Part shown: positions 1 through 64,000 of the stretch, piece by piece
How the letters are laid out: each line of letters starts with the position of its first letter
Position numbering within the stretch: position 1 is the first letter of the stretch
Origin: an uncultured Alphaproteobacteria bacterium
GTDB taxonomy: Bacteria; Pseudomonadota; Alphaproteobacteria; RF32; CAG-239
Length of the DNA stretch: 64,000 nt
Direction: 5' to 3'
Assembly: GCA_944391425.1 (NCBI GenBank)
Contig: CALXTO010000001.1
Location: forward strand, 11,066 to 75,065
The notes under the pieces: model-generated
What the model was told of the DNA's origin: nothing
The model's database searches: none
The model's input: the letters and a program-made list of their open reading frames with translations, nothing else
Program-made: the position numbers and the translations under genes

Positions 1-19
1 TTTATAAAATTATTTAGCC

Positions 20-277
20 ATGATAAAAATGTTTCAAATGTTTCGCAAAATTGTGCTGCTGAGGAGATGGATTCTTTTTGGCCACAGTCTGGAGAGTTTC
101 AGAAGGATGACTTGCCGGCATGAATGGGTGTTTTCCGAGAAAAAACAAGACGGCGACGTTTTTTACGATGAACGGCAACGGAAGTGCATTATGATTTCGC
201 AGGAATGCCGTTGCTCACGTTGCGGAAAGACGGAAACGCACAGAATGCAAATGTATCTTTTTGAGAAAATTTTATGA
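20..277 (+). CDS. hypothetical small Cys-rich protein (85 aa)
   Basis: Only sizeable ORF here. It stops a few nt before a strong hairpin plus T-run terminator (284-317). It has a CRCSRCGK-type Cys cluster suggesting a zinc ribbon. No family recognised. Confidence 0.4.
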   Translation: MIKMFQMFRKIVLLRRWILFGHSLESFRRMTCRHEWVFSEKKQDGDVFYDERQRKCIMISQECRCSRCGKTETHRMQMYLFEKIL

Positions 278-283
278 AATGTA

Positions 284-317
284 AAGCCGAAGAATCGTTA
301 TCTTCGGCTTTTTTTTA
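284..317 (+). terminator. Rho-independent terminator
   Basis: Perfect 10-bp stem AAGCCGAAGA (284-293) / TCTTCGGCTT (301-310), 7-nt loop, followed by a T-run. Confidence 0.65.
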
Positions 318-555
318 GAATCGTACGAATCTGTCCGAAACAAGGGAAAATACCGGACTATTTGCTTTTATAATGCCACAAATCTGTGGAAAACCTTGAT
401 TTTTGGGCTTCTCCAAGCCCAAAAAAGGCAAAAATGTTGATAGATTTAATAATTTTATTTGACAGAGTTTTTTTTTAGTGTTCAAATTTTCCTGTAAGCA
501 AGGGAATTCCTTGTTTGACATTGGTTTATAACTTATATTAGAGGGAGTCCTCACC

Positions 556-828
556 GTGAATAAAAATGAATTGATTTCTAGCATTGCTAGCGAAACCGGC
601 CTTACCAAAACAGATTCTGCTAAGGCTTTGGATGCTTTTGTTTCTTCTATCACCAACGCTCTGAAGAAAGGTGATGAAGTTCGTCTGGTTGGTTTTGGTA
701 CTTTTGCCGTTTCTAAACGTGCTGCTACCACCGGCCGCAATCCCCGCACCGGTGCCACGATTAAAATTCCGGCTCGCAAGCAGGCTAAATTCAAAGCTGG
801 TAAAGCTTTGCAAGACTCTGTCAACTAA
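556..828 (+). CDS. hup: DNA-binding protein HU
   Basis: 90 aa, MNKNELISSIA...GFGTFAVSKRAATTGRNPRTGATIKIPARKQAKFKAGKAL is a canonical HU/IHF fold sequence. GTG start with GAGGGAG upstream. The minus-strand ORFs overlapping it are shadow ORFs. Confidence 0.95.
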   Translation: MNKNELISSIASETGLTKTDSAKALDAFVSSITNALKKGDEVRLVGFGTFAVSKRAATTGRNPRTGATIKIPARKQAKFKAGKALQDSVN

Positions 829-879
829 TATAATCAAGGACTGGCTGCGGCCGGTCCTTCTCTTATTAGATTTGACTTT

Positions 880-908
880 GAGCCGTGTTGCCCACGGCTC
901 ATTTTTTT
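880..908 (+). terminator. Rho-independent terminator after hup
   Basis: GAGCCGTG (880-887) / CACGGCTC (893-900) stem followed by ATTTTTTT. Confidence 0.6.
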
Positions 909-933
909 GAAATACAGCGACGAGGTTCGGATA

Positions 934-1812
934 ATGCCGGAAATGGAAGTTATAAAAGACAAGAGAAAATTTGATTTGGCCGTAGAGGTTTATCCTGATT
1001 TTATACGCAACCGTTTTGACGTCATGTATGGTGATGATTTTGATATTTTGAAAATTACGGATGACGGCGAAACTGTTTTTATTCCGCTGCATGCGCAGAA
1101 AAAGGAACTGGTTTGCGGAGTGGCTTTGACGCCTTTGAAGTTGCGTGTTTTTGATGATATGATAGACTTTTTGTTTCGGGCTTATCCAACAATTTCAAGA
1201 ATCCGTTTTTGGCATTCGGTCAACAAGTATCCCGGAATGCATACCAAAATTCATTGGAGCATAGATTTGCCGGCCAGCTGGGAAGAGTATCTGGCCAAAC
1301 TTCCGGGCAGGGTGCGTAATGAAATTAAACGCTATAATAAGAGAGTTACCGAGCATTTTGAGTATGAGTTTAAATACTATAAGGTTAAAGATCTTCCTAA
1401 AGAGATTGTTTCTAAGTACTTTGAATTTAAACAACAAACCCGCCATCGCGGCTATACGCTTTCAGAGGAAGAGTATCTTGAAAAATATTTTGTGACGGAT
1501 GCCGAGGTCTTGTATCTTAACGGAGAATTGGCTGCGGTTAATTTTCTCAGCATAGCTGGGGATAGCGCTTATCTTGAAAATATGGCCAATGATCCGCAAT
1601 ATAATAATTGTTATTTGGGAATCGTTCTTTTTTACCGCTGGATTGAGCGTTTGATCGGCCAGGGATTTAGGGCCTTTTATCTGGGGGGTGGAGATTATCA
1701 GTACAAGCGCCATTGCGCGTCCCGTAAAAATATTGTTTATACCGGGACTGTCGGCCGCTATTCCTGGGCGCGGCTGTGGCAGAAAGTTTTGCGTTTGGCG
1801 GGAAAAAGATAA
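934..1812 (+). CDS. FemAB/CelD-like GNAT-fold acetyltransferase (BioF2-like domain)
   Basis: The ORF track starts at a TTG at 907 inside the hup terminator. I use the ATG at 934, which is preceded by GAGG. The C-terminal half (LNGELAAVNFL...YLENMANDP...FYLGGGDYQYK) resembles Acetyltransf_6/CelD family proteins. The family call is from memory. Confidence 0.55.
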   Translation: MPEMEVIKDKRKFDLAVEVYPDFIRNRFDVMYGDDFDILKITDDGETVFIPLHAQKKELVCGVALTPLKLRVFDDMIDFLFRAYPTISRIRFWHSVNKYPGMHTKIHWSIDLPASWEEYLAKLPGRVRNEIKRYNKRVTEHFEYEFKYYKVKDLPKEIVSKYFEFKQQTRHRGYTLSEEEYLEKYFVTDAEVLYLNGELAAVNFLSIAGDSAYLENMANDPQYNNCYLGIVLFYRWIERLIGQGFRAFYLGGGDYQYKRHCASRKNIVYTGTVGRYSWARLWQKVLRLAGKR

Positions 1813-1846
1813 GAAGGAAATTTTTTTATTTTTTTGAATTTTTTGC

Positions 1847-1875
1847 TTGATTAATTAAATTACAGAGTGTATAAA
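1847..1875 (+). promoter_or_regulatory. putative sigma70 promoter of tRNA-Val
   Basis: TTGATT (1847-1852), 17-nt spacer, TATAAA (1870-1875). The tRNA starts 19 nt downstream. Confidence 0.45.
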
Positions 1876-1893
1876 GTCTTTCGTAAACAAGAG

Positions 1894-1969
1894 GGGCGCT
1901 TAGCTCAGCTGGAAGAGCATCTCGTTTACACCGAGAGGGTCGGGAGTTCGAACCTCTCAGCGCCCACCA
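1894..1969 (+). tRNA. tRNA-Val (anticodon TAC)
   Basis: Hand-folded cloverleaf. Acceptor GGGCGCT/AGCGCCC, D stem GCTC/GAGC, anticodon stem TCTCG/CGAGA with loop TTTACAC, T arm GGGAG-TTCGAAC-CTCTC, encoded ACCA. Confidence 0.95.
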
Positions 1970-2188
1970 ATTAAACCGCCTTTAAGGCGGTTTTTTTATA
2001 TGTGGAAAAGGTTCGAACTCCCTCGGGAGTTCTTCTGGCTCGTAAGCGTTGCTATCGATACGCAACGCTAACTCGCTGCGGTCACTCGATTTGTAACGTT
2101 TTCTCAGTTATGCCGGGATATTTCGAAAACGAACAAATCTTCGCCTGTCGTTAAACCACTCTCCACTGGAGAGTGATTTGGCCTCCAG
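1953..2188 (+). repeat. tandem repeat unit 1 (236 bp)
   Basis: The unit runs from the last 17 nt of tRNA-Val through the terminator and the conserved tRNA-flanking element. Sequence from 1953 onward recurs from 2189 onward (offset 236). Confidence 0.9.
1973..1997 (+). terminator. Rho-independent terminator after tRNA-Val (repeated at 2209-2233)
   Basis: ACCGCC / GGCGGT stem with TTTAA loop and a run of 7 T. An identical second copy lies 236 nt downstream as part of the tandem repeat. Confidence 0.7.
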
Positions 2189-2348
2189 CCTCTCAGCGCC
2201 CACCAATTAAACCGCCTTTAAGGCGGTTTTTTTATATGTGGAAAAGGTTCGAACTCCCTCGGGAGTTCTTCTGGCTCGTAAGCGTTGCTGTCGATACGCA
2301 ACGCTAACTCGCTGCGGTCACTCGATTTGTAACGTTTTCTCGGTTGTG
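2189..2348 (+). repeat. tandem repeat unit 2 (truncated, 160 bp), starting with a partial tRNA-Val 3' end
   Basis: CCTCTCAGCGCCCACCA (2189-2205) equals tRNA positions 1953-1969. The copy matches unit 1 with 3 mismatches (2290, 2342, 2346). It diverges after 2348 and lacks the distal half of the element. Confidence 0.9.
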
Positions 2349-2446
2349 AAAAATTTCAGATTGACTCTTATTGGCTATTTAATACATTAAATGCAGTTCA
2401 GTTTTGATTGGCATGACAAAAACGGAAAGTTTTAAGGCAGGAAAAA

Positions 2447-2959
2447 ATGATTATCCGGACGGAAACGCAAAAAGATTATGATGAAATTTATCATCTGGTC
2501 AGGGATGCCTTTAAGACGGCACAGGTTAGTGACGGGAAAGAGCAGGATTTTGTTGTGAAGCTGCGGCAGGAAGCCGATTATCTTGCTGATTTGGCTTTTG
2601 TTGCGGAGGAAGACGGGCGGATTATTGCCCATATTATGTTAACGAAGCAGAAGGTGTGGACAAGTTCAGGTTTTTTTGAGGCTTTATTGTTGGCTCCTTT
2701 ATGTGTGGCTTTTGATTACAGGAACCGCGGCATTGGCGCAGAATTAGTTCGTTATGCCATGAAGGTTGCGACAGAAAAGGGATATAAGGCCGTTTTTTTG
2801 GTCGGGAATCCGGATTATTACGGGCGTTTTGGTTTTATTGAAGCTTTGCGATATGGTATCCGCAACACGAACGGTATTCCGGCTCAGTATGTTTTGGCCG
2901 CTGAGCTGGAAAAAGGCGCTTTGTTCGGTGTTTCCGGACAAATAACATTTGCCGAATAA
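2447..2959 (+). CDS. GNAT family N-acetyltransferase
   Basis: 170 aa with the acetyl-CoA binding motif RNRGIGAELV and a typical small GNAT layout. AGGCAGGA lies upstream of the ATG. Confidence 0.8.
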   Translation: MIIRTETQKDYDEIYHLVRDAFKTAQVSDGKEQDFVVKLRQEADYLADLAFVAEEDGRIIAHIMLTKQKVWTSSGFFEALLLAPLCVAFDYRNRGIGAELVRYAMKVATEKGYKAVFLVGNPDYYGRFGFIEALRYGIRNTNGIPAQYVLAAELEKGALFGVSGQITFAE

Positions 2960-2960
2960 G

Positions 2961-3227
2961 CTATTTGAGCTGACTGTCTTTGCTGCCGCGGCGATTGTAC
3001 AGGCTGAAAGCTTTTTGTTGTTTGTCGGCTTCTTCTTGGCAATTGATGCAGAGACGTACGCCGGGAACGGCCTGACGGCGGGCAAGGGGAATTTCTTCGC
3101 CGCATTCCTCGCAATACTGCAGGCTTTCTCCGCAAGAGACATTGCGGCGCGCTCTTTTGACTTCATCTTTGATCGAGTCTTCAATTTGTTGGTTAACGGC
3201 ATCGTCTCCCGCCCATCCGTTGGCCAT
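2961..3227 (-). CDS. DksA/TraR family C4-type zinc-finger protein
   Basis: 88 aa with CEECGEEIP...(x)...CINCQ four-Cys finger typical of TraR/DksA. GGGAGG RBS upstream. Confidence 0.8.
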   Translation of the reverse strand: MANGWAGDDAVNQQIEDSIKDEVKRARRNVSCGESLQYCEECGEEIPLARRQAVPGVRLCINCQEEADKQQKAFSLYNRRGSKDSQLK

Positions 3228-3335
3228 GTTTTCCTCCCGGTTGCCGTTTTAGAAATGATAAGTAATATCTTATTTCCATCTTGCATTTTTTTAAAGAGGT
3301 GATATTTTTATTTTGTGTATCAAACGGAGGTGTTT

Positions 3336-3593
3336 ATGGAGAAGAGGGTAGCCATTGTAGGCATTATCGTTGAGAATAAAAATTCAATCGAAACGTTGAA
3401 TTCCATTTTGCATGACTATGCCGACTATATTATCGGCAGAATGGGGCTCCCTTACCGGGCTCGTGGTATCAATATCATCAGTATTGCCATGGATGCACCG
3501 CAGGACGTCATAAACGCCCTTTCAGGAAAAATCGGAAATTTGGAGGGTATTTGCAGCAAGACCGTGTATTCAGACGTGATTTGCAGCGAATAA
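3336..3593 (+). CDS. TM1266-like putative [FeFe]-hydrogenase system regulator (ACT-like)
   Basis: MEKRVAIVGIIVEN...IIGRMGLPYR...NIISIAMDAP resembles the small TM1266 family that usually sits beside hydE/F/G (from memory). Start moved to the ATG at 3336, which is preceded by GGAGG. Confidence 0.6.
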   Translation: MEKRVAIVGIIVENKNSIETLNSILHDYADYIIGRMGLPYRARGINIISIAMDAPQDVINALSGKIGNLEGICSKTVYSDVICSE

Positions 3594-3650
3594 CCCGTTA
3601 ACTTAACATGCTGATGGGGAAGAGTTTTCTGACCCAAAAGGAAGAGAGAA

Positions 3651-5069
3651 ATGTATAATCCAAAGTCATTAAAGGCTGAAGAATTTATCTGTCATGATGA
3701 AGTGACGGAATCTTTGAAATATGCCGAAGAACATAAAAACAATCCGGAACTGATTGATAAAGTTCTTGAAAAAGCTAAGCTGCGTAAAGGGCTTTCGCAT
3801 CGTGAGGCGCTGCTGCTTCTGGATTGTGAGCTGGAAGATAAAAATAAAGAAATTTATGCTCTGGCAGAACAAATAAAAAAAGATTTCTACGGCAACCGCA
3901 TTGTGCTGTTTGCACCTTTATACCTTTCAAACTATTGCGTCAACGGGTGTGTTTATTGTCCGTATCATGCCAAAAACAAGCATATTACCCGTAAAAAGAT
4001 GACGCAGGACGAAATCCGTCGGGAAGTTATCGCTTTGCAGGACATGGGACACAAGCGTCTGGCGTTGGAGGCCGGGGAAGATCCGGTCAACAATCCGATT
4101 GAGTATATTTTGGAATCGATAAAGACGATTTATTCCATAAAACACAAAAACGGAGCAATCCGGCGCGTTAATGTCAATATTGCGGCGACGACAGTTGAAA
4201 ATTACCGCAGATTGAAAGACGCTGGAATCGGAACTTATATCCTGTTTCAGGAAACTTATAACAAGGAAAGTTATGAAAAATTGCATCCGACCGGACCTAA
4301 ACACAATTATGCCTATCATACGGAGGCAATGGACAGAGCCATGGAAGGCGGGATTGACGATGTCGGGCTGGGCGTGTTGTTCGGGTTGGAATCTTACCGT
4401 TATGAGTTTGCGGGGCTTTTGATGCATGCCGAACATCTGGAGGCTGTGCACGGTGTCGGTCCGCATACTATCAGCGTGCCGCGCATTAGGGCGGCGGATG
4501 ATATTGATCCGTCGGCTTTTGAAAACGGCATTAATGATGATATTTTTGCCAAGATTGTCGCTTGTATCCGTATTGCGGTACCGTATACCGGTATGATTGT
4601 TTCAACCAGAGAAAGCCAAAAATCGCGCGAAAGAGTTTTGCATCTGGGAATTTCACAGATCAGCGGCGGTTCCAAGACCAGTGTCGGCGGCTATGCCGAG
4701 CCTGAAGCGGAAGCGGAAAATTCGGCCCAGTTTGATCTCAGCGATCAGCGTACGCTGGATGAGATCATTTACTGGTTGATGGATATGGGATATATTCCGA
4801 GTTTTTGTACGGCCTGCTATCGAGAAGGGCGGACGGGTGACCGGTTCATGGCTCTTTGCAAGAGCAAACAAATTCAAAACTGCTGCCATCCCAATGCTTT
4901 GCTGACTTTGAAAGAATATCTGGAAGATTATGCTTCGCCTCGGACAAAAGCTTTGGGTGACGCCATGATAAAAAAAGAACTATATAATATTCCGAAAGAA
5001 AAAGTCCGAGAGATTGTCGAAAAGAATCTTGAGGAAATCCGGCACGGACTGCGGGACTTTCGCTTCTGA
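3651..5069 (+). CDS. hydG: [FeFe]-hydrogenase maturase HydG (radical SAM tyrosine lyase)
   Basis: 472 aa. Radical-SAM motif CVNGCVYCPY near the N-terminus and a C-terminal CTAC-x22-C cluster motif, which distinguishes HydG from ThiH. Confidence 0.9.
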   Translation: MYNPKSLKAEEFICHDEVTESLKYAEEHKNNPELIDKVLEKAKLRKGLSHREALLLLDCELEDKNKEIYALAEQIKKDFYGNRIVLFAPLYLSNYCVNGCVYCPYHAKNKHITRKKMTQDEIRREVIALQDMGHKRLALEAGEDPVNNPIEYILESIKTIYSIKHKNGAIRRVNVNIAATTVENYRRLKDAGIGTYILFQETYNKESYEKLHPTGPKHNYAYHTEAMDRAMEGGIDDVGLGVLFGLESYRYEFAGLLMHAEHLEAVHGVGPHTISVPRIRAADDIDPSAFENGINDDIFAKIVACIRIAVPYTGMIVSTRESQKSRERVLHLGISQISGGSKTSVGGYAEPEAEAENSAQFDLSDQRTLDEIIYWLMDMGYIPSFCTACYREGRTGDRFMALCKSKQIQNCCHPNALLTLKEYLEDYASPRTKALGDAMIKKELYNIPKEKVREIVEKNLEEIRHGLRDFRF

Positions 5070-5072
5070 CTT

Positions 5073-6251
5073 TCAGCTTAGGCTCAGGATAAAAGCGACC
5101 AGAATAAACAGCATTAGCGCTGTTCCGACGAGAATGACGGGAGCCGAGGAGTCCGTTTCACGGCGAAGTTTCCAATTGGCGGCAAAGATGCCGAGATAAC
5201 TAACCAGAAAAGCTGCACTGGAAAGATTGACAATGGATGAGAAGTCAAAAGCCAGCGTTGCCAGGATGATTAAGATTGTGGTAAACGCATTACCCAGAGT
5301 TCCATGCTCCCAAAATTTTCGGACATAAAAGTGTGGCAGTATTTTTTGCTGGCCTAAAGAATGTGAGATGCGGAAGACGCTGAAGAAAGTGGCGTTTATT
5401 CCGGTAATAAAGGCAAAAACGGCAGCGGCGTAAATCAGCCCGTATCCCCAGGTGCCGAGAATTTTTTCCGCTGCCGTGGCAACAGCCGTATCGGCATTGT
5501 CCAGCAAGCTGGCTGACGGCGTATAGTTGAGGACGACATAAGCCAAGAAAATGTATAATGCGGTGACAATGGCCAAGGTGGCAAAAATCGCCATTGTAAT
5601 TGTGCGTCCGGGGTTTTTAACATTGGCGGCGGCGTTAGTGATGACGCCGTAACCGGCGTAGGCGAAAAAAGTTATGCCGACCGCTTGGAGAAATTTCCAT
5701 TGGGAGGTGGCTATTTCCGGTGCAAACAGGCGCAAGCCGGGTTGGAAAAAAGCACCGATGATTAAAGCAATCAAAATTAACACTTTAATGAAAACAAGCA
5801 GCGTTTCCGAACGTCCGACATCGGCAGCGCCGAGCATATTGAGCAGGGAAAGGGCAGCTATGAGTATGCAGGCAAACGAGTTGATCCATAATTCCGACGG
5901 AGGTATCTGATCAAAAAATTCGGTTGCGTAAATTCCGAAGGATTTAGCCATCATGGAAATGGATATGGCAGAGGTGAGCATGTATATCAGAGAGAGGGTT
6001 CCGGATATCCAGTGATTGGGGAATGCCAGATGAAAATAATTGGTGAGACCTCCGGCAACCGGGTATTTGGCCGCGAGTTTGGCATAAGAGTAGCCTGAAA
6101 ACATGGCGGCAGCTCCGGCCAGGACGAAAGCATAGTAAGTTTGGTGCCCGGCCAGCAGGATGACTTGTCCGAGAAGGGCGAAAATTCCGGCGCCGACAAT
6201 CGAACCGATACCAAGGGAAATAACATTAAGTAAAGACATATTGTTTTGCAT
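5073..6251 (-). CDS. APC-family amino acid permease
   Basis: 392 aa polytopic membrane protein. N-terminal GIGSIVGAGIF motif typical of the APC superfamily. Confidence 0.85.
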   Translation of the reverse strand: MQNNMSLLNVISLGIGSIVGAGIFALLGQVILLAGHQTYYAFVLAGAAAMFSGYSYAKLAAKYPVAGGLTNYFHLAFPNHWISGTLSLIYMLTSAISISMMAKSFGIYATEFFDQIPPSELWINSFACILIAALSLLNMLGAADVGRSETLLVFIKVLILIALIIGAFFQPGLRLFAPEIATSQWKFLQAVGITFFAYAGYGVITNAAANVKNPGRTITMAIFATLAIVTALYIFLAYVVLNYTPSASLLDNADTAVATAAEKILGTWGYGLIYAAAVFAFITGINATFFSVFRISHSLGQQKILPHFYVRKFWEHGTLGNAFTTILIILATLAFDFSSIVNLSSAAFLVSYLGIFAANWKLRRETDSSAPVILVGTALMLFILVAFILSLS

Positions 6252-6380
6252 TTTTATTCTCCGCGCAAAAAATGTAATTGCGGAATTGAAAAAAACAACC
6301 TGTCCGGTTTTTTACCAATGATTAAACTTTAAGACCTATTATTTATTTTGAGCGGAGTTAAACATAGGAAAGGGAAAAAG

Positions 6381-7541
6381 ATGGCAAAACGTTTTATTCT
6401 TAACGAGACCAGCTACCACGGGCACGGGGCGGTTAATGAAATCGTTACCGAAGTGAGGTCCCGCGGATTTAAAAAAGCATTGATTGTGACGGATGCCGAC
6501 CTGGTAAAATTCAAGGTTGTTAAAAAAGTTACGGATTTGCTCGACAAGAACAAGCTTCCTTATGAGGTTTTTGACAAAGTGAAAGCCAATCCCAGCGTGG
6601 AAGTTGTTCAGGATGGCGTTAAGGCATTTAAAAAAGCCAAGGCCGATTATATGATTGCCGTTGGCGGGGGATCTCCTCAGGATACGGCCAAAGGAATCGG
6701 CATTATCATTAATAATCCCGAGTTTGCCGATGTCGTTTCTCTGGAAGGCGTTGCGCCGACCAAAAACAAGAGCGTTCCGGTAATTGCGGTGGCTACTACG
6801 GCCGGAACGGCAGCTGAGACGACTATTAATTATGTGATTACAGATGAGAAGAAACGCCGGAAATTTGTCTGTGTTGATCCGCATGATATTCCGGTGGTAG
6901 CGATTGTTGATCCAGATATGATGTCATCTATGCCCAAGGGGCTGACTGCGGCGACCGGCATGGACGCGCTGACGCATGCAATTGAAGGCTATACGACGCA
7001 GGGGGCATGGGAATTGGCTGATACTCTGAATCTGAAAGCGATTGAGCTGATTTCCAAAAATTTGCGCAAAGCGGTTGAAAATGATCCGGACGGGCGCGAA
7101 GGCATGGCTTTGGGGCAATATGTTACCGGCATGGCTTTTTCCAATGTCGGTTTGGGCGTGGTGCACGGCATGGCACACCCGCTTTCGGCTTTTTATGATA
7201 CGCCGCACGGTGTGGCAAACGCAGTCTTATTGCCGTATGTGATGGAATTTAACGCGCCTTATACAGGCACAAAGTTTCGCGAGATTGCCCGAGCTATGGG
7301 CGTTAAGAAAGTGGATGAAATGAAACAGGCCGAATATCGCGAAGCGGCTGTTAAGGCCGTTAAAAAACTGTCAAAAGATGTCGGTATTCCCAAAACTCTC
7401 AAAGATATCGGGGTTAAAAAAGAAGATTTGGAAGCATTGGCAGAGGCGGCGATGGCCGATGTCTGTACGGGGGGAAATCCACGTCCTTGTTGCAAGGAAT
7501 TGGTTTGGGAAGTTTATAAAAAAGCATATAACGGCAAATAG
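6381..7541 (+). CDS. fucO: iron-containing alcohol dehydrogenase, lactaldehyde reductase-like
   Basis: From MAKRFILNETSYHGHGA onward it is collinear and highly similar to E. coli FucO as I remember it (GGGSPQDT, TTAGTAAE, DPHDIP, HGVANA motifs). The ATG at 6381 is preferred over the upstream track start. Confidence 0.8.
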   Translation: MAKRFILNETSYHGHGAVNEIVTEVRSRGFKKALIVTDADLVKFKVVKKVTDLLDKNKLPYEVFDKVKANPSVEVVQDGVKAFKKAKADYMIAVGGGSPQDTAKGIGIIINNPEFADVVSLEGVAPTKNKSVPVIAVATTAGTAAETTINYVITDEKKRRKFVCVDPHDIPVVAIVDPDMMSSMPKGLTAATGMDALTHAIEGYTTQGAWELADTLNLKAIELISKNLRKAVENDPDGREGMALGQYVTGMAFSNVGLGVVHGMAHPLSAFYDTPHGVANAVLLPYVMEFNAPYTGTKFREIARAMGVKKVDEMKQAEYREAAVKAVKKLSKDVGIPKTLKDIGVKKEDLEALAEAAMADVCTGGNPRPCCKELVWEVYKKAYNGK

Positions 7542-7561
7542 GTTCCGAGCGGTTCCGTCCA

Positions 7562-7593
7562 ATCCCCCGTTTTGGTAGCGGGGGATTTTTTTG
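7562..7593 (+). terminator. Rho-independent terminator
   Basis: AATCCCCCG (7562-7570) / CGGGGGATT (7580-7588) stem followed by a T-run. Confidence 0.7.
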
Positions 7594-7651
7594 CTTTACA
7601 AAACAGGCTGCTTGAGCCATTATCGGGAAAGAATGAATAGGGAGATTGGGA

Positions 7652-8002
7652 ATGCAGTTTGAAATGATGTTTTCAAAAATCCATCGTGCAACCGTTACTG
7701 ATGCCAATTTAAATTATAAGGGCTCAATCACCATTGATGAAGAACTGATGAAACGGGCCGGCTTGAGCGAGTTTCAGAAAGTCGACGTGGTAGATATTGA
7801 TAATGGCGAAAGACTGTCCACATATGTGATTAAAGGGCCGGGTGGAAAAGGCGATATTTGTCTGAACGGCGCTGCCGCGCGAAAAGTTCAGATTGGCGAT
7901 AAAGTCATTATCATTGCTTATGCAACGGTTGACGCAAAGGAGAAAGAGAACTGGAATCCTTTGATTGTTCAGGTTGATGAACATAATCATCCCCGGGATT
8001 AG
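7652..8002 (+). CDS. panD: aspartate 1-decarboxylase
   Basis: [27 protein letters not shown] contains the conserved Gly-Ser self-processing site. The ATG at 7652 follows GGGAG. Confidence 0.9.
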
Positions 8003-8006
8003 AAAA

Positions 8007-8588
8007 ATGCTTGATTTGGGAATAAAAAAATTTGAAAGATTCCGGCTTCCGGAAGAAATTATTGGCGAAAAAATTGTTTTGAAACGCCGGGCACATGAGC
8101 ATGATACCGCATTGTTTGCGTTGATAGACGGCTCTCGCGAGATTCTGCGCGAATTTTTATTTTGGGTTGATGACACGCAGAGTGTTGAAGACGTAAAAAA
8201 AGTAACGGATATTTTTGCAAAGAACTGGGACGAGTGCAACTCTTTTGAATATGTGTTTTTGGACAGACAGAGCGGAAAAATGGTCGGTGCCGGCGGGATT
8301 CATACGGTTTGTTATATGAACCGCATGGCCGAGTATGGTTATTATCTGGACAAAGACGCACGCGGCAACGGGTATGCCAGCGAATTTGTGCAGTTGATGG
8401 AAAAAGAGCTTTTTGCCAGAGGAATTCACCGCCTGGTTATTGAGTGTGATGAGAAAAATGCGGCATCGGCTGCCGTAGCTCAAAGAAACGGCTTCTTGTT
8501 TGAAGGAGTACTGCGAGATGCTAAATATGCATACGGAACCTATCGCAATGAGATGGTTTTTGCTAAGATAAACGGAGAGGACCGATGA
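8007..8588 (+). CDS. GNAT N-acetyltransferase (RimJ/RimL-like)
   Basis: Acetyltransf_3-like sequence (RGNGYASEF..., ENAASAAVAQRNGF). Start placed at the ATG at 8007 just after the panD stop. The track start at 7965 lies inside panD. Confidence 0.7.
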   Translation: MLDLGIKKFERFRLPEEIIGEKIVLKRRAHEHDTALFALIDGSREILREFLFWVDDTQSVEDVKKVTDIFAKNWDECNSFEYVFLDRQSGKMVGAGGIHTVCYMNRMAEYGYYLDKDARGNGYASEFVQLMEKELFARGIHRLVIECDEKNAASAAVAQRNGFLFEGVLRDAKYAYGTYRNEMVFAKINGEDR

Positions 8589-9556
8589 AAAACATTTTGG
8601 TTATGGGCGGCGCCGGTTATATCGGTTCGCATACGGTAAGACATTTGCAGGAACATGGCTATGGTTGTATCGTCGCGGACAATTTGATTTACGGACACAG
8701 AGAGGCTGTATCTGCATCGTCTTTCGAGTTGGCGGATTTGGCCGATAAGGCTTCTCTCAAGGCAGTCTTTGACAAATATCGGATTGATGCCGTGGTTCAT
8801 TTTGCAGCGTTTACCTATGTCGGGGAAAGTGTGGAAAATCCGCGGAAATATTACGAAAATAATGTTGTCGGAACGTTGAACCTGTTGGATGTCATGCTGG
8901 ATCATGATGTTAAAAAAATTGTTTTTTCCAGCACTTGCGCTACTTATGGTAATCCGCAATATATGCCGTTGGATGAAAAACATCCGCAGGCGCCGATTAA
9001 TCCGTACGGACGGAGTAAGTTTGTTATTGAAAAAATTTTTGAAGATTATGGCCGTGCCTATGGTTTAAAATATACTGCTTTGCGTTATTTTAATGCGGCC
9101 GGAGCATCCAAAGACGGACAAATCGGTGAGAGCCATAATCCGGAAACCCATCTTATTCCGCTGGTTTTGAAGGCGATTAAAGGCGAACGGGACTGCATCA
9201 AAGTGTTCGGAACTGATTATGATACACCGGATGGAACCTGTTTGCGCGATTATGTACATGTAGAGGATTTGGCGGCGGCGCACCGGCTGGCTTTGGAAAA
9301 ACTTGACGAATTTCAGGGCTTTTTGAATTTGGGGACGGGGATACCGACTTCTGTTTTGGAGATAATCAGGGCTGCGGAAAAAGTAAGCGGACGGAAATGT
9401 CCGGTTGTTTATGAAAAACGCCGCGCCGGAGATCCTGCCGTTTTGTATGCTGCTAACGAAGAAGCCCGTAGGGTTTTGGGGTGGAAACCCGGGTATACAG
9501 ATATTGAAGAGATTATTCGCACGGCATGGAACTGGGAAATGAACCGTAAGTTTTAG
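8585..9556 (+). CDS. galE: UDP-glucose 4-epimerase
   Basis: 323 aa. GGAGYIGSH Rossmann motif, YGRSK (YxxxK) catalytic motif, overall GalE length. ATGA overlap with the upstream gene. Confidence 0.9.
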   Translation: MKNILVMGGAGYIGSHTVRHLQEHGYGCIVADNLIYGHREAVSASSFELADLADKASLKAVFDKYRIDAVVHFAAFTYVGESVENPRKYYENNVVGTLNLLDVMLDHDVKKIVFSSTCATYGNPQYMPLDEKHPQAPINPYGRSKFVIEKIFEDYGRAYGLKYTALRYFNAAGASKDGQIGESHNPETHLIPLVLKAIKGERDCIKVFGTDYDTPDGTCLRDYVHVEDLAAAHRLALEKLDEFQGFLNLGTGIPTSVLEIIRAAEKVSGRKCPVVYEKRRAGDPAVLYAANEEARRVLGWKPGYTDIEEIIRTAWNWEMNRKF

Positions 9557-9566
9557 GAGAAAACAG

Positions 9567-9845
9567 ATGCGTTTGTGTTTATTGAGTTTGTTAATGTTTT
9601 TGTCTTTGGGCACAGGTGCTGTGTCTGCGCATTATTACCGTCATAGCGGTTATTATGACCATGGGAGCCGGCATCACCGCTATTATTCCAATAATTCCTA
9701 TACGGTGGAAGACAATACCGGGGATAAAGTGAAATATGACCGTTACGGCAATTATATTCCTGAGGAAAAGAAGCTCAACGCCAAGGAAGGCGAAAAAGTC
9801 ATATGCCGAAAAGACAAAGACGGAAAAATCATTTGCGATAACTAA
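9567..9845 (+). CDS. small secreted His/Tyr-rich protein
   Basis: 92 aa with an N-terminal signal-like segment (LCLLSLLMFLSLGTGAVSA), then HYYRHSGYYDHGSRHHRYY. No family recognised. Confidence 0.45.
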   Translation: MRLCLLSLLMFLSLGTGAVSAHYYRHSGYYDHGSRHHRYYSNNSYTVEDNTGDKVKYDRYGNYIPEEKKLNAKEGEKVICRKDKDGKIICDN

Positions 9846-11095
9846 TTCCTGAACATTTCCGAAAGCTCTTTGATTTTGGCGGTAATTTCCTCTTCGCCGA
9901 GAATATGATGGTTTTGCATAAGGATTTTGCCGTTGCAGATAACTGTATCAATGCAGGAGCTGTCGGCAGAATAAACCATGTTGGAAATTAAATTGTAGTT
10001 TGGCACCAGAAAATGGTTGTTTAAGTCAACCAAAATGCAATCAGCCAATTTGCCTTCGGCAATAATGCCGGCGTTGAGACCAAAAGCTTCCGCTCCGTTT
10101 CGGGTTGCGATTTTGAAGACTTCTTCAGCGGCTCCCGCCGTTGGATTCATGCTTTGTATTTTGGCAGAAAGAGCGCAAAGCTTCATCTCCTCCAGCATAC
10201 TCAGATTGTTGTTGGAGGCCATGCTGTCTGTGCCGAGTGTAATGATGCAGCCTTTTTCCAAGAGCTTTTGAAATTGAAAAACACCGGAAGCCAGTTTGTA
10301 GTTGGAAACGGGGTTGGTGCAGAGGCGGACTTTTTTGCGGGACAGAAGTTCAATGTCCCGGTCGTTGAGAAAAATCGCATGGGCAAGGATTGTCTTTTCA
10401 TTCAGAGCACCCAAACGGTCAAGATATTCAATCGGCGTGCAACCGTTTTGGCTCAGACAGTCGTCCACTTCTTTCTGTGTTTCGCAGGCATGAATATGCA
10501 GATACATATTGTTTTTGCGGGCGGTTTCCGTCGTGTAGCGTATAAGTTCCGGGGAAGCGCTGTAAACGGCGTGGATGGTTAAGACTTTGGCGGTAATTTC
10601 GGGGCAGGGATGAGGACAGTTCAGGTAGGCGTCGGTTTTACGTTTTTCCTGCTCGCAGCGCGCACAGTCAAACAAATCAAGGGCGCTGTGCGATGCAGCG
10701 ACCCGAATTCCCATTTCTGCCGCTGCTTTGAGAATAACCTGCGGTTCAAAATACATATCGGCAAAAAAGACAGTACCGGTTTTTATCATTTCCAAAATTG
10801 AAAATTTGGTGGCATGGTAAATAATATCCGACGTGAGGCGCGCTTCCCGGGGCCAAATATCGTCATGGAGCCAGGAAAACAGCTCTTTGTCGTCGCTAAT
10901 GCCGCGAAAAACGCTCATTCCGGCATGAGAATGTGTGTTGTAAAAACCGGGAAGAATGGCTTTGCCGCTGCCGTCAATGACATTGTCCGTCCGGGTGTTC
11001 AGATTGGGGGCAATTCGGGAAAAGGTATTGTTTTCAATCAGAACATCTGTTTGCTTTTGGTTGTGGACAACATTTCGGATTAAAAGGGAAGTCAT
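9842..11095 (-). CDS. mtaD: amidohydrolase, 5-methylthioadenosine/S-adenosylhomocysteine deaminase-like
   Basis: 417 aa. LPGFYNTHSHAGMS metal-binding HxH motif and overall chlorohydrolase/MtaD-like layout. Confidence 0.7.
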   Translation of the reverse strand: MTSLLIRNVVHNQKQTDVLIENNTFSRIAPNLNTRTDNVIDGSGKAILPGFYNTHSHAGMSVFRGISDDKELFSWLHDDIWPREARLTSDIIYHATKFSILEMIKTGTVFFADMYFEPQVILKAAAEMGIRVAASHSALDLFDCARCEQEKRKTDAYLNCPHPCPEITAKVLTIHAVYSASPELIRYTTETARKNNMYLHIHACETQKEVDDCLSQNGCTPIEYLDRLGALNEKTILAHAIFLNDRDIELLSRKKVRLCTNPVSNYKLASGVFQFQKLLEKGCIITLGTDSMASNNNLSMLEEMKLCALSAKIQSMNPTAGAAEEVFKIATRNGAEAFGLNAGIIAEGKLADCILVDLNNHFLVPNYNLISNMVYSADSSCIDTVICNGKILMQNHHILGEEEITAKIKELSEMFRN

Positions 11096-11106
11096 TGGCG
11101 TCCTCG

Positions 11107-11814
11107 TCAGCGGTTAGTGATTAAATCATCAATAAAAGCGGGCAGGGTGGAACCTGCCTTGCCAAAAATATGGCGGTCAAAATAGTAATTGTTGGAAGTC
11201 GGCTCAAGGTTAAATTCAACTGTTTCCGCACCGTTGAGCTTGGCAATCTGTACAAAGGCGGCCGCCGGAAAAACAACGCCGGAAGTGCCGACGGAAAGAA
11301 AAAGGTCACAAGTGCGCAGCAGCCGGTCGACTTCATCCATGCAAAGCAGATTTTCGCCAAAGAAAACAATATTGGGTTTCATCATGCCCATGATCTGACA
11401 ATGCGGGCAGACTGTTTCTGTGTCGACATCGCCAAAAGTTTCCAGAATCTGTCCGCAGTTTTGGCAGACTGCCTGATTGATTTGCCCATGAATATGATAA
11501 ATGTTGCGGCTGCCGGCTTTTTCATGCAGGGTATCAACATTCTGGGTAACAATGCTGATCCGGGCCGGATATTCGTTTTGCAGCCTGGTGAGCGCCAAAT
11601 GAGCCGGGTTAGGCTGCGCTTTAACAAGTTCTTGTTTGAGTTCGTTGTAAAAAGCGTGAACATAAGCCGGATTGCGCTGAAAACCTTCAACAGTGGCCAC
11701 GTCTTCAACCGGATGGTTATTCCATAATCCATTGGAGCTGCGAAAAGTCGCCAACCCGGATTCAGCGGAAATTCCGGCACCGGTTAAAATAACGATATTT
11801 TGATATTGCGGCAT
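11107..11814 (-). CDS. cobB: NAD-dependent protein deacylase (sirtuin)
   Basis: 235 aa. GAGISAESG, QNVDTLHEKAG, and Zn ribbon CQNC...CPHC. Short CobB-type sirtuin. Confidence 0.9.
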   Translation of the reverse strand: MPQYQNIVILTGAGISAESGLATFRSSNGLWNNHPVEDVATVEGFQRNPAYVHAFYNELKQELVKAQPNPAHLALTRLQNEYPARISIVTQNVDTLHEKAGSRNIYHIHGQINQAVCQNCGQILETFGDVDTETVCPHCQIMGMMKPNIVFFGENLLCMDEVDRLLRTCDLFLSVGTSGVVFPAAAFVQIAKLNGAETVEFNLEPTSNNYYFDRHIFGKAGSTLPAFIDDLITNR

Positions 11815-11908
11815 TTTTTATCCTTTCGGTTTCAGGATAGCTTTATTTTGCTAATTTTTGGTGAAAATTATTATTTTTTGTTTTATAGTAACCGCAAGGA
11901 GATTGTAA

Positions 11909-12433
11909 ATGGCTTTTTTGTTGTTGTCGTGCTGTGCACCGTGTTCCTGCGCGGTTATTGAAAAGCTTGCCGCTGCCGGAGAGCAGTTCGGCGTGGTTTT
12001 TTATAATCCAAACATTCGGCCCGAAGAAGAATATCGTAAACGTTGTGAAGAGAACAAAAGAGTCTGTCTGGTGTATCAGGTGCCGTTTACGGAACTGGAA
12101 TATGACAATGACCGTTGGTGCAGACTGACTACCGGGTTGGAGAACGAGCCGGAACGCGGGCGGCGTTGCAGTGTTTGTTTTTATATGCGTTTGAAGCGCG
12201 TTATGGAATATGCAAAAGAGAACGGATATGAAGCAGTTGCTTCGGTGTTGGGCGTTTCACGCTATAAAGATTTATCCCAGGTTAATCGGGCGGCGGCCCG
12301 GGCGGCAGAAGAAACCGGCGTGCCGTATTTGGAAGTGGAAGGGCGCAAAGGCGGTATGCAGGAAAGACGTGCCCAACTCATTAAGGAGTTGGGTCTTTAT
12401 AACCAGAATTATTGCGGCTGCAAGCCCCGTTAG
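11909..12433 (+). CDS. queH: epoxyqueuosine reductase QueH (DUF208)
   Basis: N-terminal SCCAPCS, YNPNIRPEEEY and C-terminal YCGC motifs are characteristic of DUF208/QueH. Confidence 0.8.
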   Translation: MAFLLLSCCAPCSCAVIEKLAAAGEQFGVVFYNPNIRPEEEYRKRCEENKRVCLVYQVPFTELEYDNDRWCRLTTGLENEPERGRRCSVCFYMRLKRVMEYAKENGYEAVASVLGVSRYKDLSQVNRAAARAAEETGVPYLEVEGRKGGMQERRAQLIKELGLYNQNYCGCKPR

Positions 12434-13347
12434 TTCTTTTCGCGCGGTTCAAAAAAGAAGAGAAATTTCTTTTTTTGGGTATGGCGCGTGGTAAGAATGT
12501 CGCCATAAAGGTAGCGGTAACGCAAAGGGTTGAGTTCAGGCGGCAAAGGCAGCCCGTTTTTCCACAACGAATAAACAAAGCTGACCTGATCACGGCGAGA
12601 GAAGTCTTTGACCATTTGCCACCAGGTCTGCATGGCTGTTTTGATTTCCGGATTGTTGTTGCGGCGATAGAGGATATGCGTTTCATACATACCGTAGTTT
12701 TCGGGAAAGCCCTCGCTTTTCATCAGGTCATATTCTTTTTGGATGAGGGCAGGGTCGTCTTTGCGTCGTTTCATGCATTCCTGAGCTTCCAGATACGAGC
12801 ATTTGCGCGTATGCATGGCGACGGCCATCGGGGCGCCGGAGGCACGGATTTTTTGCAGGTCGCTGTATAAAAGAGGGCTTAAAATGTCAATGTTACTGTC
12901 AATCCAGAGTGTTTCCTCATATTCGGGGAACAACTGCTGCCCCATGATTTTGTGCCATCTGGCATTGCGAACTTTGTCAAGCTCTGCGAATGCCAGCGGG
13001 CGGAAATCCCATGGATAGTCTTCGGGAGCGTAAGCTTCCGGATTTTCTACGAAAAAGACATAGTCAAAGTCCGGATTGATAAACTTCAGCTGCATGGGCG
13101 GGTCGTAGTTGGATGTAATGCAGGAATAGACAACCAGTTTGGCTTTGCGCTTTTTTTGCTGTTGTCTGTAGTCACTGACAAGGCGGCGGTAGTTTCTTTT
13201 GATGCTGTAGATTTCCCACAACCGTTTGAACGATCCGAGATATGACCAATAGAAAAAGGTTTTGCGGAGATTTCTGGACGGGTTGGTGCGAAACAGAAAC
13301 TGCATGAAATAGAAGTAAAAACCGCGTTTTAACGAATATGGTTGCAT
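12430..13347 (-). CDS. putative glycosyltransferase (DUF616-like)
   Basis: 305 aa. KLVVYSCITSNYDPP resembles the DUF616 signature (from memory). Convergent 4-nt overlap with queH. Confidence 0.5.
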   Translation of the reverse strand: MQPYSLKRGFYFYFMQFLFRTNPSRNLRKTFFYWSYLGSFKRLWEIYSIKRNYRRLVSDYRQQQKKRKAKLVVYSCITSNYDPPMQLKFINPDFDYVFFVENPEAYAPEDYPWDFRPLAFAELDKVRNARWHKIMGQQLFPEYEETLWIDSNIDILSPLLYSDLQKIRASGAPMAVAMHTRKCSYLEAQECMKRRKDDPALIQKEYDLMKSEGFPENYGMYETHILYRRNNNPEIKTAMQTWWQMVKDFSRRDQVSFVYSLWKNGLPLPPELNPLRYRYLYGDILTTRHTQKKKFLFFFEPREKN

Positions 13348-13351
13348 TTTG

Positions 13352-13378
13352 TTTTCCTGTATTTGACAAACAGGAAAA
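13352..13378 (-). promoter_or_regulatory. 9-bp perfect hairpin covering the Shine-Dalgarno of the DUF616-like gene
   Basis: The minus-strand mRNA reads UUUUCCUGU-(9 nt)-ACAGGAAAA-CAAA-AUG. The AGGAAA SD lies entirely in the 3' arm. Confidence 0.35.
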
Positions 13379-13565
13379 TTATATCTTTATTTGCCGTTGA
13401 TTTAAATATTCAATTTGAATATGTGGACAAATGAAGTTGATTGAGTTTGCAGTTTCGGAGCTTTTGGGCATAGACATAATTTTCTGTTAGTATATGTTTT
13501 TTCTTGTGTTATATCTTGGAAAGGGAATGTAAAATGAGCTGTCTTTAATTGATAAAGTACTGCCG

Positions 13566-14456
13566 ATGATTTATGACTGTTTTCCCTTTTTTAATGAACT
13601 TGATTTGCTTGAAATCCGTCTTAATGTTTTAAACGGCGTTGTGGACAAGTTTGTGCTGGTGGAAGCAACGCAAACCTTTAATGGCGAAAGCAAGCCTCTG
13701 TATTTTAACGAAAATAAACAACGCTTTGCACGTTTTGCCGATAAGATTATTCATATCGTTTGCGATGAGGATTTTTCAGGGGAGAAAAATCCTTGGGTTA
13801 TTGAGCATAAACAGCGTAATTATATTGCCAAGGGCTGGCAAAACTGCCAAGATGAAGACGTGATTATGATTTCGGATCTGGATGAAATTCCTAATCCCGA
13901 AAAAATAATTAAATATAAAGATGTTCCCGGCATCAAATGTTTTCGGAACAATTTTTATTATTACTATCTGAATTATATTTGTGTTGATGATCCGGTATGG
14001 AAAAAAGGGACGCGTATGCTTAAATATAAGGACTGCCGAAACAGTCTTGATGCGGAAAAAGTACGGATGAACAGCCATTTGCCGGATGAATACAAACAAG
14101 GAACAACGCCCAATAAAATACGTTATTATAAAAAAGGCCTGTGGGTACGGAACGGTGGTTGGCATTTCAGTTATTTGGGTGGTGCCGAGGCCATTCGCAA
14201 GAAGATTTTATCCATTTCGCATACGGAGTTCCATAAACCGGAATATACGGATATTAAGAAAATTGAAGAAAGGATTGCTGCCGGAGACGATTTGTTTGGG
14301 CGGGGAATGCGTTTTCGGGCCGTGGCCATTGATAAAAGTTACCCACAGTATATTAGAAATAATCTTATAAAATACAATAAGTTGATAATGTTTTCAGAAA
14401 GTCTTAGGTTAACAATATTCGACAAGATTAAGATTTTTATTAAAAATATCTTTTAA
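13566..14456 (+). CDS. glycosyltransferase family 17-like
   Basis: The N-terminus MIYDCFPFFNELDLLEIRLNVL matches the characteristic start of GT17 (beta-1,4-mannosyl-glycoprotein GlcNAc-transferase-like) proteins. Confidence 0.7.
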   Translation: MIYDCFPFFNELDLLEIRLNVLNGVVDKFVLVEATQTFNGESKPLYFNENKQRFARFADKIIHIVCDEDFSGEKNPWVIEHKQRNYIAKGWQNCQDEDVIMISDLDEIPNPEKIIKYKDVPGIKCFRNNFYYYYLNYICVDDPVWKKGTRMLKYKDCRNSLDAEKVRMNSHLPDEYKQGTTPNKIRYYKKGLWVRNGGWHFSYLGGAEAIRKKILSISHTEFHKPEYTDIKKIEERIAAGDDLFGRGMRFRAVAIDKSYPQYIRNNLIKYNKLIMFSESLRLTIFDKIKIFIKNIF

Positions 14457-14465
14457 AGGGGTTTT

Positions 14466-15392
14466 ATGTTTTGGAAAAAATGGTTTGAGCCAAAACCTTT
14501 TAATGAAGGTTTTTTGCCGGAAAAAGAAGGACATAAAGTTTTTTTTGCAGAATTTGGGAATCCGGAAGGAGTACCGATTTTGTGTTTTCATGGCGGTCCG
14601 GGAGGCGGGAGCCGCCCGCAGCAGGCGCGATTTGCGGATTTGAAACGTTTTCGGGTGATTTTGTTTGACCAAAGAGGATGCGGGAGATCTCTTCCTGCCG
14701 GTGAGCTGAAAAACAACACGACTCAGGATTTATTAAAAGATGCAGAACGTTTGCTTGATTATTTGAAAATAAAGGAAAAAGTAATTTTGAGAGGTGCTTC
14801 CTGGGGTGCTGCGTTGGCTTTGTTGTTTGCCGAAAAACATGCTCGTAAAATTTGCGGTTTATTGTTGTCGCAGGTTTTTTTGGCGGATAAGGCGGCGCAG
14901 GAATGGGAAATTGAAGGAAACCGCAATTTTTATCCTGATTTTGTGGCGGAAATGGAGAGTAAGGCGAGGGGGAATATTCGTTCTTTTTATGAAGCGGAAA
15001 TTAATTCAAAAAGCGTAAAAAGGCAGCTTAATGCCGCCAATCATTACGGTTTTTTTGAACGAATATGCGGCAGTCTGACGCCGGCATGGGGTGTTTGCTC
15101 CGAGTTGAGCGAAAAAGAACTTGCAAGCCAGCGCGTTTTTCTGCACTATGCGGCGCAGAATTTTATGCTCGGCGAACGCGAAATTATGGATAATATTGAA
15201 AAAATCAAGCAAATTCCTGCAGTTATCGTGCATAATCGTCTGGATTTCGTTTGTCCGCCGAAGGGGGCGTATGATGTGCACCGGGTACTTTTAAAGTCAA
15301 AATTGGTGATTGTTCCTGAAAAAGGGCATGTCGGCAGGCTTTTAGCCAAAGCTATCCGTACGGAATTTGCGGCTTGGCTGCGAAATATGTGA
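14466..15392 (+). CDS. pip: proline iminopeptidase (alpha/beta hydrolase)
   Basis: 308 aa. FHGGPGGG oxyanion motif and GASWGA nucleophile elbow typical of prolyl aminopeptidase. Confidence 0.85.
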   Translation: MFWKKWFEPKPFNEGFLPEKEGHKVFFAEFGNPEGVPILCFHGGPGGGSRPQQARFADLKRFRVILFDQRGCGRSLPAGELKNNTTQDLLKDAERLLDYLKIKEKVILRGASWGAALALLFAEKHARKICGLLLSQVFLADKAAQEWEIEGNRNFYPDFVAEMESKARGNIRSFYEAEINSKSVKRQLNAANHYGFFERICGSLTPAWGVCSELSEKELASQRVFLHYAAQNFMLGEREIMDNIEKIKQIPAVIVHNRLDFVCPPKGAYDVHRVLLKSKLVIVPEKGHVGRLLAKAIRTEFAAWLRNM

Positions 15393-15415
15393 TTCCCGGT
15401 ATTTGAGACAGAGGC

Positions 15416-16003
15416 ATGAAAAAAGAGTTTTATATTTTCCGGCACGGACAAACAACATTTAATGTCGAGGGAAGAATTCAAGGGCAGCTTGATGATTCGG
15501 TCTTAACACCTTTGGGGGTTCGCCAGGTTAAAAGAATAGGTAAGCTTCTGGCAAACAGGAAGGTTGATGTTCTGGTTTGTTCGCCACTCAGACGGACAAG
15601 GCAAAGCGCCGAATTGGTTAATGCTTTTATCGGTGTGCCGCTGTTGGAAGATCGTCGTTTTCGTGAAGCGGAGATCGGCAAGGCCGAAGGGCTGCTGCAT
15701 GCGGAGATTGAAGATAAGTATCCGGATAAATACCGTCAATGGAAAAGTTCGGCCTGTGAATTTGACAATATTTGTTTTGAAGGTGGAGAAACAAAGAAGC
15801 AAATCCGTGGACGCGTTATGGATGCCTTACTGGATTATGCCGATAAGTCAGATTATAAAATTGTTGCTGTTTCAACACACAGGATTGTCATTGAGCAAAT
15901 CATGATTGCTTTGGGCGCCGGATATATTGATGTCAGGAACGGAGCAATCCTTCATATTGTTTATCAGAACGGAATGTGGAAGATCATCGGCTGGCTGGAA
16001 TGA
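15416..16003 (+). CDS. histidine phosphatase family protein (GpmB-like)
   Basis: The FRHGQTTFN N-terminal RHG motif defines histidine phosphatase branch 1. Confidence 0.8.
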   Translation: MKKEFYIFRHGQTTFNVEGRIQGQLDDSVLTPLGVRQVKRIGKLLANRKVDVLVCSPLRRTRQSAELVNAFIGVPLLEDRRFREAEIGKAEGLLHAEIEDKYPDKYRQWKSSACEFDNICFEGGETKKQIRGRVMDALLDYADKSDYKIVAVSTHRIVIEQIMIALGAGYIDVRNGAILHIVYQNGMWKIIGWLE

Positions 16004-16273
16004 ATTTTCAGCGAGCTGAAGTATAATTTATCGGAAAAAATGATTTTGCTCGTTGTGAGAGCCTTAAATTTGTTTTTTATGTTTATCGAGGTTTTATTTT
16101 TATTGCTTCTGTTGTTTTTTATATCTCCTTACTATACATAATAAACATTATGCGACAAAAGTTTGTGAAAACAATAATGCTTCCCTCACTTAAAATTATT
16201 CAATTTCAAGGTGTTGTCCTTGTTTGACAAAATCCGTATATGCTTTTGTTGGGCGTGTTTTGGGGTTGCGTTG

Positions 16274-16618
16274 TTATTTGTTGATGATGAGTTTGATGAG
16301 ATTCATCAGAAAAACGATTGCCATAAAAGTTACGGCTCTGGCGGCAAAAGTTATCAACCCCGCTCCGTGTCCGAGTACGACAAACTGGATAATGATTGCA
16401 GCGGCCACGGCGCAGCCGGCAATAATCAGCCAGTAATTTTTGTTTCCAAGGAAAATAAAGGCGCAAACGGCAGCGGATACGGCTAAAATGTTGCTTCCCG
16501 CAAAGTTAAAGCACAGGCCGACAAAATGTTTAACAGCTGCGATATTGAAGATATATCCGGCCGCGACAATGATGAGCGCTGCGGTTAGAATAGTAAAGTA
16601 GGATTTAGTTTTGGTCAT
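16274..16618 (-). CDS. small hydrophobic membrane protein
   Basis: 114 aa, 3-4 predicted TM segments. Overlaps the stop of the upstream HD gene by 14 nt (coupled). Confidence 0.5.
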   Translation of the reverse strand: MTKTKSYFTILTAALIIVAAGYIFNIAAVKHFVGLCFNFAGSNILAVSAAVCAFIFLGNKNYWLIIAGCAVAAAIIIQFVVLGHGAGLITFAARAVTFMAIVFLMNLIKLIINK

Positions 16619-17180
16619 GGTTTTCCCTTTCAGAAATCAGTATGTTTAAAATATTTTGAATGGATTCAATATCCGAAGATGCAATTTTTTCAATCTGTTT
16701 GCGCGCATAAGCTGAAAATTCTGCAAATACGGGAGTTTCTGAGCGCTTGCTGCAGTCATAGTAACAGGCCGCAAAAACGGTATCGAGCTTATCAATTGCT
16801 TTAACAAAACGAGATTCCGCCGTTTTCTGAGCTTCAAATTCGGCAAACAAATCCAAGAGACGGGGTGATTCCAGTTCTTGAGCGATGCGTTGCATGCCCT
16901 GCTCTTCCAAAAGATGTTTTTGTATCGGAGAGATATTGTCGCAAGGCGTATAGTCGCCGCTGTAAAGTTCGGCGAGATCGTGAATCAGAGCCAATTCCAG
17001 GCAGCGGCAGCGGTTAAGATGTTCCGGGGCCAGTAAAAAAGTCAGGAAGCAAACACTAAAGCTGTGGTCAGCATCGCTTTCGGGAGAAAGTACGCCGCGT
17101 TTAAGCCAGCCGGAACGTTTTAAGTCTTTAAAACGCCCCAGGATGTTTGTCAGGTTATATATTTGCTTTTTATTTAACAT
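16605..17180 (-). CDS. HD-domain phosphohydrolase (YfbR-like)
   Basis: 191 aa. RSGWLKRGV, ESDADHSF and HDLAELYSGD motifs of HD superfamily 5'-nucleotidases. Confidence 0.75.
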   Translation of the reverse strand: MLNKKQIYNLTNILGRFKDLKRSGWLKRGVLSPESDADHSFSVCFLTFLLAPEHLNRCRCLELALIHDLAELYSGDYTPCDNISPIQKHLLEEQGMQRIAQELESPRLLDLFAEFEAQKTAESRFVKAIDKLDTVFAACYYDCSKRSETPVFAEFSAYARKQIEKIASSDIESIQNILNILISERENHDQN

Positions 17181-18741
17181 TATATAAAGCCGCTTTTATC
17201 AGCCGACGGGTATATTCCTGTCGGGGATGTTCAAAAATTTGTTTAAGTTGTCCCTGTTCAATGATTTTGCCGTCTTTCATAACGGCAATTTCGTCCGACA
17301 TGGCGCGAACCGCCTGCATATCATGAGAGATAAAGATATAAGACAGTTTGCGCTTTTGCTGAATATCCTGCAAAAGCGCGATGATTTGCGCCTGAATGGT
17401 TACATCCAAAGCAGAAGTCGGTTCGTCCAACACAAGGATTTGAGGTTCCAGAATCAACGCCCGGGCAATTGCTATTCTTTGGCGCTGTCCGCCGGAAAAT
17501 TCATGTGGGTATTTGACGGCAGATTCGGGGCGGAGACCTACTTCTTGAAGGGCAAAGAGAATTTTTTGCTTTTTGTCTTGCGGGGAAAGCTTTGGAAAAT
17601 GGACGTTAAGCCCCTCGCCTACGATTTGTTCAACGTTCATGCGGGGATTTAATGAATTGTAAGGATCCTGAAAGACGATCTGCACCGATTTGCGGAAGTC
17701 AGCTTCTCTGAGGCCGGGAAACGTTATTTTGCCGTCGAATTTAATCAGGCGGCAGAAGGCTTGTCCTAAAGTGGTTTTTCCGGAACCGGATTCACCGACG
17801 ATGCCTAAAGTCTGTGCTTTTTTTAACTGAAAGGAAACGTTGTCGACGGCATAAAGATATTCTTTTACGCTGCCCCAAAAGTTTTTTTTGAGCGGATAGC
17901 GGACGGTCAGTCCTTTAACATCCGCCACAACAGTTTCTGACAAAATATTGTTTAATTTCATTATGTTATGCGCATTAATTAATGCTTTTGTGTAATTTTC
18001 TTTAGGCTCTTCGAATATCTGTTTGCAGCTGCCGCGTTCAATGATTTTACCGCTTTTCATTACAAGGACATGGTCGGCTGTGTTGCGAATGAGACCCAAA
18101 TCATGGCTGATAAAAATTACGGACATGCCGAGTTGATTCTTCAGTTTGAGCAACAAATCAAGGATTTGTTTTTGGATTGTAACATCCAATGCCGTTGTCG
18201 GCTCGTCTGCAATCAGAATATCCGGACGGTTGGCTATGGCCATTGCAATCATCACTCTTTGGCGTTGTCCGCCTGACAGTTCGTGCGGATAAGCCTTCAA
18301 TCGCTGCCGGGCATTGGTAATTCCGGTCAGTTTCAGTAATTTCAGGACTTCTGCCCTGGCCTGCCGGGGCGATAATCCGCGATGAACAATCAATGTTTCG
18401 GCAATTTGATGTTCAATTGTGTGCAGCGGGTTTAATGAAGACATCGGCTCTTGGAAAACAAAACCGATTCGGCCGCCGCGGAATTCTTTTAGGTCGGGAT
18501 TGCCAAGCAGCTGCGTGCCTTTAAAACAGATGGAAGAAGCCGGATTGTGAAAAGCCTTTGGGTATGGAAGCAGACCGAGGATGGAGAGCGCCGTAAGGGT
18601 TTTCCCGGAACCGGATTCGCCGACGATGCCTAAGATTTCGCCCCGGCGAAGCTGAAAAGAAATGTTTTTAACGGCAAAGAAATCTTTTTCTTCATTATGA
18701 AAGCCGATGCTCAGATTTTTTACGTCCAGAAGGTTTTCCAT
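17170..18741 (-). CDS. yejF: ABC transporter ATP-binding protein with two ATPase domains (YejF-like)
   Basis: 523 aa with two Walker A motifs (GESGSGKT twice) and two LSGGQRQR signatures. Confidence 0.85.
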
Positions 18742-19781
18742 TATTTATTTCTCCGGGTATCAAAAGCGTCGCGAATGCCTTCGCCGATGAATATCAGCAA
18801 AGTCAACAAACCAGAAAGGACGATAAAGATGGAGATGCCAATCCAAGGCGCTTGCAAATTGTCTTTTCCCTGACGCACCAAATCCCCCAACGACGGATAA
18901 TCATGAGAGAGTCCAAGCCCCAAAAAATCCAAGGCTGTGAGGGCAACAATGGCTTCCGAGAGAAAAAACGGAACAAAAGTGACGGTAGCAATGACTGCAT
19001 TGGGCAAAATGTGCCGAAACATAATGCGGAAATCGCTTACACCAAGTGCTTTAGCCGCTTTGACGAATTCAAAGTTGCGGGTGCGCAGAAATTCGGCGCG
19101 GACAACACCGGTCAGGTTCATCCAAGTGAAGCAGAGCATGATGACCAGCAGCGTCCAGAAAGTCGGTACGAAAATGCTGGCGATGATAATTAAGACGAAG
19201 AGCTGCGGCAAAGCCTCCCAGATTTCGAGAAAGCGCTGAAACAGGATGTCTGTTTTTCCGCCGAAATATCCCTGAATAGCTCCTGCACAAATTCCGATTA
19301 CCGAAGAAATTCCCGTAAGCAGAAAGGCAAAAACAACCGAAAGGCGCAAACCGTATATAATCCGAACTAAAATATCCCTGCCCTCATCGTCCGTACCCAA
19401 GAAATGTTTGGAATCGGGTGGAGACGGTGTCGGTTTTTCAAGAGTGTAGTCAACGGTATTGAAGGAATAAGGCAAAAACGGAAAGACCATAAAACCGTTT
19501 TGTTCAATGTTGTTTTTGATATACGGATCACGATAGTCGGCCGGTGTCGGAAAGTCTCCGCCGAAGGTTTGTTCCGTATAGGTTTTGAACAAGGGAAAGT
19601 AATATTCTCCTTTGTATTTGACCAGCAACGGCTGATCATTGGCGATGATTTCGGCAAAAAGTGTCAGGACAAAAAGAGAGCCGAAAATCAGCAAAGACCA
19701 AAAAGCGCGCCGGTTTTTACGAAATGCCCGCAAGCGTTTCAGGGTAACGGGGCTTAGTTTTTCCAAGGTCAGGCCAAACAA
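18741..19781 (-). CDS. yejE: ABC transporter permease (YejE/OppC-like)
   Basis: 346 aa. BPD_transp_1-type permease with an N-terminal extension as in YejE. Start/stop overlap with yejF. Confidence 0.8.
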   Translation of the reverse strand: MFGLTLEKLSPVTLKRLRAFRKNRRAFWSLLIFGSLFVLTLFAEIIANDQPLLVKYKGEYYFPLFKTYTEQTFGGDFPTPADYRDPYIKNNIEQNGFMVFPFLPYSFNTVDYTLEKPTPSPPDSKHFLGTDDEGRDILVRIIYGLRLSVVFAFLLTGISSVIGICAGAIQGYFGGKTDILFQRFLEIWEALPQLFVLIIIASIFVPTFWTLLVIMLCFTWMNLTGVVRAEFLRTRNFEFVKAAKALGVSDFRIMFRHILPNAVIATVTFVPFFLSEAIVALTALDFLGLGLSHDYPSLGDLVRQGKDNLQAPWIGISIFIVLSGLLTLLIFIGEGIRDAFDTRRNK

Positions 19782-19790
19782 TGCGCTTTC

Positions 19791-22181
19791 CTATTCTTTC
19801 TTTTCTTCTTCTGCCGGACGGTATTGGATCTCGCCAAGCAAAAATGGCGGTACGACATCGTGAGATTTTTGATTTTCAATGACTTTGACTTCAATTTTGA
19901 CGTCGGCTGGCTGCTTCGTGCCTGGGTTTTCCGGTGTCGGGGCTTTTTCTTCCTGTTCTGCCCGGGCTTTCTCTTTGAGCTGTTGCGGTTTGTCTAAGGG
20001 AGACTCCGCTTTTGTTTTTTGAGGCTTTGTTTTGACTGTATTTTCTTGTGCCGGTTCAGAGGTTTGGGGTTGCGGTTGTTTTTTTTCGGCAGTGTCTGTA
20101 CCGTCCTGGTTTTCAGGAGTTTGTTCTGTCGTGCCTTCTGTTTGCTGCGCAGTCTCGGAAATACTTTGAAGCTTTTTTCCTTCCGGGAGTTCTTCAACTG
20201 CGGCGACCGGCGCATCATGAATGATTACCTCCTGTGCTTCAGACTGCTCTTTTTCCAGCGGGATGGTCGGTTCGAGCATCAGATTTTCGACCTGGTTATG
20301 CCCTGCCCAAGCCTGATACCAGCGTTTAAACCGGTTGACGGCATTTGTCGCTTCTTGTTCTGAGATTTGTTCTTTGGCATTGCTTTCCCGGATGTCTTTT
20401 TTGAGATTATCGGAAATTTTTATATTTTCCAATTCTTGGCAGTCATTTTGTTTTAGAATGACGTTGCCGAGAATGCTTGAAGCCGCGCAGAGTTTGCTGT
20501 CGGTCTGCGGGGATGTGCTCTGAGGAAGACGGACAGCCAATGCAACTTGTTTTTGGTGTTTAAATTCCTGGTAGAAATCTTTGGGCTGACCGGAAAACAG
20601 CGGCAGAGGCGAGCTTAACCCAAGCACCACAATTGTCGTGTTGTCCAGTTTTTGTTCTTTTTGCAGCTGTTGAATGAAGTTTTCCAATTTGCCGTAGAGA
20701 CAGCTTACCTGAGCCGTGTAGGCCTGCCTTTTATCAAGCAGGTTGTTGTCTTCTTTGAGGCTCAGCCATTGAGAAACGGGTTTGATACTGCAAAGGCCGT
20801 TATAAATATACAAATCTGAAGGCAAGTCTATGACTGCAAAATAGGCATTGTTGCCGCTTCCGGATTTTATGTCGGCGGCGATCATATCGAGAATTTTCGG
20901 TGTGTTGTAGACGTAAAGGTCACGAGGCGAAAATTTCAGCGGAGCGATATCTTTGTTTATTCCAAGGAAAGACAAGCCCTTCAGTATGGGATTCAATCCG
21001 CCGGAAAGTCCTGTACTTTCAAGCCAGCCGGCAGTGAGCAGAATTGTTTTTTGCGTCAGGCTGAAGTTGTCGTTTTCGAGGTTTATGGGCGGCGTGGCTT
21101 TGGCCGTGCATTCGGCGGCCAGCATGGCATTGTTGATCCGGCACAGTTCCATCCCCCGGGTTTGGTAGATATGCAGGTTATAACCGTCGTTGCGGAATGT
21201 GTCGAAAAATTTGTTATTTTTTAAGTATATTTTTTCTGCCGCGAGGTTGGAAAAATCCCAATAACTTTTAAGCAGGACATCCGACAACTGCAATTTTTCA
21301 ACAGACAATTCGGAATCCGGGTTGAATATCCGGATTAAATTTTCGAAAGGTTTTTGCGGGTTGTCAATATAAGCGGCGGAATAGTGCGTAAAGTTATTGC
21401 GGGTGTAAAAGCCGAGCATTGCCGCGGCGGCTGTTTTGGCATCGTCGGAAGCCCTTGGCATCTGAGACAGCTCACGCAGGTTATTATAAGAAGCAAGCTG
21501 CGGCAAGGCAAGAAAAACAATGTTGCGGCCGTTGGGGTGCGTAAATTCGTCGCCGTTGGCCCGGATATTTTTGAATTGGGGCGATACCGGATCAAAATAA
21601 GCGTCGCTGACGATATAGCCGAAGATGAAAATAAGAGTACCGAGGAAATAAGCCTGGTTGGAGCGGCGGCCATAAGTCAGAAAGAGGAAAAAAAGGATTC
21701 CGGCAGCGCCGGCGATAACCAGATGAGATGATGTCATTAAGATACGGCTTATTCCAGAACCGAAATATTGTCCGAACAGGCTGTCTAAAACCGAATGGCG
21801 GTCAAACAGCGCAAACTGTGTCAGAACTGCCAAGACAAAGAACCCGGCGATGATAGCCGTAAACAAATCCTGCAGAAACAGCGAGAAAGACAGCAGAAAC
21901 AAAATTGCAAAAGATACTGCGGCGATGGCAGAGTAAATGATGATAGCTTCGGTATTTAAGGTCTGAGTGTTGTCAAACAGGCTGTAGCTTCCCGCTTCGG
22001 CGAACAAAGTGAAGTCAATGCCGATAAGAACGGCGCAAATCAGGCTTTTAATGATCCAGTCTGCAAAATATTCGCGAAAGCGGCGTTTTTTTAATTTGCG
22101 CTCGGCTTTATTTTTAGCAGAGACGGCTTTAGCGGAGATTTGTCTGGGATCATCAAGAAAAATATCGTCCATGTTTTGCAC
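19791..22181 (-). CDS. large membrane protein of unknown function
   Basis: 796 aa, first gene of the yejE/yejF operon. It has an N-terminal polytopic region, a large extracytoplasmic domain and an E/Q/K/P-rich tail. About 5-6 TM helices occupy the first 200 aa, followed by a 400-aa soluble region and a low-complexity C-terminus. The topology recalls PbgA(YejM)/EptA/LtaS proteins, but I could not find catalytic sulfatase motifs. Confidence 0.75.
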   Translation of the reverse strand: MQNMDDIFLDDPRQISAKAVSAKNKAERKLKKRRFREYFADWIIKSLICAVLIGIDFTLFAEAGSYSLFDNTQTLNTEAIIIYSAIAAVSFAILFLLSFSLFLQDLFTAIIAGFFVLAVLTQFALFDRHSVLDSLFGQYFGSGISRILMTSSHLVIAGAAGILFFLFLTYGRRSNQAYFLGTLIFIFGYIVSDAYFDPVSPQFKNIRANGDEFTHPNGRNIVFLALPQLASYNNLRELSQMPRASDDAKTAAAAMLGFYTRNNFTHYSAAYIDNPQKPFENLIRIFNPDSELSVEKLQLSDVLLKSYWDFSNLAAEKIYLKNNKFFDTFRNDGYNLHIYQTRGMELCRINNAMLAAECTAKATPPINLENDNFSLTQKTILLTAGWLESTGLSGGLNPILKGLSFLGINKDIAPLKFSPRDLYVYNTPKILDMIAADIKSGSGNNAYFAVIDLPSDLYIYNGLCSIKPVSQWLSLKEDNNLLDKRQAYTAQVSCLYGKLENFIQQLQKEQKLDNTTIVVLGLSSPLPLFSGQPKDFYQEFKHQKQVALAVRLPQSTSPQTDSKLCAASSILGNVILKQNDCQELENIKISDNLKKDIRESNAKEQISEQEATNAVNRFKRWYQAWAGHNQVENLMLEPTIPLEKEQSEAQEVIIHDAPVAAVEELPEGKKLQSISETAQQTEGTTEQTPENQDGTDTAEKKQPQPQTSEPAQENTVKTKPQKTKAESPLDKPQQLKEKARAEQEEKAPTPENPGTKQPADVKIEVKVIENQKSHDVVPPFLLGEIQYRPAEEEKKE

Positions 22182-22239
22182 CTTGGATTATTTTATCACG
22201 GTGTTTCTATATAACCATATCTTGTTTTAATTTTAAAGC

Positions 22240-22277
22240 AAAAATCCTCAGAGGTTGCACAACTTCTGAGGATTTTG
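22240..22277 (-). terminator. terminator after rpsD
   Basis: AATCCTCAGA (22243-22252) / TCTGAGGATT (22265-22274) stem. The minus-strand reading is followed by TTTTT. Confidence 0.6.
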
Positions 22278-22295
22278 AAACCGGCAGCGGCCTTA

Positions 22296-22907
22296 TTATC
22301 TGGAGTAGAACTCGATAACCAAATTCGGTTCCATGACGGAGGCATAAGGAACATCGTCAAATTTAGGAACGAATGTGTATTTGGCGCTGAACTTCTTGCT
22401 GTCAACTTCAAGATAAGCCGGATGGTCGCGCGTAGCGGATTCCATGGCGGCAATCACAATCGGCAGCTGTTTTGATTTTTCGCGGACTTCAATAACGTCA
22501 CCGGCTTTAACCATGTAAGAAGGAATATTTACCTTTTTGCCGTTAACGGTAATATGTCCGTGGTTTACAAACTGGCGGGCAGCGAAAATCGTGGGAACGA
22601 ATTTGGCTTTGTAGACCAGATTGTCCAGACGGGATTCCAAAATACCGATCAGGTTTTCAGCGGCATCGCCAGAGCGGCGGATGGCTTCAACATAGTATTT
22701 GTGAAACTGCTTTTCAGAAACGTTTCCGTAATAGGTTTTCAATTTCTGTTTGGCATAAAGCTGCTGGCCGTAGTCCGTAGGCTTTTTGCGGCGCTGACCG
22801 TGCTGGCCGGGCGCGTATTCTCTTTTATTGACGGAACCGTTGGGAGCGCCCCAGATGGTACCGTACTGGCGTTCTTTCTTTTTCTTTGCAGAAACGATAC
22901 TTTTCAT
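22296..22907 (-). CDS. rpsD: 30S ribosomal protein S4
   Basis: 203 aa. YGxQLxxKQKxK, S4 RNA-binding domain ([11 protein letters not shown]...[17 protein letters not shown]). Confidence 0.97.
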
Positions 22908-23118
22908 TATAAATTTTCCTTTTATTTATTGTATTATTGTCCCGGTAGTTTTGACTTATTGGCTGTCAAACGAGGTGTTTTCCATCTTCATTCCCGGAAG
23001 TGAGGGCAATTTATAACATTAATTACTGAAAATCAAGTCTTTTTTTATAATTTAGTGGATTTTTAAGCAAAAGGTGTTATACCGTAAGAAAAATAAGCCG
23101 TAACGGGAGAAATTCCGA

Positions 23119-24882
23119 ATGTCATACGATATGTTGCTACAGCGGGCGCTGGCTTTGCATGACGCCGGACAGCTTGACGAAGCCGAGGCCGTTTACCGCC
23201 AGATATTGGAAACGGCGCCGGAGCAGCCCGACGTGCTCAATCTTCTGGGGTTAGTGGCACAAGCCAAAGGGGCTCAGGACGAGGCTTGCCGCCTGTTTGC
23301 TACGGCCTTGCGCAAAAAGGGAACGGATGATGCCGCCATCTGCTATAACCTCGCCTACTCTCTTCGTTTGTCCGGAAAAATGCATGAAGCCGTCGATTTT
23401 CTGCAGAGAGTGCTGCTGCTCAAACCTGACTTGAAAGAAGCTTATAATGAACTGGGGCTTGCTTTGTGGGATTTACAGCAGCCGGAAACCGCAAGGGAAA
23501 ACTGGAGCAAGGCTTCTGCTCTGGATCCTTCTTATGCCGCTGCCCGGATCAATCTGGCCAGAAGTTATGAGCAGGAAAATCCCGTGCGGGCAGCCGAAGA
23601 ATTAGAAAAAGTGACGGCGGTTTTTCCCGGCGAAGCGGCGGCATGGTATTATCTCAGCCGTCTCTGTTATCTTAACGGTGATTATGCAAAAGCTTGGGAT
23701 GCCGCAATTAAGGCCAAAGAACAGGCTCCGGCATCTGATGATGCAAGGGTGATGCTGGCCCTGCTCTCTTTGCAGGAAAAACAGGAGGCAAATGCAAAAA
23801 TTTATTTTATGAAAGCCGTAATGTTAAATCCCGGCAATATTGACGCCGTACTCGGGCTGGCGAATCTTAACAGTCGCGAAGGCAATTTTGAAGAAGCGGA
23901 AAAAGGATATCTGCAGGCAATTGAGCTGGATGCGGAAAATTTTGACGCCCACAATAATTATGCCGAAATGTTGTATCGGCAGAACCGCCTTGCCGAGGCT
24001 CTGGAAGAATATCGGAAAGCTGTTATCATCAATCCCAAAGCTGCGGAAGTCAGCAACAATCTTGCGTTGATTTTGAAAGACCGGGGCGAATATGAAGAAG
24101 CCTTGGGTTTGCTGTTTAACGCATTTATCTTGAAGCCCAACATGGAAGAAACTGCCGTCAATTTGGCCGAGACACTGACTTTATTTTACCGCTGTGAACC
24201 GCAAAAAACGGTTGAATTGGCTGAAAAATGGCTTGAATATGCTCCGGATAACGTTTTTGCCACCCGTGTGTGTGCCGCACTGAAAGGACAAAAAAGTGAA
24301 AATAATCAGATTTATGCTCAGAAGTTGTTTGACCATTTTGCTGATCGTTACGAACTGGTTATGCAGAATCTGGGTTATACAGTTCCGCTGGCTATGGGAA
24401 GAATTGCAGGATCTCTTAAAGGTTCCGTTGTGGATTTGGGGTGTGGTACGGGGCTTGTGGGCAAAGTTCTTAAAAATTCTGAAAATACACTGACCGGCGT
24501 GGATATTTCAGCCCAAATGCTGAAAAAAGCACAAGAAAAAGGTGTTTATGACTGTTTAGCGCAAGATGACATCGCGGCATATTTGCGGCGGAACGGTAAC
24601 TTTGACTGGGCGGTTGCCGCCGATGTTTTCGGATATGTGGGCGATTTGTCTGAGATGGTGGCTTTATGCCGCGGGAAGAATTTGCTTTTTTCGACGGAAA
24701 ATGCGGAAGATACTGAAACTTACAAGATGTCCGAGAGCGGACGTTACCGCCATAATCCGGCTTATGTGAGAAAGCTTTTGCAGGAGAACGGTTTTGAAAA
24801 AATCAATGCGGAAGAACTTTTGCTGCGTTCGGAAAATGGTATTGCTGTTTCGGGAACAATCTGGAAAGCTGAGAGCCGATAA
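23119..24882 (+). CDS. TPR-repeat protein with C-terminal class I SAM-dependent methyltransferase domain
   Basis: 587 aa. Many 34-aa TPR-like repeats in the first ~380 aa, followed by VVDLGCGTGLVG (methyltransferase motif I). Confidence 0.8.
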   Translation: MSYDMLLQRALALHDAGQLDEAEAVYRQILETAPEQPDVLNLLGLVAQAKGAQDEACRLFATALRKKGTDDAAICYNLAYSLRLSGKMHEAVDFLQRVLLLKPDLKEAYNELGLALWDLQQPETARENWSKASALDPSYAAARINLARSYEQENPVRAAEELEKVTAVFPGEAAAWYYLSRLCYLNGDYAKAWDAAIKAKEQAPASDDARVMLALLSLQEKQEANAKIYFMKAVMLNPGNIDAVLGLANLNSREGNFEEAEKGYLQAIELDAENFDAHNNYAEMLYRQNRLAEALEEYRKAVIINPKAAEVSNNLALILKDRGEYEEALGLLFNAFILKPNMEETAVNLAETLTLFYRCEPQKTVELAEKWLEYAPDNVFATRVCAALKGQKSENNQIYAQKLFDHFADRYELVMQNLGYTVPLAMGRIAGSLKGSVVDLGCGTGLVGKVLKNSENTLTGVDISAQMLKKAQEKGVYDCLAQDDIAAYLRRNGNFDWAVAADVFGYVGDLSEMVALCRGKNLLFSTENAEDTETYKMSESGRYRHNPAYVRKLLQENGFEKINAEELLLRSENGIAVSGTIWKAESR

Positions 24883-24911
24883 AAAAGCCGTCTGTTTTCA
24901 GACGGCTTTAA
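24883..24911. terminator. bidirectional terminator between convergent genes
   Basis: AAAGCCGTCTG / CAGACGGCTTT 11-bp stem with a TTTT loop, A-run upstream and T-rich downstream. Confidence 0.7.
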
Positions 24912-24930
24912 CGGTCAAGTTTTAACCGGT

Positions 24931-25494
24931 TTAGAACGTATATCTGAGACCGGCGGTTACTTCGGCCAGGTGATTCAAATCACGGGTGCCGATATAGGAA
25001 TAACGCCCGACAACACGCGCTGAAATATGATCCGTCAAGTCATACTGAGCACCGCCACCGACACGATAACCGACGCGGCTTTTGGTGATTTTTTCACCGG
25101 CGTGTTTGAGTTTGGTATCATAAACGGCCGCACCGGCAGTTGCCAAAAGGCTGAATTTTTGTTCACATCCCAGCGGCAGATAACCATACAAATCCAAACC
25201 GTAAGCGTTGAATTTGTATTTCATGTCTCCGCCTTCGGCTTCGCTGAGGTGGGTTTTGCGGTTACCGGACTGCTGGTAAAAAGCTTCCAAGCTGACGTAA
25301 TCCATCAACTCGATACCGGCATTGATAATTCCGGAATTGAAATTGTCTTTTGAAGCAGAGGCTCTGCCCTTTAGGTCGGCCTTGTCATAAGCATAATCGG
25401 CACCGATGTAGGGTTTGAAATCCTTCAGCATCTGTGCATTGGCCGAAGCAGAAATCAAACAAGCAACACTTGCAAGTAATAATGTCTTTTTCAT
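24931..25494 (-). CDS. outer-membrane beta-barrel protein (Omp25/OmpA_membrane-like)
   Basis: 187 aa. Signal peptide ending ASANA, alternating amphipathic strands, C-terminal GLRYTF aromatic terminus. Confidence 0.8.
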   Translation of the reverse strand: MKKTLLLASVACLISASANAQMLKDFKPYIGADYAYDKADLKGRASASKDNFNSGIINAGIELMDYVSLEAFYQQSGNRKTHLSEAEGGDMKYKFNAYGLDLYGYLPLGCEQKFSLLATAGAAVYDTKLKHAGEKITKSRVGYRVGGGAQYDLTDHISARVVGRYSYIGTRDLNHLAEVTAGLRYTF

Positions 25495-25727
25495 TGTTTT
25501 TAAACTCCATTTATAAATAGGTTTTCATAGTGATTAAAAGCATTATGCTTTGAACGTCCCGTAAAACTGTCATTTTGCGGCAGTTTCTGAAAAGTAGATA
25601 ATCTTGTCTGAAAGGATTTAAAGGGGGAAAAGAAAAATTTATAATATTTTCTTCTAATATTTGGTGCTTTTAAGTTTTTTTTTACGGAGATATGTTTGAT
25701 TGAAAATATTAAATTCAGGAGAATATC

Positions 25728-26369
25728 ATGCATTTTACTTGTCCGGACAAAAGCTGCGTCAAATGTCAAAGGCTGTTAGATTTCAGAGCCGAAAACATTA
25801 AAAAATTCCCGTCTTATTATAATGGTCCCGTTCCTTCTTTCGGTCCTTTGGAGGCAGAAATCCTGATTGTGGGGCTGGCTCCGGGACTAAACGGGGCCAA
25901 TCAGACCGGGCGGCCGTTTACAAATGACTATGCCGGGGATGTTTTATACCCTATTCTTAAAAAGCACGGTTTGGCACGGGGAGAATACGGCAAACGCAAA
26001 GATGACGGATTTGAGCTGACCAATGTGCGAATAACCAATTCGGTTCGCTGTGTCCCGCCCCAAAATAAAGTTACCGGCGAGGAAGTTAAGAACTGCGGCG
26101 CCTATCTTATTGACGAAATTGCCGCCATGACGAGGCTTAAAGTTATTTTGACATTGGGAAGCGTTGCCCATAATGCCGTGTTGGGCGTGCTGGGATATCG
26201 TAAGTCGCAATTTAAATTTGTGCACGGAGCCATGCATGAGCTCGGACGGCACGGACTGATTTTGGCTAATTCTTACCATACGTCGCGTTATAACATCAAT
26301 ACCGGGGTTTTAACCTATGAAATGTTTGATGCTGTCGTTTCTTCGGTAAAAAAAATATTGACAAAATAA
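25728..26369 (+). CDS. uracil-DNA glycosylase superfamily protein (family 5/UDGb-like)
   Basis: GLAPGLNGANQTGRPFTND motif A and HTSRYN motif B, plus N-terminal Cys residues for an Fe-S cluster. Confidence 0.8.
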   Translation: MHFTCPDKSCVKCQRLLDFRAENIKKFPSYYNGPVPSFGPLEAEILIVGLAPGLNGANQTGRPFTNDYAGDVLYPILKKHGLARGEYGKRKDDGFELTNVRITNSVRCVPPQNKVTGEEVKNCGAYLIDEIAAMTRLKVILTLGSVAHNAVLGVLGYRKSQFKFVHGAMHELGRHGLILANSYHTSRYNINTGVLTYEMFDAVVSSVKKILTK

Positions 26370-26433
26370 CTGAAAAGGCTACTCTGTAAAAGTTTCAATT
26401 TTATTATTAAGACATCATTTAAACTTCAATAGT

Positions 26434-26838
26434 ATGAGAAAAAACGAGAAAAACCGTGCCGAATACGGGTATGGGAAAGACAGCATTTTGTTCTATCGCG
26501 GCAGTGATGAGAAAGTAAACAGCTTAAAAGAAGCAGCCATTGCCGCTCGGAAAACCGGTTTGGGTTTTGTGGTTAAACATGAAGGTCCGTTTTTAAGGAC
26601 GGTCAGTACCGTCTTGGGCTGGGACGTTGAGATTATGACTGTTAGACAGGCTCAGGAGCTGTTTGCCGGCAATGATGAAGTCTTAAGCGAGTTGCATATG
26701 ATTTCTCAGGTCGGCTGGCCCCGGAGAGAAACAATTGTAGCCGTTTCGGGAAAAGACAGCGGCAACCCGTATGTCTTTATGATGGAAGGCCTGAATTTCA
26801 GAAAAGTCTTATGGGAAGATCTCGTGAAGGAGCCTTAG
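26434..26838 (+). CDS. hypothetical protein (134 aa)
   Basis: Clean ORF ending inside a GGAGCC/GGCTCC hairpin plus T-run. No family recognised. Confidence 0.5.
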   Translation: MRKNEKNRAEYGYGKDSILFYRGSDEKVNSLKEAAIAARKTGLGFVVKHEGPFLRTVSTVLGWDVEIMTVRQAQELFAGNDEVLSELHMISQVGWPRRETIVAVSGKDSGNPYVFMMEGLNFRKVLWEDLVKEP

Positions 26839-26849
26839 GGCTCCTTTTT

Positions 26850-27425
26850 TTATTGGCTGATACCGGCAAAACCCATAAAAGCCATAGACAGCAAACCTGC
26901 GGTAATCAAAGCTAACGGTGTTCCTTTTAGGGCCGACGGAACTTCCGTATCGGCCAGGCGTTCGCGAATGCCGGCAAAAATGACGATGGCCAGAGTGAAG
27001 CCCATGGCATTGGCGAGCGCATAACAAATTCCTGCCGTCAGTGTATAATTCTTTTGTATGGTCAAAATGGCAATTCCCAAGACAGCGCAGTTGGTGGTGA
27101 TCAGCGGCAGGAATATACCCAGAGCCTGATAAAGCGGCGGCGAAACCTTTTTAACAATGATTTCCACCATTTGCACCAAGGCCGCGATGACCAAGATGAA
27201 AGTTACCGTTGTCATAAACGTCAGGTTGTAAGGTTGCAAAAAGGTATAGTAGATCAGAAAAGTGGCTATTGTGGCAATTGTCATGACGAACATGACAGCA
27301 AAACCCATACCGGCTGCCGTCGAGATTTTTTTGGAAACGCCCAAAAAAGGACAGATGCCCAGAAACTGCGACAACACAATGTTATTTACGAAAACGGCGG
27401 TGATAAAAATCATAAAGTATGCCAT
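26850..27425 (-). CDS. rnfA: Rnf electron transport complex subunit A
   Basis: 191 aa. VNNIVLSQFLGICPFLGVSKK matches the RnfA/NqrE family N-terminus. Confidence 0.93.
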   Translation of the reverse strand: MAYFMIFITAVFVNNIVLSQFLGICPFLGVSKKISTAAGMGFAVMFVMTIATIATFLIYYTFLQPYNLTFMTTVTFILVIAALVQMVEIIVKKVSPPLYQALGIFLPLITTNCAVLGIAILTIQKNYTLTAGICYALANAMGFTLAIVIFAGIRERLADTEVPSALKGTPLALITAGLLSMAFMGFAGISQ

Positions 27426-27427
27426 GG

Positions 27428-28024
27428 TTATTCAGCCTTTCGCAGTCTGTTAAACAAGATAATCAACGCGGCCAGAGCCAAAAAGGCGCCGGGCGGCATG
27501 ATAAACAAAAGTACAGGATTGGCGTCCTCAGCAATAAACGAATAATTAAAAATCGAACCATTGCCCAAAACTTCCCTGACAATTCCCAGTGAAGTCAGTC
27601 CGATGGTAAAGCCCGTGCCCATTCCGACGGCGTCTAAAACCGACTGCCAGATATTATTTTTGGAGGCAAATGCTTCCGCCCGTCCCAAAATGATGCAGTT
27701 GACAACAATCAACGGGATGAAAATGCCCAGAGCGGCATGCAGCGCCGGGAGGTAAGCGGCCATCAACAGGTCGACAACCGTTACGAAGGAAGCGATGATA
27801 ACGATAAAAGATGGAATTCTGACTTTGGGCGGAATGATTCCTTTAACCAGAGAAATGGCCACGTTAGACAGAATTAGGACGAACAGTGTTGCCAGCCCCA
27901 TTCCTAAACCGTTGAGAGCCGAGGTTGTGACGCCTAAAGTCGGGCACATTCCCAAAAGCATGACAAAGGTCGGGTTTTCTCTGATAATTCCTCTGGTCAG
28001 GTTTTCTAAACTGGTTTTATTCAT
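27428..28024 (-). CDS. rnfE: Rnf complex subunit E
   Basis: 198 aa. [24 protein letters not shown] matches RnfE/NqrD. Confidence 0.93.
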
Positions 28025-28611
28025 GGCTGTTTACCCGGATTGAAGTTATTGTAAGCGTCAACGGCATGTTGAATTGCATCAATGACCGCGCGGGAGGTGA
28101 TGGTTGCTGCCGTGATGCCGTCAATTTCCCCGCCGTCTTGACGGACTTTGAATTTATGCTTGTTGGGGTTAAAACCGTCAAATTGTTTTTTAAAACGCGG
28201 TTCGTCAGCTTTGGAACCCAGCCCCGGTGTTTCGTTGTGTTTGGTGATTTTGAAGGTTTTGACGGAACCGTCGATATAAAAACCTGCAATCAGTTCAATT
28301 CTGCCGCCGTATCCGGCGTTGGAATAGGTTTTGACGGCAAAACCGCTGATGCTGCCGTTTTTACGGGCGGGATAAAGCTTCAGTTTGTATTTTTTATCGG
28401 GAGTGACAATGTTCATTTGCTCGGCAAAAGGATCGTTATCAAATTCGCCGACAACTTCAGCGATTGCCTCCAATTCTCTTTGATCTTTGGCTTTTTGAAT
28501 CGGTTCGCGCGTCAGTTGTTCAACAAAGGCGAGGATAAAAGCCGACAGCACGGCAATAGCCGTTAAAACCGTTACCATGCTCCAGAATGTGTTTGAGGAA
28601 TTTTTGGACAT
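28021..28611 (-). CDS. rnfG: Rnf complex subunit G (FMN-binding)
   Basis: 196 aa, single N-terminal TM. The C-terminal [12 protein letters not shown] site is the covalent-FMN threonine motif. Confidence 0.9.
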
Positions 28612-28614
28612 GCT

Positions 28615-29595
28615 TTATCTCCTGCTGCCGTAAAAACGCGGAGCAACATATTTGTCAATCAGTGGGACGAAGGCGTTCATAATTAAAATTGCAAAAGAAA
28701 CGCCTTCCGGATATGCGCTCCAGAGCCTGATGGCAACGGTGAGGATACCGCAGCCGACGGCGAAAATCACCTGCCCTTTTTTGTTCATGGGTGATGTAGC
28801 ATAATCCGTTGCCATAAAAAAGGCACCAAGCAGCAATCCGCCGGAAAACAAATGTGTCAAAGGATCATAACGCGGATCTCCGGTGGACAGCCACAGGACA
28901 GCCGTTATTAGAAATACGGTAGAAACGTAATAAAAAGGAATGTGCCAGGTAATGACACGCCGCCACAACAGGTAAAATAACCCAATCAGCAGCGCAAGCG
29001 CGGATACCTCACCGAGACAGCCGCCAATATTGCCTGCAAACATGTCCCAATAGCCGGGAAGCTTTCCCTGCAGAGCCGTGGCTGAAGTTTCGGCATCAAG
29101 ATGTTTCAGGATACCCAGCGTTGTGGCTCCGGTTTGAGCATCGGTTTCCCAAAAGCGCGCCAGATGCGGCTGCGGCCAGGAGGTCATCTGCACCGGAAAA
29201 GATATAAACAGAAAAACACGGCCGACCAAAGCCGGATTAAAAATATTTTTGCCCAGTCCGCCGTAACAGGTTTTGGCAACGATTATTGCCATAAAACAAC
29301 CGACCAGCGTCATCCACACCGGCATGGAACTCGGAAGGTTGTAAGCCAGAAGCAGTCCGGTGATAACCGCGGAAAAGTCGGTCGTGGTATTGCGGGTCTT
29401 GAGCCAGTAGCGGCAAGCCAGATATTCAAACAGGACACAGCCGGCCACTGAGGTAAAAATAACCAGCAGCGCGTTTATGCCGAAGAACAGGACGGCTGCC
29501 AGAGCTGCCGGCATAAGAGCTATGACGACGTCCAGCATAATGCTGCGGGTATCGCGGGTTGTTTGAAAATGCGGTGCAGTAGATATTTTTAGCAT
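28615..29595 (-). CDS. rnfD: Rnf complex subunit D
   Basis: 326 aa polytopic protein of the NqrB/RnfD family with the TGATTLG flavinylation motif. Confidence 0.92.
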   Translation of the reverse strand: MLKISTAPHFQTTRDTRSIMLDVVIALMPAALAAVLFFGINALLVIFTSVAGCVLFEYLACRYWLKTRNTTTDFSAVITGLLLAYNLPSSMPVWMTLVGCFMAIIVAKTCYGGLGKNIFNPALVGRVFLFISFPVQMTSWPQPHLARFWETDAQTGATTLGILKHLDAETSATALQGKLPGYWDMFAGNIGGCLGEVSALALLIGLFYLLWRRVITWHIPFYYVSTVFLITAVLWLSTGDPRYDPLTHLFSGGLLLGAFFMATDYATSPMNKKGQVIFAVGCGILTVAIRLWSAYPEGVSFAILIMNAFVPLIDKYVAPRFYGSRR

Positions 29596-29601
29596 GGTTC
29601 C

Positions 29602-30921
29602 TTATTTCTTTTTCAGTTCGGATTTGGCCAGTTTACAGTAATCCAACAGCGGCAGGCGGGCCGGACAGGTATAGGCGCAGCAGCCGCATTCGATGCAGTC
29701 CAAAACATGGCAATCGCGGAGTTCGTCAAAATTTCCGCCGCGAACTTTGCGCGCAATCAGGTACGGTTGCAGGCCGACCGGACAGACTTCCGTGCATTTT
29801 GCGCAGCGGATACAGCTATTTTCCGGGGCTTTGCGGCTTGTTTTTTCGGACAACAGCAAAATTCCGGATGTCAGCTTGGTGACGGGTGCATTGATATTGA
29901 ATGCCGCCGTTCCCATCATGGGACCGCCGAAAATAACTTTGGCCGTTTCGGGCGTTAACCCGCCGGCTTTATCAATCAGGAAAGATGCCGGAGTTCCTAT
30001 TCTGACCCGATAATTGGCCGGATGAAGGCAGGCATCGCCGCTGACGGTTACAATACGTTCAAACAACGGTTTGTTTTTCATGACAGCTTCATAAATTGCA
30101 AAGGCAGTGCCGACATTTTGTACCAGACACCCGGCATCCGCAGGAAGTTTTCCCGAAGGAACTTCGCGGCCGGTGATAGCTGTAATCAGCTGTTTTTCTC
30201 CCCCTTGCGGATACTTGGTTGCACAGACCTGAACGTTTACGCCGACATAAGTTTTGGTAACTTTGGAAACGGCTTCGACAGCGTGCGGTTTGTTTTCGTC
30301 AATGGCGATAACGGCGTTTTGGATACCGAGAATTTTGTTGATTATTTTGGCGCCGATAACGATTTGTTCCGCTTTTTCAACCATCAGGCGGTCATCAGCG
30401 GTTAAAAACGGTTCACACTCGATGCCGTTGATAATCAGCGTATCTACTTTTTTGTTTGACGGGATGCTGGTTTTAACGGGAGTCGGATACCCTGCTCCAC
30501 CCATGCCGACAATTCCGGCCTGCCGGATTTTGGCGATAATTTCCTCTGCCGTAAAGGGAATTTCTCTGGCGATGTCCGAAGAAAGGTCAACGGAAGGTTC
30601 AAACTCATCACCTTCGACGCGGATTGTTATCATGTCTTCGACATAGCCGAATTCGCCTTCGACAGCTTCTACCTTTAAAACTTCGCCGGATACGGATGAA
30701 TGGACGTCGGCCGAAACAATGCCGTCGGCATCGGCCAACAGCGTTCCGACTTTGACCTTGTCGCCTTTGGCAACAAGTATTTTGGCCGGGGAGCCGATAT
30801 GCTGTTTTACGGGAATATAGACTATTTCCGGCAAGCCGGCATCCATAATCGGGGATTCCGAAGTGATTTTATATTTATCGGGATGGATACCGCCCATAGG
30901 AAATGTTTTTAGCTTAGACAT
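29602..30921 (-). CDS. rnfC: Rnf complex subunit C
   Basis: 439 aa. GMGGAGYPT nucleotide-binding motif and two ferredoxin motifs, CIRCAKCTEVCP and CIECGCCAYTCP. Confidence 0.93.
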   Translation of the reverse strand: MSKLKTFPMGGIHPDKYKITSESPIMDAGLPEIVYIPVKQHIGSPAKILVAKGDKVKVGTLLADADGIVSADVHSSVSGEVLKVEAVEGEFGYVEDMITIRVEGDEFEPSVDLSSDIAREIPFTAEEIIAKIRQAGIVGMGGAGYPTPVKTSIPSNKKVDTLIINGIECEPFLTADDRLMVEKAEQIVIGAKIINKILGIQNAVIAIDENKPHAVEAVSKVTKTYVGVNVQVCATKYPQGGEKQLITAITGREVPSGKLPADAGCLVQNVGTAFAIYEAVMKNKPLFERIVTVSGDACLHPANYRVRIGTPASFLIDKAGGLTPETAKVIFGGPMMGTAAFNINAPVTKLTSGILLLSEKTSRKAPENSCIRCAKCTEVCPVGLQPYLIARKVRGGNFDELRDCHVLDCIECGCCAYTCPARLPLLDYCKLAKSELKKK

Positions 30922-31753
30922 GGCTGTTTTCTCCGCAACGGGTACATATAATGGCTCCTGTCGGGCAGGTTTGAGCCAATTCCGCGCCGAATTTTTCAGC
31001 CGAAACCGTATCCGGAATATAGGAAAGATTATTTTCGACTTTGATATCGGAATGAATTTTAGTGCATTTAAGGCAGGCTATGCAGGCCGCTTTGCAGTTT
31101 TTACGGGCAACGGCACCTTTTTGAGTATTACGGCAGGCGACATAGACGCGGCAGCCGTCTTTGCCGATGGCGCGAATTTCGAATAGCTGCCGCGGACAAG
31201 CGCGCACGCAGGCGCCACAGGAGGTGCATTTGTTTTCGTCGACAACGGGAATTCCCGTTGTTTTATCAATATGCAGAGCACCGAAAGGACAGGCTTTGAC
31301 GCAGTCTCCCAAGCGCAGGCAGCCTGACGGACAACCTGTCTGCCCGCAGGAAACTCTGTCGGCAATGCGGCAGCTGGAAACGCCGTCGTATTCTATTTTG
31401 GCCGGAGCATTTTCACAGGTGCCGTTGCAGCGCAAAACGGCTATGGTCGGTTCTTTGGCGGCGACGGAAAACCCCAGCACGGAAGCAATCTGCTCCATAA
31501 CCTTCATACCGCCAACCGGGCAAAACAAACCGGCAAACCCCGCCTCGTCGGCTCCGGCGCAGGCCGTGGCAAAATCATGGCAACCCGCTTTGCCGCAGCC
31601 GCCGCAGTTGGCCTGCGGCAGAATTTCGTCTATCTGCGTGATTTTATCGTCTTCTTCAACGGCAAATTTTCGGGAAACCAGATAAAGTACGATGGCGGCC
31701 GCAAGCGCCGTAACGCCCAAAACCAAAATGCTTAACAAGATAATGTTTTCCAT
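30914..31753 (-). CDS. rnfB: Rnf complex subunit B (polyferredoxin)
   Basis: 279 aa. N-terminal TM, CGGCGKAGC motif, then several CxxCxxCxxxCP clusters. Confidence 0.9.
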   Translation of the reverse strand: MENIILLSILVLGVTALAAAIVLYLVSRKFAVEEDDKITQIDEILPQANCGGCGKAGCHDFATACAGADEAGFAGLFCPVGGMKVMEQIASVLGFSVAAKEPTIAVLRCNGTCENAPAKIEYDGVSSCRIADRVSCGQTGCPSGCLRLGDCVKACPFGALHIDKTTGIPVVDENKCTSCGACVRACPRQLFEIRAIGKDGCRVYVACRNTQKGAVARKNCKAACIACLKCTKIHSDIKVENNLSYIPDTVSAEKFGAELAQTCPTGAIICTRCGENSHV

Positions 31754-31763
31754 GTCGGTCGCC

Positions 31764-32177
31764 CTAAGTTATTTTTGAGATATGAAAACTGAATTGCTTT
31801 TTTATTCGTTTCTGCGTTAAGAATAGTCCGAAATAATAAGGAATCAAGATAATAATTGCAGATATTCCAGCGCTAATTTCAGAGAAACCGGCGCACAATG
31901 CTACAACAAGAGTCGCAAGCATCAGCGCCAGCGGGAGGATATAAGCGTAAAAGACGGCCAGCCATCCCTGCCCGGCATTCATGCCGAGGCGGACCGTTTC
32001 CCCAGGGTGAAAATCGGCTGCGTGCGGAGACGGCACTTCTATGACCTTGTCCTGGCAGGACATCAGTCCGCAGCCATGGCGTGCATCACAGTCATGACAG
32101 GCCGGATAACGGCTTATTTTAACGCTGACGATGCCGTTTTTAACGGCGGTTACGGTTCCCAGATGTTCAATCGGCAT
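31764..32177 (-). CDS. RseC/MucC family (SoxR-reducing system) membrane protein
   Basis: 137 aa. N-terminal soluble part with a CHDC...C motif, then two TM helices. It sits directly upstream of rnfB, as RseC/RsxX-type genes often do. Confidence 0.65.
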   Translation of the reverse strand: MPIEHLGTVTAVKNGIVSVKISRYPACHDCDARHGCGLMSCQDKVIEVPSPHAADFHPGETVRLGMNAGQGWLAVFYAYILPLALMLATLVVALCAGFSEISAGISAIIILIPYYFGLFLTQKRIKKQFSFHISKIT

Positions 32178-33201
32178 TGCCGGATACTCCTATCAAATCT
32201 CTGGCGGCCGGAGAAACGTAAACTTCTCCGCCGTCCATTTGCAAAATAACGGCGAGCTGTTGTTTTTGGGCAAAAGCTTTGGCCTTTTCCGTTCCCATGG
32301 CGGTAAGCGCGGTTGCGTAAGCATCGGCCCAGGCACATTCCGGATAAAAAACCGTGGCCGAGACCAAGGCGTTTTCCGCGGGATATCCGGTTTGCGGGGA
32401 AATGGTATGGGCATATTTACGCCCGTTTCTGTAATAATAATTGCGGTAATTACCGGAAGTAGCTACGGAATAATCCGTCATTTCTATCCGCATTTCCGGG
32501 AAATTACGGTTTGGGTCCGGGATTGTAATGCCGACGAGCCAGCTCCCGTGAGGTCCTCGTCCGGAGACGCGCACCTCTCCTCCGATTTCAATCAAATAGT
32601 CACGGATGCCGTTTTGTTCCAGCAGCCGCGCGACTTCATCCACTCCGAAGCCTTTGGCAACGGCGGAAAGGTTTAAGAAGGTACGGCTGTCTTTTTTGCG
32701 CAAAGTGCCGAAATCCTTGCTAAAAGTGAGGCTGCCGAAATTGCTGTAAGACAGGACTTGCGAAATTTTTCCGGCGGAAGGTTCGTGATCCGGTTTTTCG
32801 GTGCCGAATCCCCAAAGTTCCACAAGTTTGCCAACAGCTGGATCAAACCAGCCGCCGCTTTGCTTCCATACGTCATGCGATATTTGCATCAGAGTTTGCA
32901 TTTGCGGAGACAGGCTGATGTCTTCTCCCGCTTCGGCACGGTTGATGCGGCTGATTTCGGAGTGCGGGACAAAGACGGACATATGATTGTCCACTTCTTG
33001 AAGCTTTTCTTTTATTTTATCTTCCAGCTTATTGATTTTTCGTCCTGAATTAAATTTTATTTTGTAATATGTGCCGAATATGTTTCCTTCAAACGACTGG
33101 TAGGAAGAGGTATAGCGGCGCAGGCACAAGGCTGCGACGGAAACTACAAGGATTATTGAAATGTATTTTAAAATACGCATATTATTATCAATCTTTTGCA
33201 T
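32167..33201 (-). CDS. apbE: FAD:protein FMN transferase ApbE
   Basis: 344 aa. ApbE family features (FGTYYKI, SRIN, LSAVAKGFGVD, GGEV, VATSGNY, ADAYATAL). The true start may be the internal MRILKY lipoprotein-like start. Confidence 0.88.
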   Translation of the reverse strand: MQKIDNNMRILKYISIILVVSVAALCLRRYTSSYQSFEGNIFGTYYKIKFNSGRKINKLEDKIKEKLQEVDNHMSVFVPHSEISRINRAEAGEDISLSPQMQTLMQISHDVWKQSGGWFDPAVGKLVELWGFGTEKPDHEPSAGKISQVLSYSNFGSLTFSKDFGTLRKKDSRTFLNLSAVAKGFGVDEVARLLEQNGIRDYLIEIGGEVRVSGRGPHGSWLVGITIPDPNRNFPEMRIEMTDYSVATSGNYRNYYYRNGRKYAHTISPQTGYPAENALVSATVFYPECAWADAYATALTAMGTEKAKAFAQKQQLAVILQMDGGEVYVSPAARDLIGVSGNAD

Positions 33202-33284
33202 AATTCGGAACTAGTTTTTTACTTTAAGAAAAATCTGTTATACGATGTATGCCGGCATCGTAATTTTTTATGAGGGATTATAAT

Positions 33285-33977
33285 ATGCAAAACAGAGTTG
33301 AAGCAATCATAAATAAAATAAAGTCACAATATATTAAGTCGGATTTTTGCCTGCAGAGCAAATGTGTGCGCCAAAAATGGCAAAAAGCGATTAATAAGGC
33401 GGGAGAAAAATTCGCCAAAGCAGGTGTTTCGGCCAACGTCATTTCCGTCAGCGGTTTTATTATCGGCCTGCTGGCCATTAATTTTCTGGCAATGAATATG
33501 TATTTTTGGGCATTGGTCTGCATTTTGGCCAACAGATTTTTTGATGCTTTGGACGGCGCCGTTGCCAGAGCCGCAAAAAGCAGTGATTTCGGCGTATTTT
33601 TGGATGCTTGCCTGGATTATACCTTTTATGCCGGGGTTATTTTCGGGTTTGCGCTTGCCTCCCCTTATCAAAATGCGGTTGCGGCTGCTTTCTTGTTGTT
33701 TGCGTTTACGGCTTCGGCCTGCGCCATGTTGTCTTATTCGGTGATTGCTTATAAAAACCGCCCGTCCCAGAAGTTGGACCTGGATCAGTCTCCTTTTTAT
33801 CTCGGCGGTCTGGCTCAGGGATTCGAAACTTTGACGGCTTTGGTCATTTTATGTATTGTTCCGGGATGGTTCCTGCCGGTGGCCGTTATTTTGGGCTGTT
33901 GGTGCCTGGTGAAATTCCTGCTTGTGATTTCGACGGCTTATTATAATTTTGTGGTCGCAGCCAAGAGTAAACCGTAA
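33285..33977 (+). CDS. CDP-alcohol phosphatidyltransferase family protein
   Basis: DALDGAVARAAKSSDFGVFLDACLDY matches the DG(x2)AR...G(x3)D(x3)D signature. Multi-TM. The ATG at 33285 follows GAGGGA. Confidence 0.8.
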   Translation: MQNRVEAIINKIKSQYIKSDFCLQSKCVRQKWQKAINKAGEKFAKAGVSANVISVSGFIIGLLAINFLAMNMYFWALVCILANRFFDALDGAVARAAKSSDFGVFLDACLDYTFYAGVIFGFALASPYQNAVAAAFLLFAFTASACAMLSYSVIAYKNRPSQKLDLDQSPFYLGGLAQGFETLTALVILCIVPGWFLPVAVILGCWCLVKFLLVISTAYYNFVVAAKSKP

Positions 33978-35578
33978 TGCAGAAAATCAAGGCTGTCTTT
34001 TATATTGTCTGGGGAATCGTTTTATCTGCTCCCGTTTTGGCACAGGAGACAGAAAACCGTTTTGACAACGATAAAGTCAGCCTTCGGCTTTTTTCCAATT
34101 TTGAACAGGTAAATCCTCTGCAAAATCTGGAAATATTTTTGCGTTTTAAAATGCATGACGGCTGGCATATCTTTTCACAGGAACCGGGAGAAGCTGGCAT
34201 GCCGACCCAGGTCAAGTGGTCTTTGCCCCAAGGCTACCGTCAGCTTGAAGAAAGCTGGAGTAGAGATGAAACTTTTGAAACGGAAGGAATTGTTCAGCAT
34301 GGGTACGGTGATACGGCTTATTACAAAGCAACCATCCGTCCTGATGCGGCTTCTGCTGCTGTCGGCGGCGAAGCCATGTTGACGGCTGATGTCCGCTGGC
34401 TGGCGTGCCGGGAAGAATGCGTTCCGGAAAAGGCGCGCCTGAGGTTGAAGTTACCCATAACGTATCGGGATCTGTTGCCCGGAAAAGAGTGGCAGAATGT
34501 TGCGGCGGCGGCTCAGGAATGGTTTCATCCCCGGGCGGAAAAAGAAGAATTCGGTTTGTGGTTGGTTTTGTTGATGGCTTTTGCCGGTGGAATCGTTTTG
34601 AATTTTATGCCGTGCATTTTTCCGATTTTGGCAATCAAAGCCATTTCTTTATCACAGACGTCTTACAGCAAATATAAAAGCCGAATGGAATCTTTGTTTT
34701 ACACGTTGGGCGTGATTGTTTCTTTTTTAATTATGGCGGCAATATTGTACGCCTTGCGGAGCCAGGGCGAATATCTGGGCTGGGGATTTCAGTTGCAGTC
34801 TCCCGTGTTTGTGGGAATCATGATTGTTGTTTTTGCGGTTATTGCCCTGATGTTTTTGGATATTGTCGTTATCAATAATCCTTTTGCCGATAAGTTGGGA
34901 CGGATGTCTTTTCAAAATCATTTGCTCAGTTCTTTTATGACAGGTTTTTTGGCTGTTTTGATTGCCAGCCCCTGCACGGCTCCCTTTATGGGGGTTGCCG
35001 TCGGATATACGCTGAGCGCGCCGCCGCATATTTATTATCCGGTCTTCTTTGTTTTAGGGCTTGGATATGCTCTTCCCTTTGCATTGGCCGGACTTTTTCC
35101 GAAAATAATTGCCAAGATTCTGCCGCGACCGGGAAAATGGATGGTGATTTTGAAGAAAATATTTGCCATTCCCGTCCTTTTGACTTGTGTCTGGCTGGTA
35201 TGGGTGCTGTATAATCAGCTTATTCCGCGCAAGGCTCCGGATTTGTTGTGGAAAGAGTATGATGTCCGAGGGGTGGAACAGCTGCTGTCCCGCCATGAAC
35301 CCGTGTTTGTCGATTTTACGGCCAAATGGTGCATCACCTGTCTGATTAACCGGGAAACAGCCCTGCAATCAAAAGAATTTGAGAAATTAGTTGATGAGCA
35401 CGGCATACACCTGTTTCGGGCGGATTGGACAAACAACAGCGAAAATATTGCCAGAGCCCTGGCTTCTTATGGGCGCAACAGTATTCCGCTTTATGTGTAT
35501 TATGACGGAAAATCGGATGATTATTTAATTTTACCGCAGTTGCTTACGCCTGGTATTCTGAGAGAATATTTAAAATAA
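33977..35578 (+). CDS. dsbD: thiol:disulfide interchange protein DsbD-like
   Basis: 533 aa. Periplasmic N-domain, central DsbD TM domain (two conserved Cys in TM helices) and a C-terminal thioredoxin fold with WCITC. Confidence 0.85.
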   Translation: MQKIKAVFYIVWGIVLSAPVLAQETENRFDNDKVSLRLFSNFEQVNPLQNLEIFLRFKMHDGWHIFSQEPGEAGMPTQVKWSLPQGYRQLEESWSRDETFETEGIVQHGYGDTAYYKATIRPDAASAAVGGEAMLTADVRWLACREECVPEKARLRLKLPITYRDLLPGKEWQNVAAAAQEWFHPRAEKEEFGLWLVLLMAFAGGIVLNFMPCIFPILAIKAISLSQTSYSKYKSRMESLFYTLGVIVSFLIMAAILYALRSQGEYLGWGFQLQSPVFVGIMIVVFAVIALMFLDIVVINNPFADKLGRMSFQNHLLSSFMTGFLAVLIASPCTAPFMGVAVGYTLSAPPHIYYPVFFVLGLGYALPFALAGLFPKIIAKILPRPGKWMVILKKIFAIPVLLTCVWLVWVLYNQLIPRKAPDLLWKEYDVRGVEQLLSRHEPVFVDFTAKWCITCLINRETALQSKEFEKLVDEHGIHLFRADWTNNSENIARALASYGRNSIPLYVYYDGKSDDYLILPQLLTPGILREYLK

Positions 35579-35612
35579 AAAAAGCCTCCCCGGAGGGAGG
35601 CCTCAGTTTTTT
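35578..35612. terminator. bidirectional terminator
   Basis: GCCTCCC (35584-35590) / GGGAGGC (35595-35601) stem flanked by an A-run and a T-run, between convergent genes. Confidence 0.7.
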
Positions 35613-36387
35613 ATTTTCCGAAAATGCCAATGCTTTTGACTTTGTCTTTAACGCCGCCGACAACATTGTCCAAATTTTCTTTGGCAATGTTTTTAACGTC
35701 GTTTAATCCGCTTTTGACAACCGTCTGCGAAGCGGTGTTCAGAATCTTGGCAAAGATTTTGGAAATGGAGGCTGCAATACTTTCACCTTTTTTGTCTTGT
35801 CCGATATCTTTCAAGGTAATTTCAGGAAGCTTGACGTCCAGTGCTGCTGCCTTGCCTTCTAACGGTGTTTCGGCTTTGATTTCGCCGCCGGCGACAATAA
35901 CCTTTTTAATAATGACTTTTTTTGATGCTGCTTTTTGTTCCGCAGATTTTTTCGGCTCTGCCGCGGTTTTTTGTTCTTCTTTGACGGCAGAAGCTGTGTT
36001 TTTGGAAATATTTTCCTGAATCTGTTTGATGTTGTTTTGAGTCAAAGAGCGCATTTCATAGGTGATAACAGGCTTTTGGATATTTATTTCTTCAATAACA
36101 ATAGTATCCGTGGTCAGACTTTTAACGTCGACTTTAACGTTTATGCTGCCTAGATCAAACAAATAAGGACTTTTGTAATTTTTGGGATTGGCAACGGTCA
36201 ACCCGGAAACGGAAGCCGTCCCGTTTAACGGGGAAAACTGGAAACCGCCAAGCTTGACCTCCGTTCCTGTGATTTCGGAGCCATATTTGTTGACAACGGT
36301 TTTGACGATTGATTCTAAAGAAAGCCATACTGCGCCGACGGCAAGCAGAATAATGGCAACAAGGCTGATAAATATTTTCTTTTTCAT
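35611..36387 (-). CDS. membrane-anchored hypothetical protein (AsmA/DUF748-like?)
   Basis: Start set at the ATG at 36387, preceded by GGAGG (MKKKIFISLVAIILLAVGAV). One N-terminal TM, beta-rich body and a K/E/A-rich linker. The family assignment is tentative. Confidence 0.6.
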   Translation of the reverse strand: MKKKIFISLVAIILLAVGAVWLSLESIVKTVVNKYGSEITGTEVKLGGFQFSPLNGTASVSGLTVANPKNYKSPYLFDLGSINVKVDVKSLTTDTIVIEEINIQKPVITYEMRSLTQNNIKQIQENISKNTASAVKEEQKTAAEPKKSAEQKAASKKVIIKKVIVAGGEIKAETPLEGKAAALDVKLPEITLKDIGQDKKGESIAASISKIFAKILNTASQTVVKSGLNDVKNIAKENLDNVVGGVKDKVKSIGIFGK

Positions 36388-36483
36388 GTAATCCTCCTTC
36401 AGTTGATGATGCGGTAATTGTAAATCTTTCTTGATGTTTGGCAAGAAAAATATTTTTTGATGAAAAAAAGTTCAAAAAATTGT

Positions 36484-36512
36484 TGCAAAAATTTTTTAGT
36501 CGGTTTATATTC
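36484..36512 (+). promoter_or_regulatory. putative sigma70 promoter of tRNA-Lys
   Basis: TTGCAA (36484-36489), 17-nt spacer, TATATT (36507-36512). The tRNA starts at 36531. Confidence 0.5.
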
Positions 36513-36530
36513 CCGCTGTATTCGCTGATG

Positions 36531-36606
36531 GGTGCGTAGCTCAGTTGGTAGAGCAACTGACTCTTAATCAGTGGGTCTGGGGTTCGAACCCCCACGCGCC
36601 TACCAG
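36531..36606 (+). tRNA. tRNA-Lys (anticodon CTT)
   Basis: Hand-folded. Acceptor GGGTGCG/CGCGCCT, D stem GCTC/GAGC, anticodon stem ACTGA/TCAGT with loop CTCTTAA, T arm TGGGG-TTCGAAC-CCCCA, encoded ACCA. Confidence 0.95.
36591..36606 (+). repeat. direct repeat, left copy (last 16 nt of tRNA-Lys)
   Basis: CCCCACGCGCCTACCA recurs exactly at 36828-36843 (offset 237). Confidence 0.9.
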
Positions 36607-36615
36607 TTTATTGGA

Positions 36616-36652
36616 AAACCGGAATTTAAGCAATTCCGGTTTTTGTTTTTTA
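36616..36652 (+). terminator. Rho-independent terminator directly after intact tRNA-Lys
   Basis: CCGGAATT (36620-36627) / AATTCCGG (36633-36640) stem followed by TTTTTGTTTTTT. Confidence 0.7.
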
Positions 36653-36827
36653 TGGGGCGTGGATGGTTCTCACGTTCTTGCTCGTAGGCTCTGCTGCTGC
36701 AATCGCCAACTCGCTTCGGTCACTCAGTTTGTAACGTTTGCGGCGTCGGTAACCATCGACTGGCAAACGAACAAACTTTCGCCTGTCGTCAGAAAAAGCT
36801 TCACCGGAGCTTTTTCTTTCCTCCAGC
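36653..36827 (+). other. conserved structured tRNA-flanking element, copy B (candidate ncRNA or miniature integrative element)
   Basis: Collinear with 1998-2188 downstream of tRNA-Val. Shared blocks: GTTCTT..GCTCGTA; a 32-nt block 29/32 identical; a 25-nt block 23/25 identical; CCTCCAGCC. Inter-block distances are identical (57 and 55 nt). Two helices are supported by compensatory changes. No conserved ORF. Confidence 0.6.
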
Positions 36828-36843
36828 CCCACGCGCCTACCAT
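36828..36843 (+). repeat. direct repeat, right copy (partial tRNA-Lys 3' end, T-stem 3' strand to CCA)
   Basis: Exact 16-nt copy of 36591-36606, preceded by CCTCCAG instead of the T loop. It is not part of a foldable tRNA. Confidence 0.9.
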
Positions 36844-36845
36844 TA

Positions 36846-36873
36846 AAAAGCCTGCTTTTTTTGCAGGCTTTTA
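36846..36873. terminator. hairpin terminator after the partial tRNA-Lys copy
   Basis: AAAGCCTGC (36848-36856) / GCAGGCTTT (36864-36872) stem with a T7 loop. It also abuts the stop of the minus-strand GT2 gene. It is probably the ancestral tRNA-Lys terminator and acts bidirectionally. Confidence 0.6.
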
Positions 36874-37806
36874 TTTTGCTTTGAATGTGAATGTTTTATT
36901 GAATAGCTCCAATGTATATGTTTTGCTGCCCAGCAATTTAGTGCGGGATAAGCTGATGAAGTTTTTTATTTTGAAATAGTTTTTTGTTTTTTTCATGTGT
37001 TTGAGGATTTTTGCTTTATCACTGCTATGGCTAAGTTCATACATTAGAGTCTGCTTTTGCATTTGTTTCATCTTGTTCTTTTGATGAATAGTGTTGTTGC
37101 CGTGGATGCGATATGCAAACAGTATTTTGTCTAGATACTTGAATTTGCCGATTTTTGATAATTGCAGCATCATATAAAGGTCTTCCAACGGTGCTTCCGT
37201 TCTAAACACGAAGCGGTCAAGCGCCGTTTTGCGGATGCAGTAGCCGTTGGGAATGTAATTTCCCTTTAACAGAGAATAATAATCGCCAAAGTTTTTTCCG
37301 TTGAAATCAACGTCACGGCGGTGTTTTTTCCAGTATGAAGACACCGTTTTGTGTTCCGCTCCGTGATAAGGATGCAAATGCTGTCTGGCATCCCAGCCGG
37401 CAATTTTAGAAGCGGCGTCAATAATTTGATTGTCGCCGACAACTAAAACGTAATCTGGATTTTGTTCCAGAAAACCAACTTCTTCGGAGATGGCTTCCGG
37501 TTTGGCGATATCATCCGAAGCAATCATATAAATATATTTTCCCTCGGATTTTGCCAAAAGACGATTGATTGTCGTGCATAGCCCGGCGTTGGGCTGAGTT
37601 TCAAAGCTGAACTTTTGAAAACGTCGACAGCATAGCGGTTCCAGTTCTCTTATTTTTTGTGCAGTGCAATCGGAAGAGCCGTCATCTATAATGATCAGTT
37701 CTATATTATCATAAGTTTGATTTATAATAGAAAGTATCGTTTCGGCAACATATTTTTCGTGGTTATATGCTGCAATGATAACGGACACCAAACTATTTGT
37801 AGGCAT
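36871..37806 (-). CDS. family 2 glycosyltransferase
   Basis: 311 aa. [40 protein letters not shown] is a classic GT2 N-terminus with a DDG motif. Confidence 0.88.
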
Positions 37807-38881
37807 TTACAATGTCCACCAGCTGTTGTATTTCCGTATCGGTCATAACCGGGCTTATCGGCAGTGATATAATTTCACTGTGAATTTTTTCGCTGATTGG
37901 GTAGCTGCGGGTGTTCCATTCAGTATAAGCAGGTTGTTTATGCGGCGGAGTTGGATAATGAATAAGCGTTTGTACGCCGTTATCCGTAAGATATTTTTGA
38001 AAGCGTTCCCTTTCCGGCGTCCTGACGGCAAATACATGCCAAACATGTGCTTTTTCATCATAAGTCTGCGGCAGGGTTATCAGCGGGTTTTTGATATTTT
38101 GACGATAATATTCGGAAATTTGCCGGCGTTTTTGATTGTCGGCATCCAGATATTTTAATTTAACATCCAAAACTGCAGCCTGAATTTCATCCAGGCGAGA
38201 ATTTACACCTTTATAGAGGTTATGGTATTTTACATCTGAACCATAATTTGCCAGAGCTTTGATTTTGTTGTACAATTCTTCATCATTGGTTGTTACGGCA
38301 CCGCCATCGCCCAAACAACCGAGGTTTTTGCCCGGATAGAAAGAAAATCCCGCGGCATCGCTTAAATTTCCGGTCCGGCGTCCCCGGTATTCCGCGCCGT
38401 GTCCCTGTGCGGCATCTTCAATAACTTTTAATTTATATTTTTGAGCCAGTTGCCAGATTTTTTCCATCTGTACGGCTTGTCCGTAAAGGTGGACAACCAT
38501 AATAGCTTTGGTTCGGGGTGTAATTTTCTCTTCAATCAAGTCGGGATTAATGTTGTAAGTATTGATGTCCGGTTCGACAAGCACCGGAGTGGCGCCGTTT
38601 TGAGAAATGGCCAGGATGCTGGCAATGTAAGTGTTGGAAGGAACAATGATTTCGTCCCCTGCCCCAAATCCGTAAGCGCGGATAATCAGCGTAAGCGCAT
38701 CAAGGCCGTTGGCAACGCCCCATGCATGTTTTACACCGCAGTAATCGGCAAAATTTTGCGCAAATTTTTTGTTTTCATCTCCCTGCAGATACCATCCCTT
38801 ATCAAGGATTGTTTTGATCCGAGTGTCTATTTCTACACGAAAACGGTTGTTTATTTTTTCCAAATCTAAAAATTTAATCAT
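37793..38881 (-). CDS. DegT/DnrJ/EryC1/StrS-family sugar aminotransferase
   Basis: 362 aa. PLP-dependent sugar aminotransferase layout with the [10 protein letters not shown] lysine motif. Confidence 0.88.
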
Positions 38882-38913
38882 TTTATACTGCCTTTCATAT
38901 CTAAAATTTCTAT

Positions 38914-40311
38914 CTATTTTTCATTAAATAGGGTGTCTAAAATTTCTTTTTCTTTACTTAAAGAATGATCCATCCGATTAAGTGTGTACAATGCGCCGGA
39001 GAAATGAAACCATGTTTTATTATTTTGAGGGTCTATTTTATCCTGTGTAAACGAAAAGCCGTAACAATCTGATTTTTGAAAATCCGCTTTTATTTTCCTA
39101 GTCCAATAAACCATGGAAAATCCACTGGTAGGAATGTGTATTTTTTCCAACATTTCCTTTCTCAGCAAATAAGGATAGCTGAGTATTTTTCCTCCGTTTT
39201 GAAGAAAATTGTATAAATCATCCCATAATGTCGGGTTATGTGGAATGGTGGTTGCCCAATCGTAAATATCGGTTGCGATGACAATCGCTTTTAAATTATC
39301 TTTATTATGCAGGGGTATTGGGAAAAATATCCAGTCAACCCAGATATCTGTTTTTGTTCCTAAATCTTCTGCATATTTTCCGGTGTTATCATAATCGTTG
39401 AAACGGATGACAATATCATGTCCGTCAATTTCTTTTCCTGTCTTTTTTCCGTTTTGTTGCGGACCATTGCCGATGATAGCCACAGTCTTATTTTGGATCA
39501 GTTTTTCATAGGTGTTGGCATTTTCATTTATTTTCAATGCGTTGTATATTGCATTTGCTTTAAAAAATATATCATCTTTATATCCTAAGTCATATGCAAA
39601 AGATGATAACAACAAATGCTTTTTTATATTTTCCATGCCAAAGTTTTTTTCGTAATAGTGAAAAATCTTTTCAGCTAAAGAATATTGTTCTTTATATAGG
39701 CAGAGGTTAAAATATCTGCCCCAAAACCAAATTCCATAATTGTTAAAAATATCATTATCAATTTCCTCTTTGACGACTTTCAGCCAATCATTTTCAAAAT
39801 CATGTGCCGCCAATAAAGCGTTCAATAATTTTATTTTGCTCGCGAAAGTATCAATATCTTTATTGATAAAATCAGCGTAAATTTGAGCATATTGAGATGA
39901 AGTTATTCCTCCGGTTACTTTATACAACTCATCTATTATATGAGATAATTCAGTTGAAAAAATTTCTTTTAAATGACCACACTGAGGTGTTTGAAAAAAA
40001 GAACGTTCCAGCGCATTACCAAAGAGAGAATTTGTTCTTAGAAAGTCATGCTCAGGAAGCATCTGTTTTATAATATCAGGAAAAAGTTCTTTCAGAATAA
40101 GGATGTTTTTTATATCTGCAATTTGAGAGTTGACAGTGTTGGCAAAGTTATCCAGTTTGTTATTTAAAATATGATTACTCTCTTGGATATCCACTTTGGC
40201 AGATTCCGTGGATAACCCTTTGGCAACTATTTGTTTTTGCAAATGTTTCCAAATTTTGTATTTATAATATGTCAAAAATGATACTTTTTTACCTCGTATT
40301 TTTTTAGTCAT
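38914..40311 (-). CDS. two-domain protein: N-terminal helical region plus C-terminal GT29-like (eukaryote-type) sialyltransferase domain
   Basis: aa 277-325 [46 protein letters not shown] aligns with sialyl motif L (human ST6Gal1 ...[30 protein letters not shown], from memory). aa 393-419 PTSGFSM...CYGF resembles motif S. aa 449-454 HSLSKE fits motif VS (H-x4-E). Confidence 0.65.
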
Positions 40312-40328
40312 TTATAAATTCCTTGCAT

Positions 40329-41414
40329 TTATTTTTTAGATTGCTTGTTCTTTTGGAGCTTTCCCTTTAAATAATTGGTAATTGGTCGCTCAATACATAT
40401 GGCTGCACCCCCCCCCACAACAATACAAAAAGTTGTAAAAAGAAGTAACAGATGGACATCGTTTTTTATCAGATTTGTTTCTAAGATATATTTGCGTAAA
40501 ACAGCAATACAGGGAAAATGCATAACGTAAATTGCATAGGAAAAGCTGCCTAAAACACCAAAAATTTTATGGTTAAACAACTGGGAAAAGAATCCTTTAT
40601 TTTGAAGAAATAAAAATAAAAGAATGATGAATAGCAGCTGATAATATATTTCTTCTGAAAATTTGGGGTTATGCCAAGCAACTGATTTAATAAAATATAA
40701 AAAGATAAAAATTTCGGTGACAGATATAAGTATTTTTTTCCCCAGCCATGTTTTTTCATTATCTAAAGAAAAGGAGCTATAAATAATAGCACACAGTATT
40801 CCCAAGCTCATACCGCCAAGTGCCTCAATCATTCCTACTGTAAGTCGCAGGGATGGAAGAGCTATTGCGCCATATCCTTTTCCATTGGGAGAGTAAGTCA
40901 AAATGATAAAGCAAAAAAATGAAAAAAAGGCACAGATGTTTATTATTTTTTGTCTGCTATTTTGTTTAATTAAACAATAGAAAAAAATACTTGTAAAAAA
41001 CAAAACACAAATAAACCATGTTGCCGGATTATTGGAACCGCCTTTTACAATTCCCGTTCCAGCGCTGATAAAGAAGATGTTGAGGGTGTCTAAATATTTA
41101 TTGTAAGTTCCCAGAAAAATGAAAGGTACAAAAGAGATTGCCATGAGCGGCCACAATCGAATAACTTTTTGCAAAATAAAGTCGGAAAGCTTTTCTGGCT
41201 TAGAGATATTGGTTATATATAAAAAAAAGCCACTTAAAATAAAGAAAGCGTAAACGATATTCGGACCAATAAGTCCACCTTTTACAGCTAAATTTTGTAG
41301 AAAAGAAGTGTTATGAAAATTATTTAAAACTCCAACTACATGATAATACATAATCATTATTGCAAACATAAATCTTAAAAAATCTATGTTATATAATCTT
41401 TTTGTTGGGGACAT
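40329..41414 (-). CDS. acyltransferase family 3 (membrane O-acyltransferase)
   Basis: 361 aa, about 10 TM. The N-terminal IDFLRFMFAIMIMYYH motif is typical of Acyl_transf_3. Confidence 0.85.
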   Translation of the reverse strand: MSPTKRLYNIDFLRFMFAIMIMYYHVVGVLNNFHNTSFLQNLAVKGGLIGPNIVYAFFILSGFFLYITNISKPEKLSDFILQKVIRLWPLMAISFVPFIFLGTYNKYLDTLNIFFISAGTGIVKGGSNNPATWFICVLFFTSIFFYCLIKQNSRQKIINICAFFSFFCFIILTYSPNGKGYGAIALPSLRLTVGMIEALGGMSLGILCAIIYSSFSLDNEKTWLGKKILISVTEIFIFLYFIKSVAWHNPKFSEEIYYQLLFIILLFLFLQNKGFFSQLFNHKIFGVLGSFSYAIYVMHFPCIAVLRKYILETNLIKNDVHLLLLFTTFCIVVGGGAAICIERPITNYLKGKLQKNKQSKK

Positions 41415-41439
41415 AGCGTAAACTCCTTTATAATAATTT

Positions 41440-42801
41440 TTATTTTTTTTCTTTTTGAGTTGCCCGTATTGTCAATAAGGAAAAAAACTTATACGTTTTT
41501 TTATTTTTATATGTTTTGATTTTTAAAAACGGTAAAAAAGAAAATAGATAAAACCTCTTTGCTTTTCTTTTTTTCTTTATCTTTAACAGAGGCAGACCGC
41601 AAAATTTATATTTATAAACCAAGTTTAGTGAAGATGTTGAATTTAAGATATCACAATTTTCAAGTGAATTTTTTATTTTTTGTATTTGAAGAAAATTATA
41701 AACACTTGAATATTGTAAGCTGCTCTTGGACATCTGTTTTTTAAAACAGGAAGCGACATATGCTGGGGAGTGTTTTTTCTTTATGTAGGAAAAACACGCG
41801 GAGCCATATTTTTCTTTGTATCCTTTATTATAAATATTGTTAATTATTGTTTTGAAATTCATTGTTTTTAATTTTAATTCTTTTTGCTGATTGGGATAAA
41901 AACCCAGTACCATATCTGTTGTTTCGGATAACAATGTAAAGGTATCCGAATCAAAGCTTTTCATTTCAGAAGGAATTATAAAAGATGGTAATTTTAATGC
42001 GGCTCCTTCCAATACGGATGTTCCCATGGCAAACAGTGCATCGACTTGTGAAGACAGATAAGTGTTTAATTTATCGTCAGTTAAAATGCCGCACAATTTT
42101 ACGGATATATTTGATGCTGCGTTTTTATTTATTTGGTTAATTGAAATTCCGTCTCCAATTATATGTATGTTAATTTTCTTTTGAGGCCTATATTTGGCAG
42201 CTTGAGCAATGACGTTATTAATGGCATGCACTTTATCCGGGACAACTCTGCCTAAAATAGCTATGTTAATTTCGTTATTATTAATTATTTGAGTTGTTGC
42301 GGTTACTGTCTTTGGAGGTACAATCAACGAAACATAGTCATATCCAAAAGGGAGGCCCGTAATTGTGTTGTTCGTTAAACGATGAGAACCATCCACAAAA
42401 ACCTGAGCGTTATGGGCAAAGACTTCAGACATAAAGTACTTTAGTTCTACCTGAGAAAAATGCATTACTCTTTTTAATACAGGAAGGCATTCATTGTGCC
42501 AATTGTGAAATAAAATCTGTGAATTCGGATTTAACAAAGGAAGTTTATGTACTTCATATATTGGCATAAATATAAGGCATTCTTCCGTGAGAAGAAACTC
42601 GGAACAGTTGTCTTTATATTCTATAAATCTAACTTTTTGAGATTCCTTTATATCGGGAATAGTTCTTGAAAAACCGTCTTTATAATCGACGTAATAAACA
42701 TTATACTGTTTATCTTTAGCTAATTCATTTGCTAAACGAACCAACCAATACGGACCGCCTCCAATTTTTTTATCAGGGTAAAAAATACAAATATTTTTCA
42801 T
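41440..42801 (-). CDS. putative GT-B fold glycosyltransferase with a basic repeat C-terminal tail
   Basis: Start set at the ATG at 42801, preceded by AAGGTGGA (MKNICIFYPDKKIGGGP). ILGRVVPDKV...HIIGDG...GTSVLEGAALKLPSFII resembles GT4-type motifs. The tail has LPLLKIKKK / LPFLKIKTYKNKK repeats. Confidence 0.55.
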   Translation of the reverse strand: MKNICIFYPDKKIGGGPYWLVRLANELAKDKQYNVYYVDYKDGFSRTIPDIKESQKVRFIEYKDNCSEFLLTEECLIFMPIYEVHKLPLLNPNSQILFHNWHNECLPVLKRVMHFSQVELKYFMSEVFAHNAQVFVDGSHRLTNNTITGLPFGYDYVSLIVPPKTVTATTQIINNNEINIAILGRVVPDKVHAINNVIAQAAKYRPQKKINIHIIGDGISINQINKNAASNISVKLCGILTDDKLNTYLSSQVDALFAMGTSVLEGAALKLPSFIIPSEMKSFDSDTFTLLSETTDMVLGFYPNQQKELKLKTMNFKTIINNIYNKGYKEKYGSACFSYIKKKHSPAYVASCFKKQMSKSSLQYSSVYNFLQIQKIKNSLENCDILNSTSSLNLVYKYKFCGLPLLKIKKKRKAKRFYLFSFLPFLKIKTYKNKKTYKFFSLLTIRATQKEKK

Positions 42802-42814
42802 TTGTTCCACCTTT

Positions 42815-43987
42815 TTAGCTAAGTGCGATTTTTCTTGATAATTCTCGAATAAGATCATGTCCGTCCCAATAAGGGCCGATATCCATTGCTTTTCCTATAG
42901 GAACAATCCGATCTATGCCGCGGACATTATTATTGATAATAGCCTGCCGAAAATCTTTTTCAGAAAGACCATAATGAGTCACTGTCTGGAACTTCTCGGT
43001 GGTAACCGAAAATAACTCCTCCCAGGAACGAAGCGAGTGTTCATAAAAATAGCCGCCATTTCCTCGGTTTTTAATTATTTCCGGAGTTAATTTGTTTATT
43101 TCAATACGATATGCCAGGTTTTTAAACCTGTTTAGTTTTTGAAAGTTTGATAAATCGACAGCATCTATGCAGGCATGTGTGTATTTATCTACAACGACGG
43201 CATCCTGCAAATTATATTTGACAGATGCTTCTTTAATAACGGCATTCCAAAAGATTTCTCTTGCTCGCAATGAATCATTTTGCCATAAAATAATCTGCGG
43301 GGAAGAACAAGCATTTTGATCCATCAAGTAAGTATCATTATAAAAGTTTTCGGCTAACCTTTTGATGTTATCGGGGGTTGTTTCCAGAATTTTCTGTCCG
43401 TCAATTATACATACCGAATATCTGTCTGCAAAACTTATGTCTACGCATCGCGGCTGACAAGGCATGCTTTTTACCATTGCAATAGTTTTGTCGCCGCCCC
43501 AAATCATTCGCGCATCAGCCAAAGAACATAATTGTGCTGTAATATCGTTGTCACGAGGATATTTAATGAAAGCTGTTCGCTTTTCTATTTCTGGGTACCG
43601 AGGTAAAATTTCTTTTAACAGATTAGAGATGATGTCAATTTGCGGAAATTCTTTACTGGGTAACCGAACAATATTTGCATTTCCTGCCAACAGAGAAAAA
43701 AAGTAAGAAAAAGCAAAATTTATAGGGATATTTGATGGGGTGATATGGAAACATAATCCCCGCCCCATGCGGTCTTCTGTGTTTCCGAAGTCTGATTTTA
43801 ATTTTGTGATATTGGCTTTTCTAGCCCAAAAAGCCAGTGCAGATAAATCAGGATATGTTCTGACTATCGGAGATTTTAACAAATTCGCCGATATTTCTGA
43901 TAAAAATTCGCAGACATTCGTATCGTACGTTTGAAAGGCAGTTCTATTCAGTTCTGAATTACCAATTAAATATTTAACGTCGCTCAT
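42815..43987 (-). CDS. LuxC-like acyl-CoA/acyl-ACP reductase
   Basis: CFHITPSNIPINFAFS and the overall aldehyde-dehydrogenase-like LuxC family layout. The ATG at 43987 overlaps the LuxE-like stop (ATGAGCGACGTTAA), implying translational coupling. Confidence 0.7.
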   Translation of the reverse strand: MSDVKYLIGNSELNRTAFQTYDTNVCEFLSEISANLLKSPIVRTYPDLSALAFWARKANITKLKSDFGNTEDRMGRGLCFHITPSNIPINFAFSYFFSLLAGNANIVRLPSKEFPQIDIISNLLKEILPRYPEIEKRTAFIKYPRDNDITAQLCSLADARMIWGGDKTIAMVKSMPCQPRCVDISFADRYSVCIIDGQKILETTPDNIKRLAENFYNDTYLMDQNACSSPQIILWQNDSLRAREIFWNAVIKEASVKYNLQDAVVVDKYTHACIDAVDLSNFQKLNRFKNLAYRIEINKLTPEIIKNRGNGGYFYEHSLRSWEELFSVTTEKFQTVTHYGLSEKDFRQAIINNNVRGIDRIVPIGKAMDIGPYWDGHDLIRELSRKIALS

Positions 43988-45050
43988 AAGTATCACTACA
44001 CCCCCGTATTTCTGCATTTTTAATTCGCCCGTGTATTTTGAAATATTTCCCTTTTCTTCCGCAAGGACAATCATCAATCCCTAAGATTTCCCCTTCATCT
44101 TCTGTCAGAATGATATGTCCCGGATATGATGACGGTAGGACAGATAACAATTCAATTAGCCCTTTTTGTCCTATTGGGGCTTCTGAAAAATCATATGGAC
44201 ACCGAATGATAACATCTGAATAATTTGAACAATGCATATGGCCATGTTCACATTCAACAAAAACAGAGCCTAATTGTTCAGCCATTCCATAATAATTGTA
44301 AACTTTTACGTTTCCTAAACACTCTTGGACGTTACGATTATATGTTGCCGTATCAACAGCTTGGTCTTTAAGCTTCTTCCAGCCGCCGATATGAAATAAA
44401 ATTCCGTTTTTCAGGTTGAATTTTTTTCCTCTTTTTTTCAATTCCTGTATAACAAACTGCCAAATCATATAAGTATACCCGAACATGAGGATTGTTTCAT
44501 TTTGGTGTTTTTCCAAAAATTCTTCTATTTTTGAAATATTTATTTGCATATCAGCATCCAATGCATAGGTAATATCTTTACCAAAAATTGAAAAGCCTAT
44601 GATGCCGGCGCCGCGAGCTGAATACATTGAACGGTCTTTTTTTATCATTTCTGTATCAAGAAGCAAAAGAGGAAGTCTTTGTTTTCCAATAAAAGAAGAT
44701 ATTATTTCATTAAGCGTTTTTGTTTGATTATGCACGTTTTCGGCATCTAATAGAATTTTAGAAACGGCCTGCCCTGATGTTCCCGATGATGTTAACGTCT
44801 TAACGATTTTTTCTTGCGGAACACTTTTCAAAGTATATGTTTTAAATAGCCTGACAGGAATAAACGGTAATTCACTTACGTCTATCGAATGTGTGATGTC
44901 ATAATTCAGAGCATCAAGTATTTTTTTGTATTCTATACAATTCTTGTAGTGAAAATGCGTTAACCTGCTCAAAATTTCTTTTAAAATTTCATTTTTTTGT
45001 TGCTGATTTAAGCTATATGGTGGTATTGCAAACAGTTCTTCTAGTGTCAT
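43974..45050 (-). CDS. LuxE-like acyl-protein synthetase / adenylate-forming enzyme
   Basis: 358 aa. LTSSGTSGQ P-loop-like motif and the length and arrangement of the LuxE family. Confidence 0.7.
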   Translation of the reverse strand: MTLEELFAIPPYSLNQQQKNEILKEILSRLTHFHYKNCIEYKKILDALNYDITHSIDVSELPFIPVRLFKTYTLKSVPQEKIVKTLTSSGTSGQAVSKILLDAENVHNQTKTLNEIISSFIGKQRLPLLLLDTEMIKKDRSMYSARGAGIIGFSIFGKDITYALDADMQINISKIEEFLEKHQNETILMFGYTYMIWQFVIQELKKRGKKFNLKNGILFHIGGWKKLKDQAVDTATYNRNVQECLGNVKVYNYYGMAEQLGSVFVECEHGHMHCSNYSDVIIRCPYDFSEAPIGQKGLIELLSVLPSSYPGHIILTEDEGEILGIDDCPCGRKGKYFKIHGRIKNAEIRGCSDTYERR

Positions 45051-45718
45051 TTATGGATTACCTCTTTTAAAAAGATATCTTGCGGCGAGCTAAAATTTGC
45101 ACCTAAGAAGGCATATAAATTCATTACCGGTGTGTTCATTGAACTTATACGCCCCTCAATTTTCTTATATCCCTGATTTCTTGCCCAAAGGCATGCTTTT
45201 GCGTACAATCCGAGAGCTGCTCCGGTTGTACGATATTTTTCTTCCACGGCTGCTAAATTTATAAATGTGCTATCGGGAGAAGTTTCCTGTAATGCTAAGA
45301 AACCTATGATCTGATTCTTAAAACGACAGATTAACACTTCAGATAAATTATTAATCCATTCTCTTAAAACTAAAGCTGCTGTGTTGGAGTTGCAGTTCGG
45401 AGTTATGTGAAAGCGCCTATCATATTTAAAGTTGCGAATGGCAATTTCCAAAATCTCAGATTTGTATTCTGTACTAAATTCTATCGGAAGCCGTATCATC
45501 TTTTCTAAATCGGCTGAAATTCTGGATAAAAAGATCTCTGTTTTGATTGTCCTGTCAACCCAAACAAAACCTTGTTCCTGCAAAAGCTTAATTGTTGCCG
45601 GTTCAGAAGAAATTTGGAGCCTTATTACATCAAACATGGATATATCAGAAAGAACTGGTATTTCATTGGCAATATCCAGAAGCACTAAATTTTCATATTT
45701 TTTTATTTGTTGAGTCAT
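45047..45718 (-). CDS. GNAT-fold acyltransferase
   Basis: 223 aa. The C-terminal half has a GNAT core (VEEKYRTTGAALGLY...NTPVMNLYAFLG). 4-nt overlaps with both neighbours. Confidence 0.6.
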   Translation of the reverse strand: MTQQIKKYENLVLLDIANEIPVLSDISMFDVIRLQISSEPATIKLLQEQGFVWVDRTIKTEIFLSRISADLEKMIRLPIEFSTEYKSEILEIAIRNFKYDRRFHITPNCNSNTAALVLREWINNLSEVLICRFKNQIIGFLALQETSPDSTFINLAAVEEKYRTTGAALGLYAKACLWARNQGYKKIEGRISSMNTPVMNLYAFLGANFSSPQDIFLKEVIHK

Positions 45719-47118
45719 GCAGATTTATCCAATTCTTTGTATAGTGTTTTGCCTGCCTCATTTTTGGGAATTTGTTCAATGTATTTAACCGTAAAGGCAA
45801 CAAAATTTAAATTGCTTGTTTCCGCAACAAACTTTTGTACTTCTTTTATTTTTTGATTATCTGTGATATAGATACACATTGCATCATCTATCCCGGCACA
45901 TGCACAATCCAGTGTCTGGAAACGAGTTTTGATCAATCTCTCTGTTTCATCCAGATTAACTCTGTTTCCAAAAATTTTTAAAAATCTTTTTTTCCTGCCT
46001 ACAATATAAAAATATCCGTCCGCATCAAATTTTGCCATATCTCCGGTAACCAGGCGACCGTTAAATTCATCTTCTTTGCATAAATCATTTCCGTCTTCAG
46101 CGTATCCTAAAGCGACATTTTTACCTTGATATACCAATTCTCCTATAGTTTCAGGCTGGGTAATTGTTTTTCCCTCTGCATCAACTAATGAAAAAAGCCC
46201 CCCCGGAATAGCAATTCCCATAGATCCGATTTTTGCCAGAGATTGTTCCGGAGGTAGGTATCCCATTCTGGCTGTCGCTTCCGTTTGTCCATACATTACC
46301 ACAAAGTTTTTGTTGTTTTCTTTAGCATATTGCGCAAATTTCTCATGCAATTCAGGAGACAACTTCCCTCCCGCCTGTGTCAATGTCTGCAAACACGGGA
46401 GTTTACGTCTTTGAAAACGTAATTTGTCAAGCATTTCATAGGTATACGGTACTCCGGAAAGCGAGGTTACCTGATATTTTTCTATCAGTTCCCAAAATTC
46501 TCTTTGTATGATGGTGTAAGGACATAAGACGATACCTGCTCCCTGCATTAGATGACTATTAATAACGGATAGCCCAAATGTGTAGTTCATAGGCAGGGAA
46601 GTTATCGCCCTTTCTGCAGAGGTTATTTTTAAATAATCAATGATTGATTCTGTGTTATTGAGAATATTTTCATAACTTAATCTTACAAATTTGGGACTTC
46701 CCATTGAGCCTGAAGTTGTAAGTAACAGAGCCAGTTTGCCATATATTGGGTAATAATGGGGCCATGTTAATTCTATAAGAGAATATCCCCATTTATTAAA
46801 TATTTCTTTTCCGCTGATGTTCAAAGGAAGTTTTTTATTAGCCCAGAGGTAGCGGGGATGATACAAATTACAAAAATTACTCAGCAATTTGTGATCAATA
46901 TGTTCATCCAGCATTAAGGGAACATTATTATGCTCTATAGCCGATAAATAACCTACCAGAGAACCTAATGTATTGGAGCAAAGATTAAATATAAGGCTGT
47001 GAGGTTCAATATATCTGCTTAATTCCTGGCAGTATTCTGAAAGCTCTTGGTATGTTATTTCCTTACCATCAGGTTCAATGACAGCTATGCTCTGTTTAAA
47101 CTTATTAAAATTCCACAT
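45715..47118 (-). CDS. AMP-dependent synthetase/ligase (adenylation enzyme)
   Basis: LLTTSGSMGSPK (A3 core), YGQTEA (A5), GDMAKFDADGYFYIVGRKK (A7/A8). The ATG at 47118 overlaps the ACP stop. The track start at 47151 is a TTG inside the ACP gene. Confidence 0.85.
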   Translation of the reverse strand: MWNFNKFKQSIAVIEPDGKEITYQELSEYCQELSRYIEPHSLIFNLCSNTLGSLVGYLSAIEHNNVPLMLDEHIDHKLLSNFCNLYHPRYLWANKKLPLNISGKEIFNKWGYSLIELTWPHYYPIYGKLALLLTTSGSMGSPKFVRLSYENILNNTESIIDYLKITSAERAITSLPMNYTFGLSVINSHLMQGAGIVLCPYTIIQREFWELIEKYQVTSLSGVPYTYEMLDKLRFQRRKLPCLQTLTQAGGKLSPELHEKFAQYAKENNKNFVVMYGQTEATARMGYLPPEQSLAKIGSMGIAIPGGLFSLVDAEGKTITQPETIGELVYQGKNVALGYAEDGNDLCKEDEFNGRLVTGDMAKFDADGYFYIVGRKKRFLKIFGNRVNLDETERLIKTRFQTLDCACAGIDDAMCIYITDNQKIKEVQKFVAETSNLNFVAFTVKYIEQIPKNEAGKTLYKELDKSA

Positions 47119-47341
47119 TGTATTTAGCCAGAATTTCTTTTCCTTTTTCAAAAGAATTCAAATCAACGATATCGTCGGGCTCCATCATGATGTCAAAACT
47201 TTCTTCCAAAGCGGCAATTAATCCCATGTGTCCGACAGAATCCCAAGCGTCAATTCCTTGAAATTTTAAATTAATTGCTTGGTTTTCATCTATTTCGAAT
47301 GTATCCATAAATGCTTTTGTATATTTTTCCAAATTAGTCAT
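47105..47341 (-). CDS. acyl carrier protein
   Basis: 78 aa, acidic. GIDAWDSVGHMGLI contains the DS phosphopantetheine attachment motif at the expected position. Confidence 0.85.
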   Translation of the reverse strand: MTNLEKYTKAFMDTFEIDENQAINLKFQGIDAWDSVGHMGLIAALEESFDIMMEPDDIVDLNSFEKGKEILAKYNVEF

Positions 47342-47358
47342 TTTTTTCTCCTTATTGT

Positions 47359-48108
47359 TTAGTTTCTTCCGCCATCAACTCGAATGATTTGTCCCGTGAT
47401 ATATCGTGATGCATCTGAAGCCAGAAATACGGCTGCGTCAGCTATTTCTTCAGGCTTTCCAAGGCGATTGAGATATGTATTATTTTGATCTTTCTGCAAC
47501 ACATCCTCAGACATATCTTTGATAAGCGGTGTTTGAGTTATACCTGGGGCCAGACAGTTTGCCCTGATATTGTAATGTCCTAATTCTTTAGCTAAAGATT
47601 TGGTCATGGAATAAACTGCAGCTTTACTGGCTCCATATAATGTTTCTCCCTCAACGCCATCTAATGCAGCCATTGAAGACATATTGATTATGGACCCGCC
47701 CTGAGGCTGGCGGATCATTAATTTTGATACTAACTGTGTCAAATAAAATACCGCAAAAAAGTTTACTTCAAACAATTGCCTTGCCATATCCATGGAACTC
47801 ATTTGCAGTAAAGCTTCTTTTAATATTCCGGCATTGTTTATTAATACATCAACGGGACGTTTGTTGCTACGAATTTTCATAACCATATTTTTTACGGCAT
47901 CGTAATCCGTCAAGTTTACGGAGAATGTTTCTATTGTAACGCCATTGTTTTGTGAAATCTGTGAAACAAATTCTGCAAAATCGTCCGAAATATTTATATC
48001 ACAAGCCCAAATATTAGCTTTTTGTTCTGCAAAAGCTTTGACCATTGCTCTGCCCATGCCGCCACAACAGCCGGTGAGTAAAACATTTTTGTTTAACAAT
48101 CCAGACAT
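47359..48108 (-). CDS. short-chain dehydrogenase/reductase (FabG-like)
   Basis: 249 aa. TGCCGGMG cofactor motif, NNAG, and the S...YGASK catalytic triad. Confidence 0.88.
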   Translation of the reverse strand: MSGLLNKNVLLTGCCGGMGRAMVKAFAEQKANIWACDINISDDFAEFVSQISQNNGVTIETFSVNLTDYDAVKNMVMKIRSNKRPVDVLINNAGILKEALLQMSSMDMARQLFEVNFFAVFYLTQLVSKLMIRQPQGGSIINMSSMAALDGVEGETLYGASKAAVYSMTKSLAKELGHYNIRANCLAPGITQTPLIKDMSEDVLQKDQNNTYLNRLGKPEEIADAAVFLASDASRYITGQIIRVDGGRN

Positions 48109-48638
48109 TATTTACAAAACCTTTCTATATACTTTTTGTTTTTCTCATAGTTTTCTTTAGTGAGATTAAAATAAATAAGTTCGTTATCTTGGGCGGTTAT
48201 GGTACATCCCCACATTTTGAAATAATTAATCATATTAGAATTATTGTGACGTGTATCTGTCCGTATATTTTGCGTTCCGAGAACATTATAAGCGTAATTT
48301 TTTAACAGCATATCTCCCTCTATACCTTCTTGAATCCTAGAAGTTTGAGACATTACCCATCGTCCCGTACAAACACTGTCATCCTGAATATCATAGATAC
48401 TTAGGCATCCTAAAGGGAGGCCTTCTTTGTTTTCGACGATAAAATAGTATTCATCATCCAAGGTCTGATATCTTTTTATATATTCTATTTGCTTTTGAAG
48501 ATCCGGCGAAGTTTTATGAAGGAAACGAGCCCCTTTTCCCTCTGTTCTTAATTTTAAAATAAATGCAGCATCATCTGTCGTTACTTCACGCAAATTGACA
48601 TATTTTCCAATTAAAGCAGTTTGTTCAATTTTCTTCAT
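48108..48638 (-). CDS. GNAT N-acetyltransferase (RimJ/L-like)
   Basis: 176 aa, Acetyltransf_3-like. TAATG overlap with the SDR gene. Confidence 0.7.
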   Translation of the reverse strand: MKKIEQTALIGKYVNLREVTTDDAAFILKLRTEGKGARFLHKTSPDLQKQIEYIKRYQTLDDEYYFIVENKEGLPLGCLSIYDIQDDSVCTGRWVMSQTSRIQEGIEGDMLLKNYAYNVLGTQNIRTDTRHNNSNMINYFKMWGCTITAQDNELIYFNLTKENYEKNKKYIERFCK

Positions 48639-49047
48639 TTTTATCTTTCTTAAAAGTACATATGTTCAAGTATTCGTTATAATCTGAAATATATTCAGAA
48701 GCATCATATAGGTGATCAGATAGGATTAATAAGGTTGTTTGAGGAGAAAAATCATACATCTCTTTCCATACCATATTGTTCAGCCACAATCCTTGCTCCG
48801 GTGTGTTCAAAGTGTATATTTTCTCTTCATGAGGAAGGCGTATTTTTACTTTGCAGCTACCTTGCAGAGGAATAAGGACGAATTGGGATTTTTTGTTGGC
48901 GTGGCAGCCGCGCGGAGAATCGTTTTGCGTATTATAGATGTAGAAAACTCTTTTAATCTCAAAAGGGATGTCTTTATTGTTTTCAATGGCAACAAGCGAG
49001 CCTCTTGCATCACCTCTGACGATGAAATTTAAAAGTCTATAATTCAT
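48625..49047 (-). CDS. WxcM/FdtA-like cupin (sugar 3,4-ketoisomerase), paralog 2
   Basis: 140 aa. DARGSL...IPFEIKRVFYIYN...PRGCHANKK...L.G is the FdtA_WxcM signature. Confidence 0.8.
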   Translation of the reverse strand: MNYRLLNFIVRGDARGSLVAIENNKDIPFEIKRVFYIYNTQNDSPRGCHANKKSQFVLIPLQGSCKVKIRLPHEEKIYTLNTPEQGLWLNNMVWKEMYDFSPQTTLLILSDHLYDASEYISDYNEYLNICTFKKDKNEEN

Positions 49048-49319
49048 AACAAGCCCTTTACTCTTCTTCGGCGGCGGAGGAGAGTCGAAAAGGATATGCT
49101 TATGATGATAAAAAAGTTACCATTATACAAAACTAAATGTCCACTCAATATACGTGAACATTTAGAATACTGCACTAAGAGCTTTCGACGGCTCCGCACT
49201 AATTTTAAGTGCTAAACGCAAAATTTACATTTCGGAAGTTAGGCTATTATCAAAGTTTCTTTATGTCAAGACAAAAAAATTAAATTTGTTTTTCTGTTAA
49301 ATAGCTTTCAATATAAAAA

Positions 49320-49712
49320 TTATATCTCTTTTTTAAATTGAGAATAATCTCTTATATAATCTGTTTCATCATAAATTTCGGAAGCAAGTACCATAACAAC
49401 GCAATCTGGCGAAAAATTCGTAAATTCCCGCCATACGTTTCCTGATATCAAAAGACCTTGTTCGGGTGAGTTAAAATGAAAAGTCTGTCTTTGAGAGCCG
49501 TCATCTACAGTGAAGTCACAGCTCCCTGAAGGACAAAAAATGACTTGCTGTAATTTTCGATGCGAATGTTTGCCGCGAATGGCATCTTTGGAAGTTCCGT
49601 AAATGTAGTAAACTCGTTTGATATTAAATGGAATATTGCCGTTGCTTTCTAAATTTATAACAGAGCAACAGTCTTTATTCTCAGCGCTAAAATTGATTAA
49701 ACAGTAACTCAT
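49320..49712 (-). CDS. WxcM/FdtA-like cupin (sugar 3,4-ketoisomerase), paralog 1
   Basis: 130 aa. IPFNIKRVYYIYGT...IRGKHSHRKLQQVIFCPSGS shows the same fold signature as paralog 2. Confidence 0.8.
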   Translation of the reverse strand: MSYCLINFSAENKDCCSVINLESNGNIPFNIKRVYYIYGTSKDAIRGKHSHRKLQQVIFCPSGSCDFTVDDGSQRQTFHFNSPEQGLLISGNVWREFTNFSPDCVVMVLASEIYDETDYIRDYSQFKKEI

Positions 49713-49791
49713 TTATCTCTCAAACTACAATGAATTTATTGATAAATTTATTATTTAGCAATTATCAAGTCAAGACAAAAATCAGTATGTT

Positions 49792-51210
49792 CTAATTTTT
49801 ATCGGGGAGGAAAACAGAGAAAACAGTATATTTTCCGGGGGAAGAACGCAGCTTTATATCGGCACCGAGCAGGCGGGCAATTTTTTGAACGATGCTTAAG
49901 CCCAACCCTGCCCCGCGACTGCGGTTATTTTCAATATTTTTGCTTTGATAAAATTCTTCAAAAACCAGTTTGCTTTCCTCTTTACTAATACCGGCTCCGT
50001 TGTCGGCAACGCTGATGAGCGTACCTTTTTGCTTTTTTCGGCAGGAGATTAATATTTTATCTTTTGTGTATTTCATGGCATTGCTAAGCAGGTTGCGCAC
50101 AAGACGTTCCCAGAGGAGTGAATCGCTGTCGATAATACTATTTTGCAACCGGCAGATGATTTTTATTTTTTGCAGTTCGGCACAAGACTGATATTCTTTG
50201 CACAACCGGCATAATAATTCGGAGATATCGAAGGAAGCGTTTTCTATGATTATTCCGTCGGAATCCAAACGTGAAATGTCTAACAGATTATCCAAAAGTG
50301 CTTTCAGGCTGGCTGCAGAATCTTCTATTTTTTGAATAACTTGTTTCTGCCGAAGCGTATTTTTTTCTTCCTTTAACAACTCAATAAACATTTGCAGCGC
50401 CTGCATCGGCTGGCGGAGATCATGGCTGGCCTGAGCCAAAAAGTAAGATTTTGCCCGATTGGAAGCTTCCGCCTGATGTTTGGCATCTTCCAGAGAATTC
50501 TGGATTTCTATTAAATTGCTGATGTCCTGAAATGTTCCGGCCACTTTTTCGCCCTGATTGTCAAATACCAATCCGGCCTTGAATAGGCAATGTGCAATAT
50601 AGCCGTTACGCCGCCGGACGCGGAGCATCCCTTCGACCGGCATTCCGCTTTTAAGCAATTCGCCCAATTTACTCTTATATAAGGGCAAATCCTCACTGAT
50701 AACCTGTTCTCTGATTAAATTTCTTTTTTGATGGACATTTTGGGCATCCACCCCGAAGATCCGATACATTTCACCCGACCAATAAAATTTCCGGGCCGGC
50801 AAATCAAGTTCCCAGTATCCTAATTTGGCTGTTCTTTCCGCGAATTCAAGCCGTTGCCGTGTTTCATGCAGATGATGGGAAAGATGACGGCGTTCGGTAA
50901 TATCTTCCATGCATAAGACGGCATGCCGTTGCCGGGGATAAATGAAAAGGTTATAAAACCGGCCTTGAAAATCCAGTGTTACGGTGTCAGGATAATTTTG
51001 ATACAGAACATTGGCAACGTGTTTACGAATTAAGGAAACATTTCTGGAATCAAATAATGTATCAATGTTTTTTGCCCGGCTGTCGGCATTGTGAAATATA
51101 TAGGCGGCTTTTTTACTGGCGTAGGTTATTTGCCCATGGCCGTTAAGCTCCAGAAAAATATTCGTGGAGATGTCGAGCATAAATTTTTCGAGTTCCGAAT
51201 TGTTTCTCAT
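49792..51210 (-). CDS. cytoplasmic PAS-domain sensor histidine kinase
   Basis: 472 aa, no TM segment. Two PAS-like regions, HisKA H-box (SHDLRQP) and HATPase_c (DNGAGI, GAGLGLSI). 4-nt overlap with the upstream gene. Confidence 0.88.
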   Translation of the reverse strand: MRNNSELEKFMLDISTNIFLELNGHGQITYASKKAAYIFHNADSRAKNIDTLFDSRNVSLIRKHVANVLYQNYPDTVTLDFQGRFYNLFIYPRQRHAVLCMEDITERRHLSHHLHETRQRLEFAERTAKLGYWELDLPARKFYWSGEMYRIFGVDAQNVHQKRNLIREQVISEDLPLYKSKLGELLKSGMPVEGMLRVRRRNGYIAHCLFKAGLVFDNQGEKVAGTFQDISNLIEIQNSLEDAKHQAEASNRAKSYFLAQASHDLRQPMQALQMFIELLKEEKNTLRQKQVIQKIEDSAASLKALLDNLLDISRLDSDGIIIENASFDISELLCRLCKEYQSCAELQKIKIICRLQNSIIDSDSLLWERLVRNLLSNAMKYTKDKILISCRKKQKGTLISVADNGAGISKEESKLVFEEFYQSKNIENNRSRGAGLGLSIVQKIARLLGADIKLRSSPGKYTVFSVFLPDKN

Positions 51211-52166
51211 TCTTTCTGCGGCATCAGCTTATATGAAAACAAGGCTTTCCCTGCGGAAGACGGAATTTTAAAATACCAGTCTTCATAAAGAAAAGCGTTA
51301 TCCCTAATATAAGCATTAACCGCAGAGGTTGGTAGGGGGGTGGTCGACAAAGTTATGCTGCCCCAGCAATCCTGATTATTGCAAGACAGGGTTAAGCGGA
51401 CGATTAGCCCGTCAAAAGACGTCAAAATAATATTTTTAACATCAGGAAATTTTGAGCGGTCAAAGCCGAAAGACGGAACAACTTCAACGGACGGAAGCCA
51501 GGCGAAATTTTCCAGAAAAGCCTTAACCAGAGCCGCCTTCCCGTCCGGATAGACGAAATCTGCAAAAGGCGAGGTTCGGGAAACTTTGATGTCGTCAACC
51601 TGAAGAGACTCCACCATCGAAGACGGCAACTCCAATAGCGGCTGTAAAAACCAGGAAGCCTGATCTTCCGGCAGTTGCCAGTTACCGCTGATTTGCCAAA
51701 TTTCATTTTTACCGGAAACAGCTGCAAAGGCGGTTTGCGCTGTGGCCCGGCGGCCGACGCAGATGTTGTCCAGTTTTTGTTCTCCGGCATAGGTTTCAAT
51801 ATTCAGGCATTGCCCCTGCCCCAATCCGCTTTTTTGCAGATTTTCTTCCGAGTACGGACGCTGCATAAGAAAAACGGCATCATTAATATTTTGGAGCAGC
51901 TTGGATACCAGCCGCGTATTGGCATAATATCCTCCGGTTTCGGCAATGCGCCAGTAGCCGTCCATATGCGCCAGAGTAATCGTTTTTTCTTTTGAAGTCA
52001 GGATTATCTTGTCAACTTCTCCGCCATGACAGAAAGTTTGAGAAAAAACAAGCTGTCCCTGGCTTTGAACAGGATAATTGAGGTTAGTAAACATAATGCT
52101 TGCCGCAGCAAAGAGCAAAGACAGGAACAAAACCCAGATACCTTGTTTCAGCAGTTTATCATTCAT
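51207..52166 (-). CDS. DUF4340-like periplasmic protein of the GldG-type ABC operon
   Basis: Start at MNDKLLKQGIWVLFLSLL (the ATG overlaps the GldG-like stop). Single N-terminal TM. The family call comes from context and is from memory. Confidence 0.5.
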   Translation of the reverse strand: MNDKLLKQGIWVLFLSLLFAAASIMFTNLNYPVQSQGQLVFSQTFCHGGEVDKIILTSKEKTITLAHMDGYWRIAETGGYYANTRLVSKLLQNINDAVFLMQRPYSEENLQKSGLGQGQCLNIETYAGEQKLDNICVGRRATAQTAFAAVSGKNEIWQISGNWQLPEDQASWFLQPLLELPSSMVESLQVDDIKVSRTSPFADFVYPDGKAALVKAFLENFAWLPSVEVVPSFGFDRSKFPDVKNIILTSFDGLIVRLTLSCNNQDCWGSITLSTTPLPTSAVNAYIRDNAFLYEDWYFKIPSSAGKALFSYKLMPQKE

Positions 52167-53820
52167 GGGCATACTCCCGGGCGTTGTTGCGCCCTCTGCG
52201 CCGCGACAAGCTGACAGCCAAATACAGTACGGCAATCAATATTCCGGGAAAAATGACGATATTCGCGGCCATAAACAGCATTTCGAGCTTCTTTCTGTAT
52301 TGTCTGATTTCGGCATTTATCCGGCGCAACGCTTTATCTGTATCTGCAATTTCTTTTTGTAAGGCTTCGCCGTGCCCTGAAATTTTAAGCGAAGCAACTA
52401 TCTTTCCCGATACGACGTTTTGGCGCAGCTGTTGCAGCATTTCCTCCTTTTCTCGCTTTTGCTTAGCGGTTTCTTCGTATTCGGCCGCATAGCGTTCTTT
52501 GCTGATTTCTTCAAAACGGGACAAGATATCCGGACATGTTTTAAAAGCATGCCGGGGAACAACGGAAAGCAAATTCCGGTTTGCCGCGGCATAATCAATA
52601 ATTTTTTCAATCAGATCCATATTGTTGCTGTGGTAAACCATGGCATTATCCGAAGCTTCGGGCTGCAGCCATAAGGCCTCATGCAGCATGTCGCTGTCCG
52701 CAAAGAAAAAAATTTTTCCAGGAGCGACGGAAATGCTGACGAACGGGAGTTTTGACAACAGCTCTCCGTCAAAAGGCGGTTCAGGAAAAGAGGCATGGAA
52801 AGTCCCTTCCAAAATGCCGCCGAGACTTCCTTCCGCAGAGGACAGAAGTTCCGTAAACCGCACTTCGTCGCCGTTAACGGTAAAACTCCCGGAAGAACTT
52901 AAGTTTATCCGATTCATGTTGCGAGTGAGGAAATGAGGATTGATACCAACATCGGATATCTGAGGCCGGGCATTATAAGATATTCCCAAATTCCGCAAGA
53001 AATTTTCCAGTCCGCTCGGGCGCATATCCGGTTGTCCGTTCACAGCCAGACCGGCTTCCGAAAAAGCATCATAAAAAATGACCAGATTTCCGCCGCGCAG
53101 CAGATATTGTTCCAAGGCATAAACCGTATTGTTTTCGACACGGCGCGGATTTACGATTACAACCGCTTTGGTTTCCGGAGGTATCTGCGCGACACCGTTT
53201 GAAAGTTTCCGGATTTCATAATATGGGCGCAAAAGGCTTATAAACGGCCAATCCTGGCTGTAATCCAAACGGGAATCGCCTTTTTGCAGTTCAAGAGCCG
53301 GAGATAAAACCCCGATTACAGGCTTTTCATATTCGCCCAAAGCGCTTAAGTTCCGACTGAGATCATGCTCCAGATAAGTCAGACGCCGGGATTCCAGATA
53401 AGGTATGCTTCGGCTGCGGCCGCTGTCATCCGCCAAGACCAAACCGAAATATAACGGGTTTTCACGGCTGCCCAGCGGACGAATGCCAAATTTTTCGGCT
53501 TCGGCCGCCGCAGGCGTGAATGCTTTTGTTTCAACCAGACTGATGCTGAGCTGGTTATGCGCGTTGGCTTTATACTCTTCCAAAACCTGCATGATGCGCA
53601 CAAGGCTGTCGTTTTGCAGTTCCGGAGAAACATACAGGCGGGCAAAAAGACCTTTCCGGTTGTGCCGGAGCCAATCTAGGGTTTCCGGGCTGAGTGTATA
53701 TCTTTTATCCGGCGTGAGATCAAAGCTGTACGGAATACCAAAAAGGGAAACGCCAATGTTAATGGCGGCAAATGAGATAATCAGACAGACAGCGAAAAAC
53801 GGCAGGGTATATTTTTTCAT
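52159..53820 (-). CDS. GldG-like ABC transporter auxiliary protein
   Basis: 553 aa. N- and C-terminal TM anchors with a large periplasmic ABC_transp_aux-type region. It sits after the ABC-2 permease, as gldG does. Confidence 0.7.
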   Translation of the reverse strand: MKKYTLPFFAVCLIISFAAINIGVSLFGIPYSFDLTPDKRYTLSPETLDWLRHNRKGLFARLYVSPELQNDSLVRIMQVLEEYKANAHNQLSISLVETKAFTPAAAEAEKFGIRPLGSRENPLYFGLVLADDSGRSRSIPYLESRRLTYLEHDLSRNLSALGEYEKPVIGVLSPALELQKGDSRLDYSQDWPFISLLRPYYEIRKLSNGVAQIPPETKAVVIVNPRRVENNTVYALEQYLLRGGNLVIFYDAFSEAGLAVNGQPDMRPSGLENFLRNLGISYNARPQISDVGINPHFLTRNMNRINLSSSGSFTVNGDEVRFTELLSSAEGSLGGILEGTFHASFPEPPFDGELLSKLPFVSISVAPGKIFFFADSDMLHEALWLQPEASDNAMVYHSNNMDLIEKIIDYAAANRNLLSVVPRHAFKTCPDILSRFEEISKERYAAEYEETAKQKREKEEMLQQLRQNVVSGKIVASLKISGHGEALQKEIADTDKALRRINAEIRQYRKKLEMLFMAANIVIFPGILIAVLYLAVSLSRRRGRNNAREYAHE

Positions 53821-54555
53821 TTAACGCCTCCCCACTGCCAAGGCTGCCGTATTAAACCAAAGCGAAAAGGCAATGATTCCCAGAAAATAGACAATATCCC
53901 CCGCACTCAGGCGTCCTGTCATGAAGTTTTGAAAATGGTAATCAAAATTAAGCGCCTGTCCGGAGCGCATGAAAATTTCACCGGAAACATTGCTTAGCTT
54001 CCAAAGCCATTCAAAATTAATCATTTTGACAACAATGCAGGCGACCAGCGACAAAATAAAAGCCGAAACGGTTCCCGATGCCGGAAAAGAAACGGCTGAA
54101 GCCAAAGCAATGAACGCCCCGGCGGTTAAAATGCAGCCGACAATCCCCGCGGCGACCAAAGATGTCGACACCGGAACAAGAAAAGAGGCCGATATCCACA
54201 GTCCCGAAACCAAAAACAGGAGCAATACATAAAAGCTCCAGGCAGACAAAAATTTTCCGATTACAATAGCGGAAAAAGCGACCGGCTGGCTGATTAAAAA
54301 TTCAAAAGTGCCACGGCGTTTTTCATTAGCCCAAAAGGTTACGGCAAGCGCCGGAACCGCCAGCAGCAGGATTTCGGGCTGCGTCTGGAAAAACGGCGTG
54401 TTTCCTTCCACGCAGGTTCCCAGGTAATTTCCGCCGTAAAAAGCGGCTGACAAAGACAATAAGGCATAAACGCAGGCCATAATCCAGCCGAACGGGCTGC
54501 GGAGCAAACCGATAAATTCTTTTTTGAAGATTGTCAGAATCGCACTGCCCGTCAT
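53821..54555 (-). CDS. ABC-2 type transporter permease (GldF-like)
   Basis: 244 aa, 6 TM. Adjacent to the ATPase with abutting start/stop codons. Confidence 0.8.
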   Translation of the reverse strand: MTGSAILTIFKKEFIGLLRSPFGWIMACVYALLSLSAAFYGGNYLGTCVEGNTPFFQTQPEILLLAVPALAVTFWANEKRRGTFEFLISQPVAFSAIVIGKFLSAWSFYVLLLFLVSGLWISASFLVPVSTSLVAAGIVGCILTAGAFIALASAVSFPASGTVSAFILSLVACIVVKMINFEWLWKLSNVSGEIFMRSGQALNFDYHFQNFMTGRLSAGDIVYFLGIIAFSLWFNTAALAVGRR

Positions 54556-55281
54556 TTACATTCCCCGTTTTTCAAATGTTACGGCCCGGAACGCCGCCTC
54601 AATATCGTTTCCCGGCGTCAGCTTTTTCAGTTCCGCCGGCGTCGTGTCGCTGATAAGCTTGCCACGGCTGATAAACAGAATGCGATCCGCTAAAGCTTCG
54701 ACCTCTTCCATGATGTGCGTGGAAATAATAACCGTACCGTGTCGGCCGTATGTTTTAAGTAAATTTCTGAACTCGAACTTTTGATTCGGATCCAAACCTT
54801 CAGTCGGTTCGTCCAAAAGCAGTATTTCCGGACGGGACAGAAAGGCGCCGGCCAAAGCAACACGGCGACGGAAACCTTTGGATAATATTTCATTCTTAGC
54901 ATTAAGGACTTCCGACAAACCCAGGCTGCTGACCAGAGACGGCAAAGTTTCGGCAAAACGCCGCTCGCTCAGCTGCCGCAGCCGCGCAATAAATTTCAAA
55001 TATTCAAAAACCGTCATTTCGGGGTAAAGTGCGGCGCTTTCAGGAACGTAGGCAATATTTTGCAGGGCTTCGAGTCTTTGCGTCGCAATGTTTTTATGAT
55101 TGACGGAAATCTCGCCGCCGTCCGGAACAAGATATCCGCAAATGAGGCGCAGCAAAGTTGTCTTTCCGGCACCGTTAGGCCCGAGCAAGGCGGCAATTTC
55201 CCCCTTATGGAGGCAAAAATTGACGTTATCGACCGCTTTGCGGGAGCCGAAAGATTTGGATAAGTTTTTAACTGCCAGCAT
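54556..55281 (-). CDS. ABC transporter ATP-binding protein (GldA-like)
   Basis: 241 aa. Walker A GPNGAGKTT, signature SKGFRRR, Walker B LLLDEP. Confidence 0.9.
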   Translation of the reverse strand: MLAVKNLSKSFGSRKAVDNVNFCLHKGEIAALLGPNGAGKTTLLRLICGYLVPDGGEISVNHKNIATQRLEALQNIAYVPESAALYPEMTVFEYLKFIARLRQLSERRFAETLPSLVSSLGLSEVLNAKNEILSKGFRRRVALAGAFLSRPEILLLDEPTEGLDPNQKFEFRNLLKTYGRHGTVIISTHIMEEVEALADRILFISRGKLISDTTPAELKKLTPGNDIEAAFRAVTFEKRGM

Positions 55282-55425
55282 TTGCGTCCTGTTTTGGAAT
55301 TGTTTTGCCTCATCTTAACAAAATTATTTTTAAATTTTAACAATTATTTTCATTTTTCAAAATCTTTGGTGACAAAATATTTATTTTACATTATTTATAT
55401 AATAACAATACAAAGGATTTTTGCA

Positions 55426-55920
55426 ATGATGGTACAACAAGAAACTTATTCTAAAGAAGAAAGCCGCTATCTGAAAATCGGTTTCGGCGTTGCCGCGGCC
55501 ATTTTGCTGATTGTCGGACTGTGGACACTAGACGGCCGGAATGTTTCGCATGCCGAAAGCGGCCGTTACTATCCGCTGATGGCCCGCTTTAACCGGACGG
55601 ACGGCCTGCTGGTCGGCGATGTTGTCCGCCTGGCCGGCATGAATGTCGGCAAAGTCGTTGATGCCAAACTGGATGATAATTTTAAGGCCGTGTTGACGCT
55701 GGAGATAAAAGACGGTATTTTAATTCCCGACGACAGCAGCGCATCCATAGTCAGTTCCGGACTTATGGGGCCGAAATATATTGAAATCGAGCCGGGCGGT
55801 TCCATGGATATGATCCCTACCGGCGGAGAATTCGCCTATACTCAGGACGCCATGGTTATCGAAGAACTGCTTGACCGCATTGTGAGCATCGGCAAAGCAA
55901 ACCGCAAAGCCGTAAAATAA
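55426..55920 (+). CDS. MlaD/MCE-domain protein 1
   Basis: Start at the MMVQQE ATG at 55426 (the upstream part of the track ORF is an AT-rich promoter region). N-terminal TM, then an MCE fold (GLLVGDVVRLAGMNVGKV). Confidence 0.8.
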   Translation: MMVQQETYSKEESRYLKIGFGVAAAILLIVGLWTLDGRNVSHAESGRYYPLMARFNRTDGLLVGDVVRLAGMNVGKVVDAKLDDNFKAVLTLEIKDGILIPDDSSASIVSSGLMGPKYIEIEPGGSMDMIPTGGEFAYTQDAMVIEELLDRIVSIGKANRKAVK

Positions 55921-55940
55921 TTTAAGTGAGGAGATTTTTG

Positions 55941-56402
55941 ATGAACAAAAAACCGGTTGAAACAATTATGGGTATCGTCGTTATTGCTGTAGCGGCCTTT
56001 TTTGCCTATTTTGCTTATAATGTTTCTGATTTGCAGGTTGTCAAAGGTTATACCGTTACCGCTAAGTTTCTGAAAGTGGGCGGTCTGACAGTCGGTTCCG
56101 ACGTACGTATCAACGGCATCAAAGTCGGAACGGTTATCGGCCAGAATTTAGACAACGAGGATTATACTGCCGAAGTAAAGATGAGCTTGGCCTCTAATAT
56201 TGATCTTCCCGTTGACAGTGAAGCCGCAATTGTCGGCGACGGTTTGGTCGGTGATAAGTTCATTAAAATTGAACCCGGGCATGCCAAAACCATGCTCAAA
56301 GACGGAGATGTCATCAAAAACACCAAGGATTTCAAAACATTGGAAGATATGGTCGGTGAAATAATTTTTATGGTGACGGATAATGGCTCGGAAAACAACT
56401 AG
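55941..56402 (+). CDS. MlaD/MCE-domain protein 2
   Basis: The ATG at 55941 follows GAGGAG. N-terminal TM, then GGLTVGSDVRINGIKVGTV MCE motif. Confidence 0.8.
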   Translation: MNKKPVETIMGIVVIAVAAFFAYFAYNVSDLQVVKGYTVTAKFLKVGGLTVGSDVRINGIKVGTVIGQNLDNEDYTAEVKMSLASNIDLPVDSEAAIVGDGLVGDKFIKIEPGHAKTMLKDGDVIKNTKDFKTLEDMVGEIIFMVTDNGSENN

Positions 56403-57207
56403 CCTGCTTTTGGCAATTGTCTTAAGCTGTCGTTTTTTTCCGGTAGCTGCTGCCGAAATAAAAACAAACATGGCCAGAATGCAGGCAATGGACAAGATTA
56501 CCGGAAAGGTCAGCGAAATTGACGTTCCAGTCGGCGGCGAAGCTTTTTTCGGAAGCTTTTCAATTGTAGCGCGTACCTGCGTAACCAGGCCTCCGGAGGA
56601 AACTCCCGAAAATTTTGCCTTTATTGATGTGGTGGATAATTATAAAAGTGAGAAGCCCGTCAATATATTCAAAGGCTGGATGATGTCTTCAACCCCTGCC
56701 CTGAATGCCGTGGAACATCCGATTTATGATGTGTGGCTGTTAAAATGTTATGACGGAAAACTTGAAGGAAAAAAACTGCTTTCCCAACAGGAACTGACCG
56801 CGCGCGATGCAATTCCCATGATGCAGACGGAAAATTCTGAGGAAGAGGAAAATAAAAAAGACGTCGCAAATTCCGTTGCCGCAGAAGAAACAGAAGTTTC
56901 CGAACAAGCTCCGGCTGAAGAAAATAAAAGTGCCGTACCGCAGAATATAACCAAAGAATCACAGCAAGACAATGAGCCTGAAGTTGTATCCGTCGTAATA
57001 ACAGATGTTGAAACTGCAGAAACCGATGCGCCTAAACCTTTATTGGAAATTGAAACTCAGCCTTCCGCTGAAACAGGCGATGAAGCTCCTTTGCAAAATC
57101 TTACAGAACAAATTCTTCAGGAAGAAAATGCTGCTGCCGTTAATGAACCCGTGGTCACTTTTGAAGAAGCGGAAGAAAACGGCTTTGGAGATGGGCCCAA
57201 CGAATAG
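56383..57207 (+). CDS. DUF2155 domain protein with acidic low-complexity C-terminal extension
   Basis: Signal peptide, then MQAMDKITGKVSEIDVPVGGEAFFGSFSIVARTCVTRPPEETPENFAFIDV, which matches the DUF2155 pattern I associate with Alphaproteobacteria. The last ~130 aa are E/Q/P/A-rich. Confidence 0.7.
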   Translation: MARKTTSLLLAIVLSCRFFPVAAAEIKTNMARMQAMDKITGKVSEIDVPVGGEAFFGSFSIVARTCVTRPPEETPENFAFIDVVDNYKSEKPVNIFKGWMMSSTPALNAVEHPIYDVWLLKCYDGKLEGKKLLSQQELTARDAIPMMQTENSEEEENKKDVANSVAAEETEVSEQAPAEENKSAVPQNITKESQQDNEPEVVSVVITDVETAETDAPKPLLEIETQPSAETGDEAPLQNLTEQILQEENAAAVNEPVVTFEEAEENGFGDGPNE

Positions 57208-57272
57208 GTGCGAATCCGCACGGGCCAAGCAAGCGTCTGGAGGCGATACTGGCAGCACTCAAAATCGTGCTG

Positions 57273-58910
57273 CTAGAATAATCTTAGAATCGATTGGGCG
57301 GCTTGGGAGGCTAAAGATAAGGAATTGGTTGCCAGCTGCTGTCTGGTTTGTAAAGCCAGCATATTGGCGCTTTCTTCATTCATGTCTGCCAGGGTCAGCT
57401 TATCCGCGCCTTCTTCCAGCACGTTGATTAAATTCTCGGTAAAGTCCTGACGATTAAGCACAATGTTATAATAACCGCCCAACTCTGATGACATACTGCG
57501 GATTTGGTTCAAGGCCGAGGATATTTCCTTTAGGGATTGGGCGATGTCTTCAATAGTATTCCACTCCGTCGTTGTCAGTCCGAGAGCGGCGGATGAAGCA
57601 TCTTTACCCCTGACATCCAGCCAGGCACTGCGGTTCTCGTTAAAGGTGACTTTCAAATCCTGTTCCTGCAGCAAATTGACGCCTTTATAAGAACTGTCTT
57701 TGATTAAGGAATCATACTGAAACAAAATATTTTGATACTGTTGTTCTTCTGCCGAGGACAAAGAACTTTCTGCTATGGCTTCCTGAATGGCGGTCAGAAA
57801 TTGGCTGCTGTCATAGTTGTCTATACCGGTGACGTCTTCGCGAGATTTAGTGCTGGTGGTGTGGTATGTATATGTTTGTGTTCCGGTATAAGGATCATCG
57901 GGATTGAAATTGCTGGTTGAATCTGTGGAGTTGAAAGTCAAATCTTTAAGATTAACGATCTTAGCGGATTTGCCGTCTTCCGAAACCCAGGTGACAATAC
58001 CGACTGCAGTTTTGCTGTCATCGTAATCATCGGCCGAACCATAGGTTAAATCCGAGTACATCACGTCACCGATTTGCGGCGCTGAAGCTGCATCTGTCGG
58101 ATTGAAATAATTTTCTAAAAATTGGAAACATCGGACGTAGTGGTAGAGGAGGCTCCTAATATTGCCGTTTCGGTCCCCATTATCCATATGGAATAGCCAT
58201 GAACTGGAATTGTGATACTCAGAAGAAGACCAATAATATTCATTCGCTAAAGTTGTGCAATCTACGCCTAAATTTTTTAAGGTTGCAAGGGCGTCATTAA
58301 TGACGTTTTTATTTTCACCACTTGCTCCTGTTGTCCCGCGTCCATCGGTGATATTACCGGCTGTTGTACCATACATTTCCATTAACTCACCAACAGCGGG
58401 CAGATACCATTGTCCCTGACCGAAATTGGCATCATCTTTATCCACGCCCGGCGCATAAAACTGATTAGCTGCCGTCGCTGCCAAGGCGTCGGCACCAATC
58501 TGATCCAGCATCGCCTGTGTGTTAGCGCGGCCGTCAAAAAGGCTGGTGTCGCGGATGGCCGCGCCATCACTGATGCCGCTCGGCTGCCGAATATAAATTC
58601 TTTCCGCGCTTTCCAGCGCCTGGGTGGCAACAGCCGAAGCCTGTTCCAGAAAATCCGCTGCCGTTTCCAGAGATGTGGTCGCCGACTTAATGGTAGAAAC
58701 AGCCTGCCCCATAGAGTCAAGCAAGGCATCCAAGTCGCTGGCGCGATTGCTTAAGCTGCGCGCCGTGTAATAAGAGGAAGGATTATCAATTGCCGAATTG
58801 ACTTTTTTACCGGTGGACAATCTGTTCTGGGTAGAATCAACCTGCCTGCTGATATTCTGCAGGCTCAGCAGATTGCTCCTCATGCTTGCGGTCAGGCTTA
58901 CTTTATCCAT
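57273..58910 (-). CDS. flagellin with a large central insert
   Basis: 545 aa. N-terminal D0/D1 (LLSLQNISRQVDSTQNRLSTGKKVNSAIDNP) and C-terminal D1/D0 (LALQTRQQLATNSLSLASQAAQSILRLF) flagellin helices. About 270 aa lie between them. Confidence 0.9.
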   Translation of the reverse strand: MDKVSLTASMRSNLLSLQNISRQVDSTQNRLSTGKKVNSAIDNPSSYYTARSLSNRASDLDALLDSMGQAVSTIKSATTSLETAADFLEQASAVATQALESAERIYIRQPSGISDGAAIRDTSLFDGRANTQAMLDQIGADALAATAANQFYAPGVDKDDANFGQGQWYLPAVGELMEMYGTTAGNITDGRGTTGASGENKNVINDALATLKNLGVDCTTLANEYYWSSSEYHNSSSWLFHMDNGDRNGNIRSLLYHYVRCFQFLENYFNPTDAASAPQIGDVMYSDLTYGSADDYDDSKTAVGIVTWVSEDGKSAKIVNLKDLTFNSTDSTSNFNPDDPYTGTQTYTYHTTSTKSREDVTGIDNYDSSQFLTAIQEAIAESSLSSAEEQQYQNILFQYDSLIKDSSYKGVNLLQEQDLKVTFNENRSAWLDVRGKDASSAALGLTTTEWNTIEDIAQSLKEISSALNQIRSMSSELGGYYNIVLNRQDFTENLINVLEEGADKLTLADMNEESANMLALQTRQQLATNSLSLASQAAQSILRLF

Positions 58911-58994
58911 GGTTGTCCTCTTTGATTACCTATATCGACAATATATTAATCATCGCCGAACAAGCAACAAACAAGAAAAACTTTTCCACAGAAA

Positions 58995-60428
58995 TCAACG
59001 CCAGAAACTTTTGGTGAAAATAACCAGTATTGTCATAACTTCCAGACGGCCTAACAACATAGCAAAAGATAAAATATATTTGGTAAAATCGCTCAAGGCG
59101 GAATAGTTTCCGCTGGGGCCGATTTCCGGTGTTATACCCGGCCCGCTGTTGGTAATGCAAGAAATAACCGCGCTAAATGAAGTAAGAAAATCTATTCCGC
59201 TCAGAGAAATTAAAATTGTCAATCCCATAATACTTAAAAAGTAAATGACAAAAAAAGTGAAAACAGAATTGGCAACCTGAGAGGAAACGACACTGAAGCC
59301 GATTTTAAGCGGAACCAAGCGATTGGGTTCCGTTGTAGAGATAAAACTTCGTTTAAGCTGAGCAAAAATTACCTGCCAGCGGAAAATTTTAATCGAACCG
59401 GAAGTTGATCCGGTGCAACCTCCGGTTAACGCAAAAATAACAAAAGCCGTTCCGGCAAATGCTCCCCAATTTAAATAATCCGCAGAAACAAATCCTGTCG
59501 ATGTTACAATTGAAGTAACGTTGAATGCTGCCTTGCGTAATGCATCGGGAAAGCCATAAGTTCCGTTATAGACCAACCAGAAAGTCATAAATAAAATGTA
59601 AAATCCAAGTACTTTAAAAAAAGCGCTGACTTGTGACGAACGCAACGAATGCAGGCTGCGCGTTGCCCAGACGCTATGATAGAAAGTTAACGGAATTGCC
59701 CCTAAAATCATAAATAAAGTAATAATCCAGTCAATTGAAGCACTGTTAAAATAACCGACGGAACTGTTTTTGGTTGAAATACCACCGGTTGAAATCGTTG
59801 ACAGTGCGTGGCAAACGGCATCAAACCAGTTCATTCCGGCCAGCTTGAGCGATACTGCACACAAAATCAGCAAAACAACATAAACCCAGATTATGCGTTT
59901 GGCGATATAACTGATTTTAGGAAGAAATTTTTCGTTAACATCGGAATTTTCTTTTTGGAAAATTTGCATGCCGCCAATTCCTAAAAACGGAAGCATGGCA
60001 ATGGCAAAGATAACAATGCCGATACCGCCCAGACCGTTTAACAAAGAACGCCACAACAAAATTGACGCCGGCAAAGCTTCTACATCGGCATATATGCTGG
60101 CGCCGGTGGTGCTGATGCCCGCCGCAGCTTCAAAAAGCGCATCTGCCGGAGAAGTTCCATATAGGATAAACGGCAGAGCTGCCAATAGCGTAACCGAAAA
60201 CCAGCTGATGACGGTCAACAAATAAGCCTGATGCTGCGAAATGTTTTTAATCTTGTTGTTATTCGCTAAAAACAGCGATAATCCGATAAATACCGAAATA
60301 ATTGACGCCGTAATGAAATATGACCAGTTGGTTTGCGTTTGGCTGATGTCAACGGCAGCCGGAAGGAGCATTGATAATCCTAGTACGCTGATAAAGTACC
60401 CGCTGATCATCAGAACCGGCTGCCACAT
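58995..60428 (-). CDS. trkH: TrkH-family potassium uptake protein
   Basis: 477 aa polytopic protein with repeated pore-loop segments (ISTTGAS, TGGIST, TSTGF, TNSGPG) typical of TrkH/KtrB. Confidence 0.9.
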   Translation of the reverse strand: MWQPVLMISGYFISVLGLSMLLPAAVDISQTQTNWSYFITASIISVFIGLSLFLANNNKIKNISQHQAYLLTVISWFSVTLLAALPFILYGTSPADALFEAAAGISTTGASIYADVEALPASILLWRSLLNGLGGIGIVIFAIAMLPFLGIGGMQIFQKENSDVNEKFLPKISYIAKRIIWVYVVLLILCAVSLKLAGMNWFDAVCHALSTISTGGISTKNSSVGYFNSASIDWIITLFMILGAIPLTFYHSVWATRSLHSLRSSQVSAFFKVLGFYILFMTFWLVYNGTYGFPDALRKAAFNVTSIVTSTGFVSADYLNWGAFAGTAFVIFALTGGCTGSTSGSIKIFRWQVIFAQLKRSFISTTEPNRLVPLKIGFSVVSSQVANSVFTFFVIYFLSIMGLTILISLSGIDFLTSFSAVISCITNSGPGITPEIGPSGNYSALSDFTKYILSFAMLLGRLEVMTILVIFTKSFWR

Positions 60429-60446
60429 TGTTCTTTCCTTTCCGGG

Positions 60447-61262
60447 TTATTCCGTATCCAAAGCGACGTTTTTAGAATAGCCGTTGTCAACCAAAGCATG
60501 GTTCAGGCTGATTTCTCCGGCTTTACAGATTCCGGTCGGGACAGACTGGTAAGTATAAGCCGGAATTTCACAATCCACTGTTTTGCCGGAAACGGTTTGT
60601 TCCAAAAAGCGCTTAGCTTCAACGCCGCGAGGAGAAAGCGGGTCGGCATATATTCCGAACAAAAAGAGCCCCTTCCCGTCTACGATTAACTCATTGGCGT
60701 TAACAATAATGGCATTTCCGGAAAGTTTTTCAGGTTGTTCCAGATAGACCAACGCCAGCTTTTTCTTTGCCGTCGGCTGCGGTTGAGATGAAGCTGCCGA
60801 CACAGATGCCGGTGCAGAGGGTTCCGCTGTTTGAGAAACGGTTTTCTGTTTTGCCAAAATATCTATAGCGACAGGTTTGGTTTTGGCTTTTTCAAACATT
60901 TTGCGCCGGGTTTCTTTTTGCGGAATATTGACAACCCTGGGTTGTCCTGCCTCCCCTTTTTTCTGGATTTCGGGAAGTTTGATTTCGGGAATTTTTTCCA
61001 TAACATCTTTGGTCTTGCTGCTGACAACGGCAGAAACATCCGATGATGACTGCTTTATTTTACTCCAGTACCAGGTATGGACTTCTGCCGGTTTTACACC
61101 GAAAAACGTCGGTGCCAGAAACGCAATGGCAACAAGGCTCAAAAACCATAGCGGTTTGCGCAATGGAAACAGAATGAACATTACCGTGCGATGCATCAAT
61201 CTGGCCCAGCCGCGGCTGGGGCCGAGATAATCGTCATCTTTTTTTCTTCTTCTGGCAAACAT
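60447..61262 (-). CDS. membrane-anchored protein with C-terminal SNase/thermonuclease-like domain (possibly degenerate)
   Basis: 271 aa. N-terminal TM and a P/S/A-rich linker. The C-terminus (VDGKGLFLFGIYADP...AKRFLEQTVSGKTVDCE...LNHALVDNGYSK) follows the SNase-like pattern but lacks the usual GDT/APE residues. TAATG overlap with metG. Confidence 0.45.
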   Translation of the reverse strand: MFARRRKKDDDYLGPSRGWARLMHRTVMFILFPLRKPLWFLSLVAIAFLAPTFFGVKPAEVHTWYWSKIKQSSSDVSAVVSSKTKDVMEKIPEIKLPEIQKKGEAGQPRVVNIPQKETRRKMFEKAKTKPVAIDILAKQKTVSQTAEPSAPASVSAASSQPQPTAKKKLALVYLEQPEKLSGNAIIVNANELIVDGKGLFLFGIYADPLSPRGVEAKRFLEQTVSGKTVDCEIPAYTYQSVPTGICKAGEISLNHALVDNGYSKNVALDTE

Positions 61263-62959
61263 TATTTTGAACTTCCGTATTTTTGTTTTAACTCTTCAAC
61301 TTTTTCCGGCGTAATCCGTTCGAAAAGCGCCTCGCCTACCGTAAAAGGATGCCCGGCCTCAAGAGCGGACAGTTCTTGACTGATGTTGAAATTCTTTATA
61401 TTTGGGATATCCGCCATTGTCAGTCCCAGTCTGGAAAGCATGCTTTCGCTGGTTTGCGGCATAACCGGCGCGCTCAGGATTGCAAAGATGCGGATTAGAT
61501 TGATGCAGGTACGCAGAATGGCAGCGGCTCTCGCTTCATCTGTTTTTATAACACTCCAAGGTTCGGCAAGGGTAATATAATTATTTCCTTCCACCCAGAT
61601 GCCGCGCAACTCGTTCATTGCCTTGCGAAATTCCATTTCATTCATGTATTTGAAATAGTCGTTTACCCTGGTTTGCAGATTTTCAGCCAGGCTTTTTTCC
61701 AAATCTCCATCCATGCCGCCGGCTGGTACTTTTTCGCCGAGCTTGGAGGCCGTCATTTTCAGGACTCGAGATACGAAATTGCCCAAAACGCCGTTAAGAT
61801 CTTTGTTGACAACAGCGGCAAACAGATCAAAACTAAACGATGCATCGGAACTTTCGGGTGCGTTGGACATCAGCCAGTAACGCCAATAGTCAGCGGGAAA
61901 TTCCTTAACCGCATCTTCGGCAAAAACGCCCCGTTTTTCAGACTTGGAAAATTTTCCGCCTTCATAAGTCAGGTAACTCATGCCTTTAAGATAGTCGACC
62001 TGCGTCCAATTTTCACCGGTACCAAGCAAAGTGGCCGGAAAAGTAATTGAATGGTACGGGACATTGTCTTTACCCATGAATTCAACATGACGGACATCTC
62101 CGGCACTCAGCCACCAATCTTTCCAACTGCGTTCTTCCGGTTTTTCGTCTGCCCATTGTTTGGTAATGCCGATGTAACCGATCGGCGCGTCAAACCAAAC
62201 GTAAAAGACCTTGTCTTCATAACCGGGCTTGTTGACCGGGAAGCCCCATTTGAGATCGCGGGTAATACAGCGCGGCTGCAGTCCCTCTTTGAGCCATTTT
62301 TGGGCAATGGTATAAGCAACGTCCGGCCAGAAAGGCTCTTTGGTTTTGATCCATTCGCCGAGGCGTTTTTCCAATTTGGGCAAATTTAAGAACAAATGTT
62401 TGGTTTCGCGAACTTCAAGATTGGAGGAACCGGAAACGGAACTGCGCGGACTGATCAAATCCGTCGGTTCCAGAACTTTGGTGCAGTTTTCGCACTGATC
62501 ACCGCGAGCCTTTTCATAGCCGCAGTAAGGGCATGTGCCGGTAATGTAGCGGTCCGCCAGAAACATTCCGTCATCGACAGAATAGACCTGTTTAACCGTC
62601 CGTTCTTCAATAAAGCCGTTTTTATCCAGTTGTTCGAAAATATGGTAGGTAATTTCCTTGTTTTGCGGACTGGAGGTTCGCCCAAAATAGTCAAAAGAAA
62701 GGTTAAAATCTCTGTATGTTCGGGCATGGCGGGCATGATACATATCGCAGTAAGCCTGGACATCCATACCTTCTTTTAAGGCGCCGACTTCCGAAGTCGT
62801 GCCATGTTCGTCGGTTCCGGCAACATATAAAACCTCATTACCCAGCATTCGCATGTAACGGGCGTAAATATCCGAAGGCAGAAGACAGCCGACCATATGA
62901 CCCAAATGCGGCAAACCGTTGATATACGGCAATGCTGAAGTAATCAAGATTTTAGACAT
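61262..62959 (-). CDS. metG: methionine--tRNA ligase
   Basis: 565 aa. ITSALPYINGLPHLGH (HIGH), KFSKS (KMSKS) and a Zn knuckle CPYCG...CENC. Confidence 0.97.
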   Translation of the reverse strand: MSKILITSALPYINGLPHLGHMVGCLLPSDIYARYMRMLGNEVLYVAGTDEHGTTSEVGALKEGMDVQAYCDMYHARHARTYRDFNLSFDYFGRTSSPQNKEITYHIFEQLDKNGFIEERTVKQVYSVDDGMFLADRYITGTCPYCGYEKARGDQCENCTKVLEPTDLISPRSSVSGSSNLEVRETKHLFLNLPKLEKRLGEWIKTKEPFWPDVAYTIAQKWLKEGLQPRCITRDLKWGFPVNKPGYEDKVFYVWFDAPIGYIGITKQWADEKPEERSWKDWWLSAGDVRHVEFMGKDNVPYHSITFPATLLGTGENWTQVDYLKGMSYLTYEGGKFSKSEKRGVFAEDAVKEFPADYWRYWLMSNAPESSDASFSFDLFAAVVNKDLNGVLGNFVSRVLKMTASKLGEKVPAGGMDGDLEKSLAENLQTRVNDYFKYMNEMEFRKAMNELRGIWVEGNNYITLAEPWSVIKTDEARAAAILRTCINLIRIFAILSAPVMPQTSESMLSRLGLTMADIPNIKNFNISQELSALEAGHPFTVGEALFERITPEKVEELKQKYGSSK

Positions 62960-63067
62960 ATTTATTATTCTCCGTTATTTTTGCTATTAACCTGTCGAGT
63001 TTACAACAATTTTACAATTTCTCAAGCAAAAAAACGAGAACAACCCCTTAAAAACAGGCTTTAAAGT

Positions 63068-64000
63068 TTACCTTATGGCCCGGCCGATAATCTGCGCGGC
63101 ATCCTGAGGCGTCAGCGCTACGGGATCCAGCTCATACAAAGCGCCCATTGCTTCAAAAGAATTGGCGGCAAGCTTTTCGGCCTCTTCCGGACGTATTCCC
63201 CAGTCAGACAATTTCAAATCGGACAATCCGACAGCAGAAATCAGTTTTTTCAGAGCCTCAATAAAGCTTTCCGGCGTTTCTCCTGGCATGCCCATGGCAT
63301 GAGCCATTTCAATATATCTGACACGTACCTTATCTGGATTTTTTTCCAGCAGGTAACTGAAATACGGAACGGACAACGCAACCAAACCGGCTCCGTGCGG
63401 CAAATCAGGATAAAAAGCCGATAACGCGTGTTCCATCGAATGTTCCGAAATGCAGCTAGACGTGCTTTCCACCATGCCGGCCGCCGTTGAGGCCCAGGCC
63501 ATTTGTTCCCTGGCTTGCAGATTTTCACCGTCAACAACGGCAATCGGCAAAAACTCCGCAATCAGACGAATGGCTTCTTTGGCAAGCATATCGCTGAACG
63601 GCTGTGCCACACAAGCTAAATATCCTTCAACGGCATGAAAAAAAGCGTCCATTCCCTGATAAGCCGTCAATTTTTGCGGAACAGACACCATCAGCAGCGG
63701 ATCGACGATTGCCACTGACGGAAACAATTCCGGAATACCGTAACCGATTTTCTCGTTAGTATCAAGATTGCTTATCACCGTCCAAGGATCAGCTTCCGTT
63801 CCCGTTCCTGCCGTTGTCGGAATGGCAACAACGGGCAGTATCTTTTGCGTTATTTTCTTAAGACCTTTGACATAATCCCAATAAGTTCCCGGATTTTTTA
63901 CCATTAAAGCGATGGCTTTGGCCGAATCTATTGCACTGCCGCCGCCAAGGCCGATAATAAAGTCGCAATTTCCGTTGCGTGCCTGTTCGACAGCTTCCAT
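63068..64000 (-). CDS. iron-containing alcohol dehydrogenase (partial, N-terminus beyond window end)
   Basis: GLGGGSAIDSAKAI, PTTAGTGTEADP and metal-binding His motifs. The ORF runs off the right edge. Confidence 0.85.
   Translation of the reverse strand: MEAVEQARNGNCDFIIGLGGGSAIDSAKAIALMVKNPGTYWDYVKGLKKITQKILPVVAIPTTAGTGTEADPWTVISNLDTNEKIGYGIPELFPSVAIVDPLLMVSVPQKLTAYQGMDAFFHAVEGYLACVAQPFSDMLAKEAIRLIAEFLPIAVVDGENLQAREQMAWASTAAGMVESTSSCISEHSMEHALSAFYPDLPHGAGLVALSVPYFSYLLEKNPDKVRVRYIEMAHAMGMPGETPESFIEALKKLISAVGLSDLKLSDWGIRPEEAEKLAANSFEAMGALYELDPVALTPQDAAQIIGRAIR

Follow-up and report, generated by a model that had tools for sequence, protein, structure and literature searches.

Islands and CIMEs that integrate in tRNA genes share a characteristic anatomy, i.e., insertion into the tRNA gene, direct repeats of tRNA sequence, a copy that restores the gene, tandem accretion, and decayed remnants. 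Other recombination sites act as folded single strands, such as the integron attC site and the attP(+) site of CTX phage; in attC, the R'' (RYYYAAC) and R' (GTTRRRY) boxes pair at the base of the hairpin, and crossover takes place in R'. Elements of the IS200/IS605 family have the Y1 HUH transposase TnpA and imperfect palindromes close to both ends, with 5' guides complementary to the cleavage sites, and their insertion duplicates no target sequence. In IS110/IS1111 elements, noncoding ends flank the coding sequence of a DEDD (RuvC-like) recombinase, and the left and right guides for target and donor are located in two internal loops. In IS608, a short guide located 5' of each subterminal hairpin reads the cleavage sites by base pairing, of which the left one is part of the flanking sequence and the right one is at the 3' tip of the element, and engineered longer guides give targets of 12 to 17 nt (PMC5934647). 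The bridge (or seek) RNA of the IS110/IS1111 elements is a structured noncoding RNA that specifies both target and donor by pairing around a shared core dinucleotide; such bridge RNAs depend on a DEDD recombinase and on two internal loops, and their pairing is with the opposite strand (PMC11208160).

The window analyzed here, a 64-kb stretch of DNA (64,000 nucleotides) from an uncultured alphaproteobacterium, carries two copies of a short unit, one at a tRNA-Val gene and one at a tRNA-Lys gene. Both belong to a family of ~235-base gene-less cassettes found in tRNA genes of uncultured gut Alphaproteobacteria, a family that is undescribed as far as the resources consulted show: searching the literature for a prior description returned none, and Rfam held no matching family, permissive thresholds included.

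The Val and Lys cassettes of the window

A preliminary description of this DNA had reported two collinear copies of an element at tRNA-Val and tRNA-Lys, flanked by tRNA-derived direct repeats and by terminators. Both copies are present, and the coordinates given for the Val copy were exact (Table 1). The shared blocks and the distances between them were also found as reported, although every Lys coordinate was 1 too high. Between the two copies, block 2 is identical at 29 of 32 positions and block 3 at 23 of 25, and the block patterns had no other match within the window (0 expected by chance). Only the tRNAs score against Rfam in the window.

The direct repeats were confirmed at both tRNAs, and terminators flank the element as described. 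At tRNA-Lys, the last 16 nt of the gene (36590-36605) recur at 36827-36842, with a spacing of 237. At tRNA-Val, positions 1948-2112 and 2184-2348 are 97% identical over 165 nt, with a spacing of 236; this repeat is so long because a truncated second copy of the whole unit comes after the first. Consequently, the second Val repeat, which had been taken for a tRNA fragment, is one only in part and also comprises a truncated second copy of the element (2269 to ~2348). The module of this second cassette begins with block 1 and breaks off halfway through the P2 apex (~2348), where host DNA takes over, and no displaced tRNA fragment lies beyond it. The last 17 nt of the intact tRNA-Val gene, starting from the CC at 1953-1954, are inside the direct repeat and can be read as supplied by the cassette. 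In metagenome contigs carrying the window's own proteins, the Lys locus is identical and the Val locus differs in unit number; two contigs of the window's species contain one Val unit instead of 1.7, a difference that is either real or due to assembly collapse.

The preliminary description had missed a target-derived hairpin located 5' of block 1, here called P0. In the Val copy, positions 2009-2022 are the exact reverse complement of tRNA positions 1942-1955, from the T arm to, and past, the CC, and positions 2023-2032 (TCGGGAGTTC) are a direct copy of tRNA positions 1940-1949. Complementarity to the T arm has decayed in the Lys P0, of which the TTCTCAC variant is also found in L022.

Table 1. 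Positions of the tRNA genes, cassettes, and cassette parts in the window
Feature	Position	Strand	Basis
tRNA-Val(TAC), intact	1894-1969	+	ARAGORN, Rfam, direct repeat
Val cassette 1, restoring arm: tRNA 3' end (CCTCTCAGCGCCCACCA), terminator hairpin (1973-1993), spacer	1953-2008	+	
Val P0, target-derived hairpin	2009-2032	+	
Val conserved module M	2033-2190	+	CM match, 145 bits
Val M, block 1 (TTCTGGCTCGTAAG)			
Val M, P1	2042-2072		
Val M, block 2	2070-2101		
Val M, P2 (helix 1)	2088-2139		
Val M, block 3	2127-2151		
Val M, P3 (helix 2)	2153-2179		
Val M, block 4 (CCTCCAGCC)	2182-2190		
Val cassette 2, right-truncated	2189-2348	+	Partial CM match, 51 bits, at 2269-2403
Val cassette 2, CC and tRNA 3' fragment	2189-2205		
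Val cassette 2, terminator	2209-2229		
Val cassette 2, P0 copy	2245-2268		
tRNA-Lys(CTT), intact	36530-36605	+	ARAGORN, Rfam
Lys cassette, restoring arm: tRNA 3' end and terminator (36614-36644)	36590-36652	+	
Lys P0, degenerate (GGGGCGTGGATGGTTCTCACG)	36653-36674	+	
Lys conserved module M	36675-36828	+	CM match, 145 bits
Lys M, block 2	36708-36739		
Lys M, block 3	36765-36789		
Lys M, P3	36791-36817		
Lys M, block 4 (CCTCCAGCC)	36820-36828		
Lys right direct repeat (displaced tRNA-Lys 3' fragment, 36827-36842) and second, different terminator (36846-36872)	36827-36872	+	

Fold and covariation of module M

Module M spans ~155 nt, from TTCTGGCTCGTAAG to CCTCCAGCC, and consists of near-invariant blocks alternating with variable segments that stay paired. 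Two helices had already been proposed from the window copies, and these, P2 and P3, are the best-supported pairs across 28 distinct homologues. A third hairpin, P1, had gone unnoticed; it extends from GTAAG to CTAAC, and the pair beside these anchors is C-G, A-T, T-A, or G-C depending on the copy. P2 contains an asymmetric internal loop (AA versus TAA). The two ends of M are mutually complementary, and RNAalifold recovers P2 and P3 along with a helix of 4 bp that joins CT[G/T]G of block 1 to C[C/A]AG of block 4.

Pairing was evaluated on two alignments of the family. In the first, P1, P2, P3, and a helix between blocks 3 and 4 were set by hand and compared with 500 shuffles and with slid-partner controls. 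Paired cells amounted to 88.8% versus 72.2% in the shuffles, double-change cells to 148 versus 45, and the covariation score to 0.409 versus 0.120, slid partners reaching at most 0.131. In the second, a model-based alignment of 28 distinct copies, 95.1% of cells were paired versus 79.8% in the shuffles, with 136 double-change cells versus 38 and a covariation score of 0.398 versus 0.118. In neither alignment did any of the 500 shuffles attain the observed figures. The column pairs with the highest mutual information were helix partners, including the G/T of block 3 with the C/A of block 4. All 12 pairs of P3 covary, and the NN/N'N' pair occurs in five Watson-Crick combinations. In the copy from GenBank record MT837050 (L050), compensatory changes were found at P2 pairs that are invariant elsewhere (TTTGT/ACAAA to CTTGT/ACAAG and CGTTT/AAAC to CTTTT/AAAA). 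The structure of M is thus solid, since covariation exceeds that of the shuffles, helix partners rank first in mutual information, and the changes in L050 are compensatory. The shuffle tests on the family alignment therefore support the conserved, covariation-backed element that had been proposed from two copies.

Neither folding energy nor wobble pairs point to one strand. Thermodynamic folding placed both strands far below shuffled sequences (z = -3.9 and -4.9), and because both fold well, the energy is uninformative in this respect; the wobble count over the whole module is neutral as well (17 G.T versus 19 A.C). No reading frame is conserved, as previously noted, given that P1 lengths differ by numbers that are not multiples of 3. 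A peptide encoded between block 1 and block 2 was ruled out, the length of P1 not being a multiple of 3.

The preliminary description had also suggested a small RNA with an unpaired anti-Shine-Dalgarno seed (CCUCC) and a tRNA-derived 3' end, for which we found no support. The C[C/A]AG portion of CCTCCAGCC covaries with CCT[G/T] in block 3 and with CT[G/T]G in block 1, and CCUCC is not a free anti-Shine-Dalgarno seed because its CAG part is involved in this covariation. In addition, the trailing tRNA fragment is a decaying, displaced piece of the gene and not a conserved 3' domain, and in the third of the copies that are antiparallel to the tRNA, this fragment is the 5' half of the tRNA. The other possibility raised at the time, a folded recombination substrate, is a better fit to the anatomy of the element.

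Family members and anatomy of the insertion

Scanning one genome per species with the block 2 pattern yielded 28 loci, of which 27 were real and originated from 18 MAGs labeled as uncultured (gut) Alphaproteobacteria from deer, ruminant, and human samples; the 28th was a chance match in Prochlorococcus. Two further copies (L046 and L050) bring the total to ~30. A covariance model built from 23 distinct copies found only the known copies and their tandem partners and, later, one copy in a JGI metagenome, where it was the only real addition, and one in MT837050.1. The latter, L050, was the sole match in the phage collection and is filed as an unverified bacteriophage; the record is a mislabeled bacterial fragment, with glycan-synthesis genes, RadC, and methionine aminopeptidase. 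No copy was found in the plasmid collection, and viral contigs scanned with the block 2 and block 3 patterns gave no match. Rfam 15, run in E-value mode on L017, L021, L024, L026, L031, and L042, reported nothing overlapping the module.

All copies except one pair lie within ~100 to 190 nt of a tRNA gene, and both orientations relative to the tRNA occur. The host genes are 11 tRNAs, namely, Lys-CTT, Lys-TTT, His, Val-TAC, Val-GAC, Val-CAC, Ala-GGC, Arg-ACG, Pro-GGG, Leu-TAA, and Pro-TGG. Units measure 231 to 265 nt and are bounded by direct repeats of tRNA sequence of 14 to 232 nt, which always start at a CC; from copy to copy, this CC is found at the border of the T loop and T stem, within the variable loop, or within the anticodon loop. 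Co-oriented copies are arranged in the order tRNA, terminator, P0, M, CC, and tRNA 3'-end repeat. Antiparallel copies (Val-GAC, Val-CAC, and Pro-GGG) keep this order in the orientation of the module, but there the repeat is the 5' half of the tRNA, and the spacer is the tRNA promoter region, with a -35-like hexamer predicted inside P0. Immediately to the left of M is a 5- to 10-nt direct copy of the target sequence preceding the CC, minus 2 to 3 nt, and immediately to its right are the CC and the remainder of the target, so that M is embedded in a partial copy of the tRNA gene and does not stand alone as a gene. The tRNA itself remains intact because the arm carried by the cassette restores the gene; the cassette supplies the tRNA 3' end and terminator or, when inverted, the 5' half and promoter.

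In its other strand, P0 carries the reverse complement of 9 to 16 nt of the intact gene that end at the CC or 1 to 2 nt beyond it. This complementarity averages 10.7 nt to the cognate tRNA versus 6.7 nt to other tRNA types, and in L018/L028 as well as the His copy, P0 follows the GAGCC variant of the T loop. The repeat and P0 are the only parts that depend on the target, and P1, P2, and P3 do not track it. A simple fold-back scar is an unlikely origin for P0 because the inverted strand holds 2 to 3 nt plus the CC that are absent from the adjacent direct copy. A giant T-loop insertion or tRNA mimic at the RNA level was ruled out, since it fails for the antiparallel copies. L050 shows a mirror layout at tRNA-Pro(TGG): the disrupted gene copy keeps its long left arm and terminator, M is followed by the CC, 10 nt of the right arm, and then a perfect inverted copy of that arm, and the intact tRNA lies to the right. 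As a general rule, the disrupted target copy has its short arm capped by an inverted copy of that arm. A GC-skew test revealed no lagging-strand bias (16 of 27 positive).

Arrays are common in the family, as are copies truncated on the right and displaced tRNA fragments in decay. L019 comprises two 232-nt units that are 100% identical, followed by a third that ends after block 1, while one full unit followed by a unit truncated at differing points was found at the Val locus of the window, at L021-Ala, L029, and L020. The last copy is right-truncated in these five loci, and no displaced tRNA fragment lies beyond the arrays. Where present, displaced fragments are mutated in L028, L039, and L041, and those of Val-GAC and Val-CAC are mutated in the D-arm region. 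The tRNA-Arg site, which is orthologous in L024 and L021, holds a full unit in the former; in the latter, only the terminator, P0, and TTCTGG are left, and the host flank to which they are joined is the same. In L022, two modules are fused head to tail without a tRNA piece. Modules cluster mainly by tRNA type across MAGs, with 84 to 98% identity between orthologues, and paralogous modules within one genome are 65 to 80% alike. Between the same genomes, the AsmA-like neighbor of tRNA-Lys is 46 to 60% identical, and the blocks are ~100% conserved between genomes whose neighboring proteins share this level of identity. Set side by side, the module and protein identities mark the cassettes as old residents whose blocks and fold are under strong constraint, and they point to a long stay by vertical descent under purifying selection and not to recent mobility. 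An empty orthologous site was sought via GNAT homologues, which were not syntenic and had no tRNA there, and no clean empty site was recovered.

The unit has no room for an open reading frame, and none of the copies has a gene within it. Likewise, no neighboring protein recurred beside copies at different tRNAs, only synteny groups for each tRNA site. A tblastn search with IS200 TnpA against the window and all loci (~0.35 Mb) gave no match, and the same search with XerD retrieved two integrases. One, of the P4 type (L030), is carried by an island that has divided the same tRNA-Lys within its anticodon loop, upstream of the cassette; the other (L039) is truncated and lies in a degenerate island downstream. 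Both are parts of ordinary islands at other sites, and neither uses the CC site. No reverse transcriptase or Rep gene was seen near the copies.

Comparison with described systems and candidate explanations

The ends of IS200/IS605 elements are the closest working analogy, although an incomplete one. Like these ends and PATEs, the cassette is non-autonomous and strand asymmetric and has hairpin-rich ends. As in IS608, the 5' strand of P0 pairs with the flank ending at CC, and block 3, located 5' of P3, pairs and covaries with the terminal CAGCC. Unlike in IS200/IS605, however, P0 and P3 are dissimilar, P0 changes with the target, and the guide lies at an atypical spacing of 55 to 90 nt from the junction. 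The cassette also differs in its two extra conserved hairpins (P1 and P2), its gene-restoring target duplicate, the existence of the mirror copy L050, and the lack of a TnpA match in the window and loci. L050 and L034 deviate from an IS200/IS605-like guide topology. With the IS110 bridge RNA, the cassette shares a structured noncoding part of 150 to 250 nt and a core, here CC, with target-matched and donor-matched segments. It differs in having no DEDD recombinase gene in or near any copy and in consisting of three simple hairpins and a closing helix instead of a two-internal-loop layout. Moreover, only P0 varies with the target, donor complementarity is just 3 to 5 nt, and the opposite-strand pairing of bridge RNAs is not found.

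The resemblance to tRNA-integrating islands and CIMEs lies in the tRNA insertion, repeats, gene restoration, arrays, and decayed remnants. In contrast to these, the cassette is ~235 nt long, has no genes, and carries conserved covarying hairpins; a single family uses 11 tRNAs at three sublocations (T loop/stem, variable loop, and anticodon loop), and the part of the gene that it replaces may be the 3' or the 5' one. The ~30 copies included no relative that bears an integrase. Similarly to attC and CTX attP(+), structure is kept while sequence varies, the hairpins are imperfect with asymmetric internal loops, cassettes form tandem arrays, and a folded strand (P0) rebuilds a target-like duplex. 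Unlike attC, the cassette has no R'/R'' boxes, its blocks reading GTAAG/CTAAC and TTTGTAAC/CTAACAAA, and its junction is at CC, at least 40 nt from P2 and outside the conserved hairpin; the target is a tRNA gene and not attI or dif.

We favor, with about even confidence for and against, an insertion cassette that is non-autonomous and site specific and that offers its folded strand as substrate or guide to a putative trans-acting enzyme. Each unit comprises the restoring arm (the tRNA portion beyond the CC with its own terminator or, in antiparallel copies, the 5' half and promoter region), the P0 hairpin derived from target sequence on the other side of the CC, and the 155-nt M, with three covarying hairpins linked by near-invariant single-stranded blocks. 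Entry, and re-entry leading to tandem arrays, would proceed by site-specific or Campbell-type recombination at the CC, the recombining form being a circular or single-stranded unit and catalysis being provided by an enzyme encoded elsewhere. The conserved fold of M may be the substrate or scaffold that this enzyme recognizes, as single-stranded DNA or RNA, and P0 and the block 3/block 4 pairing may position the two cleavage sites by base pairing, a mechanistic logic that would resemble that of IS200/IS605 ends. Against the cassette reading, the family has no linked recombinase or transposase in the loci searched, copies cluster by tRNA type across MAGs, and no clean empty site is available. 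A strict rule in which the guide 5' of a hairpin pairs with the left flank is contradicted by the mirror layout of L050 and by the Pro(GGG) copy. The target-derived hairpin could be the scar of a duplication event rather than a working guide. We regard only as a tentative proposal, doubtful at present, that the cassette is a mobile unit without protein genes that chooses its site through a reprogrammable target-derived hairpin, with the 155-nt core acting as a scaffold for a putative guided recombinase or transposase or being itself catalytic.

M might instead be a genuine gene for a small RNA (or be a ribozyme or an RNA that binds protein) and serve the cell or the maintenance of the element, the tRNA repeats merely recording the integration of its carrier and the single-stranded blocks forming a functional core or seeds. 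We consider this unlikely, yet still a serious rival because conservation is extreme, the blocks having been retained despite the divergence of neighboring proteins. Three covarying helices with near-invariant junctions are the pattern of ribozymes, riboswitches, and ribonucleoprotein scaffolds, P3 is an A-rich/U-rich stem followed by T's, P2 taken alone shows G.U pairs and no A.C pairs, and the L026 copy, which has lost block 4 and the repeat, still keeps P0 to P3 intact. However, no sigma-70-like promoter consensus was found upstream of the module, and a strong terminator lies directly upstream of it in co-oriented copies. The terminator scan of the window did not call P3, the overall wobble balance is neutral, and no antisense targets of the conserved blocks were found within the window. 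A small RNA gene also leaves unexplained why P0 matches the adjoining tRNA in the DNA sense in both orientations.

Two further explanations treat the whole unit as a remnant or a copy. In one, which we deem improbable, it would be the minimal attP of a classical tyrosine-integrase element, cis-mobilizable after the loss of all genes, with blocks that are arm-type, IHF, or Xis sites. The ~236-bp unit is indeed close in size to the attP of lambda, integration occurs in tRNA genes with the gene restored, the motif NTAAC/GTAAG appears four times in the blocks, and in these MAGs, islands with a P4-type integrase make use of the same tRNA genes. Nevertheless, free compensatory variation is unexpected for protein sites on duplex DNA, and the halves of P2 coevolve, so that they cannot be the P and P' arms, independent of each other, of some larger element. 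The CCTCCAG to the left of the core is unlike the left half of the target tRNA, in contrast to the C/B core sites of tyrosine-integrase att sites, the copies are devoid of genes, and the L030 integrase crosses over in the anticodon loop rather than at CC. Less probable still, with only a slim chance of being correct, is a DNA copy of a small RNA-based or rolling-circle replicon or retroelement, synthesized from a nicked tRNA gene as primer on a circular template to give n.x-mer arrays. This would account for the precise left junction with a last unit truncated at variable points, the missing displaced fragment after the five arrays, the identical tandem units of L019, and the compact, highly structured fold. 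Conversely, Rfam detected no ribozyme family, neither a reverse transcriptase nor a Rep gene lies nearby, the unit holds an intrinsic terminator or an antisense promoter, and ordinary deletions explain the truncations equally well.

There is a realistic chance that the family represents a new guided-insertion system. If P0 and the covarying end pairing direct insertion, the cassette would be a natural system that programs DNA insertion by sequence within a very small unit and that differs from CRISPR-associated transposons, from IS110 bridge RNAs, and from IS608, and this may explain how one family colonized many tRNA genes without damage. Read conservatively, the family still contributes a new, well-supported structured nucleic acid motif. 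It also shows clearly how tRNA genes are rebuilt from 3' or 5' halves that cassettes carry, together with the terminators or promoters they import, and it marks a clade of gut Alphaproteobacteria about which little is known. Within this clade, mosaicism was also observed: the region from block 2 to P3 is near-identical in L024 (Arg), L026 (Ala), and L022 (Lys, from another MAG), and their P1 and P0 differ.

Module copies outside the usual tRNA context and a boundary palindrome

In one homologous contig (L022), two copies of module M, the conserved core of the cassettes, are fused directly (…TTTTTTCCTCC abutting TCTTGCTCGTAAG…) with no tRNA fragment, terminator or hairpin P0 at the join, which suggests that the 155-nt module is able to duplicate or recombine by itself. 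One module copy (L017 and L042) has no tRNA detectable alongside; its surroundings are AT-rich, and the flank reads CCCCATACTTTGACGATGAGCCC.

Across all retrieved loci there are just three instances of the palindrome CAAGCTG-N4-CAGCTTG(AC), all immediately adjacent to the point where a cassette or truncated cassette ends on the right. Its arms include CCAG/CTGG and CAAG/CTTG, which are motifs of blocks 4 and 1, and in L024 it lies inside a repeat of roughly 100 nt.

Coordinates of features in the window and in homologous loci
Feature	Locus	Position
Directly fused modules	L022	2833-3131
Module without tRNA	L017	521-676
Module without tRNA	L042	
Palindrome	L021	234-251
Palindrome	L021	3401-3418
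Palindrome	L024	179-196
Compared region at tRNA-Val, 1.7 units	window	1948-2348
23-nt duplication	L008	about 200-260
Integrase and resolvase	L030	1861-3240
Compared segment with tRNA-Lys and cassette	window	33977-36830
Compared segment	L023	2863-5754
Compared segment	L022	1921-3287
Low-GC block: GT2 glycosyltransferase, DegT-type aminotransferase, GT29-like sialyltransferase domain protein, acyltransferase-3 (glycan synthesis)	window	36871-50000

Variation at tRNA-Val

The displaced 5′ fragments of tRNA-Val genes in L029, L032, L037 and L040 (Val-GAC) and in L044 (Val-CAC) share a D-arm change, TTAGAGC to NCAGTCGC in the tRNA sense, which spans two tRNA species and several genomes. The altered sequence is nearly complementary to block 3. 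This common alteration could reflect shared descent followed by retargeting, or it could be a selected change. Unit number varies as well: L006 and L007, from the same species as the window, have one unit at tRNA-Val versus 1.7 in the window, and L008 carries a 23-nt duplication of CTCTCAGCGCCCACCAATTAAAC. Such differences among same-species contigs stem either from polymorphism between strains or from an artefact of assembly.

Surroundings of the Lys and Pro cassettes

In L030, a P4-type integrase (Arm-DNA-bind_3, SAM_3 and Phage_integrase domains) and a resolvase adjoin a tRNA-Lys fragment that starts in the anticodon loop, indicating that the tRNA gene carrying the mini-cassette has also been split by an ordinary island, at a point upstream of that cassette. 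The window segment with tRNA-Lys and its cassette is inverted relative to conserved DsbD/AsmA-like genes, as compared with L023 and L022.

Immediately past the Lys cassette, GC content is 30-37% versus about 45%, and this block looks like a variable surface-polysaccharide island with the tRNA as its boundary. The cumulative GC skew of the window climbs up to about 36-42 kb and declines after it (region about 36000-46000), a turn attributable either to a replication-related switch or to the low-GC island together with gene orientation.

Glycan genes also adjoin the Pro(TGG) cassette copy in L050 (MT837050.1). GenBank labels this record “UNVERIFIED: Bacteriophage sp.” As a whole it is a fragment of a bacterial chromosome, with genes for UDP-galactopyranose mutase, sugar epimerases, a methionine aminopeptidase and RadC.

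Follow-up and report, generated by a model that had tools for sequence, protein, structure and literature searches.

The window is a stretch of 64,000 nucleotides from an uncultured alphaproteobacterium, and all positions are counted from its first letter. An intact tRNA-Lys(CTT) gene lies on its plus strand at 36530-36605, and ARAGORN and Rfam agree on this call. The final 16 nt of the gene (CCCCACGCGCCTACCA, 36590-36605, called X here) occur a second time on the same strand at 36827-36842 (X'), giving a period of 237. The 16-mer has exactly these two sites in the window. Chance alone would give 0.01 matches, and none of 100 shuffles contained two or more. The sequence-only reading had described this repeat one base too far to the right, but the repeat itself is real, and its worry that the 16-mer might be a generic repeat can be dropped. 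The motif CCTCCAG (36820-36826, plus strand) stands directly 5' of X', just as had been claimed for both this locus and the tRNA-Val locus below. It is the right end of a conserved core, and CC invariably comes next. Two terminator-like hairpins with T runs complete the locus on the plus strand. T1 (36614-36652, hairpin 36614-36644) is 3' of the intact tRNA, and T1' (36846-36880, hairpin 36846-36872) is 3' of X'. They differ in sequence, which the earlier reading had also recognised. T1' overlaps the stop of a convergent glycosyltransferase ORF on the minus strand (36871-37806).

On the plus strand at 36654-36673 there is a remnant of a hairpin that we call H1. This remnant, GGGGCGTGGATGGTTCTCAC, is a degenerate antisense version of tRNA-Lys positions ~54-71, with ~15 of 20 nt agreeing. 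The right junction, CCTCCAGCCCC, is complementary to it as well. Other copies of the family have a sense arm of H1, which the Lys copy lacks. The insert holds no integrase gene, and its only ORF is a non-conserved frame of 60 aa.

The tRNA-Val(TAC) gene (1894-1969, plus strand) has a similar arrangement. Its final 17 nt (CCTCTCAGCGCCCACCA, 1953-1969) are copy X of the repeat and recur as X' at 2189-2205, 3' of CCTCCAG. H1 of the first unit reads GGTTCGAACTCCC-TC-GGGAGTTC (2010-2032, plus strand). Its first arm is antisense to tRNA positions 49-61 and its second arm is the sense version of 49-56. The core of this unit (2034-2190, plus strand) scores 137.5 bits with R1, the covariance model of the family. 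X' is followed on the same strand by a duplicated T1 (2209-2235), a duplicated H1 (2246-2268) and a second core that is truncated on its 3' side (2270-2348). The entire 236-bp unit is therefore tandemly repeated, terminator included, and copy 2 breaks off near 2348. This tandem duplication does not appear in the earlier reading. Its proposal that the Lys and Val inserts are built around a homologous core is confirmed by comparing the two.

The Lys core (TCTTGCTCG...CCTCCAGCC, 36676-36828, plus strand) is ~153 nt long and scores 141 bits with R1. Its parts, all given on the plus strand, begin with H2 (36687-36707), a variable hairpin that is weak in the Lys copy. A near-invariant single-stranded block, AACTCGCTTCGGTCACTC, follows at 36708-36725. 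H3 (GTTTGTAACGTTTGC...GCAAACGAACAAAC, 36727-36776) is a conserved hairpin with compensatory changes across the family. GCCTG (36781-36785) then pairs with the terminal CAGCC (36824-36828) and encloses H4 (36791-36818), a hairpin made of an A tract, a stem and a T tract. All 12 pairs of H4 covary, and one pair of the GCCTG/CAGCC helix changes jointly from G:C to T:A in 6 sequences. Over the core as a whole both sides change at 19 pairs, and 95.4% of cells are paired, compared with 77% in shuffles and 43-50% when the partners are slid.

A conserved frame on the minus strand, KRYKxSDRSELA, once suggested to us that the core is the remnant of an integrase C-terminus. That candidate was rejected because the variable dinucleotide of the would-be codon changes in concert with its partner in the stem and because the loop lengths are not multiples of three, which breaks the frame. 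The core is, judging by its sequence, without protein-coding capacity. Searching 36480-36900 against Rfam gave no match to the core, either at gathering thresholds or at E <= 10. Group I and group II introns are among the families without a match there, and 150 nt is too small for either. The core does not look like a MITE. Its ends share only CTGG/CCAG (4 nt) and have no terminal inverted repeats. The duplication at its sites varies between 16 and ~100 nt, with none at REP sites, so there is no target-site duplication of fixed length. No sigma-70 promoter was found inside the Lys or Val unit. As for the strand, the minimum free energy is lower on the minus strand in 43 of 47 cores. We gave up assigning the core to the minus strand on this raw measure, since composition-corrected z-scores from shuffles (-3.8 and -3.5, p = 0.08) fail to separate the strands.

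The core family has at least 90 copies in ~33 species of gut alphaproteobacterial MAGs. A single 18-nt core pattern accounts for 79 loci in ~33 MAG species, and all but 3 of these are real copies. The copies adjoin at least 14 tRNA species, in either orientation, and also REP-like palindromes. Their neighbours are tRNAs for Val, Lys (2 isoacceptors), Arg (2-3), Gly (2), Ala (2), His, Leu, Met and Pro, which bears out the expectation that other tRNA genes would carry the element with a site-specific tRNA-derived end. Most copies are 3' of a tRNA and in its orientation. Inverted copies are found 3' of tRNA-Met, and Val and Pro genes have others on their upstream side in divergent orientation. 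Two loci (L020 and L057) hold head-to-tail dimers of the core. One MAG has at least 17 near-identical cores at REP-like sites, with no linkage to tRNAs, and the CALYAY01 lineage is an example of a species with many copies. Clustering by target across MAGs is seen in some lineages, the antisense-Val copies from 4 or 5 MAGs among them. A caution applies to cores that cluster by genome, since these could be old units, inherited vertically and kept alike by gene conversion, and not the product of recent movement.

No large neighbouring ORF is common to the loci, and no DEDD recombinase gene lies beside any copy. A screen with Pfam covered 93 ORFs in the neighbourhood of copies and reports only families matched by at least two of them; it did not identify a partner enzyme. 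Two core patterns had no matches in a viral contig collection. This last result bears on the idea that a prophage or genomic island was once present and left its att sites behind when it was deleted. In its favour is the direct repeat of the tRNA 3' end. However, the same ~150-nt core with the same boundaries sits at ~90 sites, and neither pattern matched that viral collection. Copy number and constant boundaries already contradict leftover att sites, and we find that reading hardly credible.

The core (TCTrGCT...CCTCCAG) is directly 5' of CC in all cases. When copies at different targets in the same genome are paired, the similarity runs from TCTrGCT to CCTCCAGCC, and the ~150-nt core is all they have in common. 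One genome has identical cores at its Val and Arg sites. The plan of a unit at a tRNA is an antisense piece of the T arm, a short loop, a short sense piece from the left side of the target, the core, and then CC with the rest of the tRNA 3' end. The core sits in one arm of a hairpin of target sequence. Antisense and sense target pieces are found for Val, Arg, Lys, His, Ala, Gly and Leu, and the median antisense score is 12 for tRNAs that carry a core compared with 8 for those that do not. The sequence-only reading had the family retarget by swapping its tRNA-derived end. The end does differ from site to site, but it is one of three target pieces that change together, and the core alone stays the same.

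The two junctions differ in kind. The right one is exact, whereas the left one has lost 2-3 nt of the target and sometimes has 1 filler base. Their positions vary between the T loop, the T stem and the acceptor stem, and also include the 5' half on the opposite strand. The intact tRNA and its own terminator are just upstream of the unit, and in most cases everything from the junction through the terminator is present twice. At most loci the second terminator is a duplicate of the first, and the duplication often stops at the T run. At the Lys locus, by exception, only the 16 nt are repeated. The suggestion that the second terminator is the ancestral one pushed away by the insert agrees with the two different terminators at Lys, but it does not describe most loci. 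Just 7 of 36 loci have a significant antisense copy of the final 17 nt, out to CCA. For this reason we did not adopt a general sense/antisense/sense triplication of positions 49-76 of the tRNA, with the terminator at its centre. We also rejected priming by a mature tRNA at a primer-binding site, because duplications usually extend beyond CCA into the terminator and because some targets are non-tRNA or antisense.

One could take the insert for a miniature integrative element, that is, a CIME or mini-island served in trans by a tyrosine integrase whose crossover point is the T loop of tRNA genes. In that case the two 16-nt copies would serve as attL and attR, and the native terminator would be the second, displaced one. 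The direct repeats are indeed identical to the tRNA 3' segment; they begin in the T loop or T stem and end at CCA, like the sites of the T-loop class of integrases known from surveys of tRNA integration sites. P4-like and other tyrosine-integrase elements and CIMEs have the same direct repeat, with an intact tRNA on one side and a partial copy on the other. The differing Lys terminators, the distal one of which also serves the convergent gene, fit too, and tandem arrays would suit repeated integration. However, the insert is only ~220 nt and has no integrase gene, and neither a tyrosine recombinase in the insert nor an att shared by the copies compared was found. The repeat lies outside the shared unit, there is an inverted copy of the target, and CCTCCAG|CC has no core site with dyad symmetry. 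The junctions are too varied in position, some targets are REP-like and not tRNAs, and the only deletion variant, described next, crossed over within the core. Conservative site-specific recombination does not lose 2-3 nt of target at one junction. We take the sequence-only reading, an insert bounded by tRNA-derived repeats, to imply an element of this type, and with no integrase inside, copies at REP-like sites and in reverse orientation, and a crossover in the core, that part of it is not supported. We regard such an element as quite improbable.

Filled and empty sites can be compared directly at some loci. At L072 the second unit equals the first plus an inverted core in place of GGT, and these units are of a different type from those of the core family. 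L007 offers a comparison of one filled repeat with two empty REP-composite repeats. One paralogous filled and empty pair shows that the core is a discrete insertion. Changes of copy number are another matter. Two strains (L092 and L093) lack exactly one 236-nt unit at Val, keep only the truncated unit and have a recombinant SNP pattern. The crossover that removed the unit was inside the core and not at the tRNA-derived repeat, and tandem arrays gain and lose units by homologous recombination. For the Lys site, related genomes have tRNA-Lys(CTT) without the element at L088-90 and L099, at loci that are not syntenic with the window. The predicted empty site had 0 matches in an exact-pattern scan of JGI metagenomes, a result that says nothing for or against it. 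Look-ups by neighbouring genes turned up filled sites, non-syntenic empty sites and contigs broken at the repeat, with no orthologous empty Lys site among them. Several contigs end inside units, and there is at least one chimeric junction (L070). Units of this kind break metagenome assemblies at tRNA loci.

A system with the same layout is found in E. coli, where the tyrT repeats were first described in 1978. These 178-bp repeats of tyrT/tyrV (RtT, Rfam RF00391; rttR, tpr) are likewise directly 3' of a tRNA and in tandem arrays. They are a published case of similar size, although the sequence-only reading had not seen its pattern described for an element this small. An RtT unit ends in the last 17-19 nt of the tRNA, from the T loop to CCA, and the Lys and Val units similarly end in a copy of the 3' end of the tRNA that they adjoin. 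Upstream of its core RtT has the antisense of the T loop and of the T-stem 3' strand (GGGGAAGGAT...TTCGACC), a loop and the sense GGTTCGA. The layout here is the same, with an upstream antisense T-arm segment that is able to pair and that is degenerate in the Lys copy. In the RF00391 consensus the antisense piece and the 3' piece taken from the tRNA form a helix. Such a closing helix is not general in the core family, because the upstream antisense pairs with its own X' over a mean of 2.0 nt and with a swapped X' over 1.8 nt, which is no better. The cores themselves are ~153 nt with three hairpins in one case and ~70 nt in the other, and their sequences are unrelated. With RF00391 (threshold 45 bits) there is no match at E <= 10 on 36480-36900, while the E. 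coli copies score 133-137 bits. Model R1 has no match on the E. coli RtT locus (L091) or on L083. Homology between the two cores is unsupported because neither model matches the core of the other. RtT-type units retargeted to tRNA-Lys nevertheless sit at the same locus in related gut Alphaproteobacteria MAGs, and E. coli RtT and the tRNA-Lys units of L101 and L083 have 51 invariant columns.

The E. coli comparison raises the question of whether the unit is nothing more than an RNA gene. It would then encode a small RtT-like RNA that is made by readthrough from the tRNA promoter and trimmed by tRNA 3' processing, and no transposition would be involved. Each locus would have undergone one local duplication of the tRNA 3' end and then unequal crossing-over, and gene conversion would homogenise the cores within a genome. 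The annotated rttR of E. coli is a 171-nt RNA that spans exactly one unit, and rtT RNA is cited as experimentally shown (PMC3318445). The strong RNA-like covariation of the core points the same way, as do the majority of copies 3' of a tRNA in its orientation, the changes of unit number by homologous recombination and the lineages that cluster by target, such as antisense-Val. An RNA gene does not account for the MAG with its many near-identical cores away from tRNAs, for the inverted copies at tRNA-Met and the divergent ones upstream of Val and Pro, or for the discrete inverted core at L072 within another type of unit. The core family, unlike RtT, also has a strong intrinsic terminator that sets the unit apart from the tRNA, and an internal promoter was looked for without success. 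RtT-like expression of the core units is uncertain because T1 intervenes and there is no promoter. Finally, it is implausible that point mutation produced matched antisense and sense pieces at at least 14 tRNAs. We consider it unlikely that the units are RNA genes and nothing else.

We argue instead, tentatively, that the Lys insert is an old and partly decayed copy of a family of small non-coding units of the RtT class, and that the family spreads in the following way. We would call this explanation, mechanism included, a serious possibility that stops a little short of being probable. The core would be copied into DNA that forms hairpins, namely the T arms of tRNAs and REP-like palindromes. 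The intermediate would be single-stranded, either RNA or ssDNA, and would be provided in trans together with an enzyme. The right end would be joined first and precisely, with the terminal CC as the homology, and the left end would be sealed afterwards and imprecisely. Hits in tRNA genes would survive only when an intact tRNA with a terminator (or promoter) is regained, by local template switching or by duplication. The template-switch part of this model is weakly grounded because so few loci have a significant antisense copy that reaches CCA. A unit may in addition be transcribed and processed as the rtT RNA of E. coli is.

A special form of this explanation makes the core a non-autonomous derivative of an ssDNA transposon, either a PATE of IS200/IS605 or a REPIN, dependent on an HUH enzyme (Y1 or RAYT). 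PATEs and REPINs are also small, non-coding and REP-associated, with subterminal hairpins and a short motif at one end. H2 and H4 could be those hairpins, and the pairing of the internal GCCTG with the terminal CAGCC around H4 resembles the pairing of a guide with a cleavage site. An invariant CC follows CAG at one end and reads GG on the complementary strand, target-site duplications are absent, and the targets form hairpins, REP-like sequences among them. On the minus strand G.U or G.T pairs outnumber A.C pairs by 52 to 15. However, the entire 150 nt is conserved and structured, far beyond the ends. A left junction with 2-3 nt lost and filler added is untypical of peel-and-paste transposition, and the antisense copy of the target that accompanies the sense piece has no place in such a scheme. 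There is in our view a small chance that this form is the right one.

The targets also recall IS110/IS1111, and the core might be a cargo-less derivative of these that uses a bridge RNA or seekRNA. Insertion into REP hairpins, a fixed dinucleotide at the junction and complementarity to both strands of the target, with sense and antisense pieces nearby, are seen in both. Here the complementary pieces are outside the mobile core, and the core is constant across targets, to the point of identical cores at different ones. No DEDD transposase gene is adjacent, no large adjacent ORF is shared, and the core has no Rfam match. An IS110/IS1111 origin is very improbable on these grounds.

The RtT-class explanation can be extended. 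RtT and the core family may be two branches of an unrecognised class of hairpin-seeking miniature elements, SINE-like or target-primed and retargetable to any tRNA. A core would be copied to the 5' side of CC with one end exact and the other sloppy, and the tRNA would be rebuilt alongside. We put this forward as a conjecture that is possible but doubtful. The tyrT repeats are among the earliest bacterial repeats to be sequenced, and their origin has been without explanation so far; if the two-branch reading is true they are explained too. The design of antisense piece, sense piece, core and tRNA 3' end is general, since it occurs in distant bacteria, at many tRNAs and with at least two unrelated cores in the same slot, and there are direct signs of insertion. 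What was a peculiarity of E. coli becomes a class of elements open to comparative study, and the design points to an unrecognised route for placing DNA beside or into tRNA genes without destroying them.

We know of no SINE-type or target-primed element of this kind in bacteria. The core family differs from target-primed elements in that it has no linked reverse transcriptase and no 5'-truncated copies have been seen. The likeness is in the junctions. SINE insertion and other LINE-dependent, target-primed insertion likewise leaves one exact and one imprecise junction, the latter with small deletions or filler, and there is short homology at the exact one. The retroplasmids of Neurospora offer a further parallel, in that their hybrid cDNAs integrate at tRNA genes and carry tRNA sequence along with them.

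The tRNA-Lys(CTT) gene of the window (36530-36605) ends in the 16-mer CCCCACGCGCCTACCA, which has one further copy at 36827-36842 (chance expectation 0.01). The sequence-only reading gave this repeat a period of 237, which is right, and coordinates that are one base too high. Between both copies lies T1, a terminator-like hairpin (36614-36652). Next come 20 nt (36654-36673) that match, in degenerate form, the reverse complement of this tRNA's T loop, T stem and acceptor strand, and then the core, a block of 153 nt (36676-36828) with the 3' end CCTCCAGCC. The same reading held that the two Lys copies carry different terminators, and we agree: the distal one (36846-36872) is unlike T1. A convergent glycosyltransferase ORF has its stop within this hairpin region, and the double duty of the hairpin for that gene favours the reading that it may be the native tRNA-Lys terminator. 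The Lys core is an orphan (identity to any other core <=74%), its hairpin has lost the sense arm and its duplication is the bare 16 nt alone. We read this copy as most probably an old unit in decay. An ORF of 60 aa runs across the core on the minus strand (36650-36832(-)), and the matching ENA contig has a gene annotated on a similar frame (L001: 5748-5867). We considered this ORF as a gene and rejected it as not coding.

The same kind of block lies downstream of tRNA-Val(TAC) (1894-1969). There the 236-bp unit is in tandem in its entirety (17 nt of tRNA, terminator, hairpin and block), and the second copy ends prematurely near 2348. R1, a covariance model of the core family, finds the three known copies in the window and no others, and in several arrays it detects distal copies that have decayed. 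Other samples of the window's species have exactly one Val unit fewer, and the SNP pattern puts the crossover of this deletion variant inside the core, not at the 17-mer. Arrays change by homologous recombination. In another contig of this species (L096:215-262(+)) 24 nt of the partial tRNA-Val end (TCTCAGCGCCCACCAATTAAACC) stand twice in tandem, an additional duplication that is either slippage or an assembly artefact.

An alignment of 47 distinct cores shows the block to be a structured single-stranded nucleic acid and not a protein gene. Two of its hairpins, H3 and H4, covary heavily. GCCTG just 5' of H4 pairs with the terminal CAGCC, and one G:C pair there is T:A in six sequences. Paired cells make up 95.4%, compared with 77% in column shuffles and 43-50% for slid partners, and nineteen pairs have changes on both sides. 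A minus-strand frame reading KRYKxSDRSELA was rejected as coding because the variable codon belongs to a stem pair that covaries and the loops are free in length. The fold is more stable on the minus strand in 43 of the 47 cores, and that strand has 52 G.U against 15 A.C; the composition-corrected strand difference is not significant. No sigma-70 promoter was seen inside the unit.

All copies were printed in register, and each was compared with its neighbouring tRNA. CC invariably stands to the right of CCTCCAG, and the target sequence resumes there (e.g. tRNA positions ~61-76). To the left of TCTrGCT is a hairpin, whose 3' arm repeats in sense the 7-10 nt of target that adjoin the junction on its left and whose 5' arm is an antisense copy that is continuous across the junction. 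This hairpin is GGTTCGAACTCCC-TC-GGGAGTTC at Val, GCGGGATTCGAACC-AA-GGTTCGA at Arg and GCGGCAACGGGAA-GA-TTCCCGG at Gly(CCC). The right junction is exact, while at the left two or three target bases are gone (GAA, AT, TTA, TCA or GA) and one filler base is present at times. Depending on the target, the junction is within the T loop, within the acceptor strand or where T stem and acceptor meet. As little as 16 nt of target (the window's Lys copy and L074) or as much as ~100 nt is duplicated; the duplication ends with the terminator T-run in many loci and reaches a second, truncated core in others. Opposite-strand copies occur at the 5' half of Val(GAC/CAC) and Pro(GGG) genes, with a duplication that runs through the promoter region, and inverted copies occur downstream of tRNA-Met. 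Copies in CALYAY01 and JAUNPO01 sit in one arm of REP-like palindromes, and the other arm plays the antisense role. Four same-genome pairs with different targets have similarity that starts exactly at TCTrGCT and stops at CCTCCAGCC; hairpin, spacer, terminator and tRNA pieces are locus-specific. We consider it established that a discrete ~150-nt core, with an exact right junction at CC and an imprecise left one, is accompanied by target-derived sense and antisense pieces, and that an intact tRNA is rebuilt upstream with a terminator or promoter.

Two site variants must be noted. In L038 inverted cores lie on both sides of tRNA-Pro(GGG) (1951-2102(-) and 2342-2496(-)), one of them strongly diverged (72 bits), and pieces of the tRNA anticodon and T-stem region (GCAAGAAGTCGGAG) are repeated beside each. 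The unit-adjoining tRNA-Arg(ACG) genes at L010:5431-5507 and L021:3010-3086 have an A.C mismatch in the T stem (GTGAG / CCCGC), a mismatch of the sort expected after replacement of the 3' strand with a copy of different origin.

One exact 18-nt block pattern matches 79 loci in a one-genome-per-species collection, three of them by chance (L025, L050 and L078). The remaining loci come from ~33 MAG species, nearly all uncultured gut Alphaproteobacteria, 'Ca. Scatocola' included. These Alphaproteobacteria are from Brazilian, Hadza, animal and chicken gut samples, and the window's own contig was found again in sample BRZ_AF. CALYAY01, a single MAG, has 17 loci by this pattern. Core patterns have no match in the viral collection, and no Rfam family matches the block even at E <= 10. 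Contigs L085, L094, L095, L097 and L103 end within or beside units, which implies that the repeats break metagenome assemblies at tRNA loci.

Clustering of the cores follows in part the genome and in part the target, a pattern compatible either with movement inside genomes or with gene conversion between resident copies. The main rival to movement is a static family of RNA genes like RtT, the E. coli tyrT repeats, kept uniform through gene conversion. It accounts for the arrays, but leaves the burst at REP sites, the inverted copies and an insertion in L072 unexplained. L072 has two neighbouring units of a third core type, one of which contains in addition an inverted copy of the big core, with the same ends, in place of GGT. 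L007 has one filled REP-composite repeat beside two empty ones. L020:2833-3135(-) and L057:1-278(-) each have two cores head to tail (CCTCC directly followed by TCTTGCT), with no flanks and no tRNA-derived pieces between. The L072 pair, the L007 pair and these dimers point more directly to insertion. tRNA-Lys(CTT) is found without the element in related MAGs, at loci not syntenic with the window, and the empty-site sequence predicted earlier has 0 matches in JGI metagenomes.

Some details of these loci deserve mention. The third core type of L072 (CCAAACGAAAGGCGGACATTGTACGCC...GGTGATGGCACATCAA, 5846-5990(+)) is unrelated and lies behind tRNA-Met on the same scaffold of antisense, sense and tRNA 3'-end pieces; the inverted big core sits in the unit next to it. 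This contig carries the label Lactobacillales, perhaps through a binning error. CALYAY01 (e.g. L007:190-900) is packed with composite REP/BIME-like repeats, a ~130-nt module (GGCTGATATTTGACCCC...GATCCCTTGACGTTCAG...GAAACCCTCCCCAGCC) and then CCCTnnnnnnnnAGGGAGGG palindromes, and these are landing sites for the core. L070:600-920(-) has a core flanked on the left by the tRNA-Lys locus and on the right by the tRNA-Ala(CGC) 3' end with the Ala terminator. Either two dispersed copies have recombined here, or the metagenome assembly is chimeric at the repeat.

For insertion we can offer a tentative route, in which, as a whole, our confidence is rather low. The core would be copied into hairpin-prone DNA from a single-stranded intermediate. 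Its right end would be joined first, with the terminal CC as homology, and the left end sealed by an error-prone step. At essential tRNA genes there would be survivors only where local template switching or duplication restores the gene. Since one junction is exact and the other sloppy and the structure is strand-biased, a reverse transcriptase and an HUH Y1 transposase are the best-fitting candidate enzymes. The layout would follow neatly from a complete inverted triplication around the terminator, but with support in no more than 7 of 36 loci we do not rely on this idea.

The kind is already known, without explanation, as the RtT or tyrT repeats. On the tRNA strand the E. coli tyrT/tyrV locus has the plan of the core family: tRNA-Tyr, a spacer, GGGGAAGGAT, ...TTCGACC-AA-GGTTCGA, a core and TCCTTCCCCCACCACCA. 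GGGGAAGGAT is antisense to the T loop and T-stem 3' strand of tRNA-Tyr, the core is ~70 nt with GAGTAA as its last bases before TCCTTCCCCCACCACCA, and the RF00391 consensus pairs the antisense piece with the tRNA-derived one. There are four RF00391 matches (133-137 bits), three units in tandem and a fourth between tyrT and tyrV. The unit is annotated as rttR, a 171-nt RNA, for which the static gene family does account. rttR is cited as the product of one tyrT-operon repeat unit (PMC3318445), and its mode of action is still called unknown in a recent preprint (10.1101/2024.07.17.603846). The RtT model does not match the new core, and R1 matches neither the E. coli RtT locus (L091) nor L083, so the kinship of the core family with RtT is one of architecture and not of demonstrable core homology. 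In the literature searched, the core family, its occurrence at many tRNAs and at REP sites, the evidence for its insertion and its sharing of a slot with genuine RtT units all appear undescribed.

That slot is seen in MAGs in which the AsmA-like protein encoded nearby has 85% and 65% identity to that of the window. They have one or two units after tRNA-Lys(CTT) whose core shares 51 invariant columns with E. coli RtT (GGTGAGAAGC, GGTTCGACT, AGCGAAAGCGA, GAGTAA). These units, L083:2108-2250(-) and L101:888-1258(-), are homologous to E. coli RtT and belong to uncultured gut Alphaproteobacteria; an RF00391 scan of L083 gave no match at E <= 10. Their sense arm and 3' piece match tRNA-Lys, which implies that RtT-type units have themselves been retargeted, and their position after tRNA-Lys implies that a single slot at one tRNA serves for two unrelated cores.

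Follow-up and report, generated by a model that had tools for sequence, protein, structure and literature searches.

A glycosyltransferase family 29 protein with a helical N-terminal domain in a strain-variable surface-glycan island of an uncultured alphaproteobacterium

Sialyl motifs in a bacterial protein raise the question of whether the enzyme that carries them decorates surfaces with a host-like sugar, possibly using a gene taken from a eukaryote, or belongs to a bacterial branch of its family and transfers something else. We addressed this question for one open reading frame (ORF) in a 64-kb stretch of alphaproteobacterial DNA, here called the window. An earlier note, made from the sequence letters, had read motifs L, S, and VS of glycosyltransferase family 29 (GT29) in the product of this ORF, behind an unrecognized helical N-domain of about 270 aa. 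Taking GT29 to be essentially eukaryotic and viral, it had raised the prospect of host-glycan mimicry or inter-domain gene transfer. The ORF, the quoted peptides, and the motifs are all found at the positions given, and the features of the protein are as follows.

38914..40311, minus strand: GT29-family glycosyltransferase ORF, 465 aa, complete, ATG start; N-terminal helical domain followed by a C-terminal GT29 catalytic domain
39511..40311, minus strand: N-domain, residues 1 to 267, predicted all-helical (AlphaFold2, DSSP, pLDDT)
38917..39510, minus strand: GT29 catalytic domain, residues 268 to 465, predicted GT-A variant 2/sialyltransferase fold (profile and Foldseek)
39346..39483, minus strand: sialyl motif L, residues 277 to 322, VAIIGNGP...DLGTKTD (alignment)
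39055..39132, minus strand: sialyl motif S, residues 394 to 419, PTSGFSM...DCYGF, aligned to PSSGMLG...VDIYEF of ST6Gal1
39001..39012, minus strand: motif III position, residues 434 to 437, WFHF (family consensus HYY(D))
38950..38967, minus strand: sialyl motif VS, residues 449 to 454, HSLSKE, aligned to H-PLLY-E of ST6Gal1

A Pfam search with the 465-aa protein matched PF00777 (Glyco_transf_29) with 47.8 bits where the gathering cutoff is 23 (E = 1.7e-12), and returned no second family even at E ≤ 10. The same domain is present in 40 of 40 homologues. The family assignment made in the earlier note is thus borne out by the HMM comparison that it had itself proposed. NCBIfam gave no meaningful match, the only one, to a ketol-acid reductoisomerase Rossmann domain (E = 0.08), being spurious. 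The product of this ORF is a genuine GT29-family member, and the gene is a bacterial-branch member of a kind already known and biochemically uncharacterized.

The motifs were also followed in alignments. A profile of 25 sequences matched human ST6Gal1 with an E value of 3.3e-11 over profile positions 259 to 437, running through motifs L, S, III, and VS and pairing PSSGM..IYEF with PTsG..YGFSF, YYYQ with hyyd, and H-x4-E with H-x4-E. ST3Gal1 could likewise be aligned with the profile through these four motifs, and motif L could be aligned to ST6Gal1, ST6GalNAc2, and ST3Gal1. Eighteen motif residues are invariant across 25 homologues, and all are kept here (A278, G281, N282, G292, I295, D296, V301, I302, R303, F304, N305, D316, G318, K320, G397, F419, H449, and E454); within motif L, the core G-x-x-ID-x-x-D-x-VIRFN and the D-x-G-x-K element are invariant in the family. 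Motif III, with the general pattern (H/Y)-Y-(Y/F/W/H)-(E/D/Q/G), is the weakest of the four. It is degenerate in this protein (WFHF versus HYY), with the aligned His kept, which matches the H of HYY in most homologues. Motif L is a putative CMP-donor binding element, and His449 of motif VS, by analogy, a putative catalytic base; the catalytic His of this motif is established for ST6Gal1 and ST3Gal1. The motif L Cys that forms the L-S disulfide of eukaryotic enzymes is a Val here, and Cys occurs only at residues 111, 204, and 416.

An AlphaFold2 model of the protein (pLDDT 83) places a Rossmann-like domain after the helical part. In a Foldseek search of the PDB, ranks 1 to 30 were all GT29 enzymes, including ST6Gal1, ST6GalNAc2, ST3Gal1, and ST8Sia3 (probability 1.00, E = 3e-5 to 4e-3), and viral GT29 enzymes stood on top in BFVD. 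The catalytic domain is predicted to have the GT-A variant 2 fold, and the structural comparison suggested in the earlier note came out in favor of GT29. That note had also named GT42 and Maf/DUF115 as families in which the best matches might instead fall, yet the top matches were all GT29. For GT42 (Cst-I/II, Lic3B), there was no Pfam match at E ≤ 10, and Cst-I/II appeared in Foldseek at ranks 38 and 43 (E = 0.17 to 0.21, versus 3e-5 for GT29). Maf/DUF115 (MptE-like) likewise had no Pfam match at E ≤ 10; viral MptE-like/DUF115 models reached E values of 0.09 to 0.16, and no flagellin lies near the homologues. Nor did Pfam return a match to the GT99/GT107 beta-Kdo transferases (WbbB, KpsC/KpsS; Capsule_synth). 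One distant homologue (P0038) carries PF05159 as a separate domain beside PF00777.

The region ahead of the catalytic domain begins with a basic stretch (11 K/R in the first 40 aa). In the model, two short strands at residues 2 to 11 are followed by an all-helical part, residues 12 to 272, in which residues 12 to 131 form long helices of low confidence and residues 138 to 264, approximately, a well-predicted alpha-alpha solenoid. No transmembrane (TM) helix was found in the protein (maximum Kyte-Doolittle 19-mer score, 0.85). A Foldseek search with the N-domain returned nothing significant (best E = 0.07), the top matches all being PPR/TPR/HAT repeats, and the 25-sequence family profile weakly matches designer PPR proteins. 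Using phmmer against 1.8e9 representatives, we retrieved only four proteins, all fused to GT29, and no relatives outside GT29 fusions. Of 83 bacterial homologues, 54 carry the proximal half of the domain (about residues 160 to 262) ahead of GT29. The N-domain that the earlier note could not place is predicted to be helical, as it had said, and neither search yielded a specific relative.

GT29 proteins have been reported from bacteria before. Petit et al. described them in 2018 (Sci Rep 8:2946; PMC5811610), with Alphaproteobacteria as the source of 19 of their 23 sequences, and found that they keep the sialylmotifs and have neither a TM anchor nor the L-S disulfide. The organism of the window is likewise placed among uncultured Alphaproteobacteria, by its MetRS homologues. 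The same authors place bacterial GT29 at the root of the family and argue for an ancient transfer from bacteria to eukaryotes (PMC5811610). RefSeq/PGAP already uses the name "glycosyltransferase family 29 protein" in bacteria, including in Escherichia coli capsule loci. Our own pattern scan of one genome per species (GTDB), whose results do not include the window's own genome, found 84 stretches encoding relatives; the 80 that were kept come from many phyla. The scan recovered Idiomarina, a genus named by Petit et al., and relatives of others that they name, and many homologues are from gut or rumen metagenome-assembled genomes (MAGs). Phage and plasmid collections gave weak partial matches only, and the literature searched held no activity data for bacterial GT29. 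Given the published bacterial sequences, the RefSeq names, and the 84 stretches, GT29 can no longer be regarded as essentially confined to eukaryotes and viruses.

This distribution also bears on the origin of the gene. A recent arrival from a eukaryote serving as host, or from a virus of eukaryotes, might be read from the Pfam and PDB matches, which are animal enzymes, and from the foreign base composition of the island in which it lies. However, identity to animal or viral GT29 is only 15 to 21% (by structural alignment for the animal enzymes), compared with 25 to 53% to many bacterial homologues. Recent transfer from a host is therefore not supported, and the inter-domain transfer suggested in the earlier note is not indicated. 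The TM stem and the disulfide are absent, GT29 is widespread among bacteria, and the low-GC island is a mosaic held in common with related bacterial contigs. We consider such an acquisition extremely improbable.

The genes around the GT29 gene were then considered for what they say about the glycan. Orthologous islands in other genomes are referred to by locus label (L086, L088, and L095).

36530..36605, plus strand: tRNA-Lys(CTT), island boundary (ARAGORN)
36871..37806, minus strand: GT2-family glycosyltransferase, 311 aa, Glycos_transf_2, last gene of the island operon; 14-nt overlap with the DegT gene
37793..38881, minus strand: DegT/DnrJ/EryC1 sugar aminotransferase, 362 aa, 32 bp downstream of the GT29 gene; 74% identical to the L086 DegT
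40329..41414, minus strand: Acyl_transf_3 membrane O-acyltransferase (PF01757), 361 aa, directly upstream of the GT29 gene; 37% identical to its L088 counterpart
41440..42858, minus strand: probable GT-B glycosyltransferase, no Pfam family, weak TuaC match
42815..49712, minus strand: sugar-modification block with LuxC-like reductase, LuxE-like ligase, GNAT, AMP-dependent ligase, acyl carrier protein (ACP), SDR, and Acetyltransf_3 (Pfam of identical contigs, and NCBIfam)
47105-47341, minus strand: ACP of this block, peptide with a DSV motif
48625-49047 and 49320-49712, minus strand: two FdtA-type 3,4-ketoisomerases (Pfam/NCBIfam)
57273-58910: flagellin gene, about 7.5 kb beyond the island

The island has a GC content of 35.6%, and the GT29 gene one of 31.8%, versus 45.6% elsewhere. 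Its genes lie on a single strand, and those around GT29 overlap or are at most about 32 bp apart. The GT29 allele recurs with 0 nt differences in two other independent samples. Compared with the orthologous islands, this one shows synteny and a mosaic make-up, with identities of 74% for DegT, 74% for LuxE, and 61% for LuxC. The GT2 product has partial NCBIfam matches to TuaG and EpsE and is 46% identical to its L086 counterpart. The probable GT-B gene is kept beside GT29 in the orthologous islands: its product and orthologues are 453 to 472 aa long, with 24 to 28% identity to the copies in L086, L088, and L095, and these three weakly match Glycos_transf_1. At 36825-36842 there is an 18-nt copy of the tRNA-Lys 3' end. 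This att-like repeat is only 220 bp from the tRNA, and none was found at the far border of the island. The island holds no flippase, polymerase, initiating transferase, or Wzm/Wzt exporter, and unrelated kinase, ABC system, and MlaD genes lie between it and the flagellin gene. By analogy with the known FdtA/FdtB/FdtC system, the sugar-modification block and DegT would together form a dTDP-3-acylamino-3,6-dideoxyhexose pathway. Acylated 3-amino-3,6-dideoxyhexoses are typically bacterial, non-mammalian sugars. In sum, this surface-glycan island is low in GC, lies next to tRNA-Lys, and varies between strains. The gene is a family member of an expected sort, its variable glycan island is a routine one, and neither gives evidence of host mimicry or inter-domain transfer.

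To ask which sugar is transferred, we turned to genes for donor synthesis. The earlier note was right that CMP-nonulosonate synthesis genes are absent from the window: the CTP_transf_3 and NeuB HMMs matched nothing in six frames, and no HMGL-like gene was found in the 64 kb. About 9 kb beyond the right edge contains housekeeping genes and no donor genes, and the left side added nothing new. The homologues present a different picture. In raw counts, a CTP_transf_3 cytidylyltransferase lies within ±9 kb of GT29 in 34 of 79 loci (within 3 kb in 27 and on the same strand in 29 of these 34), and NeuB does so in 16 of 79. Among orthologues of about 50% identity, a CTP_transf_3 gene is directly downstream of GT29 in five of five, followed in three by an HMGL-like aldolase or NeuB and a HAD phosphatase. 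These five cytidylyltransferases are KdsB-type in two cases, weakly PseF-like in two, and untyped in one. Both KdsB-type proteins pass NCBIfam KdsB cutoffs (297 versus 255 bits; TIGR00466, 163 versus 155), whereas the NeuB beside orthologue P0002, whose cytidylyltransferase is weakly PseF-like, scores 116 to 121 bits against NeuB/PseI cutoffs of 340 to 400. Four orthologous islands extend far enough to include the junction between GT29 and DegT, and in these it is occupied by the donor cassette. The same junction in the window consists of 32 bp with no cassette, and we found no deletion scar or cassette remnant in it.

This gene context points to a CMP-activated 3-deoxy-2-ulosonic acid as the probable donor. 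The tree of GT29 catalytic domains does not follow cassette type, and homology therefore cannot assign the donor. With no donor cassette of its own, the island must rely on a CMP-sugar made by genes in another part of the genome. Diderm bacteria make CMP-Kdo anyway, and our first guess, a tentative one, is a Kdo-type sugar supplied by the KdsB pathway in its housekeeping role. Our second guess, held with only slightly more doubt, is a different nonulosonic acid whose synthesis is encoded outside the island, and Neu5Ac is improbable. A GT29 gene in E. coli kps region 2 (NZ_CP137739.1; WP_063100603.1), found in 7 of 5,426 complete E. coli genomes, offers a parallel, in that kdsB/kpsU is the sole CMP-sugar synthetase in the 18.5-kb stretch examined.

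Could the enzyme still be a true sialyltransferase, adding Neu5Ac from CMP-Neu5Ac to a surface glycan in mimicry of host sialoglycans? Such an activity would fit the four sialyl motif positions, the vertebrate sialyltransferases among the best structural matches, the one orthologous island with NeuB, cytidylyltransferase, and HAD phosphatase, and the many homologues in gut or rumen MAGs. We nevertheless judge it very unlikely. The window is without neuA, neuB, and neuC, the NeuB linked to P0002 falls far below the NeuB/PseI cutoffs, two other orthologues have KdsB-type partners, Kdo is proposed to be usable by GT29 members (PMC11288761), and the neighboring pathway would make an acylated aminodideoxyhexose that is not mammalian. 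Nothing points to Neu5Ac, and with orthologues paired to KdsB-type or divergent PseF/NeuB-like cassettes, the suggestion of host-glycan mimicry falls away. The missing cassette might alternatively mean that linked CMP-ulosonate genes were lost by recombination, leaving an orphan or silent transferase without a donor. The contrast between the cytidylyltransferase immediately downstream in all five close orthologues and the bare 32 bp here would agree with such a loss, as would the lack of donor genes in the window and past its right edge. Against it, the ORF is intact and keeps 18 of 18 family-invariant residues, the gene sits in a tightly packed operon, the same allele was obtained from independent samples, a diderm would make CMP-Kdo in any case, and E. 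coli kps loci likewise have only a duplicate kdsB. Loss of function thus seems quite unlikely.

The N-domain raises another possibility, namely that flagellin is held by the alpha-solenoid and receives a ulosonic acid from the GT29 domain, in an architecture like that of FlmG. A TPR/PPR-like helical-repeat domain ahead of a transferase domain recalls FlmG, whose TPR domain binds flagellins and which transfers pseudaminic acid (PMC7591256), although the FlmG catalytic domain is GT-B-like and hence not homologous (PMC7591256). The flagellin gene in the window and an island of only soluble glycosyltransferases and sugar-modifying enzymes, without flippase or polymerase, would also suit a protein acceptor of this kind, but the genes separating flagellin from the island are unrelated ones, and for other homologues the neighbors include GLF, RmlA, ABC-2, and kps genes, which marks their loci as ones for capsule or polysaccharide. 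A flagellin-like gene lies within ±9 kb of GT29 in 0 of 80 genome loci, and full-N-domain homologues occur in MAGs labeled Akkermansia (L008 and L024), a genus not known to be flagellated; for these two reasons we downgraded flagellin glycosylation and regard it as unlikely. A broader version, which we count as a long shot, holds that the window protein is the first example of a subfamily that uses a Kdo-type or undescribed ulosonic acid in place of sialic acid, that sister islands make the donor by a PEP-independent route, and that the family-specific alpha-solenoid selects an acceptor out of the ordinary, perhaps flagellin or some other protein. In that route, the "synthase" position would be taken by an HMGL-like class II aldolase, and a HAD phosphatase and then a KdsB-type cytidylyltransferase would come next. 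If true, this would be a new enzyme-plus-pathway combination for the surface decoration of gut alphaproteobacteria and of further lineages from the gut.

The analysis shows the family and fold of the protein, its conserved motifs, its place in an operon, and the proximity of CMP-ulosonate genes to homologous genes. We favor the model of a bacterial GT29 enzyme, cytoplasmic, metal independent, and inverting, for which the glycan of the island would be the target of a Kdo-type or nonulosonic acid, with a probability of roughly 0.7 for the model as a whole. The protein would be soluble or peripherally associated with the membrane on the cytoplasmic side. Motifs L and S would hold the CMP-beta-linked 3-deoxy-2-ulosonic acid donor, and His449 of motif VS would deprotonate the acceptor hydroxyl as CMP leaves, in a metal-independent, inverting reaction. 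The most likely acceptor is a sugar in the glycan that this operon assembles with its GT2, its probable GT-B, and its enzymes for an N-acylated 3-amino-3,6-dideoxyhexose. Candidate acceptor classes are an LOS-like glycolipid, a polysaccharide, and a protein.

How sialylation arose in eukaryotes is a question to which bacterial GT29 proteins are relevant, given their placement at the root of the family by Petit et al. (PMC5811610), and they are potential soluble, disulfide-free enzymes of the sialyltransferase fold for glycoengineering. The occurrence of the same GT29 orthologue beside a KdsB-plus-aldolase cassette, a NeuB cassette, or none makes a tractable comparison, which could reveal the transferred sugar and how donor supply is swapped among gut bacterial strains.

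The vertebrate enzymes ST6Gal1, ST3Gal1, ST6GalNAc2, and ST8Sia3 have in common with the window protein the GT-A variant 2 fold, the L, S, III, and VS positions, and H-x4-E. The window protein differs from them in its 15 to 21% identity, in having no type II anchor or stem, no conserved disulfide, and no Golgi or lumenal context, in its extra helical N-domain, and in a donor that is probably not Neu5Ac. GT42 enzymes (Cst-I and Cst-II of Campylobacter) and Maf/DUF115 proteins have a related GT-A variant 2-like fold and act in the bacterial cytoplasm with CMP-nonulosonate donors. FlmG, the Caulobacter flagellin pseudaminyltransferase, and other TPR-glycosyltransferase fusions share the layout of helical repeats followed by a C-terminal transferase for a sugar resembling sialic acid; the GT-B-like catalytic domain of FlmG contrasts with GT29 (GT-A variant 2) here, where the TPR resemblance of the N-domain is non-significant. 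In plants, the GT29 protein RCKT1/MGP2 is the proposed CMP-beta-Kdo transferase of RG-II (PMC11288761). It exemplifies GT29 in a context without sialic acid and with a proposed Kdo-type CMP donor, which the KdsB-type partners of the orthologues parallel. RCKT1 resides in the Golgi membrane, has pectin as its substrate, and is supported by genetic evidence; the likeness drawn here is one of proposed donor and context.

Nearest in kind are the bacterial GT29 proteins of Petit et al., with PF00777, sialylmotifs, no TM anchor, and no L-S disulfide, in all of which the window protein agrees. The absent anchor and disulfide set the bacterial branch apart and do not exclude membership in the family, since the bacterial sequences of Petit et al. 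have neither feature. The window subfamily has a helical N-domain of about 265 aa that is not described there and is found mainly in gut and rumen MAGs, and the window gene belongs to an aminodideoxyhexose island and, unusually, is not linked to a cytidylyltransferase gene. The E. coli kps GT29 protein is 511 aa long, with 26% identity over the catalytic domain and a different N-terminal part, and belongs to a classical ABC-transporter capsule locus, yet its gene is flanked by an acyltransferase and a GT2 gene, just as in the window.

The earlier note on this DNA placed sialyl motifs L, S and VS in the C-terminal part of a bacterial protein, and all three quoted peptides were located in one open reading frame (ORF).

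38914-40311, minus strand: GT29-family ORF, 465 aa
39346-39483, minus strand: sialyl motif L (residues 277-322), quoted peptide located
39055-39132, minus strand: sialyl motif S (residues 394-419), quoted peptide located
39001-39012, minus strand: motif III position (residues 434-437)
38950-38967, minus strand: motif VS (residues 449-454), quoted peptide located
36530-36605: tRNA-Lys(CTT), which the glycan island adjoins

Glyco_transf_29 was the sole Pfam family matched by this protein (47.8 bits; gathering cutoff 23; E 1.7e-12). A single-sequence search of the PDB matched motif L alone, with ST6Gal1, ST6GalNAc2 and ST3Gal1 at E ~3e-3; a family profile, built from an alignment of 25 homologues, matched ST6Gal1 at E 3.3e-11 across the whole catalytic domain, pairing PSSGM...IYEF with PTsG...YGFSF, YYYQ with hyyd, and H-x4-E with H-x4-E. 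Every one of the 18 invariant positions of that alignment (A278, G281, N282, G292, I295, D296, V301-N305, D316, G318, K320, G397, F419, H449 and E454) falls within the motifs. The AlphaFold2 model (mean pLDDT 83, pTM 0.77) is all-helical over residues 12-272, followed by an alpha/beta domain, and the first 30 Foldseek matches in the PDB are exclusively GT29 enzymes (ST6Gal1, ST6GalNAc2, ST3Gal1 and ST8Sia3; probability 1.00, E 3e-5 to 4e-3). GT42 Cst-I reached only E ~0.2 in the same search. In the viral structure library (BFVD), the best matches were phage, pox-, herpes- and mimivirus GT29 proteins, with MptE/DUF115 at E ~0.1. Since the Pfam match is significant and the GT42 and DUF115 families that the earlier note named as alternatives fall far behind, the protein is a GT29.

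The view that GT29 is essentially eukaryotic and viral did not survive these searches. Petit et al. 2018 (PMC5811610) had already described 23 GT29 sequences from bacteria, of which 19 came from Alphaproteobacteria; PF00777 is present in 40/40 database homologues of the window protein, several carrying the NCBI name 'glycosyltransferase family 29 protein'; and a scan for a two-peptide pattern, run on one genome per GTDB species, recovered 84 stretches in which relatives are encoded. Among the 80 loci retained are Gastranaerophilales/Melainabacteria, Akkermansia, Treponemataceae, Lachnospiraceae, Desulfovibrio, Microbacterium, Moraxella nonliquefaciens, Neisseria, Helicobacter ganmani, Idiomarina, Colwellia, Rhizobiales and others, and their GT29-domain proteins span 200-1355 aa. 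The domain is highly modular (loci L007, L010, L032, L048, L054 and others), with sometimes two GT29 genes per locus, and some database homologues fuse it to GT1/GT4, GT2 or Capsule_synth domains. PGAP-named examples occur on RefSeq plasmids. A 484-kb uncultured jumbo phage record (LR756508.1, 324797-324973) holds a stretch that shares 45% identity with the window protein's motif L, and an entry titled 'Glycosyl transferase family 29 [uncultured Caudovirales phage]' is present in BFVD; phages thus circulate GT29 domains as well. The window protein shares 15-21% identity with animal and viral enzymes versus 25-53% with bacterial GT29 proteins, so a recent acquisition from a host is not supported by these comparisons, nor is the inter-domain transfer that had been proposed.

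The N-terminal domain, described earlier as ~270 helical residues matching nothing recognised, kept that description. Stacked helical hairpins are confidently predicted for residues 138-264, and long helices, at lower confidence, for residues 12-131. Foldseek with the isolated domain returned no significant match (best E 0.07); all the top matches were PPR, TPR or HAT solenoids, including the OGT TPR, BcsC and MamA, and designer PPR proteins weakly matched the family profile. Run exhaustively over 1.84 billion representatives, phmmer recovered four proteins only, each a GT29 fusion. The proximal ~100 aa precede the catalytic domain in 54/83 GT29 proteins from the genome loci, and the full domain occurs in seven of the scanned loci (L004, L006, L008, L012, L014, L024 and L043). 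Because its relatives are all GT29 fusions and its proximal part is so common, the domain is a family-specific predicted alpha-solenoid whose proximal part behaves like a built-in extension of the GT29 domain in bacteria. Guesses as to its role include acceptor selection, oligomerisation or membrane association.

To identify the likely donor, we called ORFs within 9 kb on either side of GT29 in each of 79 loci and let them cluster with no labels assigned beforehand. The commonest neighbor was a CTP_transf_3 cytidylyltransferase (NeuA/KdsB/PseF family), found in 34/79 loci, within 3 kb in 27 of these and on the same strand in 29. Genomes usually carry one to a few such genes, so this linkage would be far above chance placement. 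NeuB lies nearby in 16/79 loci; other neighbors were a sugar epimerase/dehydratase (27), RmlA (16), UDP-galactopyranose mutase (10), an HMGL-like enzyme (7) and DegT (6). Decisive for this GT29 subfamily, a CTP_transf_3 gene lies directly downstream in 5/5 of the closest orthologues (P0002-P0006; 46-53% identity). An HMGL-like aldolase and a HAD phosphatase come next in P0004 and P0005, the P0002 cassette consists of NeuB, cytidylyltransferase and HAD, and the P0003 and P0006 contigs stop shortly past the cytidylyltransferase. The aldolase-type cytidylyltransferases exceed the curated NCBIfam thresholds for KdsB (NF009905, 297 vs 255 bits; TIGR00466, 163 vs 155); in NeuB-type cassettes the cytidylyltransferases are weakly PseF-like and NeuB is weakly PseI/NeuB-like.

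A GT29 gene also occurs in 7/5,426 complete E. coli genomes (at least 99.8% identity, six times chromosomal), in kps region 2, with an acyltransferase on one side and a GT2 on the other. In NZ_CP137739.1 (22266-40802), region 2 of this kps-type capsule locus holds only these genes, the GT29 protein being 511 aa, and adjoins kdsB/kpsU, KpsC/S-like and ABC transporter genes. This GT29 is a candidate Kdo-transferase or capsule polymerase. In the stretch of the kps locus examined, kdsB/kpsU is the sole CMP-sugar synthetase. Together with the CTP_transf_3/NeuB linkage, the KdsB-type partners and the proposal that plant GT29 RCKT1 uses CMP-beta-Kdo (PMC11288761), this points to CMP-activated 3-deoxy-2-ulosonic acids, not specifically Neu5Ac, as the candidate donor class of the family. 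With such candidate donors, and KdsB-type partners in P0004 and P0005, the suggestion of host-glycan mimicry is not supported.

The cassette of KdsB-type cytidylyltransferase, HMGL-like enzyme (517-535 aa) and HAD phosphatase lies directly downstream of GT29 orthologues at L086:10885-13808 and L093:2662-5569, and loci L003, L004, L008, L024, L033, L048 and L078 are listed likewise. The closest PDB match of the HMGL-like enzyme is 3dxi, a 'putative aldolase', followed by 4-hydroxy-2-oxovalerate aldolases. Because it fills the 'synthase' slot usual for NeuB or KdsA, its position suggests that a Kdo-like ulosonic acid is made by a pyruvate-aldolase route, of which we know no description.

The island of the window differs. 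Sister islands are mosaics of it (versus L086: DegT 74%, GT2 46%, FdtA 47% identical; versus L088: LuxE 74%, AMP-ligase 72%, LuxC 61%), and homology ends at gene boundaries; here only 32 bp separate GT29 from DegT. As the earlier note had reported for CMP-nonulosonate synthesis genes, a six-frame search of the 64-kb window with the neighbor-cluster HMMs turned up no gene for a cytidylyltransferase, NeuB, an HMGL-like enzyme or RmlA, nor do the ~9 kb past its right edge contain one. The GT29 gene is nevertheless intact, retains every invariant residue, and recurs in two other samples with zero nucleotide differences. Assigning its donor by homology is ruled out, because cassette types are mixed across the catalytic-domain tree: NeuB-type P0002 clusters with KdsB-type P0004 and P0005 (63-67% identity), and the window protein shares 50-61% identity with all five. 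On the most economical account, the strain would use a CMP-ulosonate made elsewhere in the genome, most simply the CMP-Kdo that a diderm makes for housekeeping. Sister-island cassettes would then add to that supply, comparable to the second kdsB that kpsU provides in E. coli capsule loci. The organism is an uncultured alphaproteobacterium: its MetRS shares 82-87% identity with proteins that bear the name 'MAG: Alphaproteobacteria bacterium'. That it is a diderm is indicated by its MlaD and DUF2155 genes.

The island has 35.6% GC (GT29 gene, 31.8%) versus 45.6% outside it. An 18-nt copy (1 mismatch) of the tRNA-Lys 3' end lies at 36825-36842, 220 bp downstream of the tRNA and just before the first island gene, resembling the att-like footprint of an integrative element; the far border has no matching repeat. 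On orthologue contig L097, a phage-type integrase adjoins the GT29 gene. The island genes, all on the minus strand and closely packed, are FdtA, FdtA, Acetyltransf_3, SDR, ACP, AMP-ligase, GNAT, LuxE-like, LuxC-like, a probable GT-B (453-472 aa), Acyl_transf_3, GT29, DegT aminotransferase and GT2. The tandem FdtA-type ketoisomerase paralogues (48625-49047 and 49320-49712, minus strand) are separated by a 272-bp AT-rich gap; the L086 island has one. By analogy with the FdtA/FdtB/FdtC route to dTDP-3-amino-3,6-dideoxyhexoses, we infer that the block may make an N-acylated sugar of this type, from which the three island glycosyltransferases would build a glycan. Flippase, polymerase, initiating phosphotransferase and Wzm/Wzt exporter genes are all absent from the island.

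Other annotated window genes are mostly housekeeping (e.g., Rnf, S4, DsbD, ApbE). Far from the island, TOD1_MUCI70 (PF04765; 12430-13347, minus strand) lies beside a GnT-III-like Glyco_transf_17 (PF04724; 13566-14456, plus strand), two further typically eukaryotic glycosyltransferase families by precomputed Pfam assignments of identical proteins. A 796-aa ORF (19791-22181, minus strand) has no Pfam family at E<=1e-5, and in a 587-aa protein close by (23119-24882, plus strand) a class I methyltransferase domain at the C-terminus is joined to many TPR repeats.

The acceptor is most likely a sugar of the island's own glycan, since the GT29 gene sits within the island operon and the wider family is found in loci of polysaccharide type that carry GLF, RmlA, ABC-2 and kps genes. 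Alternatively, the protein could act in flagellin glycosylation, for which FlmG is a precedent (PMC7591256). The helical-repeat N-domain would suit that role, the island holds only soluble glycosyltransferases, and a single 545-aa flagellin gene (57273-58910, minus strand) lies ~7.5 kb away. However, no flagellin gene is near GT29 in 80/80 loci, and homologues with the full N-domain occur in MAGs labeled Akkermansia, a genus not known to be flagellated, making this role improbable. No other flagellar genes accompany the flagellin gene, which has TrkH/MetRS on one side and DUF2155/MlaD on the other.

Taken together, the results support GT29 membership and give no support to the claims of novelty, host mimicry or inter-domain transfer. 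The protein belongs to a known bacterial group for which the literature searched held no biochemical characterization, and two points go modestly beyond that literature: the family-specific solenoid N-domain, and a window allele that alone among its close relatives has no linked donor cassette. It has no transmembrane (TM) helix, its N-terminus is strongly basic and a different residue stands where eukaryotic members have their L-S disulfide Cys, which fits a cytoplasmic enzyme. Petit et al. 2018 (PMC5811610), who argue that eukaryotic GT29 enzymes descend from bacteria, found that bacterial members keep the sialylmotifs without TM anchor or disulfide, and the window protein resembles them in lacking both.
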